Positions 1-30,388 of a DNA stretch of 30,388 nt are shown one piece after another. How positions within the stretch are numbered: the first letter of the stretch is position 1; each line of letters starts with the position of its first letter. The notes under the pieces are model-generated. The model worked only from the letters and a program-made list of their open reading frames with translations, was not told the origin of the DNA and did not search any database. Both the position numbers and the translations under genes were made by a program. This DNA comes from Fimbriiglobus sp. (GTDB lineage Bacteria; Planctomycetota; Planctomycetia; Gemmatales; Gemmataceae): positions 1 to 30,388 of the forward strand of contig JAYVXO010000231.1 in assembly GCA_043785105.1 (NCBI GenBank), in the 5' to 3' direction.

Positions 1-234
1 GAACCCGTGATCGGTTCCCACGGCCACGCGGCCCGGCACAGTCCGCGACCACGCACGAGCTTCGGCGAACGCTCCGGTCAACGTCGCGTTGGCCGACCAA
101 ACCCAGACGACCGCGCGCCGGATCCGGTCGAGGGCTTGCCAACGGGTATTGCCATGCGGCGTCCAGTTCGCAACGATCGCGGCGTCGATTGCCCAGGCGA
201 CAGCTCGTCGCACGGTTTCGCCATCGCGTGGCAT
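1..234 (-). CDS. hypothetical protein, N-terminal part only (gene runs off the left edge)
   Basis: Hand translation of the minus strand from the ATG at 234-232 gives 78 stop-free codons to the window edge (MPRDGETVRRAVAWAIDAAIVANWTPHGNTRWQALDRIRRAVVWVWSANATLTGAFAE...). The product is protein-like and Trp-rich, unlike the Arg/Pro-rich overlapping frames. It is missing from the ORF track because there is no stop in the window. No family recognised. Confidence 0.3.
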   Translation of the reverse strand, partial: MPRDGETVRRAVAWAIDAAIVANWTPHGNTRWQALDRIRRAVVWVWSANATLTGAFAEARAWSRTVPGRVAVGTDHGF

Positions 235-714
235 GGGCGGCCGCGACGGGCCACCGTCACCCCGGCGACGTGCTCCGAGCCGGCGGAGTTGGCTCGCACG
301 CTCGAATCGACTGTCCGTGCTCGATCGCGGTTATGTGCGAGTTACGAGTTGTTCGCGGAGGTGATTGCGGCCAACTCGTCGTTGGTGACCCGCGTCAAGG
401 ACACCACCGCGTTCGCGGTGAAAGAAGAACCGTCGATCCCGCCGGCGGCGCAGGCGGCGGGCGTGATCCGGGATGTGATGAAGCGGTCGATGCGGTCACG
501 TCCCGAGGCCCATTTCCCACATCCCGTCGCAACCAATCCCCCAACCAATGCCCCAAAACCTCCACCAGTCCCCCACCCAACGCCGGACCGCAATCGGTGT
601 GCCGAACAAAATTGCGGAACAAACCCTGAAATCTGTTGCACTTCCTAAAGTCCGTTCTAAATTCCGGAATGAGTGATTAACCGGCGTTCCTTTCCTAACC
701 CCCTCTCAAATTTC

Positions 715-3183
715 ATGACTGTACCTACTGTTGCTAGTGATTTTCTCGCCGTGGTCCGCAAAAGCGGCCTGATAGAAGAACGCAAGTTATTGGAGGTTTT
801 CCCGAATCCCGAAGCCGTCCCGCAAGACTCTCAAAAGGCAGCGGCAATATTAATGCGTTCGGGATTGTTGACGCAATTCCAGGCCAAACAACTGCTGGTC
901 GGGAAGTTTCGTGGCTTCATGCTCGGGACGTACAAATTGCTGGAACCGATCGGCAAAGGCGGGATGGGAACGGTTTTCCTGGCGGAACATACGTCGTTGA
1001 AACGAAAAGTCGCCGTCAAAGTTCTTCCCGTGGATAAGGCCCGCGACAAACTGACCCTGGAACGGTTCAACCGGGAAGCGCGGGCGGCGGCGGCGCTGGA
1101 TCACTCGAACATCGTTCGGCTGCACGACATTAGCCAGGGCAACGGCGTTCACTTCATCGTGATGGAATACATCGAGGGCAACGACCTCCAAGGGCTAATG
1201 GCGAAAACGGGGCCACTCCACTTCGCACAAGCGGCCCACTACGTGGCTATGGCTGCGGCAGGGTTGCAACACGCCCACGAGAAAGGCTTCGTTCACCGGG
1301 ACATCAAACCGGGTAATTTGATGCTGACGAAAGACGGCACGATCAAGATTTTGGACATGGGTTTGGCACGCTCGTTTACCGACGAAAACGACAACCTGAC
1401 GGCTCAACTCGGGGACGCCTCCGATGTGGCGGGGACGGCGGACTACATTTCGCCGGAACAAGCCATGCAGGGAAAAGTCGATGAACGCAGCGACATTTAC
1501 AGTCTCGGTGCGACACTGTTCGCCCTCGTGACGGGCCACCCGCCGTTCCGCGGTTCCACCGTGCAGAAGTTGATGCAACACCAAATGGCCGAACCGCCCC
1601 GGCTCTCGAAGCTCAAGGGCGTCGTGCCACCGGCACTCAGCGAAGTCGTGGCGAAAATGCTGCAGAAAAAACCGGCGGATCGGTACCAATGTGCCGCCGA
1701 CGTGATTGATGCGTTATCGCCGTGGCTGCCCGCACCATCAACCGGCAACATTGCGCAAGACCCGATCACGAATTCCGATATGACGCCGATGAGCGAGACC
1801 GCCGCGCGGCGAGTGGTGGGGGCGAATTCGACAAAATCGCGGATGAAGCGAACTCAGCCCGGAGCGACGAATCACAAGAAGTGGTACATCGCTGGCGGGG
1901 TCGGCTTGGGATTGCTGATTGTGGTTGGTGTGCTTGGCGGAATCTTGCTGTCGGGTTCGAGTTCACAACCCGTTGTCACGCAAAACTCTAACCCGATCCC
2001 GGCTCCCACGATACCGCCACCGGCACAAACCCAGCAGAAGCCTGCGGTCAGTAACAATTCACCAAGCCCCAAGGTCATACTAAAACAGGCTCCACCGGGT
2101 CGGAGTGCGACACCGAATGGCATCGTTTATGCGGCAGATTTTAGCACGCTCACGCTCGGCGAATCGCTGGCAACCAATACGAACAATGCGGAAATCGGAC
2201 CACTCCCAATGGGCTGGAAGTGTGAAGTGTACAAAGCAAATGTCGAGGGGATATTCCGGATTGGGACCGAAGACGGCAACAAATACTTGGCCGTCTGCGA
2301 CAACCAGGGCGAGACCGGGGCACAGCTCAAATTTGAACCGTACTTGGTTCACACCGATTTGATTCAAGCCGACCGACAGTACGAAATCCGCATCGAGTGT
2401 CGGACGGACACGACGAGCGGCGGGTTCGTTAGAATTCAACGCAACGGTGACTGGAAAATGCTCGTGTCCAAGGCGATCGGTTCCAAGGACGGCTGGCAAA
2501 CAGTCCAAGTCCCGTTCGTGATGGCAGAGGCGACGCGATTTCAGATTGCGATGGGAACGGGAGAAGTGGCTCGCGGCAAATTCCTGGCAGTTCGGAAGTT
2601 TGAAATCGTTGAGACCAACGCCGGTGGGACATCGTTGAAATCGGGTACGCCCACCGACACGCGGCTCTTGAAGTCCATTCAGCAAGTCGATTTCTCCACA
2701 ATCAAGCCGTTCAAGGCCGTGTTTCAAGACGGCAAATCGGACGACCCGCAATGGTTTAGCAACCTCCCGGAAGGCGTTTCCGCCTATTGCTGGAAGAAAG
2801 AGTCAGTCGCCGAATTACGTGCGGAAGCAAGTCACCAGGGCATGGCGGTCGGGATGACCAATTTGAACAACGATTTGTCGGCCCAGTTGACGTTCAAAAT
2901 TGAAGAGAAAAGACCGCTGGAACCGAACCGGGAATACCGAATCCGGATTGAGTATCGGACAGCGAACGACACGACCGGGACACTCTGGGTCCGCAAGCCA
3001 GACTACAGTTCGGTGAAACAACTCGAATTGGCGAACACCGACAACAAGTGGAAGGTCGCGGACGTGACGTTCCAGCGTCCGGTCGATATTCCGCTTCACG
3101 TCGTGATGGCCAATGAATCAACGGGTGAGGGGAACACGCTTTGGGTCCGCAAGTTTGAACTTCTCGAATCGGCCACGAAGTAG
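715..3183 (+). CDS. membrane-anchored Ser/Thr protein kinase with a duplicated extracytoplasmic C-terminal domain
   Basis: Hanks kinase motifs are present: G-loop GKGGMGTVF, VAVK lysine, catalytic loop HRDIKPGNLM, DMG (DFG variant) and GTADYISPEQ. There is one TM helix (WYIAGGVGLGLLIVVGVLGGILL), followed by about 400 aa containing two homologous modules. The track ORF starts at GTG 673. ATG 715 (MTVPTVASDF...) is the more likely start. Confidence 0.92.
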   Translation: MTVPTVASDFLAVVRKSGLIEERKLLEVFPNPEAVPQDSQKAAAILMRSGLLTQFQAKQLLVGKFRGFMLGTYKLLEPIGKGGMGTVFLAEHTSLKRKVAVKVLPVDKARDKLTLERFNREARAAAALDHSNIVRLHDISQGNGVHFIVMEYIEGNDLQGLMAKTGPLHFAQAAHYVAMAAAGLQHAHEKGFVHRDIKPGNLMLTKDGTIKILDMGLARSFTDENDNLTAQLGDASDVAGTADYISPEQAMQGKVDERSDIYSLGATLFALVTGHPPFRGSTVQKLMQHQMAEPPRLSKLKGVVPPALSEVVAKMLQKKPADRYQCAADVIDALSPWLPAPSTGNIAQDPITNSDMTPMSETAARRVVGANSTKSRMKRTQPGATNHKKWYIAGGVGLGLLIVVGVLGGILLSGSSSQPVVTQNSNPIPAPTIPPPAQTQQKPAVSNNSPSPKVILKQAPPGRSATPNGIVYAADFSTLTLGESLATNTNNAEIGPLPMGWKCEVYKANVEGIFRIGTEDGNKYLAVCDNQGETGAQLKFEPYLVHTDLIQADRQYEIRIECRTDTTSGGFVRIQRNGDWKMLVSKAIGSKDGWQTVQVPFVMAEATRFQIAMGTGEVARGKFLAVRKFEIVETNAGGTSLKSGTPTDTRLLKSIQQVDFSTIKPFKAVFQDGKSDDPQWFSNLPEGVSAYCWKKESVAELRAEASHQGMAVGMTNLNNDLSAQLTFKIEEKRPLEPNREYRIRIEYRTANDTTGTLWVRKPDYSSVKQLELANTDNKWKVADVTFQRPVDIPLHVVMANESTGEGNTLWVRKFELLESATK

Positions 3184-3184
3184 T

Positions 3185-4408
3185 TCAACTCCCGAACTGG
3201 CTCCAGTCGATCGACTCTTTCGTTAATTGCGGCAACACAACGGGCAACGCTTCGAGGTATTTCGTGGCGGCGCCGGTGTTGAACACGACGACTTCGTCAT
3301 CCGGGGTGACATCCCCGGAGGCGATGAGCTTTTCCAGCACATCCAAGCAAATCGCCGTTTCCGGGCAGACACTGATTCCTTCGGCGGCACTGGCCCGACG
3401 CATCCACGGCGCGATGCTGGCTTCTGCACCCGCAACGGCTCGACCGCCACTGGCACGGATCGCATCGAGCATCATAAAATCCGCGACCGCCACCGGCACC
3501 CGTAACCCGCTGGCCACAGTGTGCGCGTTCGGGAACAACTCGGCGAACCGTTCCCCTTTCTCGAACGCCTGCACGATGGGGGCACACCCTTCGGCCTGAC
3601 AGGAGATCAACCGGGGGAACTTGATCGGTTGCTGCAACCACCCCAGTTCCGCGAGTTCTTGGAACGCCTTCCACATCCCGATCAATCCCGTTCCACCGCC
3701 AGTTGGGTAGAGGATCACGTCCGGGAGCTTCCAGTTCAGTTGTTCGGCCAACTCGAGGCCCATCGTTTTCTTGCCTTCGAGCCGGTATGGTTCCTTCAAC
3801 GTGGAGAGATCGAACCAGCCCATTTTGTCCACGCCGTCCCGGACGATCTTGCCGCAATCGTTGATGAGTCCGTTCACGCGGAATGCCTTCGCTCCGTACA
3901 AATACGGCTCAAATTGATTCACAATCGGCGTGTCCGACGGCATGAAGACGAAGCACTCCATCCCGGCACGCGCCGCGTAGGCGGCGGCGGCACCACCCGC
4001 GTTGCCCGCAGTTGGTAGGGCCACCCGCGTCACCCCGAGGTGCTTCGCCATGCTGATCGCCGTGGTCATCCCGCGACTTTTGAAGCTGCCGGTTGGCAAC
4101 TGCGATTCATCCTTCACCCACAGTGTTTTTAGCCCGAGTTGTGAACCCAGTCGGGGGCAGCGCAGCAGGGGCGTCATCCCTTCGCCGAGGGTGACGGGTT
4201 CCACGTCCAACGGCAACGGCAACAGTTCACGGTAGCGCCACAACGACGGCGGACGTGTAGCAATGACGGCCGGGGATGTGGCGAGTCGGATGCGGTCCAG
4301 ATCGTAGCGGACGACGATCGGTCGCCCGGCGTGGGTGTTCAGAAGTTGTTCGGGAAGGAACCGTGTTCCGTCGATCGCCGATTCCAAATGGGTCACGAAG
4401 TGCGTCAT
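3185..4408 (-). CDS. thrC: threonine synthase (PLP-dependent, fold type II)
   Basis: Carries LWRYRELLPL and GEGMTPLL, plus the PLP-lysine motif TGSFKSRGMT. The length (407 aa) fits the short ThrC class. The start ATG overlaps the upstream stop (ATGA at 4408-4405). Confidence 0.85.
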   Translation of the reverse strand: MTHFVTHLESAIDGTRFLPEQLLNTHAGRPIVVRYDLDRIRLATSPAVIATRPPSLWRYRELLPLPLDVEPVTLGEGMTPLLRCPRLGSQLGLKTLWVKDESQLPTGSFKSRGMTTAISMAKHLGVTRVALPTAGNAGGAAAAYAARAGMECFVFMPSDTPIVNQFEPYLYGAKAFRVNGLINDCGKIVRDGVDKMGWFDLSTLKEPYRLEGKKTMGLELAEQLNWKLPDVILYPTGGGTGLIGMWKAFQELAELGWLQQPIKFPRLISCQAEGCAPIVQAFEKGERFAELFPNAHTVASGLRVPVAVADFMMLDAIRASGGRAVAGAEASIAPWMRRASAAEGISVCPETAICLDVLEKLIASGDVTPDDEVVVFNTGAATKYLEALPVVLPQLTKESIDWSQFGS

Positions 4409-5949
4409 GGGTTACACGGTGTGGAATGGGAAAAGACAAAGAATATCACTTCGCCGTTAGCGCGGTCCAGGCTTGTTCGGCGCGTGAATTGGGCGTCCAA
4501 CTGTTCGCTTTGCTCGGCGGTCGGCAACCGCGCGGCGTTCAGACGGACTTCGATCAAGCTGACCGAAGCCCGGAGTTCGTTCAGGTAGATTTGCATTTTC
4601 GCGCGGCTTTCAGCGGGCGTTGCTAGCAGTAACTTCTCGATTGTGTCCGCGCCATTGCGGAGCTGTTGCAGTTGGTCACGGGTCGATTTGTCTGCGTTGC
4701 CGTTCGGATTCAGGGTGGCAATCACCAGACTTTGCTGGAGGCGGCGCAGGCGTGCGGGATGGAGGGCGTTGACGAGGCTGTTGACTTCCGCAGTCAGCGC
4801 CGCGTTCACAACGGGTGCCGACGCTACTTGAATCGGCTCGGGTGGCGTCCGAAGGTTCTTCCAGTCCGGGGTCGAATACGAGATGACGAGCAACGCCCCG
4901 ACGATCCCGACGAGAACGGCGATCAGTCCAATCGCGCCGGCGGCAACCTTCCGGCGGCGGGCGCCGGGCCGCGTCCAATCCAGAAACAGACCCGCAAATA
5001 ATCCGACGACGCCACCGAACAAGTGCCCCTCCCAACTGACTCCCGGAGTCAGACTGAGCACCGTGTTCACCCCGATCACCAACACGAATCGCCGCAGCCA
5101 CTCACTCACAATCGCGGGTGGAAGGTGGTCACGGTAACGCAGTAGCCACGCCAGGACCGCGATAATTAAGCCCCAAATGGAACCCGAAGCACCCGCCGTC
5201 ACGCCGTGCGGGTGGATTGCCGCAGCGGCGGCGGCAGCACCGACCCCGGAGATGAGGTACAGCAGTGCGAACCGCCACCGACCCCACAGATTTTCGGCGA
5301 TCGGGCCGATGACACTCAGTGCAAACAGGTTCACCAAAAGATGAATCGTCCCGACGTGAACAAACCCCGCCGTCAGTAATCGCCACCATTCTCCCCGCAA
5401 CAACTCGGGTCCGGAAATCGCACCGATGCGGAGGAGGATTTTGATGTCACCCTCCCGCAAGTAAGTTGCGACCGACGACCCCACGTGCCACGCGACCACG
5501 CCGCCGATCAGAAACCAGACCAAGCAGGCAAACAAGATCGCCGGGGCTACGATCGACGGTCGCGGTGACAGAAACGCCGCACGGGTAATCTCGCCGCGGT
5601 CGTAGGCCGTCAATCCGGGTGTGGCTTCATGGACCGGGTCCGATCCCGGACGGTGCGAGGTGGCCAAGGACCGCATCTCCGGCAATTGCGACGGGTCCGC
5701 AAGCATTTGCAACCCAGCCGGCGTCAGCGAAAATCCTTGCCCACGCCCCTTGGTCCAATCCGCAACGGACACCAAGCCCGCTTTGACCAGCATCCAAACG
5801 GGTTCGTTGAGGCTCTCCCGATCAATCCCCGTTTGACGCGCAAACACCGACGGGAACCAAAAATCCGGCGCCACGTCGGCGCAGAACCGCAAGACCTCAA
5901 TCGCGGTCGGGGTCTTGGCATCGGGGGCGGAGGGGGGATTCGGGTTCAT
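4405..5949 (-). CDS. rhomboid family intramembrane serine protease with extra N- and C-terminal soluble domains
   Basis: Rhomboid core motifs are present: WWRLLTAGFVHVGTIHLLVNLF, catalytic GASGSIWGLI and histidine HLFGGVVGLFAG, with several TM helices. The core is flanked by an N-terminal segment of about 110 aa and a helical C-terminal tail of about 150 aa. Confidence 0.85.
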   Translation of the reverse strand: MNPNPPSAPDAKTPTAIEVLRFCADVAPDFWFPSVFARQTGIDRESLNEPVWMLVKAGLVSVADWTKGRGQGFSLTPAGLQMLADPSQLPEMRSLATSHRPGSDPVHEATPGLTAYDRGEITRAAFLSPRPSIVAPAILFACLVWFLIGGVVAWHVGSSVATYLREGDIKILLRIGAISGPELLRGEWWRLLTAGFVHVGTIHLLVNLFALSVIGPIAENLWGRWRFALLYLISGVGAAAAAAAIHPHGVTAGASGSIWGLIIAVLAWLLRYRDHLPPAIVSEWLRRFVLVIGVNTVLSLTPGVSWEGHLFGGVVGLFAGLFLDWTRPGARRRKVAAGAIGLIAVLVGIVGALLVISYSTPDWKNLRTPPEPIQVASAPVVNAALTAEVNSLVNALHPARLRRLQQSLVIATLNPNGNADKSTRDQLQQLRNGADTIEKLLLATPAESRAKMQIYLNELRASVSLIEVRLNAARLPTAEQSEQLDAQFTRRTSLDRANGEVIFFVFSHSTPCNP

Positions 5950-6059
5950 CTATGTGTTTAGTTTATCGAGACCGAGTGAATTTAGTCACATCACTTCCCC
6001 AGAAGCGATTACAGTAGTGGACTGAGTCCGCCTCCTGCGTCCTCTTCTGGAATGATACC

Positions 6060-6995
6060 ATGATCCCGAATTGGCTGACCTGTTCCGACGAAGTCACGCA
6101 GGCGATTCGTGACCAGCGCCCGATTGTCGCACTCGAATCCACACTCATCTCGCACGGCTTGCCGTGGCCGGCCAACTTCGAGACCGCGACCAAGGCCGAA
6201 GCGGCTGTCCGTGAGGCGGGCGCGATTCCGGCCACGATTGCGGTGATGAACGGCAGGCCGACGATCGGGCTAACGGTGACGGAATTGGAATACTTGGCGA
6301 AAGCCGAGGGCGTGTTAAAGGCGAGTCGCCGTGATCTTGCGGCTGCGGTCACACTCAAGAAAACCGCCGCGACGACGGTTTCGGCGACAATGGCGCTGGC
6401 CCACTTGGCCGGGATTTCCGTGATGGCAACCGGCGGGATTGGCGGTGCCCATCCGCGACATGACGGCCTGAACCCGTTTGACATTTCCACAGACCTCACC
6501 GAGTTGTCCCGCACGGCGGTGCTAGTGGTCTGTGCGGGTGCCAAAAGTATCCTCGATCTGCCGCAAACGCTCGAACTTCTCGAAACCTTTGGCGTGCCGG
6601 TCCTCGGCTATCGCACCGACGAGTTCCCGGCGTTTTATGTGCGTGCTAGTAGCGGCACTGTGTCAACACGTGTCGAGACAGCCCAGGAAGCGGCCGCGAT
6701 ATTCGCGGCCCATGTGCAGATGGGCGGGCGCGGGGCGTTGTTAGCCCAACCACTCGATGAAGACGTGGCGATCGCGCCGGACCTTTTCAACGCCGCGATG
6801 AAGCAAGCCGAAACGGAAGCCCTGTTGAAGAACATCAAGGGTGCGAAGTTGACGCCGTTCTTGCTGACCCGACTGGCCGATTTAACCGTCGGGAAAACCC
6901 TGGCCGCGAACCAATCGCTCATCGTGGCCAACGCCAAACTCGCGGCGGAAGTCGCTGGGCAACTCGAAGTGGTATTCCGCGATTCGACAGGGTGA
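6060..6995 (+). CDS. psuG: pseudouridine-5'-phosphate glycosidase (IndA/PsuG family)
   Basis: Family-typical blocks ALESTLISHGLPWP, ATTVSATMALAHLAGISVMATGGIGGAH, FDISTDLTELSRT and VVCAGAKSILDLPQTLELLETFGVPVLGY. Length 311 aa. Confidence 0.9.
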   Translation: MIPNWLTCSDEVTQAIRDQRPIVALESTLISHGLPWPANFETATKAEAAVREAGAIPATIAVMNGRPTIGLTVTELEYLAKAEGVLKASRRDLAAAVTLKKTAATTVSATMALAHLAGISVMATGGIGGAHPRHDGLNPFDISTDLTELSRTAVLVVCAGAKSILDLPQTLELLETFGVPVLGYRTDEFPAFYVRASSGTVSTRVETAQEAAAIFAAHVQMGGRGALLAQPLDEDVAIAPDLFNAAMKQAETEALLKNIKGAKLTPFLLTRLADLTVGKTLAANQSLIVANAKLAAEVAGQLEVVFRDSTG

Positions 6996-7037
6996 GCTAT
7001 TCTCCGCCGCCCAGTGTTCTTAGCGGAGCGAGAAGCC

Positions 7038-7127
7038 ATGCATAAGCTAGCGGGAATTGGCCTTATTTTCGGTGCGGCGGCGTTGTTGTGGGTGACGGCA
7101 ACGCCCAACCAGTCTGGCGCGGGGTGA
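7038..7127 (+). CDS. 29-codon ORF encoding only a signal-peptide/TM-like segment, possibly the severed 5' end of the next ORF
   Basis: ATG at 7038. Product MHKLAGIGLIFGAAALLWVTATPNQSGAG, then TGA at 7125-7127. It is in the same frame as ORF 7179..7439, and that frame is open from directly after this TGA. Confidence 0.25.
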   Translation: MHKLAGIGLIFGAAALLWVTATPNQSGAG

Positions 7128-7178
7128 ACGCCGGCGGGGTGCCCCCCGACGCTTGGCAGTTCGCCGAGTCCGTACCCG

Positions 7179-7439
7179 ATGCTGTACTCGAACGACCCGG
7201 TTTTCTTCGGCCAGGGAATGGGTAGTGGTTCGTCCGTGGTGCCAACCCGCCCACGCCAACAACCTCGGCCAGCCCCGGCACCCGTTGCCGTGAAACCACG
7301 AATCGAACCCACGAAACCGCAACCGCAGTTCGTGAACGTCGTGATTCCTTCGCCGGAGGCACTTGGTATTTCGCTGGAACCCAAGCCCGTATCCGTGGTC
7401 GTTCCGTTCCCGGATGAGTTGGGCATCAACTTGGATTGA
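7179..7439 (+). CDS. small proline-rich protein with two (V)VxP.P(E/D)xLGIxL(E/D) repeats
   Basis: 86-aa ORF with internal repeats VNVVIPSPEALGISLE (7332-7379) and VSVVVPFPDELGINLD (7389-7436). No family recognised. The coding call rests on the repeat structure and the in-frame upstream signal peptide. Confidence 0.4.
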   Translation: MLYSNDPVFFGQGMGSGSSVVPTRPRQQPRPAPAPVAVKPRIEPTKPQPQFVNVVIPSPEALGISLEPKPVSVVVPFPDELGINLD

Positions 7440-7506
7440 ATTTGTCGAGAGGTACAGCGGAGTGCCACTATCGGTAGCCACGCGACAGGTTCAATGTTTT
7501 TCCCCA

Positions 7507-7536
7507 TTGTCTCGGTTTCGATGAGCGTGGTATCAT
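7507..7536 (+). promoter_or_regulatory. candidate sigma70-like promoter for the toxin-antitoxin pair
   Basis: TTGTCT (7507-7512), an 18-nt spacer ending in TGG (an extended -10 like TGn), then TATCAT (7531-7536). It lies about 25 nt upstream of the GAGGA RBS (7551-7555) and ATG 7562. This is a pattern match only, and I do not know the planctomycete promoter consensus. Confidence 0.2.
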
Positions 7537-7561
7537 CAATCAAACGATTTGAGGATGACCG

Positions 7562-8029
7562 ATGCTGATGAGTGAGAACGAAATCATTTCGCCGAATACA
7601 GTTGATGCTCAACTGGCTCAGGAAACGAGTCGTTCACTCGCTACGTACCTCAGCAAAACAAACGGGTCACATCTCAAAATTCAAAACTCCGAGACCGGGG
7701 AAGCACTGAGACTCCCGGCTCCCGCAATGCGGGCGTTACTTCATATTCTCACCGAAATGGGACAAGGCCACGCGGTGACTGTGGTGCCGATCCACACCGA
7801 ACTGTCCACCCAACAAGCCGCCGAGATCCTGAACGTTTCCCACCCGTACCTCCTCAACCTCGTCGATAAAGGAACCATCCCGAGTCGAAAGGCGGGCGTT
7901 CAACGGCGATTGCTACTCAATGACGTGATCTCTTACAAAAATGACCTGTACAACAAACAGGTAAAAGGCATGGAAGAATTAGCAGCGATCGGCCAAGAGA
8001 TGGGCCTCTATGACGATGCCGCCAAATGA
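7562..8029 (+). CDS. helix-turn-helix (excisionase/MerR-type) DNA-binding protein, putative antitoxin
   Basis: Contains the HTH block LSTQQAAEILNVSHPYLLNLVDKGTIPSRKAGVQRRLLLNDVISY. A GAGGA RBS lies 6 nt upstream. The stop overlaps the PIN gene start (ATGA at 8026-8029). Confidence 0.85.
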   Translation: MLMSENEIISPNTVDAQLAQETSRSLATYLSKTNGSHLKIQNSETGEALRLPAPAMRALLHILTEMGQGHAVTVVPIHTELSTQQAAEILNVSHPYLLNLVDKGTIPSRKAGVQRRLLLNDVISYKNDLYNKQVKGMEELAAIGQEMGLYDDAAK

Positions 8030-8595
8030 CCCCGGTCGTCGCAATCTATGATGCCAACGTTTTGTTCCCGCCGTCATTACGCGACTTCCTCGTTTGGTTG
8101 GCGATCACAGGTGCGTGCCGGGCACGGTGGACGGACATGATACACGACGAATGGGTTCGCAACGTCTTGGCGAATCGCCCCGCCGTTAGGTTGGCAAGTC
8201 TCGAACGGTGCCGCCAACTGATGAATGAAAACGTTGCGGACTCGTTGGTGACTGGATTTGAAGAACTGATCCCCACGCTCAGCTTGCCAGATCTCGATGA
8301 TCGGCACGTCCTGGCGGCAGCAATTCACGGCGGGGCCAATTGCATCGTGACGTTCAACCTGAAGGATTTCCCGAGTCAGGAATTGTCGGCCTATCAAATT
8401 GAAGCAATTCACCCCGACGACTTTGTCAGTCAGCTTCTGAATGCGGCACCGGGATTGGTTTATCACGCGGCCCGGCAGCAGCGAGCGACGTTGAAAAACC
8501 CGCCAAAAACCGCCGCCGAACTTCTGGCGACACTCGAAACGGTTGGCTTGCCGCAAACAGCCGACGTAATGCGACGGAACGTCGATCTAATTTGA
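8026..8595 (+). CDS. PIN domain ribonuclease, putative toxin
   Basis: The N-terminal acidic residue sits in VAIYDANVLF. Further conserved acidic positions are in PDLDDRHVLAAAIHGGANCIVTFNLKDF. It is translationally coupled to the upstream HTH gene. Confidence 0.85.
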   Translation: MTPVVAIYDANVLFPPSLRDFLVWLAITGACRARWTDMIHDEWVRNVLANRPAVRLASLERCRQLMNENVADSLVTGFEELIPTLSLPDLDDRHVLAAAIHGGANCIVTFNLKDFPSQELSAYQIEAIHPDDFVSQLLNAAPGLVYHAARQQRATLKNPPKTAAELLATLETVGLPQTADVMRRNVDLI

Positions 8596-8614
8596 AGGAC
8601 TTTCACCAACAGGT

Positions 8615-9286
8615 TCACTTGCCCTTCACCAATTCGAGAACTTCCCAGAGCGACGGGTCGTCCGTGAACGGGAAGTCGCTGTTCACGCTGAGTGTTTGAT
8701 CGCCCAATTCTTGATCGCGGACTTGGTAGAAGACACCGAGACGGGGGTGTTGTTCGGGGTCGTAGCCGCTTAATGTCGATGCGGGAAGGAACGCTTCGAG
8801 TCGATAACCGCCCTTCAGTTTGTGGCACCGAAACAGGACATCGGCGGGCGTGCAGAGTGGTGCTTCCTGCAACGCCCGGTTGATCTTGGTTTGCCCGAAT
8901 GCGGGTTCCTCTTTGTCCGGCCCGCCGCCGGTCGGCAGAAGGTAAAACTGATGGCAATACCGGCTCGCCCGATGCGATACCCGTGCATCACGGGTATCGA
9001 GCCACAGCCACAACCCGTCCGCCGTGCGGGGCTTCTCCGCATCACCCGTCGTCGCTTGGTCTTTCCCCTTCACGACAACCTGCACACCAACGCCGAGTTC
9101 GTTCCATGCGATGCGGACATCAGCAAAGTTTTTGCCGTCATCCAGTGCCGTGAAGTTGTTTAGCCGCGCCGTTTCCGGAAGGTCCACGAGTTGCGTGTCC
9201 TGGTCGCCAGTCAGTGGCATTAGCTTGACGTAAGTGCAAGGATGAGCCACGCGAATTAGGAAACGATTCGGCACGAGTGCAGGCAT
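8615..9286 (-). CDS. conserved hypothetical protein, possibly CBM9-like/DOMON-like beta-sandwich
   Basis: The ORF is clearly protein-like. The blocks ADVRIAWNELGVGVQVVV, DGLWLWLDTRD, YCHQFYLLPTGG and GGYRLEAFLP resemble CBM9_2-type domains, but I recognise this only weakly. The track start at 9331 would run into palindromic element A, so ATG 9286 (MPALVPNRF...) is preferred. No signal peptide. Confidence 0.7.
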   Translation of the reverse strand: MPALVPNRFLIRVAHPCTYVKLMPLTGDQDTQLVDLPETARLNNFTALDDGKNFADVRIAWNELGVGVQVVVKGKDQATTGDAEKPRTADGLWLWLDTRDARVSHRASRYCHQFYLLPTGGGPDKEEPAFGQTKINRALQEAPLCTPADVLFRCHKLKGGYRLEAFLPASTLSGYDPEQHPRLGVFYQVRDQELGDQTLSVNSDFPFTDDPSLWEVLELVKGK

Positions 9287-9314
9287 GAAGACATTCCGTT
9301 TTAGAAGAAGAGTT

Positions 9315-9405
9315 TTCACCACAGAGGGCACGGAGGGCCACAGAGAAAACCATTTGAAATGATTTTTCGATTTCCTCTGTGGCCCTCCGTGCCCTCTGTG
9401 GTGAA
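9315..9405. repeat. palindromic hairpin element A (31-bp perfect stem, 29-nt spacer)
   Basis: 9315-9345 (ttcaccacagagggcacggagggccacagag) is the exact reverse complement of 9375-9405. The left arm contains CACAGAG/CACGGAG/CACAGAG at 9320, 9329 and 9339. The spacer is A/T-rich (aaaaccatttgaaatgatttttcgatttc). Confidence 0.9.
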
Positions 9406-9424
9406 TCCGTTTTAAGTGAGTTAA

Positions 9425-10402
9425 TCAGTCCCCGTGTGGGTGGGCGGGGGCGGTGGTTGGTGGGTTCAACAGGCTTCGCGCCAGGACGTCCTTGGCTTTG
9501 TCGAACTCCGGTTGCCAGTGAATTTCCGGGCTACCGTCCCGCATACAGTCGCGGATTTTTTCGAGCGTGTTCAGGGCCATGTGCGGGCACTTGTTGCAGG
9601 CGCACGTGATTCCTGGGACGGGCAGGTACGTGTGTTGGGCGAACCGCGATTCGAGTTGCCAGAGCATGTTCGGCTCGGTGGCGACAATGAACGTGGTCGG
9701 GGCTTTGAAGCTGCCGACGTGCTTAATCATCGCCTCCGTGCCGCCGATGAACTCGACGTGCTCCAGCACGTTGGCCGGGCATTCGGGGTGTGCCATCGTG
9801 ACGGCGGCGGGGTGTTGCTTCTTTTGCTTGATGAGGTCGTGAACACTGAAAATCTCATGCACCATGCACGAGCCGTTCCACAAGATCATGTCCCGCCCGG
9901 TCACGCCTTGCAGGTAGCGCCCGAGGTGTTGGTCCGGGACGAACAAAATTTCGTGATCCTGCGGGACTTTGTTCCGCACCACGTCTTCCGCGTTGCCGGA
10001 GGTCACGATCCAATCGGAGAGGGCCTTCACTTTGGCGGAACTGTTGATGTACGTGACCGTTTGAAACTTGCGGCCATTCTCGCGGAGCATCTCTTGATAG
10101 CGGGCCAGTTTCTCCGGTGGGCACGAATCGACGAGGCTACATCCGGCTTTCAGGTCCGGCAGCAGCACCTTCTTCGACGGGTTCAACATCTTGGCGGTTT
10201 CCGCCATGAACAGCACGCCGCAAAACACGATAACCGGCGTGTCCACTTTAGTCGCTTCGCGCGCCAGTTTCAGGCTATCCCCGGTGATGTCCGCGAGTTC
10301 CTGAATCTCGCCTTCTTGGTAGTAATGTGCCAGGATCGTGGCGCCGATTTTCTTCTTGAGATCCTGAATTTCCGACGCGATGTCGTCGATGACTGCCGGC
10401 AT
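9425..10402 (-). CDS. nadA: quinolinate synthase
   Basis: NadA-typical blocks [53 protein letters not shown] and CACNKCPHM. Length 325 aa. Confidence 0.93.
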
Positions 10403-10533
10403 GGTAAGCCCCTTGTTTTTACGGTGGCGGAGGGTGAACCCACGGGAGCGGATTACTCACTGTTATCATACGCCGACCGAGTGCGATCAAGTAGGATGCA
10501 ACTTCGTCTGATCCTGAACATCTGGAGTGACCG

Positions 10534-11058
10534 ATGAGCCGACCGAATGCCACCGATTACGCCACGTTCTACGAAACGTATGTTTCACTTGTGCCCGAGG
10601 ACGACGTACTTCAAGCGATGAAGTCACAGACTGATGAACTGTTTCCCTTCCTGCGTGGCATCACGGAACAAGTCGCTTGTCTACGACATCCACCGTACAC
10701 CTGGAGCGTGAAGGAGGTCATCGGCCACCTGCTCGACGCGGAACGAGTTTTCGCCTATCGCGCACTCCGGTTCGCCCGCAACGATGGCACCGCACTCGCC
10801 GGCTTCGATGAAAACAATTACATGCAAGCCGCTCAATTCGACTGCTATCGCTTCAGTGATCTGGTCGCGGAGTTTGAATCCCTCCGCCGATCGCACCTGC
10901 TCTTCTTCAACAACCTGCCCGCAACAGCGTGGTCTCGGATCGGGATCGCCTCCGAAAACAAGGTGACCGTGAACGCGCTGGCTTACATCATCGTCGGCCA
11001 CGTGCGTCACCACACGGCGATATTGCGGAAGCGGTTGAGTGTTGATAGCCGCAGTTGA
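10534..11058 (+). CDS. DinB family protein (DinB_2/YfiT-like metal-dependent four-helix bundle)
   Basis: Shows the histidine-triad pattern (IGHLLDAERVFAYRAL ... IVGHVRHHTAIL) and is 174 aa long. A GGAG RBS lies 6 nt upstream of ATG 10534. Confidence 0.82.
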   Translation: MSRPNATDYATFYETYVSLVPEDDVLQAMKSQTDELFPFLRGITEQVACLRHPPYTWSVKEVIGHLLDAERVFAYRALRFARNDGTALAGFDENNYMQAAQFDCYRFSDLVAEFESLRRSHLLFFNNLPATAWSRIGIASENKVTVNALAYIIVGHVRHHTAILRKRLSVDSRS

Positions 11059-11122
11059 ACTCCAAAGTAAAATGCGGGACAATTAAGACATCTCGACCGA
11101 CCGTGTTTGAGGAGTGCAGACC

Positions 11123-11947
11123 ATGATCGTTCCGTTTCGATCGTCACCGCCCGTTGTGATCGACTACCCCGATGATGATGGAAAGCCAATGTCCGACAAC
11201 ACGCTGCAGTTCCAGTGGATTTACACACTCCAGGGTGGTCTGGATAATCTGTTCCGGGACAACCCGAATGTCTTCGTGGCCGGGAATTTGTTGTGGTACC
11301 CGGTCGAAGGCAAAAACAAGATTCGCCAGGCGCCCGATGCGATGGTGGCGTTCGGTCGGCCCAAGGGCTATCGCGGGAGCTACAAGCAATGGGTGGAAAA
11401 CGGGATAGCACCACAAGTCGTTTTTGAGGTGCTATCGCCAGGAAATCGCCCCCGAGGAATGGCCAAGAAGCTACTCTTTTATGAAAAGTATGGTGCCGAA
11501 GAATATTACATCTATGATCCCGATCACGTCACGATGACGGGCTACCTCCGGAGCAATTCCGGGTTCTACCAACCGATTGTGGAAATGAACGGTTTCATTA
11601 GCCCCCGGTTGGGAATCCACTTTGATTTAAGTGGTGTCGAACTTGCAGTCCTCCGCCCCGATGGGAATCGGTTCCTGACGTACCTTGAACAATGCGAACG
11701 GAATGCCCAGGAATCCCAACGCGCCACGCAGGAAGCCCAACGCGCAGCGCAAGAAGCGCAACGCGCCGCCCAGGAATCCCAACGTGCTAATCAAGAAGCG
11801 CAACGCGCCGCCCAGGAATCCCAACGTGCTAATCAAGAAGCCCAACGCGCGGAGACGCAATTAAAACGAGCGGATGATCTCGATCAACGTCTGGAACGGT
11901 TGCGGGCGAAGATGCTTGCGGCGGGTTTAGACCCGGATGGGAATTGA
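11123..11947 (+). CDS. Uma2 (DUF820) family PD-(D/E)XK endonuclease with a C-terminal heptad-repeat tail
   Basis: Uma2 blocks DDGKPMSDNTLQFQWI, PNVFVAGNLLWYP, APDAMVAFG, PQVVFEVLSPGN and YEKYGAEEYYIYDP. The tail is QE(A/S)QRAx x 7 and ends LRAKMLAAGLDPD. ATG 11123 sits 8 nt after GAGGAG. The track start is GTG 11114. Confidence 0.9.
   Translation: MIVPFRSSPPVVIDYPDDDGKPMSDNTLQFQWIYTLQGGLDNLFRDNPNVFVAGNLLWYPVEGKNKIRQAPDAMVAFGRPKGYRGSYKQWVENGIAPQVVFEVLSPGNRPRGMAKKLLFYEKYGAEEYYIYDPDHVTMTGYLRSNSGFYQPIVEMNGFISPRLGIHFDLSGVELAVLRPDGNRFLTYLEQCERNAQESQRATQEAQRAAQEAQRAAQESQRANQEAQRAAQESQRANQEAQRAETQLKRADDLDQRLERLRAKMLAAGLDPDGN
11708..11854 (+). repeat. 7 x 21-nt in-frame tandem repeat inside the Uma2 gene
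   Basis: The units start at 11708, 11729, 11750, 11771, 11792, 11813 and 11834, each of the form CARGAAKCSCAACGYGC... Units 3-4 (11750-11791) are exactly duplicated as units 5-6 (11792-11833). Confidence 0.95.
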
Positions 11948-12040
11948 CCTCACGCCTTTTTTCATCGCCTCTGGCATGGGGTTCGCGTAGTGTTTCAACG
12001 TGACCTTGCCCCATTTTGAAACTCTTCCGGAGTGTGCGAT

Positions 12041-12751
12041 ATGTTAACCCGTCGTGATCTTTTCCGTGTCGCGGGTGTAGCAGTGGCGGCCCCGACTTTG
12101 TTCGCAACGGCCCGCGCCGCCGAGACCAAAGCCGCTGGGTTTACGCTTGCCAAGTTGCCGTATGCCTACGAGTTCCTTGAACCGATCATCGACGCCGAGA
12201 CGATGACGATTCACCACGACAAGCACCACCAAGCCTACGTCGATAACCTGAACAAAGCCCTGGCCGGGGCGGACGATTGGTTGAAGATGCCGATCGAAGA
12301 AGTCGTCAAAAAGGTGAAGGAAGCCCCCGAGAAAGTTCGCGCGGCGGTCCGCAACAACGGCGGCGGGCACTGGAACCACGACTTCTTCTGGAGCCTGATG
12401 ACGAAGCCGGGCTTGGGTGGCGCACCGAAGGGCGATCTCGCCAAGGCGATTGACACGAGCTTCGGCGGGTTGGACGGCTTCAAGAAAGAATTCACCGCAG
12501 CATCTGTCGGTCGCTTCGGAAGTGGTTGGGCATGGCTGGTGCCGGGCAAGGAAAAACCACTGGCGATCGTCAGCAGCCCGAACCAGGACAACCCATTAAT
12601 GGACGGCGGCCCACGCCCGGTTCTCGGCATCGACGTGTGGGAACACGCCTATTACTTGAAGTACCGCAACTTGCGGGCGAAATATGTCGAAGCATGGTTC
12701 GGCGTCATCAACTGGGATGTGGTTGCAGCGAACTTCGCCAAGAAGGGGTAA
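12041..12751 (+). CDS. Fe/Mn-family superoxide dismutase with a twin-arginine signal peptide
   Basis: SOD blocks LPYAYEFLEPIIDAETMTIHHDKHHQAYV, NNGGGHWNHDFFW, FGSGWAWLV and GIDVWEHAYYLKYRN. The N-terminus is MLTRRDLFRVAGVAVAAPTLFATARA-AE (Tat-like TRRDLF with an AxA site). ATG 12041 is preferred over the track GTG 12032. Confidence 0.93.
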   Translation: MLTRRDLFRVAGVAVAAPTLFATARAAETKAAGFTLAKLPYAYEFLEPIIDAETMTIHHDKHHQAYVDNLNKALAGADDWLKMPIEEVVKKVKEAPEKVRAAVRNNGGGHWNHDFFWSLMTKPGLGGAPKGDLAKAIDTSFGGLDGFKKEFTAASVGRFGSGWAWLVPGKEKPLAIVSSPNQDNPLMDGGPRPVLGIDVWEHAYYLKYRNLRAKYVEAWFGVINWDVVAANFAKKG

Positions 12752-12765
12752 CACGGGATAAGAAT

Positions 12766-12896
12766 TTAACCACGGAATACACGGATAACACGGAAGAAAT
12801 CCCAAGCCGAAATTGTGCCAGAGTGGGCGAACGGTTTCTTGGCATAGTTTTTCAGTTTTGATTTCTTTCCGTTATTTCCGTGTCTTCCGTGGTTAA
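12766..12896. repeat. palindromic hairpin element B (imperfect 35-36-nt arms, 60-nt spacer)
   Basis: The left arm 12766-12800 (ttaaccacggaatacacggataacacggaagaaat) pairs with 12861-12896 (atttctttccgttatttccgtgtcttccgtggttaa). The outer 12 bp are perfect, then there is one mismatch, then 7 bp, then several bulges. CACGGAA/CACGGAT/CACGGAA lie at 12771, 12780 and 12789. An extra CACGGGA lies at 12752. Confidence 0.85.
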
Positions 12897-12913
12897 GACT
12901 CTTGGTATCCGAC

Positions 12914-13669
12914 TTACAGGAGTCGCTTCACCAAATCTGCCATGCGGCCAACGGCAAGCTTGGCGGTGGCTTCGACTTCTTTGTGGCTGAGCGGGCCGTC
13001 GGTGATTCCGGCGGCCTTGTTCGTGATGCACGACAACCCCGCAACTTCCAGACCTCTCTCAACTGCCGCTTCCGCTTCCATCGCGGTGGACATGCCGACC
13101 GCGTCTGCTCCCAGACTTTTCAGTGCGCGAATCTCAGCGGGCGTTTCGTAACAAGGCCCCGTCAGTGCGGCGTAGGTTCCGAACAGCAGTTCCGGCGCGT
13201 CGCCTTGTAATTTCGCAATCAGTGCGGGCGTGTAGACACGCTTGCTCGTGGTATCCTCACGCCACGCCCTTGCGCCGAGCCACTTCATGTGGGCGCGAAT
13301 TCCCATCACGCTGCCGGGATTGAGTGCCGGATGAATCCCGCCCGCAGCATTCGTTAGGATCACCCGCTTGACACCGAGATCGGCAACGAGGTTGATAAGG
13401 CGTGTCACGCGGTCCCACGGATGGCCTTCGTAGAAGTGGACGCGACCGAAACAAACAAGCACCGGGATGGCATTCCACATGCCGACGGAAAGTTGCCCCT
13501 TGTGCCCCGCAATTGTCGGCGGGACCAAACCTGGGATGTCGCCGTAGTGGACAGTCGCCGACTCGATAAACTCTTCGGTGACACCCGTTAACCCGGAGCC
13601 TAGGACGATGGCAGTGCGGGGGCGAAGTGCGTGAACACAATCACAGAATGGATCGAACGGAAGCGTCAT
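12914..13669 (-). CDS. purine nucleoside phosphorylase (PNP/MTAP family, PunA-like)
   Basis: Family blocks AIVLGSGL, GHKGQLSVG, GRVHFYEG, ILTNAAGG, TGPCYETPAEIRALKSLGADAVGMST and LSCITNKAAG. The ATG overlaps the upstream stop (ATGA at 13669-13666). Confidence 0.88.
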   Translation of the reverse strand: MTLPFDPFCDCVHALRPRTAIVLGSGLTGVTEEFIESATVHYGDIPGLVPPTIAGHKGQLSVGMWNAIPVLVCFGRVHFYEGHPWDRVTRLINLVADLGVKRVILTNAAGGIHPALNPGSVMGIRAHMKWLGARAWREDTTSKRVYTPALIAKLQGDAPELLFGTYAALTGPCYETPAEIRALKSLGADAVGMSTAMEAEAAVERGLEVAGLSCITNKAAGITDGPLSHKEVEATAKLAVGRMADLVKRLL

Positions 13670-14385
13670 GACACCGTGTCCAAGTCGATGCCGCTGCCTG
13701 ACGGGTCCGGGATTTGTTTGCTCCGCACGACGTGGGCGATCAGTTCAGCCGTCGTTTGCAAGCCTTGCCGCGTGGAGTTGACGCACAGGTCGTAACAGGT
13801 TGGGTCGATGATCGCTAGATCGGTCAACGAGCTAATGAACAAGTCGCGGCGGCGGTCGCGGTTCTGGGCCTCGACCGCCGCTTCTAATTCCGTGAGGCGT
13901 AACGATTGGCTGAGGTACGCGATCCGCTGTTCGATGGGCGCGACGATCCGAACGTGAACGGTCGTCTCGGGCGGTAAGAGAAACCCCGCACCCCGTCCCA
14001 CTAACACGACTTCGCCTCGGGCAGCCAGGGTGAAAATCACCCTGGCAATCGCCGCAGTATCGCTCGCGGGGATTAACTCGCGGCGCCGGAGCAGTCTCGA
14101 CCATTCGAGTTCGGCCCATTGCTGGGCGGGCAGGGGGGTATCCTTCAAAAACTCGTCCCGCGCCGATTCGTCGTGGGCGAGGTAGTCGAGCATGTCGTGC
14201 GAGAACACTTGCCAGCCAAGCAACTCGCCGACGGCAATCGCAATGCTACTGCCACGTGCCCCAGCTTCACGGCTAATTGCGACCGTGAACGACTGCGGTC
14301 GTTGCAAAACCGGGGGCGGAGTGCCAACACCGCGGTAGCCGTGCAACGGCGCGTCATCGGGCTTCAAATCCGCACCAGGCATCAT
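13666..14385 (-). CDS. cytidylate kinase-like family protein (Cytidylate_kin2-type, lysine-less P-loop)
   Basis: AISREAGARGSSIAIAVGELLGWQVFSHDMLD resembles the I.I.R..GSGG..IA..LA..LG family signature. ATG 14385 follows a GAGAGGA RBS. The track start at 14388 is TTG. Confidence 0.72.
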   Translation of the reverse strand: MMPGADLKPDDAPLHGYRGVGTPPPVLQRPQSFTVAISREAGARGSSIAIAVGELLGWQVFSHDMLDYLAHDESARDEFLKDTPLPAQQWAELEWSRLLRRRELIPASDTAAIARVIFTLAARGEVVLVGRGAGFLLPPETTVHVRIVAPIEQRIAYLSQSLRLTELEAAVEAQNRDRRRDLFISSLTDLAIIDPTCYDLCVNSTRQGLQTTAELIAHVVRSKQIPDPSGSGIDLDTVS

Positions 14386-14411
14386 CAATTCCTCTCACCC
14401 CGACAAAGAAC

Positions 14412-14529
14412 TCAACCACGAATCACACGAATAAGACGAATCAAACCCAGATCATTGAGAAAGAAAATCGGAATTGTTGGGGTACTGTTTGTGGTTCTGA
14501 TTCGTTCAATTCGTGTCATTCGTGGTGAC
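14412..14529. repeat. palindromic hairpin element C (imperfect arms of about 38 nt, spacer of about 42 nt)
   Basis: The left arm 14412-14449 (tcaaccacgaatcacacgaataagacgaatcaaaccca) pairs with 14492-14529 (tggttctgattcgttcaattcgtgtcattcgtggtgac), giving about 33 pairs with a few mismatches and bulges. CACGAAT/CACGAAT/GACGAAT lie at 14417, 14426 and 14435. Confidence 0.85.
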
Positions 14530-14538
14530 TCGTTCGGG

Positions 14539-15522
14539 TTATGTTTCTTCCTGGGGTTCCTGGCGACCGAACAGATAGCTGCCGATCAGCGTCAACACGA
14601 GCGTGACGCCAATGAGCGTCGCCCAGGCAGTGCTGCTGTCGAGCGGGGCGTAAACGTCGAGGCTTTCGGGGGTGACGACATTTAAGGTTGCCGTCGCCTC
14701 ATTATATAGCAACGACCGCACGTAATAGTTGAGGCTCAACTGCTTCAAGCTACCGGGAAGGTTGGCCACCAAAGTTTCAAAGAAGAAGATGTAAACCAGC
14801 CCGACGACTGCCGGGCGGCGAAACAGGGCGCCGATGAGATGGAACAGGGCGGCGAAGCTAATCGTCCCGGCCACGACTGCGGGCCAGTACGTCTGCAAGG
14901 CGCGCTGCCCGAGTGAACCACCCGCCAAGCACAGCACCACGAACCCACCGCCGGACGCCAACAGGCACCACGGCAACCCGCCCAGGAACTTCGCTAGATA
15001 CACCGACCAGCGGGGCAACGGTCGGGTCATCAACCAGATCATGGTGCGGCTTTCGCGCTCTGCGCCGAGACTGGCGGACGCATAGGCCAGGGTAAACAAC
15101 GGCAACAGAAACCCGAGGTGCATCGTGAAGACGACCCACCGGGAGAAGTTCAAGAACGCCCAATCGTCGAGGAACTTCCGGTCCGACAGAATGGTGCGGA
15201 ACGGTGCGAAAATCGCCATGTAGATCGCGGAGCCTTCGGAGGGCAATGGCGTCATTTGCAGCAGGTCGAGTTGAGCCGGGATGTCACGGACCATCATTTG
15301 GAATCGGAACGAAAACCGATTCTCCAGACTCCACCCGGAAGGTCCGTGGGTGAGGACCGCGACCGCGACCGTCAGAATGCCGAGCAGCCCAAGCGCGACC
15401 CAGCCCATCTGCCGAACCCGCCACTGCCGCCAAAACGAAAACACAACCAGTGCCAAGAATGCGTTGAACACGGAGGTCGGGGTCGATTCCGTTGTTACTT
15501 GCGGGGCGAGTTCTGCTGTCAT
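14539..15522 (-). CDS. ABC-2 type transporter permease-like membrane protein
   Basis: Polytopic membrane protein carrying the ABC-2 permease hallmark SLGAERESRTMIWLMTRPLPRWSVYLAKFLGG. ATG 15522 has a GGAG upstream. The track GTG at 15573 would overlap the upstream gene by 17 nt. No ATPase partner is present in the window. Confidence 0.72.
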   Translation of the reverse strand: MTAELAPQVTTESTPTSVFNAFLALVVFSFWRQWRVRQMGWVALGLLGILTVAVAVLTHGPSGWSLENRFSFRFQMMVRDIPAQLDLLQMTPLPSEGSAIYMAIFAPFRTILSDRKFLDDWAFLNFSRWVVFTMHLGFLLPLFTLAYASASLGAERESRTMIWLMTRPLPRWSVYLAKFLGGLPWCLLASGGGFVVLCLAGGSLGQRALQTYWPAVVAGTISFAALFHLIGALFRRPAVVGLVYIFFFETLVANLPGSLKQLSLNYYVRSLLYNEATATLNVVTPESLDVYAPLDSSTAWATLIGVTLVLTLIGSYLFGRQEPQEET

Positions 15523-15556
15523 CCGTTCCAACTCCGAAGACGCATTTCTTGATACG

Positions 15557-16372
15557 CTATGATACGCCAGCACTACTGGTATTGTACTGCTGGACGAAGT
15601 AATAGACGGCCAGGCTGAACGCGATGACGATCACCGCCCACCGCACATACGCAGCCGGCAACCGCCGTGCCACGCGGGCGCCAGTGTAGCCGCCCGCGAT
15701 GGCCGCAACCGCCATGACCGCCGCATATTCCCAGTGAATCAAGTCCCCGATGATGAACACCACCACAGACACCGCGTTAATTACGGAGGCTAGGAACGTC
15801 TTCACGGCGTTCATGTGGTGAATATCCCCGACACCCATGAAGCCGAGTGACGTTAGCATCAGGATGCCAATCCCCGCGCCGAAGTACCCACCATATACAG
15901 CCACAAGAAACTGAAACCCAATCAGCACCGCGAGCATTCCCGGTCCCGGCTCCTTGGGAACTGCGGCGTGATTCTTCTTGAGCAGTTTGTTGAGCGGCTG
16001 CTGAACGAGAAATAAGGTCGCCGCAGTCAGAATTAACCACGGCACGAGATTGCGGAAATACTCGGGAAAATAGACGAGGAGTAACGACCCGATCAACCCG
16101 CCAACGAAGCTGGGCGCGAGCATTCGCACGACAAACCGGCGCGAATCCTTCAACTCCTTGCGGTACCCCCAGGCCCCGGCGAGCGAGCCGGGCATCAGGG
16201 CAATGGTGCTCGTGGCATTCGCCACGCTAGCCATTCCGGGCAACGCCGCGAACAGGGCGGGGAACGTCAACAACGTGCCGCCACCGGCGATGGAGTTCAT
16301 CACCCCGGCGAGAAACGCGGACGTACCGAGTGCGATGTAAGTCGAAGTAACGTCAGGCATCGGAAGTTCCAC
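15557..16372 (-). CDS. TauE/SafE (DUF81) family sulfite/anion exporter
   Basis: Contains the family signature GVMNSIAGGGTLLTFPAL. There are about 8 TM helices and an internal duplication (GGYFGAGIGILML). The start is either GTG 16372 or ATG 16360. Confidence 0.85.
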   Translation of the reverse strand: MELPMPDVTSTYIALGTSAFLAGVMNSIAGGGTLLTFPALFAALPGMASVANATSTIALMPGSLAGAWGYRKELKDSRRFVVRMLAPSFVGGLIGSLLLVYFPEYFRNLVPWLILTAATLFLVQQPLNKLLKKNHAAVPKEPGPGMLAVLIGFQFLVAVYGGYFGAGIGILMLTSLGFMGVGDIHHMNAVKTFLASVINAVSVVVFIIGDLIHWEYAAVMAVAAIAGGYTGARVARRLPAAYVRWAVIVIAFSLAVYYFVQQYNTSSAGVS

Positions 16373-16435
16373 AAGTTAAGCGGCTCCCGTTTTGTACGAA
16401 CCGGAGCGTCCCGTTGCCTGCAATGATAGGCCACG

Positions 16436-17872
16436 TCAAAACAATTCCCGGATCACTTCGCCGCCGTTGGGCAAGAGGTTGTGCTGCCGCCCGCTCGCGT
16501 CGTGGTAGACCGCGTCGAGTGGCACGCCGAAGTATTTGTAGATTGTGGCCGCCAAGTCGCCGGGGTGAACGGGGCGTTCTTGAATCGACCCGCCGTCCTT
16601 GCTCGAACTGCCGATCACCTGCCCGTGCTTCATCCCGCCGCCCGCCATCAGCATCGACATGATGTACGGCCAGTGGTTGCGGCCGTCCGTGCTGTCCTGC
16701 GTGCCCACTTGCGGGGTGCGACCGAACTCACCCATTGCGATCACGAGAACATCGTCCAGCAAGCCGTGGTCCTTCAGGTCATCGACGAGCGTGGTGATGA
16801 GATGATCGAAGAGCGGCAACAGTGGCCCGAGTCCTTTCGTGATGCCGCCGTAGGGCGGGATGTTGTCACCGTGCGTGTCCCAGGTGCCGGACGCGGTGTG
16901 ATAACTCAAGTCCAAGGTCACGAACGCCACGCCAGCTTGCACGAGACGCCGTGCGAGGAGCGTTTGTTGTAGCCACAGGTGCTTGCCGTACTTGTCCCGC
17001 GTTTTGCTCGGCTCCTTCGCCAGATCGAGCGCGTCGCGCACGCGGCTGTTCGTGAGCATGTCAACGGCTTGTTGGCCGTACTTGTCGAACGCCGTCATGT
17101 TGCCACTGGTGTCGATGTCCGCACGCAACTTGTCGAAATCCTTCAATAGCGTTTGCCGATCACCGAGCCGCCCGGAATCAACGCCGACCGGGAGACGAAA
17201 GAGGTCTCCTTTTGAGACGTTCCCGGTGTCCTTGCCGACGAGATCGTAGATCGGCAACTGCGCCGCGGCGTTGACCGGGAAGGGGTCGTACTGCTTGCCG
17301 AGATAGCCCGCAAAGGCGAGGTGCGAACGGCTCCGGAAGAACGCGGCATAGGGTGGCGCTGCCGGGTGGTTGGCACCGTGAAACTTCCCGATCAGCGAGG
17401 CAATCGCGGGGTACTTGACGGCCTCCGGGTTGGTGCGCGGCTCCGCGAGGTTGTTCGCCGTCGTCATGACCGAGTTCGGTTCGTGGTTGCTGTGCCGACA
17501 ATCCACCGCCCGTAGCACGCTAAACCGATCGAACATCCCGGCCAACTTCGGTAGATGTTCGCAGAGCAACACGCCGGGCAGTTTGGTCTTCGTCACCCCG
17601 AACGGGCCACGGTTCTCCGGTGGCCGATCCGGCTTCGGGTCAAACGTGTCAATTTGACTCGGCCCGCCCGTCATCCACAACAGGATCACGCTTTTCTTCG
17701 GCTTGGATGTCCCGGCAATAGCCCGTTGCTGCAACAACGCCGGGACGCTCAACCCTGCCAACCCCGCCAGACTCGCCTTCAACACGTTCCGCCGCGACGG
17801 CAACACCAACCCCTCACGGGTGCGGCCATGAAACGAGCCAAACGCATGCGGGTGTTGGTGCGGAGTCATCAT
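16436..17872 (-). CDS. DUF1501 domain protein (sulfatase-fold, Tat signal)
   Basis: Carries a Tat-type signal (SRRNVLKASLAGLAGLSVPALL) and the blocks SVILLWMTGGPSQIDTFDPKP, WDTHGDN, MGEFGRTP and GRNHWP. The start is set at ATG 17872 (MMTPHQ...). The 42 extra codons in the track translate palindromic element D. Confidence 0.9.
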   Translation of the reverse strand: MMTPHQHPHAFGSFHGRTREGLVLPSRRNVLKASLAGLAGLSVPALLQQRAIAGTSKPKKSVILLWMTGGPSQIDTFDPKPDRPPENRGPFGVTKTKLPGVLLCEHLPKLAGMFDRFSVLRAVDCRHSNHEPNSVMTTANNLAEPRTNPEAVKYPAIASLIGKFHGANHPAAPPYAAFFRSRSHLAFAGYLGKQYDPFPVNAAAQLPIYDLVGKDTGNVSKGDLFRLPVGVDSGRLGDRQTLLKDFDKLRADIDTSGNMTAFDKYGQQAVDMLTNSRVRDALDLAKEPSKTRDKYGKHLWLQQTLLARRLVQAGVAFVTLDLSYHTASGTWDTHGDNIPPYGGITKGLGPLLPLFDHLITTLVDDLKDHGLLDDVLVIAMGEFGRTPQVGTQDSTDGRNHWPYIMSMLMAGGGMKHGQVIGSSSKDGGSIQERPVHPGDLAATIYKYFGVPLDAVYHDASGRQHNLLPNGGEVIRELF

Positions 17873-17889
17873 GTATTTCCATCCAATCA

Positions 17890-17950
17890 AAGCCCACGGA
17901 TCATGATCCGTAGGCGTTCGTGATCCGTGGCGTTCGTGATCCGTGGGCTT
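17890..17950. repeat. asymmetric palindromic/tandem element D
   Basis: aagcccacggatca (17890-17903) is the exact reverse complement of tgatccgtgggctt (17937-17950). A 16-nt perfect palindrome acggatcatgatccgt lies at 17896-17911. The 16-mer gcgttcgtgatccgtg is repeated exactly in tandem at 17914-17929 and 17930-17945. Confidence 0.9.
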
Positions 17951-17955
17951 GACTT

Positions 17956-20460
17956 CTACTGGTTGAACACAAACTCTTTCGTGTTGAGCAGTGCCCACAG
18001 GATGTTCTCGTAGGCTTGCCGCTTGTTCTTGTCGTTTTTCTGGATGTGGTCGAGGGCAGTTTTCAAGTCACTCTCAGTCGGCTTGCGGGCCAGTGCCCAG
18101 AGGAACAGTTCTTCGATTTTCTCCGCGTCGGGGCGTTTGTCGTTGCTGCCCGAGAGCACGTCGGCGCGGCCGTTGCCACGGGTCAGTTTGCCTTGCACTT
18201 CATCGCTGTTGAGGAGATGCAAAGCTTGCGCGAGGTTGGCTTCGTTGACGCGCTCACATTCGCAGGCGCTGATGCGTTGGGGCTTGCCGAAGACTTCGAG
18301 GAAGTAGCTGCTGAACGACTCGTCCGGCAGTTGGATCGCCCGGTTCGGGGCGTTCTTGTCACGTGGCAGGCCGTTGAATTGTTGCGTGCTGTCCGTGACC
18401 TGGTTCAACGCATCCAACAGCACTTCCGCCCCAAGTCGTTTCGGGTAGTACCGGGCGTAGTTTTGCTTGTCGTGCTTGTTGAAGTCGTTGGGCACCGACG
18501 ACAGTTGATACGTGCGGCTTTTCACGATGGTCTTGATGAGCGACTTCAAACTGAACTGGTTGTCGATCAGGTTCTGCGTGAGCGCGTCCAACAGTTCGGG
18601 GTTCGACGGCGGGTTGGTCACGCGCATGTCGTCGGGCGCGTCCACGATGCCGCGTGTGAAGAAGTGTGCCCAATACCGATTCGCAACGGCTTTGGCGAAG
18701 AACGGGTTCTTCGTGTCCACCATCCACTCAATGAGCTTGTTTCGTGGGTCGTCTTCCGCAGCCACCTCCATCGGCGCGCCGTCGAGGGGCTTGATCGCAG
18801 CCGGTTTGTTGGTGCGTTTATTCGACACGGTGCCGGTGGTGCGGGTGAAGATCACTTGCGTCTTAATTTGACCCCGTTGGGCGTCGAAGCCGGGCTTCGT
18901 CAGTTCCTTGCGACCGACCCGCCCGAAGAACGCTGCGAAGCCCCAGTAATCGTCTTGGCTCCATTTTTCGTAGGGGTGGTGGTGGCAGTTCGCGCACGCC
19001 AACCGCTGGCCGAGAAACACTTGGGCAACGTCATCGACGTAGTTCTCGGGCTTTTCCAGTTCCTTGTACCAGACCGTGGCGGGGTTGTTGGTTTCATCAC
19101 CCGTCGCGGTCAGGATGTGCCGGGCGAAGTCGCTGTACGGCATGTCGGCGGCAACCGCTTCCTTGATCCACGCATGAAACGCAAAGGTGCCCGCCGCACG
19201 TTGTTGCTCACCGCGTCGTTTCACTCGCAACACGTCCGCCCACTTGTTCGCAAAGTAATCGCTGTAGTCGCTGGTTTCGAGAAGCTGGTCGATCAGCTTG
19301 TCACGCTTATTTTTCGAGGTGTCCGTTAGGAACGCAAGGACTTGCTTCGGGGTCGGCAGCGTGCCGGTTAGGTCCAACATCACCCGTCGAACAAACACTT
19401 CATCGCCGCACAAGTCTGCTGGCACAAGGCCGAGTTCCTTCCACTTCTTCGTGGTGAACTGATCGACAATCGTTTTCTCCGCGAACTCCCATTTCGGCGT
19501 CGGCGTGCCCAGTGGAACGGTGGTTCGGAACACTGCAACTCGGCCCTGGTAGCGGGCCATGATCGCCGCTTCGCCGCTCTGGTTCAGCGTGGTCACGAGT
19601 GCGTTTCCGTCCACGCTCGCAATCTCGGCGTCGTTGCTCTCGTACTGGGCGCGACGGGTGATGTCTTCGACGGTGCCATCGGTGTAGTGGGCGTAGACCG
19701 CGAATTGTTGCGTGTTGTGCCGCGTCAAAATGCGGTGTTCCGGGTACACGCTAATCTTAGCCACGGTCGGGTCGGACTCAGCGCCATACGGCGCACCGGC
19801 CGCAATCCAGCGGCGGATGATCTTATACTCGTCGCTGCCCGGCTCCATTTTCTTGCCACCGCCGTGCGGTACTGCGCCGATCGCCTTCATCAAAAACAGC
19901 GATTGGTCCGGCGACGCCGGGAACAGTCGCCGACCGCGCGCTTCCTTCACCAGCGTCATGTAATCGAACTCCGGTTCAAAGCCGAGCAGCGAAATCCGAA
20001 ACCCGTTTTGCCCGGACGCTTTGCCATGACACCCGCCGCTGTTGCACCCCAGTTTGGTGAACACCGGCACGACTTGGTTCGGGAAATTGATCGGCAAGTT
20101 CATGTCAATCTGCGAAGCCAACACTGGCACCTGGACGGACAGGGTGCCATAGCTCACGGCGATTTCTGTGCTGCCGTTCACGCCGGGAAGCACCCGACCC
20201 GTCGGCGACACTGTCACGGTTTTGCCGTCCACGACCGCAAACTTCACCGCCTGAGTCAGGTCTTGCAGTCGGCCATCTTTTAGCGTGGCCGTAACCACAA
20301 GTTGCGTGGAATCGTCCCGACTTTTCAGCGACACTGCCGTCGGGTGGACCATGAGTTTCGCAATCTGCTCCGGTTTCGGTAACGCCGTCTCGTTGGCTTT
20401 TGTTGAGTTTGAACCCGCAATCGTGAACGTGATCGCAACCGCGAAGTGTCGCAACAGCAT
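17956..20460 (-). CDS. DUF1549/DUF1553 (PSCyt2/PSD1) protein with N-terminal Ig-like (Big_2) domain
   Basis: Blocks FTKLGCNSGGCHGKASGQNGFRISL, CANCHHHPYEKWSQDDYWGFAAFF, and C-terminal PSD1-like ACECERVNEANLAQALHLLN. It is the usual upstream partner of DUF1501. ATG 20460 (MLLRHFAVAITFTIAG, signal-like) is preferred over the track start 20583. Confidence 0.9.
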   Translation of the reverse strand: MLLRHFAVAITFTIAGSNSTKANETALPKPEQIAKLMVHPTAVSLKSRDDSTQLVVTATLKDGRLQDLTQAVKFAVVDGKTVTVSPTGRVLPGVNGSTEIAVSYGTLSVQVPVLASQIDMNLPINFPNQVVPVFTKLGCNSGGCHGKASGQNGFRISLLGFEPEFDYMTLVKEARGRRLFPASPDQSLFLMKAIGAVPHGGGKKMEPGSDEYKIIRRWIAAGAPYGAESDPTVAKISVYPEHRILTRHNTQQFAVYAHYTDGTVEDITRRAQYESNDAEIASVDGNALVTTLNQSGEAAIMARYQGRVAVFRTTVPLGTPTPKWEFAEKTIVDQFTTKKWKELGLVPADLCGDEVFVRRVMLDLTGTLPTPKQVLAFLTDTSKNKRDKLIDQLLETSDYSDYFANKWADVLRVKRRGEQQRAAGTFAFHAWIKEAVAADMPYSDFARHILTATGDETNNPATVWYKELEKPENYVDDVAQVFLGQRLACANCHHHPYEKWSQDDYWGFAAFFGRVGRKELTKPGFDAQRGQIKTQVIFTRTTGTVSNKRTNKPAAIKPLDGAPMEVAAEDDPRNKLIEWMVDTKNPFFAKAVANRYWAHFFTRGIVDAPDDMRVTNPPSNPELLDALTQNLIDNQFSLKSLIKTIVKSRTYQLSSVPNDFNKHDKQNYARYYPKRLGAEVLLDALNQVTDSTQQFNGLPRDKNAPNRAIQLPDESFSSYFLEVFGKPQRISACECERVNEANLAQALHLLNSDEVQGKLTRGNGRADVLSGSNDKRPDAEKIEELFLWALARKPTESDLKTALDHIQKNDKNKRQAYENILWALLNTKEFVFNQ

Positions 20461-20681
20461 GGGAGAAGCCCTCGATAACGGAAAGGCCATTCGGCGGGAT
20501 GTCGGCAAGTCGCAAACGGAATGTAACCGGCAGGAAAGGTATTGTGCGGCATAACCGGATGAGATGCAAGCGCGAACAATCACAGCTGAGACCCGAATCC
20601 GTTTGCGACCCGGTTTTCCTCGGCCCTTCGATGGCTTCGTTGGTATCCTGTACCTTCATCAATCACACAGGGGTAGCGTTC

Positions 20682-21659
20682 ATGGGTGTGGATGTGGCCG
20701 GGACGGCGGCGAAAATCGTCGCCAACATGGAGAAGGTGATTATCGGCAAGCGTCCGCAACTGGCGCTGGCGTTGGCCGCGTACTTCAGTGAAGGCCACAT
20801 TCTGCTCGAAGATGTTCCGGGTGTGGCCAAGACGATGTTCGCGCGGGCACTGGCCCGCAGCGTGGGTTGCACCTTCAAGCGGCTCCAGTGTACGCCCGAC
20901 TTGTTGCCGACCGACGTGACCGGCGTGTCGATCTTCAACCAGAAGACGACGGAGTTCGAGTTCCGCCCCGGCCCGGTGTTCGCGCAAACTCTGCTGACGG
21001 ACGAAATCAATCGGGCCACGCCGCGAACGCAAGCCGCACTGCTGGAGGCGATGGCCGAGCGCCGCGTGAGTGCGGACGGCCAAACCTATGTTCTGAAGCC
21101 GCCATTCCTAGTGATTGCAACGCAAAACCCGGTTGACCAAGAAGGCACATTTCCCCTGCCGGAAGCGCAACTCGACCGCTTCCTGGTGCGGCTGAGTCTG
21201 GGTTACCCGACGTATGAAGAAGAATCCAAGATGCTGACGCGGTTGCAAAAAGGTCACCCGATCGACGACCTGCAACCCGTCGTGGGCGCGCAAGATGTCA
21301 TCAACTGCCAGGACGCCATCCGCGATATTCACGTCGATGACAAGATTAAGCGCTACCTTCTCGACATCGTTCACGGCAGTCGGGAACACGAAGACGTCAT
21401 GCTCGGCGGCAGTCCCCGCGCTTCGATTGCGTTGTTTCGCTGTGCCCAATCGCTCGCCGCCATTCAGGGCCGTGACTTCGTCATCCCCGACGACGTGAAA
21501 CGCATGGCCCAACCCGTCATGGCCCACCGGCTAATTCTGAAGCCCGAAAGTCGGCTCCGCAAAAAGACCCCGTCGATCGTGGTGAAAGAACTGGTCGGCG
21601 ACGCCAAGGTGCCACTCATCGACCGCGATTATGCCGTGAATAAAGAGTATTTCGGATGA
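20682..21659 (+). CDS. MoxR-family AAA+ ATPase
   Basis: Blocks GHILLEDVPGVAKT (Walker A region), LLTDEINRATPRTQAALLEAMAERRVS (Walker B/sensor), FLVIATQNP and GGSPRASIAL. ATG 20682 gives the typical length of about 325 aa. The 61 upstream codons in the track are Arg/Cys-rich and not protein-like. Confidence 0.93.
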   Translation: MGVDVAGTAAKIVANMEKVIIGKRPQLALALAAYFSEGHILLEDVPGVAKTMFARALARSVGCTFKRLQCTPDLLPTDVTGVSIFNQKTTEFEFRPGPVFAQTLLTDEINRATPRTQAALLEAMAERRVSADGQTYVLKPPFLVIATQNPVDQEGTFPLPEAQLDRFLVRLSLGYPTYEEESKMLTRLQKGHPIDDLQPVVGAQDVINCQDAIRDIHVDDKIKRYLLDIVHGSREHEDVMLGGSPRASIALFRCAQSLAAIQGRDFVIPDDVKRMAQPVMAHRLILKPESRLRKKTPSIVVKELVGDAKVPLIDRDYAVNKEYFG

Positions 21660-21679
21660 CGGGTTGCGGCGAAGCCATG

Positions 21680-21874
21680 AACAGCCGGATCACGAAAACA
21701 CGAAAGTACGAAAGCGCGAAATAAGAGTACGAGGAGTTGCTTAGTCACGGCGGGTTCGTGGTGAGAATGGTTACTTCAAGTCACTGAATTCAAGAACCAC
21801 GAGGAACGAAAATGAAGCTTAAGCTTTCGGATTTTTTCGTGTTTTCGTACTTTCGTGTTTTCGTGATCGGTTTT
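21680..21874. repeat. palindromic hairpin element E (arms of about 37 nt, spacer of about 110 nt)
   Basis: 21685-21721 pairs with 21835-21870, giving 36 pairs if two G-T positions count as wobble, with one bulged G. The units CACGAAA/CACGAAA/TACGAAA/CGCGAAA lie at 21691, 21699, 21707 and 21715. The spacer holds degenerate units and the 12-nt palindrome AAGCTTAAGCTT (21815-21826). Confidence 0.88.
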
Positions 21875-21912
21875 ACATTCGGACGGTGTTGTCGTGATTC
21901 TTCGAGGCACCC

Positions 21913-22284
21913 ATGAGCCACGAGTTTGAGCCGCTGTCGGCCACGATCATTCAAGCCGCCATTGACGTTCACAAGGCACTCGGGCCGGGGTTCCTCGAAG
22001 CGATCTATCACCGGGCGTTGCGTGTGGCCCTCTTGCACCGGGAGGTTCCTCACGAGGTGCAGAAAGAAGTTCGGGTCGCGTTCGAGGGGGTCGATGTCGG
22101 CGTCCATGTCCTCGACCTGTTCGTGGCCGGTCAGATTGTCGTGGAGTTGAAGGCGGTGAAGGCACTGGAAGACATTCACTTTGCTCAGGTGAAGTCGTAC
22201 CTGAAAGCCACAGGGGCGAGAACCGGGTTACTGCTGAACTTCAATGCCCCGACACTCGTGATTAAGCGAGTCATGCTGGGGTAA
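21913..22284 (+). CDS. GxxExxY protein (PD-(D/E)XK nuclease superfamily, PDDEXK_3-like)
   Basis: Contains the signature GPGFLEAIY (G-x-x-E-x-x-Y). The nuclease core D...E.K is in VLDLFVAGQIVVELKAV. It also has AQVKSYLKATGARTGLLLNFN and is 123 aa long. A GAGG RBS lies 6 nt upstream. Confidence 0.9.
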   Translation: MSHEFEPLSATIIQAAIDVHKALGPGFLEAIYHRALRVALLHREVPHEVQKEVRVAFEGVDVGVHVLDLFVAGQIVVELKAVKALEDIHFAQVKSYLKATGARTGLLLNFNAPTLVIKRVMLG

Positions 22285-22356
22285 CAGAGACCGCCTGATT
22301 GCGAATGTATGAATTGGCGAAATAACCATTGGACTAACTTGGTCGTGCCGAAAGAT

Positions 22357-22462
22357 AAAACGGATCACGAAACCACGAAAGTACGAAAACACGAAATAGA
22401 AGCCTAAGATTTTGGATTTTTTTCGTGTTTTCGTACTTTCGTGGTTTCGTGATCCGGCTGTT
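22357..22462. repeat. palindromic hairpin element F (36-bp perfect stem, 24-nt spacer)
   Basis: 22361-22396 (cggatcacgaaaccacgaaagtacgaaaacacgaaa) is the exact reverse complement of 22421-22456. The arms are more than 90% identical to the arms of element E. Confidence 0.92.
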
Positions 22463-22494
22463 GATTTATTTCATCATGTTGCGGAGTACTTCGC

Positions 22495-23886
22495 ATGAAC
22501 AAAGGTTGGCGTTGGTTGCTGGTCATCATCGCCTTACTTGGGCTAGCACTGGCGTTGAAAGCCGGGCTGGTTGCGTTCGCGGGGTACGTGTTGCTGGGGG
22601 TTTACTTGTTGAGCCGATTTCTTGCTAAGAGTTGGGTGCAAAACGTCTCGGCGGAACGGATCGCCAAAAACGAACCGCTCGAAGTCGGCGATTCCCTGGA
22701 TGTCACGTTGAAGTTTCGTAACAGTGGCACGATCCCGATCGGCTGGGTGTTGATCGAAGAACTGTTACCCGAAAAAGCGGTCCGGCAAAAGCCGCCCCGG
22801 ATCACGGTCAAAGGGCGTCGCATCCAGGTGTTGTTTCTGCGCCCGTTGCAAACCAAAACCATTAAACTGAAGCTCACCTTCGAGGGGCGGGGCTACTACC
22901 CGATCGGCCCCATCGTGGCAGAAACCGGCGACGTGTTTGGCCTTCATCGTCGCCACCGATTGTTAGCCGCGCCCATCTACGTCATGGTGTTGCCGAAGAT
23001 TTTGCAACTGCCGAAATACAACTTCGCCTCCGAACGACCCATCGGCGAAATCCGTTTGGCGAATCGCCTCTTCGATGACCCCACTCGAACCGCCGGCGTG
23101 CGGCCGTACCAACTCGGCGACCCGCTACAACGAGTCCACTGGCGCGCGACCGCCCGCACCGGGCAACTGCACTCGCGCATCTACGAACCCACGTCACTTG
23201 CCGGCGCCACGGTCATCGTCGATTTCCACAAGGACGGCTACCCGAAACGCGGCGAACCGTATCGGTCGGACTTGGCCATCACCACAGCGTGTGCGTTGGT
23301 CTACGCGGTGTCGATGTTGAACCAACAAGTGGGGCTGGCGAGCAACGGCCGCGATGCGGCGGAGCGAATCCGTGAGGAGTCGTTGCAAGAGACCGCAGAG
23401 GATGCCGACACCGCAGGCTATGAAACCCGCCACGCGACCCGCGATCGGTTTGAACTGCTGGAAAAAACCAACCGCATTCGACCTCTGATCGTGGATACTC
23501 GTCGCGGGTTCGACCAATTTCAACAAATCCGCGAAGCGCTGGCTCGACTAGAATTGACGGATGCGATGAAGTTCCCGCAACTGATCCTGGAAGTGGGTCC
23601 GCGTCTCCCACGGGATGCGACATTGATTGCCGTGTTGCCAGCCGTGTCAGTCGAAACTGCCATTGCGCTCGGTATGATGCGACGGCAAGGGTTTGCGATT
23701 TCTGCAATACTGGTTGGTATTGCCGACGACGGTAGTGATGATCGCGCCGTTGCAGTCGGGCGGTTAGTGGCCGAAGGCATCCGCGACGTGAGATTAGTGA
23801 ATAGCGAATTGGAATTGCTCGCACTCGGTGACCGGAATGCGGGAACCGGGCCGCCCGATTATGCCTTCAAAACGACATTGGCGTGA
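22495..23886 (+). CDS. DUF58 domain protein (MoxR-associated, VWA-like) with two N-terminal TM helices
   Basis: Contains the DUF58 signature GVRPYQLGDPLQRVHWRATARTGQLHSRIYE. A GGAG RBS lies 8 nt upstream of ATG 22495. Confidence 0.9.
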   Translation: MNKGWRWLLVIIALLGLALALKAGLVAFAGYVLLGVYLLSRFLAKSWVQNVSAERIAKNEPLEVGDSLDVTLKFRNSGTIPIGWVLIEELLPEKAVRQKPPRITVKGRRIQVLFLRPLQTKTIKLKLTFEGRGYYPIGPIVAETGDVFGLHRRHRLLAAPIYVMVLPKILQLPKYNFASERPIGEIRLANRLFDDPTRTAGVRPYQLGDPLQRVHWRATARTGQLHSRIYEPTSLAGATVIVDFHKDGYPKRGEPYRSDLAITTACALVYAVSMLNQQVGLASNGRDAAERIREESLQETAEDADTAGYETRHATRDRFELLEKTNRIRPLIVDTRRGFDQFQQIREALARLELTDAMKFPQLILEVGPRLPRDATLIAVLPAVSVETAIALGMMRRQGFAISAILVGIADDGSDDRAVAVGRLVAEGIRDVRLVNSELELLALGDRNAGTGPPDYAFKTTLA

Positions 23887-23891
23887 GTGCT

Positions 23892-24806
23892 ATGGATACA
23901 ACAAAATCACAGTTGCTGGCCTACGCGCAACTCGTGCGACTCCCAAACGTGTTCACCGCGTCCGCCGATATTTGTCTGGCGGGTGCTGTCACCGGATTGA
24001 TAACTAGCAACACCATCGCATTCCTGATTGCAATACTTGCATCGGGAAGTCTCTACTTGGGTGGTATGGTTTGGAATGACGTGTTTGACCGCAACGAAGA
24101 CGCGAAAACTCAACGATTCCGCCCTATCCCGAGTGGTCGCGTTGGCGTAAAACAAGCCCTGATTCTGGGCGTTTTGTTAATGGTTGCGGGATGCGGCTTC
24201 GCCTTTCTCGCAACACAAAGTAGTAACTACTCCGGTCAGTTCCTACAACCGATGGCTATCATCGCCGCTTTGGTTGTTGCAATTTTACTGTACAACTATT
24301 GGCTCAAGCACACGCCGTTCGGCCCGGTCGCAATGGGGAGTTGTCGTAGCCTGAACGTACTATTTGGGTTGTCGTTGACAGGAAACGTACCCGATGAATT
24401 ATTCCTCCATATCCCAGCAATCATCGGCGTCTATATTATTGGTGTCACCTGGTTTGCACGGACGGAAGAAACACATAGCCAACGGCGCCAATTGATGTTG
24501 GCAACAGGTGTCATCTTGGCAGCGATTCTGGGTGGACTCTCACTGACTGCCTACACCGAAGTTGTCAGTTTTCGCCCATACCCCTATTTGATTGCCATAT
24601 TCGGGTTTATCATCGGGATGCCAATCGCCAAGGCGATACAACAACCCGAACCGAAGCACGTGCAGGCTGCCGTAAAACGTTGCATACTGGGGTTAATTGT
24701 GTTTGATGCGGTGTTAGCAACAGCGTTCGTCGGGTGGCCAGGGTTATTGATTTTGCCCCTCCTGGTACCGGCTATCGGGATTGGCCGATGGGTCTATTCC
24801 ACATGA
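23892..24806 (+). CDS. UbiA-superfamily prenyltransferase-like membrane protein
   Basis: About 8 TM helices. The first Asp-rich motif is WNDVFDRNEDA (NxxxDxxxD), and RLPNVFTA lies at the N-terminus. The start is either ATG 23892 or GTG 23883, which overlaps the DUF58 stop (GTGA). Confidence 0.82.
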   Translation: MDTTKSQLLAYAQLVRLPNVFTASADICLAGAVTGLITSNTIAFLIAILASGSLYLGGMVWNDVFDRNEDAKTQRFRPIPSGRVGVKQALILGVLLMVAGCGFAFLATQSSNYSGQFLQPMAIIAALVVAILLYNYWLKHTPFGPVAMGSCRSLNVLFGLSLTGNVPDELFLHIPAIIGVYIIGVTWFARTEETHSQRRQLMLATGVILAAILGGLSLTAYTEVVSFRPYPYLIAIFGFIIGMPIAKAIQQPEPKHVQAAVKRCILGLIVFDAVLATAFVGWPGLLILPLLVPAIGIGRWVYST

Positions 24807-24836
24807 TGATTTAATGTACTTTAACCGAGGTAACAG

Positions 24837-26537
24837 ATGATGCGATTGATCTTGATCGGCGGATTTGTAATGACTCTGCTACTCAGTCATAACGGTGTTG
24901 CAATGGCTGATGTCGTGACGACTGCGAAAGCGGCCAAGTTCGTTGCCAAGCATGAAGCCAAGTTTCGCACCTTGGACGTGATTGCCGGCAAAGCGTGGTG
25001 GGACGCGAACACGACGGGAAAGGATGCGGATTTCAAGAAAAAGGAAGACGCTCAAAACCAGATTGATGCCGCACTCGCGGACAAGATTGTGTTTGCAGAA
25101 TTGAAGTTGCTGAAAGCCGCAAAAGATAAGGGTGCGATTGATGATAAACTCATCGCACGTGCCGTTGACGTGTTGTATTTTCTGTATCTGGAGAAGCAGG
25201 TTGATCCGGAATTACTGAAGAAAATCACAGCCAAAGCGAACGCCGTCGAGCAAAAGTTTAACGTGTATCGCGCAACAGTTGATAACAGTGAGATGCGGGA
25301 TAGCCAGGTGCGAGATGTGTTGAAAAACAGCATGGATTCTGGACAACGCAAGAAGGTTTGGGAGGCAAGCAAGGGCGTCGGGGCCTCGGTGGAAGTGGAT
25401 TTGAAGGAATTGGTGAAGCTGAGAAACCAAGCCGCCACGGAACTTGGGTTTAAGAATTTCCATGCCATGACGTTGTTTCTGAATGAACAAGATGGCACCG
25501 AGTTAATTCAACTGTTCGACGATTTGGACCAACTCACCCGAGAGCCGTTCCTGAATGCGAAGTCGGAGATTGATGAAAAACTAGCCAAGATGTACAACGT
25601 GAAATCCACGGAGTTGATGCCGTGGCATTATCACGACCCGTTCTTCCAAGAATCCCCTGCCGTGTTTGATGTTGATCTCGATGCCCCATTCCGCACGTCA
25701 GATATTCTGCAATTGTGCCGTAAGTTTTATGCGGGAATCGGCTTGCCGATTGATGACGTGATTGCGAGAAGCGACTTGTATGAGAAAAGTGGCAAATCGC
25801 CCCACGCATTTTGCACGGACATCGACCGCGAAGGTGATGTGCGGGTGCTAGCCAACATCGTCGCCAATGAATATTGGATGGGGACGATGCTTCACGAACT
25901 CGGCCACGCGGTCTATAGCAGCAAGAACATGTCGCCACAGTTAACCTACGTGCTGCGTGCGGAAGCCCATATTTTGACGACCGAAGGCGTGGCGATGCAG
26001 TTTGAACGGTTCAGCAAGTCGCGTGCTTGGCTTGAGAAAATGAACGTCAAAGTTGATAAGCCCGAAGCGTTTGATGTGGCTGCCAAAAAAGTGCAACGCA
26101 ATCAGTTGTTGATCTTCAGCCGGTGGTGCCAAGTGATGTTGCGGTTCGAGAAGGAGATGTATGAAAACCCGGATCAAGACCTCAATGCAACGTGGTGGGG
26201 GTTAGTAGAGAAATACCAAGGCATGAAGAAGCCACAAGGCCGCAACGCACCGGACTATGGTAGCAAGATCCATATTTGTAGCGCACCCGTTTATTATCAC
26301 AACTACATGATGGGCCAACTCTTCGCGTCGCAGGTCCACCATACGATTGCCAAAGAGCTTTACGACAACAGTGATCCCGGCACAGTTCTTTACATCGGCG
26401 ACAAGAAAGTCGGCGAGTTCATGAAGAAGAAAGTGTTCGAGCCGGGGCGTACCTTGACCTGGAAAGAGTTGACGAAATTCGCCACCGGCGAACCGCTCAG
26501 CCCGAAGGCATTTGCCAAAGATTTCCAAGCGAAATAG
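24837..26537 (+). CDS. secreted gluzincin metallopeptidase, M2 (ACE-like)/M3-like fold
   Basis: Has a signal peptide (MMRLILIGGFVMTLLLSHNGVAMA) and the zinc site MLHELGHAVY. A downstream glutamate sits in LRAEAHILTTEGVAM, which parallels the ACE LREGANPGFHEAIGD segment. The N-terminal AKFV...AWWDANTT resembles the ACE N-terminus. The CDS itself is secure, but the family assignment is less so. Confidence 0.85.
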   Translation: MMRLILIGGFVMTLLLSHNGVAMADVVTTAKAAKFVAKHEAKFRTLDVIAGKAWWDANTTGKDADFKKKEDAQNQIDAALADKIVFAELKLLKAAKDKGAIDDKLIARAVDVLYFLYLEKQVDPELLKKITAKANAVEQKFNVYRATVDNSEMRDSQVRDVLKNSMDSGQRKKVWEASKGVGASVEVDLKELVKLRNQAATELGFKNFHAMTLFLNEQDGTELIQLFDDLDQLTREPFLNAKSEIDEKLAKMYNVKSTELMPWHYHDPFFQESPAVFDVDLDAPFRTSDILQLCRKFYAGIGLPIDDVIARSDLYEKSGKSPHAFCTDIDREGDVRVLANIVANEYWMGTMLHELGHAVYSSKNMSPQLTYVLRAEAHILTTEGVAMQFERFSKSRAWLEKMNVKVDKPEAFDVAAKKVQRNQLLIFSRWCQVMLRFEKEMYENPDQDLNATWWGLVEKYQGMKKPQGRNAPDYGSKIHICSAPVYYHNYMMGQLFASQVHHTIAKELYDNSDPGTVLYIGDKKVGEFMKKKVFEPGRTLTWKELTKFATGEPLSPKAFAKDFQAK

Positions 26538-26542
26538 CCTGA

Positions 26543-29500
26543 TTATGCCACTTTCGCCAGGATTGCGCCTTCACCGTTTCGTAACGTCACTTGCCGAACG
26601 GGTTGCCCGAGCGACCCGTCGGCCCGGACCGGCCGGTACCAGCCGTCGAGCCGGTGTGTCGTACCGGTATTGTCATTTGTGGTGCCGGTCTGTCCGCGTG
26701 TGTAGGACACTGGCTTATAAAGTACCAACGCATTGGCATAGTCGCGTTGATAGACCTTATACGTCAGTGCCGAGTTGGCAGGGTCGGTGCCCGTTGCGAA
26801 CTGTGATTGCGTTGTGCGGGGTTTGCCAATGTCAAATGTGATGGCGTCAATGTAATGTCGTTTCCATGACGACGCCGGTTCATTGCCGCCGTTCACCATC
26901 AAGTACGAAAGATTGGCATCGGCCAGCGAATAGTACATCGCTAACGTTGCGAGTTGCATCCGCGGGTCGTTCGCATCAATACTGCCAGTCGGCAAGCTAT
27001 CGAGTATTTCATAGGCTTTGCCGCCCGATATTTGCCGCCGGTACGCCAACGTTGCCGCCAAATCGTCGTACTGCACGTGGTTCGCCGACATCGGACGTAA
27101 TGCAAATTCTTCGAGATAAGATACGCCATTTTGTATGATAGGTTCTGCCGTTGTGTTACCACCTGCCGTGTTGGCAATCAACCATTTGCCTTTGCTCATC
27201 AATTTCTTGTTGATGGACCCCAAAAGCGACCCATAGTCTGTGGAATAGCTATCAAGCGATTCCCTGACACCAGTCGTATCAACACTCAGCCGCCCAACAG
27301 AATTGTCCACAAAGAAGCCGGTTGCCAGTGGTTGCGACGCCAAGAAACGCACGTGGTAGTCTGCCGCCCAGTTGCGGAAGTTGGCGTCGGAAACATTGGT
27401 TGCGAACCGCATCGGACCGTAATTCGGGTAGAATAGGCGGCTTTCGTAGACAAACCGGGCGTCGTATCCTGATCGCCGTTTGGCATACTCGGCGTTGTTC
27501 AAGTAACCATCGTGGTCCGTGTCCGCTTGGGCGTCAAACGCGGGGATGGCGCTCCCTTTGGTGTACTCGCGCCCCAATATCGTGGTCACACTCGGCGCCG
27601 TGCCAGCACCCGTCGTTTTGACCCGGACGTAGTAAAGCTTCGCACTGCCACTGATCGTTGCGGGAACCCAATCCCGTGGCGGATCGAACGTGAGTTGGCC
27701 GTCGCGTTTCATGCCGTTTGTCGTATCGGTGAGCGTGTTGAGCGTGCTCCAACGGGTCGGGCGACCTTGGCTATCGACGGCGGAGACGTACTCCAATTGG
27801 GATGTCCAGCCACTGCCAGCGGCCGTCTGAATGTCCACGTTGAGTTCACGGAATTTTTCCACGTAGCCCACCGCAACGGAACTCCCACGGTCGGCGAACG
27901 TGATCGAATTCCCGGTGTGCTGCGAATCCCGCGTGAGGTTCTCCCAACTCGTGTCCGTCCCACGGTAGATGCCCCAAAACCGATTCACCGGCACAGCCGA
28001 CGCGCTCATCCCGTTGTACGTCGTGGCTTTGTTGACGTGATAGAACGCGGCCTCCCGGTCCACGCGGTTTTGGTCGGCGTAAGCATTCCAGTCCGTGATA
28101 AGCCCCAGATAGATGTTCGAGACGTTCGTGTAGACAAACTGTGGCGTGCTGGGGTTGATCGCCGCGATGTCGTCAAGATACGTTAAGTTCGGTATGACCA
28201 GATCGACGCTATTTCGCAACAGGCTTTGTGTCGCGGTATCCAGTGGCGTGCCGTAGTACGCGAGATTGGCGAGGCGAATCCAGGAGTAGTTTCGCTTCAC
28301 GATCGGTAAAGCGGGATTCGTTGGCGTCGGCGCCGGTGGCGGAACGATCGGCACCGTCGGCGGTACGGTCGTGCCGGGTAAGTCTTCGCCGGGCGGTTTC
28401 ACAGTGCTGAGCTTGTCCGCTTCAGTCGGAATCGTGCCGGGTGCGGAGGCGCGGTCGGGTGCCGTCGTCACGATGAAGTTGTCGAACACCAGTTGCCCAG
28501 CGTACCCAGTGCCACGTTCCAGCCCGACCGTCCCGCCGGACCGAATCACGTTGTCACGCTGTTTCATTGCCCAACTGGGCGCTAACCCCCAGGTTCCGTC
28601 GGCGTTCAAGTATTGCCCCGTATCGGAACGGTAGATTTGCACCCGCAGTTGATCGCCGTTGAGCACCAGCGAGGCTTGCACCCACAACCCGCTGAGCCAT
28701 TCTTTGGACCGGATGGTGGCAATGACGGTGCTGACACCGTTCACCACACGACTCAGTTTCACTTCCAGACCGCGACTGACGGTGAGGCTGTAATAGGTTT
28801 CGCGCGTCGTGTTCGCATTCGATCCACGGGCGAAAACACCAGCGGGGATGAGGCTATCGACGTAAATTGATGTCGAAATTTGCGCATCGGCTGGGATGGA
28901 TTTGTTCAACCAAGCGCGAGCTTCGGTGGCACTCCCCGCATCCAGTCGAAGTGTTTCATCGGCGACGGTGTTGAACGTCGCGGCGCCGGCCTGCGTCCAT
29001 TGGGACCAACCGCGTGGCAAGCCAATGGCGGGGTGACTAAAGCGTTCTTCGGTGATAGGCGTCGCTTGTGGCACATTGGCGGGTCCAACCCGCAGGCTGT
29101 CGATGGCGATTTGCCCTGCTGATTGTCCGCCACGTGAAAAGCCGACGTTTCCGGCGCCCTTGATGCTCCGGTCGGTGACTTCAATCGCTGCCGTCGGCTG
29201 GCGAGTCCACTTGCCATCGCTACCGAGAAATTGGTTGGTGTCACCAAGGTGGAATGACACCCGCAGTTTATCGCCGTCCGCCTTGATCGTAATCATCGCC
29301 CAGCGATTGCTGATGTAGTCCGGGGTTTTCACGCGACCCAGGACAGTCGTCTTGCCATCCACCACTTTGACCAGTTGAACTTCCGCCCCGCGAACCACGT
29401 TGACTGCGTAATACGACGGCGTGGCGGTGTTGAGTCCATAACCGCGAACGAAAAGTTGAACCGGAACGGTCGTGTTCAGATAAACCGCCGCAGATGTCTC

Positions 29501-29779
29501 AACGTCCGCCGCGAACGGCGCCGACAGCCAAGCCCGCCCGTTGACATCACTGTTCGCATTCGAGACCAGCCGCCCCTGATCCCCCAACCCGGCGTTGACA
29601 GTGTCAACGCTGAAGCCAGCCGTTTTGTCGCTACTCCACTGGGTCCACCCTTGCGGCAGGCCGTTCGCGGCACTGTGCTGGAACGATTCCACCACCCAAG
29701 GCGTACCCGCCGGAACCTCTCGTGGTTCGAGAGTTTCCAAGGATAATGGCAGCACGTGGGGTTCTTGCGGGTCGGTCAT
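26543..29779 (-). CDS. large multidomain protein: two tandem ConA/LamG-like modules, a Pro-rich linker, and a C-terminal domain of about 590 aa and unknown (possibly glycosidase-like) function
   Basis: The long ORF is clearly protein-like. There are two homologous modules of about 190 aa (GLPQGWTQWS...IAIDSLRVGP and GLPRGWSQWT...LVFDNFIVT), followed by the linker PPTVPIVPPPAPTPTNP. The N-terminus carries a planctomycete-style LSLETLEPREVPAG motif. ATG 29779 is preferred over the non-ATG track start 29812. Confidence 0.85.
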   Translation of the reverse strand: MTDPQEPHVLPLSLETLEPREVPAGTPWVVESFQHSAANGLPQGWTQWSSDKTAGFSVDTVNAGLGDQGRLVSNANSDVNGRAWLSAPFAADVETSAAVYLNTTVPVQLFVRGYGLNTATPSYYAVNVVRGAEVQLVKVVDGKTTVLGRVKTPDYISNRWAMITIKADGDKLRVSFHLGDTNQFLGSDGKWTRQPTAAIEVTDRSIKGAGNVGFSRGGQSAGQIAIDSLRVGPANVPQATPITEERFSHPAIGLPRGWSQWTQAGAATFNTVADETLRLDAGSATEARAWLNKSIPADAQISTSIYVDSLIPAGVFARGSNANTTRETYYSLTVSRGLEVKLSRVVNGVSTVIATIRSKEWLSGLWVQASLVLNGDQLRVQIYRSDTGQYLNADGTWGLAPSWAMKQRDNVIRSGGTVGLERGTGYAGQLVFDNFIVTTAPDRASAPGTIPTEADKLSTVKPPGEDLPGTTVPPTVPIVPPPAPTPTNPALPIVKRNYSWIRLANLAYYGTPLDTATQSLLRNSVDLVIPNLTYLDDIAAINPSTPQFVYTNVSNIYLGLITDWNAYADQNRVDREAAFYHVNKATTYNGMSASAVPVNRFWGIYRGTDTSWENLTRDSQHTGNSITFADRGSSVAVGYVEKFRELNVDIQTAAGSGWTSQLEYVSAVDSQGRPTRWSTLNTLTDTTNGMKRDGQLTFDPPRDWVPATISGSAKLYYVRVKTTGAGTAPSVTTILGREYTKGSAIPAFDAQADTDHDGYLNNAEYAKRRSGYDARFVYESRLFYPNYGPMRFATNVSDANFRNWAADYHVRFLASQPLATGFFVDNSVGRLSVDTTGVRESLDSYSTDYGSLLGSINKKLMSKGKWLIANTAGGNTTAEPIIQNGVSYLEEFALRPMSANHVQYDDLAATLAYRRQISGGKAYEILDSLPTGSIDANDPRMQLATLAMYYSLADANLSYLMVNGGNEPASSWKRHYIDAITFDIGKPRTTQSQFATGTDPANSALTYKVYQRDYANALVLYKPVSYTRGQTGTTNDNTGTTHRLDGWYRPVRADGSLGQPVRQVTLRNGEGAILAKVA

Positions 29780-30142
29780 GGGGGCAGACCTTCCGTGGTC
29801 GTATCTTGTCAAAGGCCGTCACGAGACCGCGTCGGCACTCTCGCCGGGGCGAACGATACCCGCAAGAACTGTGCTGTCAACAGGATTTGTCCGAGATTAA
29901 GCAGAGCCGTTCCGTGTTTCCCATTCTGGCAGGTCGCCGTCGAGGCTTCGAGACGCGACACTCACCCATTTCCGGAGAAGCCCGTTTTTCGATTGACACC
30001 GGAGCAACCGTGCAAGACGATTGTTGAACCAATCCATCACCAACCGATGGCATTGGGTTTTGTCAGAGTACGACAGATCGGTCCTAAAATGGGCAGGGCG
30101 GGTTGTGTCGAATTCCTGTTAGGCCCAGATGTGGAGGTTGTT

Positions 30143-30388
30143 ATGCGATGGTTTTCGGCAGTTGCGTTGGTTGTCAGCCTGATTGCCCTCGGCGTCTCGA
30201 CTTGGACGTGGCAGGAGGCCGACGCACGAGCCGACGCTGCCCTCCAACGGCGGGAAAAGGCAATTGTTGACAAGTACCGTCCGGCGATCGTCAATATGTG
30301 CCGGGAGTTCGGCGTCCAGGGTCCACCTGAGAATGTGCAGACACTCGACGAGTTACTGCCCGCCGTCGAGGGATTGTTATCCAATTAG
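30143..30388 (+). CDS. small membrane-anchored hypothetical protein (81 aa)
   Basis: A GGAGG RBS (30133-30137) lies 5 nt upstream of ATG 30143. The product is MRWFSAVALVVSLIALGVSTWTW (TM helix) followed by a soluble tail, and the stop is at the window end. The upstream part of track ORF 29756.. is Arg-rich and not protein-like. Confidence 0.55.
   Translation: MRWFSAVALVVSLIALGVSTWTWQEADARADAALQRREKAIVDKYRPAIVNMCREFGVQGPPENVQTLDELLPAVEGLLSN

Follow-up and report, generated by a model that had tools for sequence, protein, structure and literature searches.

Intergenic hairpins with periodic arms in a planctomycete contig and their linkage to GxxExxY (PDDEXK_3) nuclease genes

Six intergenic gaps in the 30,388 nt window (the whole stretch of DNA analysed here) carry hairpins, and the question is what these elements are and how they came to lie between genes. 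A first-pass annotation described them as mirrored arrays of 8–10 nt units sharing an architecture but not a sequence. Inverted repeats were indeed detected at all six places and, as had been proposed, all lie outside credible CDSs. Each is closely 3′ of a stop codon, namely those of NadA (hairpin A), SOD and PNP (B), ABC-2 permease (C), PSCyt2/PSD1 (D), MoxR (E) and GxxExxY (F).

Hairpin A (9315–9405) has 35 nt arms (9315–9349 and 9371–9405) that are 97% complementary, with 34 of 35 positions paired rather than the 31 of 31 reported at first, and a loop of 21 nt, so that spacers begin below the 24 nt previously given. Its units (CACAGAG/CACGGAG) are spaced at 9–10 nt, and it lies 20 nt 3′ of the stop codon of NadA (9425–10402, minus strand). 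An independent assembly contains the same sequence, with the contig terminating within the arm. Hairpin B (12766–12896) has 47 nt arms at 77% complementarity (inner 30 nt at 87%) made of CACGGAA/CACGGAT units with a 9 nt period, in an inserted segment (12752..12913) that separates the stop codons of the convergent genes SOD (12751) and PNP (12914). Hairpin C (14412–14529; arms 14415–14449 and 14492–14526, 35 nt, 83% complementary) consists of CACGAAT units, also with a 9 nt period; the inserted segment (14393..14538) reaches from the stop codon of the ABC-2 permease to the start of a cytidylate-kinase-like gene, both on the minus strand. Hairpin D (17889–17950; 17 nt, 94% complementary) is situated between the stop of the PSCyt2/PSD1 gene and the start of the DUF1501 gene. 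Hairpin E (21680–21875; arms 21688–21724 and 21832–21868, 37 nt, 92% complementary, loop 107 nt) is found 3′ of the MoxR gene, and hairpin F (22356–22462; arms 22361–22396 and 22421–22456, loop 24 nt) 3′ of the GxxExxY stop codon and 5′ of the DUF58 gene. Both are built of ACGAAA units with an 8 nt period, four of them in F, the arms of which pair perfectly (36/36, 100%) as first noted.

Mirrored periodic arms are thus present in A, B, C, E and F, the exception being D, where one left unit (CCCACGGATCA; also given as AAAGCCCACGGATCA) faces three right units with a 16 nt period (TGATCCGTGGCGTTCG). The hairpins do form one architectural class, but the absence of shared sequence does not extend to E and F, which are near-identical duplicates of one hairpin, loops included, the loop of E being that of F with about 83 nt inserted. 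Both arms of B, C, E and F were flagged by an array detector (an identical 5-mer at least three times, at a spacing of 7–11 nt), and the rest of the 30 kb gave two weak background matches. The spurious ORF extension noted previously (KPTDHERHGSRTPTDHD, at the 5′ end of ORF 16436..17998) is real.

The predicted RNA folds are stable, with z-scores of −14.2/−15.1 (A), −8.8/−7.9 (B), −4.9 (C), −5.1 (D) and −13.2 (F) relative to 200 dinucleotide shuffles per sequence, none of which reached the native stability. Two familiar kinds of structure were considered and rejected, in agreement with the first-pass annotation. Intrinsic terminators have a short GC-rich stem, a 3–8 nt loop and a U-tract; apart from D, the only one that fits, the stems here are 30–47 bp and the loops 21–107 nt, and terminator-like sites numbered 20 vs 17.9 by chance. 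CRISPR arrays have direct repeats of 23–50 nt with unique spacers; here there are short mirrored units of 8–10 nt (16 nt in D) with 1–3 nt between cores. A broader proposal is that the hairpins are under selection as terminators or mRNA stabilisers, acting at 3′ ends, as insulators or in processing by RNase III, having evolved in place or been retained for this function, and that any association with GxxExxY genes is incidental. All six being just 3′ of stop codons, several of them between operon genes, is in keeping with this, as are the high stability of the 30–47 bp stems and the match of D to the terminator pattern. U-tracts are absent, however, and no Rfam family was found at the gathering threshold, the sub-threshold hits being miRNA-precursor look-alikes only (best 57.5 bits vs a threshold of 100).

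In a relative of about 84% nucleotide identity, hairpin B is absent, with the SOD and PNP stop codons 1 nt apart, and so is hairpin C, with the permease and cytidylate-kinase-like genes 8 nt apart (L207 and L208 in both cases). No target-site duplication was seen at the B and C junctions. The MoxR–DUF58 junction of L212, L214 and L215 lacks the GxxExxY gene and carries a different palindrome together with a remnant of the ACGAAA right arm, which in L212 corresponds to the outer two units of the right arm of hairpin F. One 8 nt unit is missing from the right arm of hairpin E in the close relative L210, and the loop has diverged. At hairpin D, L213 shows a plain 15 bp palindrome and one degenerate unit, indicating a one-sided expansion of units at D in the window. 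Near-identical contigs differ in unit and copy number, the contigs of relatives break off precisely where hairpins A, B, C and D lie, and an ACGAAA hairpin is found in the loop of a CACGGAA hairpin (L065). These comparisons show that gene junctions acquire and lose the elements, immediately 3′ of stop codons, that the elements grow and shrink by whole units, and that they nest in one another. The absence of B and C and the replacement of the hairpin type at the E/F site make conserved RNA-level regulators, as first suggested, unlikely. The alternative role raised in the same annotation, relics of a hairpin-mobilising enzyme, comes close to the reading that the evidence favours.

A gene of 123 aa (21913..22284, plus strand) lies between hairpins E and F, separating the operon partners MoxR and DUF58. 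It is a member of the GxxExxY/PDDEXK_3 family, with the catalytic residues and fold of PD-(D/E)XK nucleases, and matches TIGR04256 (126.4 bits, cut-off 35) and PF13366 (123.2 bits, cut-off 22) over the full length. Residues G26, E29, Y32, D68, E78 and K80 are invariant among 23 sequences, D68, E78 and K80 being of the catalytic type. With its AF2 model (pLDDT 88), the top match in a PDB fold search was Cas4 SSO0001, followed by lambda-exonuclease-like nucleases, all weak (E 4e-4, TM 0.55). The family is large (24,475 clusters at 50% identity, E ≤ 1e-3), and a 2012 survey of PD-(D/E)XK proteins listed its function as unknown (PMC3424549). The gene had been overlooked in the first-pass annotation. 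That annotation had proposed a search for RAYT/IS200-like (HUH) transposases; no Y1 transposase was found among the 20 ORFs of the window compared with Pfam, and the associated gene is the PD-(D/E)XK nuclease.

The proximity of nuclease gene and hairpins is not peculiar to this contig. Inverted repeats (upstream/downstream score of at least 12) bracket 56 of 63 metagenome GxxExxY genes taken with 200 nt flanks, vs 1 of 158 control windows, which an RNA-level origin of the hairpins leaves unexplained. The commonest layout is left array, gene, right array; hairpin–gene–hairpin layouts and clusters of about 10 arms also occur. Unit types differ by nuclease clade (CACGAAA, CAGGAA, CAGAAA, ACGCCAAG, CACAGAG), and the arm type is the same as that of the nearest protein neighbour in 60 of 64 cases, showing that arm type tracks nuclease clade. 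In a single MAG, A-type arms enclose a GxxExxY gene (L025, 5211–5688) and also form a solo hairpin (L125, 5023–5173), the two having identical 33 nt termini. Elsewhere, A-type arms are translated within the N-terminal extensions of two proteins (P0448 and P0508). Within the 1.2 Mb sampled, C-type and D-type units did not adjoin any GxxExxY gene. Relatives of the gene on viral contigs mostly lack flanking inverted repeats, so the link belongs to a cellular sub-clade and not to the entire protein family.

Hairpins without a gene are numerous. The ACGAAA-type pattern has at least 119 matches in genome contigs vs about 4 expected, and the matches listed come from Planctomycetota, Acidobacteriota, Desulfobacterota, Gemmatimonadota, Nitrospirota, Chloroflexota and others. 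Among the 119 listed, only two have a GxxExxY gene within 500 nt, so that solo copies predominate. The 1.2 Mb sampled holds 112 periodic-arm hairpins, with several loci from single MAGs. With crude gene calls, the solo hairpins were not clearly biased towards convergent, tandem or divergent gaps, and the flanking direct repeats of 100 hairpins, the exact ends of which are uncertain, were at chance level for k = 2–6, giving no sign of target-site duplication. No paper on these hairpins was found in the literature, and the family is apparently both widespread and previously undescribed.

It had been supposed that pairing and a short core are maintained, and not the sequence. Each unit type proves to be a sequence family, and the ACGAAA arm has a consensus of about 34 nt that is kept across phyla (ATC-ACGAAA-RC-ACGAAA-GY-ACGAAA-AC-ACGAAA), with invariant cores and variable 2 nt spacers; arms start with ATCAC, GCCAC or CCAC. 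Variable positions agree between arms above the level of shuffled pairs (113/170 vs 95.2 ± 3.7), as selection on RNA structure would have it, but the spacers are compensated only about two-thirds of the time, about one-third of variable positions being mismatched. Together with the conservation of the arm sequence itself, beyond pairing, this leaves the RNA-level explanation improbable. Within one genome, copies differ in spacers and loops and are not near-identical, which argues against recent bursts of copying. The invariant cores with their variable spacers, the strict periodicity, and the many unit types side by side in the same genomes could also be accounted for if the cores were bound by some abundant DNA- or RNA-binding protein of the host, with palindromes arising by inverted duplication and no dedicated mobility. 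We regard this as very improbable: no candidate factor is known, the arm type co-varies with the GxxExxY clade, and the insertion/deletion polymorphisms and the identical ends of gene-bearing and solo copies point to mobile DNA.

On balance, the hairpins probably belong to a broad superfamily of palindromic DNA insertions, with a gene-bearing form that carries the GxxExxY nuclease and a solo form similar to REPINs or MITEs. On this reading, hairpins A, B and C, and probably also D, would represent the solo form. Each arm would be an array of 3–5 short direct repeats of 7–10 nt with a type-specific core, and the gene-bearing form would hold one small GxxExxY (PDDEXK_3) gene, either inside the loop or, as with E–gene–F, flanked by two copies of the hairpin. 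From the linkage, we infer that the nuclease mobilises the hairpins. The repeated cores may serve as multi-site recognition elements of the cognate nuclease, which would cut the arm or the hairpin/cruciform DNA, and spread could then proceed, with no target-site duplication, through break-and-copy or recombination. Stems longer than 30 bp may, when transcribed, be RNase III substrates or 3′ barriers, as a side effect and not as the reason for their existence. Several observations count against this reading: C-type and D-type units did not adjoin GxxExxY genes in the 1.2 Mb sampled, copies in one genome differ in spacers and loops, target-site duplication is lacking, viral relatives of the gene mostly have no inverted repeats beside them, solo hairpins show no clear preference for a gap orientation, and a nuclease of 123 aa has no obvious strand-transfer activity.

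The same facts can be arranged otherwise, with the hairpins made and spread by other means and GxxExxY being a selfish nuclease gene, free-standing and of the homing type, whose product cuts cognate empty hairpins and which enters the loop as a copy made during repair, the arms providing the homology. The gene is within the loop at most loci, identical arms occur on solo and gene-bearing copies in one genome, solo copies are far commoner than gene copies, there is no target-site duplication, and the fold is like those of Cas4 and lambda exonuclease and not transposase-like. The right-arm remnant at the empty MoxR–DUF58 junction also suggests that a hairpin predated or outlasted the gene. We nevertheless consider this unlikely, since it does not account for how the solo hairpins, seen in the B and C insertions, arose and spread, the hairpin–gene–hairpin layouts and ten-arm clusters are not simple loop insertions, and no orthologous pair of an empty hairpin and the same hairpin with a gene was found.

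Among known systems, the favoured reading of nuclease-linked palindromic insertions comes near to REPIN–RAYT, in which numerous palindromes of about 100 nt, able to form hairpins, are found between genes and near their ends, a few copies flank a small enzyme gene, target-site duplications are lacking, and each repeat type is paired with its own enzyme lineage (PMC3116915, PMC3337134). A REP ends in a conserved GTAG or CGTC tetranucleotide (PMC3733652), and this tag is absent from the arms here. The hairpins had been set apart from REP/REPIN families; across many genomes they prove REPIN-like, with many solo hairpins (six intergenic palindromes in the 30 kb here) and a few copies flanking the enzyme gene. 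They differ in that the flanked gene encodes a PD-(D/E)XK GxxExxY protein (PF13366) rather than an IS200-like HUH Y1 enzyme, that the arms are arrays of 7–10 nt direct repeats rather than a single REP, that a single arm type is shared by different phyla, REPINs by contrast being described as inherited vertically, and that copies within a genome are not near-identical.

Terminal inverted repeats that bracket a single gene, with gene-less derivatives having the same ends (L025/L125, 33 nt), are reminiscent of IS elements and MITEs. Repeated short motifs or multiple subterminal binding sites also make up transposon ends such as those of Tn7 and Ac/Ds, as they do the ends here. Unlike such elements, there is no target-site duplication and no DDE, serine or HUH transposase, the only ORF being the 123 aa nuclease, which has no known strand-transfer activity. 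Some mobile elements are directed to palindromes, IS1397 to REP loops and group II introns to sites after terminators, and as with these and with free-standing homing endonuclease genes, a small nuclease gene is wedged here between conserved genes or in hairpin loops, with the sporadic presence among close relatives that homing endonuclease genes show. The latter are normally without inverted arrays of their own, whereas such arrays accompany the gene here, for which homing would be putative. The intervening sequences of 23S rRNA also have small ORFs in a long stem that is cleaved by RNase III, insertion being tolerated through this processing of the RNA; the present loci lie between protein-coding genes, and none of those in the window is within rRNA. 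Integron attC sites are imperfect palindromes by promoterless ORFs, recognised by their folded shape, their sequence being little conserved, but here the arms are periodic and conserved in sequence within each type, and there is no integrase, cassette array or R/L box pattern. Intergenic heptamer direct repeats are known in cyanobacteria as STRR. The TAACTGA heptamers of Beggiatoaceae and cyanobacteria (PMC4679880) likewise have short periodic 7 nt units, an intergenic location, overlapping phyla and assembly breaks at repeats, but they run as direct arrays, for the most part upstream of start codons (1 of 170 sets inverted), with no associated nuclease gene reported (PMC4679880).

Tying GxxExxY/PDDEXK_3 to a recognisable class of hairpin repeats gives the family a testable function, namely that the nuclease recognises and cuts its own arms. 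Such a link would account for the recurrent intergenic palindromes of Planctomycetota, Acidobacteriota, Desulfobacterota and related genomes, the assembly breaks at hairpins in them, and spurious ORF extensions such as the peptides ITKTRKYE and TEGTEGHRE in predicted proteins. It is possible, and we propose it only tentatively, that GxxExxY genes with inverted periodic arrays form an unrecognised class of minimal mobile elements, with a PD-(D/E)XK (Cas4/RecB-like) nuclease as sole protein and solo hairpins at intergenic junctions of at least half a dozen bacterial phyla. Should the hairpins indeed be mobilised by the nuclease, prokaryotes would have a new kind of mobile element and a second REPIN–RAYT-like system, based on a different enzyme, and a family of about 24,000 clusters (50% identity) would gain a function.

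Long inverted repeats are present at all six sites where the first-pass annotation had proposed intergenic hairpins with arms of mirrored short repeats: A (9315–9405), B (12766–12896), C (14412–14529), D (17890–17950), E (21680–21874) and F (22357–22462). Folded as RNA, the hairpins far outperform dinucleotide shuffles (z: A, −14 to −15; B, about −8 to −9; C, −4.9; D, −5.1; F, −13.2), and in none of these five cases did any shuffle fold as well as the real hairpin. An array detector flagged both arms in B, C, E and F, with only two weak background matches in the rest of the 30 kb. By Pfam and NCBIfam annotation all six lie outside genes, as first described, each immediately downstream of a stop codon. 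Hairpin A is 3′ of NadA (9425–10402, minus strand; PF02445, E 6e-101), the real gene in a region where a 367-aa ORF on the opposite strand (9434–10537, plus) is spurious. SOD and PNP, which are convergent, are separated by hairpin B; C occupies the gap from an ABC-2 permease gene to a cytidylate-kinase-like gene, and D that from a PSCyt2/PSD1 gene to a DUF1501 gene. Hairpin E is 3′ of MoxR and F is 5′ of DUF58. The spurious ORF extension noted earlier, at the 5′ end of ORF 16436–17998, is confirmed. Some details require correction: D is not a mirrored 8-nt array, having one left unit opposite three 16-nt right units; the shortest loop is 21 nt rather than 24 nt; and the elements were said to share no sequence, but E and F are near-identical, including their loops.

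The ORF between E and F (21913–22284, plus strand, 123 aa) encodes a GxxExxY/PDDEXK_3 family protein (TIGR04256, 126 bits; PF13366, 123 bits). Its catalytic-type D, E and K are invariant, and the best matches of its predicted fold, which are weak, are to Cas4 and lambda-exonuclease-type nucleases; a search of PDB sequences using the GxxExxY profile gave no match. In relatives MoxR and DUF58 are neighbours; here the gene is situated between the two. Of the best 150 GxxExxY representatives, about one in four is 240–389 aa long with two GxxExxY domains (e.g., P0363, P0368 and P0370); such proteins could represent either tandem genes or genuine fusions. The window also carries a putative restriction endonuclease gene of the Uma2 family (PF05685; 11114–11947, plus), here without a flanking hairpin; Uma2 proteins, too, are small nucleases whose paralogues are numerous in these phyla. 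An HTH_17 gene and a PIN_3 gene that overlap (7562–8029 and 8026–8595, both plus) have the appearance of a toxin-antitoxin pair.

Hairpins B and C are absent from two relatives (L207 and L208; ~84% nucleotide identity, two different samples): there, 1 nt separates the SOD stop codon from that of PNP, and 8 nt lie between the permease gene and the kinase gene. Given this presence/absence polymorphism, B and C were rejected as in-situ terminators. A terminator/promoter scan performed at chance level, D being the sole hairpin flagged, and a search of Rfam at a permissive E-value found no family match, only sub-threshold miRNA-like matches. The GxxExxY gene, E and F are all missing from the MoxR–DUF58 junction of L212, L214 (Fimbriiglobus sp. 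GFS_13292) and L215, where the MoxR protein is identical and nucleotide identity is 91–93%; the junction holds a different GC-rich palindrome, then a remnant of an ACGAAA (E/F-type) right arm. L210 retains the E–gene–F arrangement, with the E right arm one 8-nt unit shorter and an E loop that has diverged fast. Compared to L213, D has gained right-arm units. Near-identical contigs differ in hairpin copy number, and hairpins can be nested (L065). No GxxExxY protein was found in differing genomic contexts, as recent jumps would leave: P0099 and P0050 each occur at a single site, where only hairpin copy number varies. Contigs of close relatives break or are N-gapped precisely at hairpins A–D (L209, window 12910–14382; L229, ending at window ~9376; L212 4615–4714), indicating that the palindromes fragment short-read assemblies.

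Other, non-periodic GC-rich palindrome families occur in the same genomes (L212 11008–11190, L025 3258–3326, L125 4389–4475 and L031 6943–7002), one with 50-nt arms holding sub-palindromes and another with a GGCGAACCGGCAGCGTTAGCTGCCGGG motif, and one such family took the place of the ACGAAA hairpin at the MoxR–DUF58 junction. In L219–L228, up to ~10 degenerate left and right ACGAAA arms lie ~217–680 nt downstream of the GxxExxY gene, before a DUF1501 gene, and the length of this cluster varies between samples in steps of ~130–150 nt. L212 has a 2.7-kb insertion (7178–9923) between a PSD1-family gene and MoxR that is missing at window position 20591/20605; a Pfam search with its 698-aa ORF gave no match.

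Across 80 metagenome loci carrying homologues of 49–71% identity, a periodic array lies no more than 300 nt from the gene in 48 of 81 cases. An inverted repeat between upstream and downstream flanks (score of at least 12) was found for 56 of the 63 GxxExxY genes with full flanks, compared with 1 of 158 control windows. Most often the gene is preceded by a left array and followed by a right one, which places it in the loop; the hairpin–gene–hairpin layout of the window is a minority form. The unit sequence depends on lineage and yet is mirrored on both sides (CACGAAA, CAGGAA, CAGAAA, ACGCCAAG or CACAGAG), and arm type is equal between a protein and its nearest neighbour in 60 of 64 cases. A-type units (CACAGAG/CACGGAG) bracket the gene in L025, and are found also in N-terminal extensions of distant family members. 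Mis-called extensions of GxxExxY homologues are translated arrays (ITKTRKNE, FSCFRPFV, and one C-terminus with an entire hairpin). Viral relatives (28–46% identity) are mostly without flanking inverted repeats, so the association is a property of a cellular sub-clade. With only four ACGAAA arrays found in viral contigs besides, phages are no obvious vector. Among the few bracketed genes on viral contigs is that of L234 (IMGVR_UViG_3300045988_116152), near the contig end, with flanking inverted arrays (AACTACGAATAACACGAAAGACACGAA) of units resembling those of hairpin C (CACGAAT); this could be host sequence from the edge of a prophage.

Solo hairpins, without the gene, are the common and widespread form. 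The ACGAAA pattern CACGAAANNACGAAANNACGAAA (19 fixed bases) matched at least 119 stretches of the collection scanned, against ~4 estimated by chance, in Planctomycetota, Acidobacteriota, Desulfobacterota, Gemmatimonadota, Nitrospirota, Chloroflexota and others; among the matches listed, only 2 of 119 lie less than 500 nt from a GxxExxY gene. The ACGAAA arm has a conserved consensus of ~34 nt. Periodic arms were seen in 112 of 192 hairpins (1.2 Mb), and further types in the same loci include ATTGCGG, GGGTAATC, CACAAAGGG and ACCACAGAG, among more. In one MAG, a solo hairpin has exactly the same 33-nt termini as an element that carries the gene. Gene orientation around solo hairpins (11/41/12) splits as in background gaps (87/272/98), by gene calls that are crude and unreliable, and the 485 qualifying ORFs near solo arrays are mostly spurious. 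A short ORF fragment at L014 (1–560; FGLEDRLIDFAIRII) has three different array types nested around it. We take the fragment to resemble the four-helix-bundle proteins encoded in intervening sequences of 23S rRNA; by this likeness, a second small-gene family may share the array habitat.

If the hairpins were RNA regulators acting in situ, or binding arrays for a host factor, their polymorphism, cross-phylum sequence conservation and gene association would be hard to accommodate, and both explanations fit poorly. Arm-to-arm matches at variable positions number 113 of 170, against 95.2 ± 3.7 in shuffled pairings; about one third of these positions are still mismatched and the cores are invariant, so sequence counts, not pairing alone. 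REPIN–RAYT and IS/MITE pairs are closest in working, but the hairpin system lacks the traits that define them: it is without an HUH or DDE enzyme and the REP GTAG/CGTC tag is missing. A test for target-site duplication, an IS/MITE trait, was negative, which argues against DDE-type cut-and-paste. No description of a link between GxxExxY/PDDEXK_3 and hairpins was found in the searchable literature, including that on REPIN in Planctomycetes and on STRR/heptamer repeats.

The hairpins are insertion-polymorphic palindromic elements with clade-specific arms, and a nuclease gene family resides within or between them. As a possible rival to the mechanism proposed below, homing of the gene into hairpins already in place, which would serve as landing pads, fits most of the observations. 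In the proposed mechanism, the repeated cores would be recognition sites of the cognate nuclease, and spread would occur via nuclease-induced breaks and copying or recombination, with putative RNase III cleavage or 3′ barriers as plausible consequences at the RNA level.

Follow-up and report, generated by a model that had tools for sequence, protein, structure and literature searches.

In the REPIN-RAYT system, a small gene lies beside its own hairpin-forming repeats, and the match between repeat and protein is specific (PMC3337134). The REPs carry a GTAG/CGTC tag (PMC3733652). The intervening sequences of 23S rRNA that contain an S23p ORF are regarded as selfish elements (PMC4990558). Here we describe a locus that resembles these systems in several respects and differs from them in others. 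It lies in a 30,388-nt stretch of DNA from a Fimbriiglobus species, which we call the window, and consists of an 824-bp segment in which a gene of the GxxExxY/PDDEXK_3 family stands between two hairpins. On balance, it is probable that this segment is a miniature mobile selfish cassette whose nuclease, we infer, is the enzyme that mobilizes it.

With REPIN-RAYT the locus shares a nuclease or transposase gene of ~400–500 bp flanked by cognate hairpin repeats that are also dispersed, gene-free, in intergenic DNA. It is unlike REPIN-RAYT in that the enzyme is a PD-(D/E)XK nuclease rather than an HUH/Y1 (IS200-like) transposase, and in that the arms are tandem 8-nt units opening (T)GAATCACGAAA or GGATCACGAAA, without a GTAG/CGTC tag. 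Moreover, RAYT genes are single-copy and vertically inherited, whereas GxxExxY genes are multi-copy and the presence of the cassette is polymorphic. As in IS elements and MITEs, terminal inverted repeats surround one small ORF (48-nt outer and 41-nt inner repeats in the window; 49 out of 71 genes family-wide), filled and empty sites with a target duplication occur at the window locus, and gene-free inverted-repeat hairpins are abundant. Unlike these elements, the cassette has no known transposase or DNA-binding domain, is only ~450–820 bp long, has repeats built as arrays of an 8-nt unit, and shows no detectable target duplications at other loci. An ORF of ~120 aa in the loop of a long terminal-inverted-repeat stem recalls the 23S intervening sequence, but the cassette lies between protein-coding genes instead of within rRNA, and its product has a nuclease fold instead of a four-helix bundle. 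A nuclease gene within its own putative target, in a cassette that has diverged less than the DNA on either side (as recent conversion or homing would lead one to expect), resembles homing endonuclease genes and the maintenance of transposons by the nucleases TnpB/IscB; in contrast to these, there is neither an intron or intein nor an evident guide RNA, and the putative target is a dispersed hairpin repeat instead of a single conserved gene. Finally, integron gene cassettes have a single attC hairpin 3' of the ORF and an integrase or attI close by, whereas here arms made of tandem 8-mers occur on both sides of the gene, and the neighboring genes have no integrase match.

The features of the locus are as follows.

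20682..21659, + strand: MoxR-type AAA+ ATPase gene, 325 aa, the left host gene (Pfam AAA_3, E 5e-62; AAA_lid_2)
21645..21659, + strand: left target copy, GAGTATTTCGGATGA, which supplies MoxR with its new 3' end and stop codon
21660..22483, + strand: inserted DNA, 824 bp, missing in locus L296 and found in L121, L297, and L298
21677..21724, + strand: left arm of hairpin E, the outer left arm of the cassette, four units ACGAAANN plus stem extension AACAGCCGGATC
21725..21831, + strand: loop of hairpin E, 107 nt, non-coding, poorly conserved (84% with indels against L121; adjoining gene 98%)
21832..21876, + strand: right arm of hairpin E, the inner left arm, with flank GATCGGTTTTA, which is homologous to the free hairpins L024 and L072
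21913..22284, + strand: GxxExxY/PDDEXK_3 gene, 123 aa (PF13366, TIGR04256), the sole credible gene in the gap
22285..22355, + strand: 3' spacer from the gene to hairpin F, 100% identical to L121 and aligning to the flank of L024 (a free hairpin element)
22356..22396, + strand: left arm of hairpin F, the inner right arm, from the inverted-repeat search
22397..22420, + strand: loop of hairpin F, 24 nt
22421..22465, + strand: right arm of hairpin F, the outer right arm, with extension GATCCGGCTGTT; a remnant survives in L206, L207, and L209
22484..22498, + strand: right target copy, GAGTACTTCGCATGA, equal to the empty-site sequence and including the DUF58 ATG
22495..23886, + strand: DUF58 gene, 463 aa, the right host gene (Pfam DUF58, E 3e-9)
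across MoxR-DUF58: junction predicted for precise excision, AAAGAGTACTTCGCATGAAC

The original prediction placed the MoxR stop at 21659 and the DUF58 ATG at 22495, 835 nt apart, and all of these coordinates are correct. The true start of MoxR is at 20682, within a longer ORF that opens at 20499; its orthologs are 325 aa long as well, and some of them are identical to the window protein across the 314 aa compared. PSCyt2/PSD1 genes are also found among the neighbors, and together with the MoxR orthologs they assign the window to Gemmataceae, near Fimbriiglobus. The decisive comparison is with the orthologous site of a close relative, L296 (GCA_031368205.1), in which the two genes share an ATGA and no spacer separates them (junction AAAGAGTACTTCGCATGAACAAGG) and where the DUF58 protein, whose gene thus overlaps the MoxR stop, also has 463 aa. 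Everything that L296 lacks, namely hairpin E, the GxxExxY gene, hairpin F, and short outer spacers, lies in the window between two 15-bp target copies that match at 13 out of 15 positions, of which L296 has a single one (GAGTACTTCGCATGA). The alignment thus establishes the 824-bp segment as an insertion into the ATGA overlap of the two host genes, accompanied by a 15-bp duplication, and because those 15 bp were duplicated the reading frames of both MoxR and DUF58 were kept intact. It had been claimed that no target-site duplication was evident; this was wrong, as GAGTATTTCGGATGA and GAGTACTTCGCATGA flank the insert. The suggestion that the unit is a small inserted cassette ending in inverted repeats, on the other hand, gains support from the empty site and from the association of the module with other GxxExxY genes (see below).

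Each of the four hairpin arms is composed of four tandem copies of the 8-nt unit ACGAAANN. A 26-nt module taken from them is found at four places in the window, whereas 100 shuffles give an expectation of 0.00. The arms of hairpin E (21688–21724 and 21832–21868) are complementary at 92% of 37 nt across a 107-nt loop, and those of hairpin F (22361–22396 and 22421–22456) at 36 out of 36 positions across a 24-nt loop. The two had been called near-identical hairpins, which is true of their arms, where the module is shared, and untrue of their loops. The arms also pair in a second way, around the gene: the outer ones over 48 nt (21677–21724 with 22418–22465; 90%), including AACAGCCGG and CCGGCTGTT, and the inner ones over 41 nt (21835–21875 with 22356–22396; 95%), including TAAAACSGATC. 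Each pair has a stem extension of its own. The window carries an extended form of the cassette: on either side of the gene stands one copy of a larger, dispersed hairpin element, the two copies being mirror images, and this element is also known without a gene (L024 and L072). As RNA, both hairpins are predicted to fold stably (−86.4 kcal/mol, z −7.6 against shuffles for E; −67.2 kcal/mol, z −11.9 for F). A search of the region against Rfam 15 gave only generic models of miRNA-precursor hairpins, far below their gathering scores, and a scan of the cassette for sigma-70 promoters and terminators found nothing.

Profile searches place the 123-aa protein in PF13366 (PDDEXK_3; E 9e-36, 123.2 bits against a cut-off of 22) and TIGR04256 (GxxExxY; E 7e-37, 126.4 bits against a cut-off of 35). 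Its G26xxE29xxY32 motif and the residues D68, E78, and K80 (D...ExK) are invariant in 38 aligned sequences, and together with the profile matches they bear out the earlier reading of a GxxExxY gene with an intact PD-(D/E)XK core. An SD-like GAGG lies 6–9 nt upstream of the start codon. In a search with Foldseek, the AF2 model of the protein (pLDDT 92) was closest to Cas4 SSO0001, the lambda and alkaline exonucleases, MGME1, and the nuclease domains of AdnAB/AddAB, with Hjc lower (E from 4e-4 for 4ic1; TM about 0.56–0.58). The protein shares with Cas4, RecB, and lambda-exonuclease domains, its best structural matches, the same D...ExK arrangement, and is unlike them in being ~80 residues shorter. 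Cas4 adds N- and C-terminal elements such as an Fe-S cluster module, none of which is present in the GxxExxY protein. As modeled, then, the protein is a minimal Cas4/RecB-like PD-(D/E)XK nuclease core with no extra domain. A sequence search of the PDB with the protein gave no significant match, and an exact-sequence look-up of the 123 aa returned no record. No recognized transposase (DDE, HUH, serine, or tyrosine) is encoded in the cassette, whose sole ORF is that of the PD-(D/E)XK protein, and the latter contains no recognizable DNA-binding module. When clustered at 50% identity, the family comprises 12,093 clusters (E ≤1e-3); it is multi-copy in many phyla and, to our knowledge, without known function.

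Is the arrangement of gene and arms peculiar to the window? We took a protein-selected sample of 80 metagenome loci, in which 71 GxxExxY genes had enough flank, and scored inverted repeats that spanned the gene (score ≥17). Gene-spanning inverted arrays of short tandem units surround 49 out of the 71 GxxExxY genes, compared with one out of 58 neighboring ORFs (Fisher p 6e-17), and the single positive control turned out to be a second GxxExxY paralog, leaving 0 out of 57 true neighbors. Among distant relatives (<57% identity), a clear inverted repeat was present in only 9 out of 22. Essentially all relatives with at least 54% identity, at unrelated loci, have NCGAAANN arms, and the arms of the window recur at unrelated loci such as L123, L125, L221, L299, L007, and L049; L123 adjoins the nuo operon, with its GxxExxY gene antisense to both neighbors, and the L125 cassette lies between DUF1501 genes. 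The co-occurrence of the module with GxxExxY paralogs, which the original prediction had proposed as a check and would have taken as a sign of a mobile or selfish cassette, is thereby confirmed; most copies of the module are gene-free. In its compact form, the cassette consists of an arm, ~10 nt with an SD-like purine run, an ORF of 369 nt, 3–8 nt, and the mirror arm, amounting to ~450 bp. Across the loci compared, a position between inverted arrays thus characterizes the GxxExxY family in general. When an ORF call continues into an arm, the predicted protein acquires a spurious extension of the 'TKTRKYE' type. The length of the arm arrays beside GxxExxY genes varies between samples.

The unit that makes up the arms differs between groups of proteins.

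Clade of the window's protein, down to 54% identity and including the deltaproteobacterial L049: arm unit NCGAAANN
Contiguous subclade of 11 proteins: arm unit AGGAANNN
Protein of L197: arm unit ACGGAGNN
Protein of L020: arm unit CACAGAGN
Proteins of L204, L193, and L030: arm units of 9–22 nt

L020, with its CACAGAGN arms, is located on a planctomycete contig that also bears a free ACGAAANN hairpin, which indicates that the arm type tracks the protein and not the host. In an alignment-based test on the protein-selected cassettes, arms matched their own partner better than arms of other loci (mean score 23.9 versus 15.8), and in 5000 permutations the mean was never as high as that observed. A base-anchored, ungapped comparison of arms on free hairpins had given a weak signal, and the alignment-based test was used in its place. 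Taken together, these comparisons show co-diversification of arms and protein in sequence, and common descent of the whole cassette can explain why the arm type follows the protein clade, without any specific recognition. Identical proteins on many contigs (P0050 and P0099) were considered as a sign of recent transposition and rejected, each being a single locus in many samples. Direct repeats flanking 41 other loci were not above chance, and a target duplication is demonstrable at the window locus only.

How the cassette has behaved is best seen from the alleles of the MoxR-DUF58 site. Comparison of orthologous loci, which had been proposed as a check, revealed not only the empty site in L296 but also a rearranged allele and, from assemblies independent of one another, the filled alleles L121, L297, and L298. 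In the rearranged allele (L206, L207, and L209), a different, gene-free GC-rich hairpin element with a 50-bp perfect stem occupies the site, and a remnant of the outer right arm, comprising the last ~1.5 units and the flank (GTGTTTTCGTGATCCGGCTGTTGAT), is retained. The nucleotide identity of MoxR is 95.0% between the window and L121, 94.2% between the window and L296, 97.1% between L296 and L121, and 93.3% between the window and L206. As L296 is closest to the filled L121, the empty allele is nested among filled ones, which implies either precise excision or an insertion that spread by recombination between lineages. Precise excision might proceed by recombination between the two 15-bp copies, a process that long inverted repeats are known to promote. 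Between the window and L121, identity is 98.1–100% from the gene up to the right junction, hairpin F included, compared with 94.5% for MoxR and 90.0% for DUF58; hairpin E is 84% identical, and one 8-nt unit is missing among its indels. The alleles thus document gain, loss, or exchange of the cassette among strains of 92–97% identity. MoxR homologs at 88–89% identity have another gene neighborhood and were rejected as non-orthologous, and in F. ruber an unrelated 339-aa gene lies between MoxR and DUF58.

A genome scan for three ACGAAANN units found at least 120 loci in many phyla. Among the loci listed, ~51 are paired-arm hairpins with the near-identical arm (A/G)ATCACGAAAaCACGAAAGnACGAAAaCACGAAA, and a GxxExxY gene adjoins only two (L007 and L049). 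The scan met four GxxExxY genes by chance, all of them within long inverted repeats, three out of the four with other units. Among the matches listed, 46 out of the 51 gene-free hairpins are intergenic; 22 are co-directional with their neighbors, eight divergent, and four convergent, and T-runs follow about half of them. We therefore rejected the idea that they are dedicated terminators, given the absence of an orientation bias and the T-runs behind only ~half. Viral contigs gave 65 matches to the pattern, with one arm pair and no GxxExxY gene, and a viral vector for the cassette was rejected on these grounds. The loops of free hairpins contain no consistent remnants of gene ends, and an origin as deletion derivatives finds no support there. 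Gene-free hairpins with the same arms are thus dispersed in the intergenic DNA of many phyla.

These patterns can be accommodated if the gene for the PD-(D/E)XK nuclease and the inverted arrays of an 8-nt unit, which form hairpins, move as one. The nuclease would act in trans on cognate arms, with the unit itself, or the hairpin or cruciform that it forms, as the putative recognition element; the arms would then be arrays of recognition sites, or else hairpin or cruciform substrates, which form readily only with a short loop. One outcome might be cut-and-paste or copy movement of the arm-bounded DNA. Another might be that a break in a gene-free hairpin leads to the gene being copied into it, with the arms as homology, and the gene-free hairpins would be non-autonomous partners or targets, much as MITEs are to IS and REPINs to RAYTs. 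Cutting of a gene-free hairpin followed by repair from a loaded copy would explain the position of the gene in a loop, the general lack of target duplications, and a gene that is less diverged than its flanks, whereas transposition of arm-bounded DNA would explain how hairpins and gene entered the hairpin-free site of the window together. It would be tempting to generalize this idea. Tentatively, and with considerable doubt, one could imagine that GxxExxY proteins are sequence- or structure-specific endonucleases that recognize their own arm unit, that with their arms they constitute a very large, hitherto unrecognized class of ~450-bp autonomous mobile elements, among the smallest known, and that these spread either by transposition of arm-bounded DNA or by cutting a gene-free hairpin and inserting a copy of themselves. 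The many periodic-unit hairpins of Planctomycetota, Acidobacteriota, Desulfobacterota, and other phyla would then be their non-autonomous partners.

Another reading is ancient fixed local synteny, or inverted repeats that arose by chance or as an artifact of assembly, and the close relative L121 does have the same gene and hairpins at the same position. This reading is extremely improbable: fixed synteny is contradicted by the rearranged allele and already refuted by the empty site in L296, divergence across the cassette is non-uniform, the module is expected zero times by shuffling, and the structure is seen in independent assemblies. The ancient synteny with ordinary divergence that the original prediction had weighed against itself is therefore not what we find. 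A more substantial alternative is that the hairpins are a mobile or recombinogenic REP/MITE-like entity moved by another enzyme or by host recombination, and that GxxExxY is passenger cargo with an unrelated job in repair or defense, caught between two hairpin copies in the manner of a composite transposon. We regard this as rather unlikely on the whole. It fits the window, where the gene is flanked by two full mirror-image copies of an element that is dispersed without a gene, as well as the excess of gene-free over loaded hairpins (~51 versus 2–3 among the at least 120 loci listed) and the different gene-free hairpin element at the same site in L206. It also fits the strong conservation of the GxxExxY protein, which, for a protein without a DNA-binding module, could instead mean a host function. 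Yet random capture offers no explanation for why ~70% of a family of 12,000 clusters is found within arms (49 out of 71 in the sample) when its neighbors never are, and it leaves unexplained both the unit type that tracks the protein clade across hosts and the very tight compact form, with its arms directly next to the start and stop codons.

It is less likely still that the arms act mainly as RNA, with RNase III cutting the duplex and thereby freeing or silencing a selfish ORF and insulating the host operon, while the activity of the nuclease is unrelated to the hairpins. RNase III acts well on perfect 36-bp stems, the predicted RNA folds are very stable, and the cassette is co-directional with MoxR and DUF58, with no sigma-70-like promoter of its own detected. 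An ORF within a long terminal stem is, furthermore, the architecture of the IVS elements excised by RNase III (PMC4990558). Against this, mismatches in the arms are not enriched for sense-strand G.U (122 versus 116, p 0.75), which favors a role at the DNA level over a purely RNA-level one; gene-free hairpins also occur in divergent intergenic regions, the gene of L123 is antisense to both neighbors, and the insertion, the 15-bp duplication, and the presence/absence pattern are not accounted for. A role at the RNA level is compatible with a mobile, nuclease-bearing cassette, however, and does not exclude it.

In our literature searches, the gene-in-hairpin-array architecture of GxxExxY was not described, and its recurrence across the family suggests a type of miniature mobile element that has not been described before. 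An autonomous-type element with non-autonomous hairpin partners is known from RAYT/REPIN and IS/MITE pairs; what we rate as new is its realization with another enzyme class, repeat structure, and size. For the GxxExxY/PDDEXK_3 proteins, the clade-specific hairpin arms and one proven insertion provide a concrete, testable role. If the nuclease recognizes its unit, the family would offer many small nucleases with naturally varied short specificities, as well as a second, mechanistically independent relationship of the RAYT/REPIN type. For genome annotation, a long gap within an operon of carrier phyla may in many cases be such a cassette. The hairpins, built as inverted arrays of an 8-nt unit, also define a new class of dispersed bacterial repeat. 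As a separate observation, the window itself contains gene-free hairpins made of other units, one at 9315–9405 (CACAGAGG/CACGGAGG) and one, of yet another unit, at 12766–12896 (CACGGAAN).

Outside the cassette, the window carries paired arms of short tandem units that enclose no GxxExxY gene:

Window 9315-9405, gene-free hairpin with arms of 35 nt (97% complementary) and a loop of 21 nt, built from units CACAGAGG/CACGGAGG
Window 12766-12896, gene-free hairpin with arms of 47 nt (77% complementary), built from units CACGGAAN

The units of the former are of the types that flank GxxExxY genes of other protein clades elsewhere (loci L020 and L197), and the latter is placed between convergent ORFs at 12020-12748 (+) and 12917-13744 (-).

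Hairpin elements seem to have a hotspot at the MoxR-DUF58 site itself. In other strains, with a rearranged allele of this site (L206, L207 and L209), it is occupied by a GC-rich palindromic element that differs from the window cassette and adjoins a remnant of a ACGAAANN arm. This element has a perfect stem of 50 bp and a DNA fold of -91.5 kcal/mol (z -10.4).

Features at other loci are as follows:

L206:4506-4690, GC-rich palindromic element at the MoxR-DUF58 site, also in L207 and L209
L024:5560-5860 and L072:1950-2290, palindromic repeat of ~200 nt with a ACGAAANN hairpin as its core, Fimbriiglobus MAG
L174:799-1329 and L174:3001-3357, two GxxExxY paralogs on one contig, ~2 kb apart
L123:5742-6356, minus strand, Uma2 gene (PF05685) that separates the 30-kDa from the 49-kDa subunit gene of a nuo operon

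Many ACGAAANN arms are clustered downstream of a GxxExxY gene in loci L221-L230 (~500 nt downstream) and L299-L305. The length of these clusters varies by sample, which indicates that the arrays are unstable: L221-L230 show duplications and deletions of ~130 nt, and in L299-L305 the gaps measure 177, 397 and 485 nt. Hairpin elements also appear to be nested, since the larger palindromic repeat of L024 and L072 is built around the ACGAAANN hairpin and has an outer inverted repeat, TAGGACTTACGCAGT...

Each of the L174 paralogs is enclosed by its own ACGAAA-type arms. Among family representatives, tandem double GxxExxY domains occur in proteins of ~260-290 aa (P0243, P0252, P0254 and others). Database gene calls P0118, P0039, P0048 and P0068 run into the arms, and the N- or C-terminal extensions that result are spurious; one example, TKTRKYEGTK, is the ACGAAA repeats in translation.

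The L123 Uma2 gene, encoding another small PD-(D/E)XK 'putative restriction endonuclease', lies ~1.4 kb from a GxxExxY cassette. Separately, at L212:4475-6746, SacI-like restriction endonuclease and DNA methylase genes stand in place of DUF58, adjoining a MoxR homolog of 89% identity in a different gene neighbourhood.
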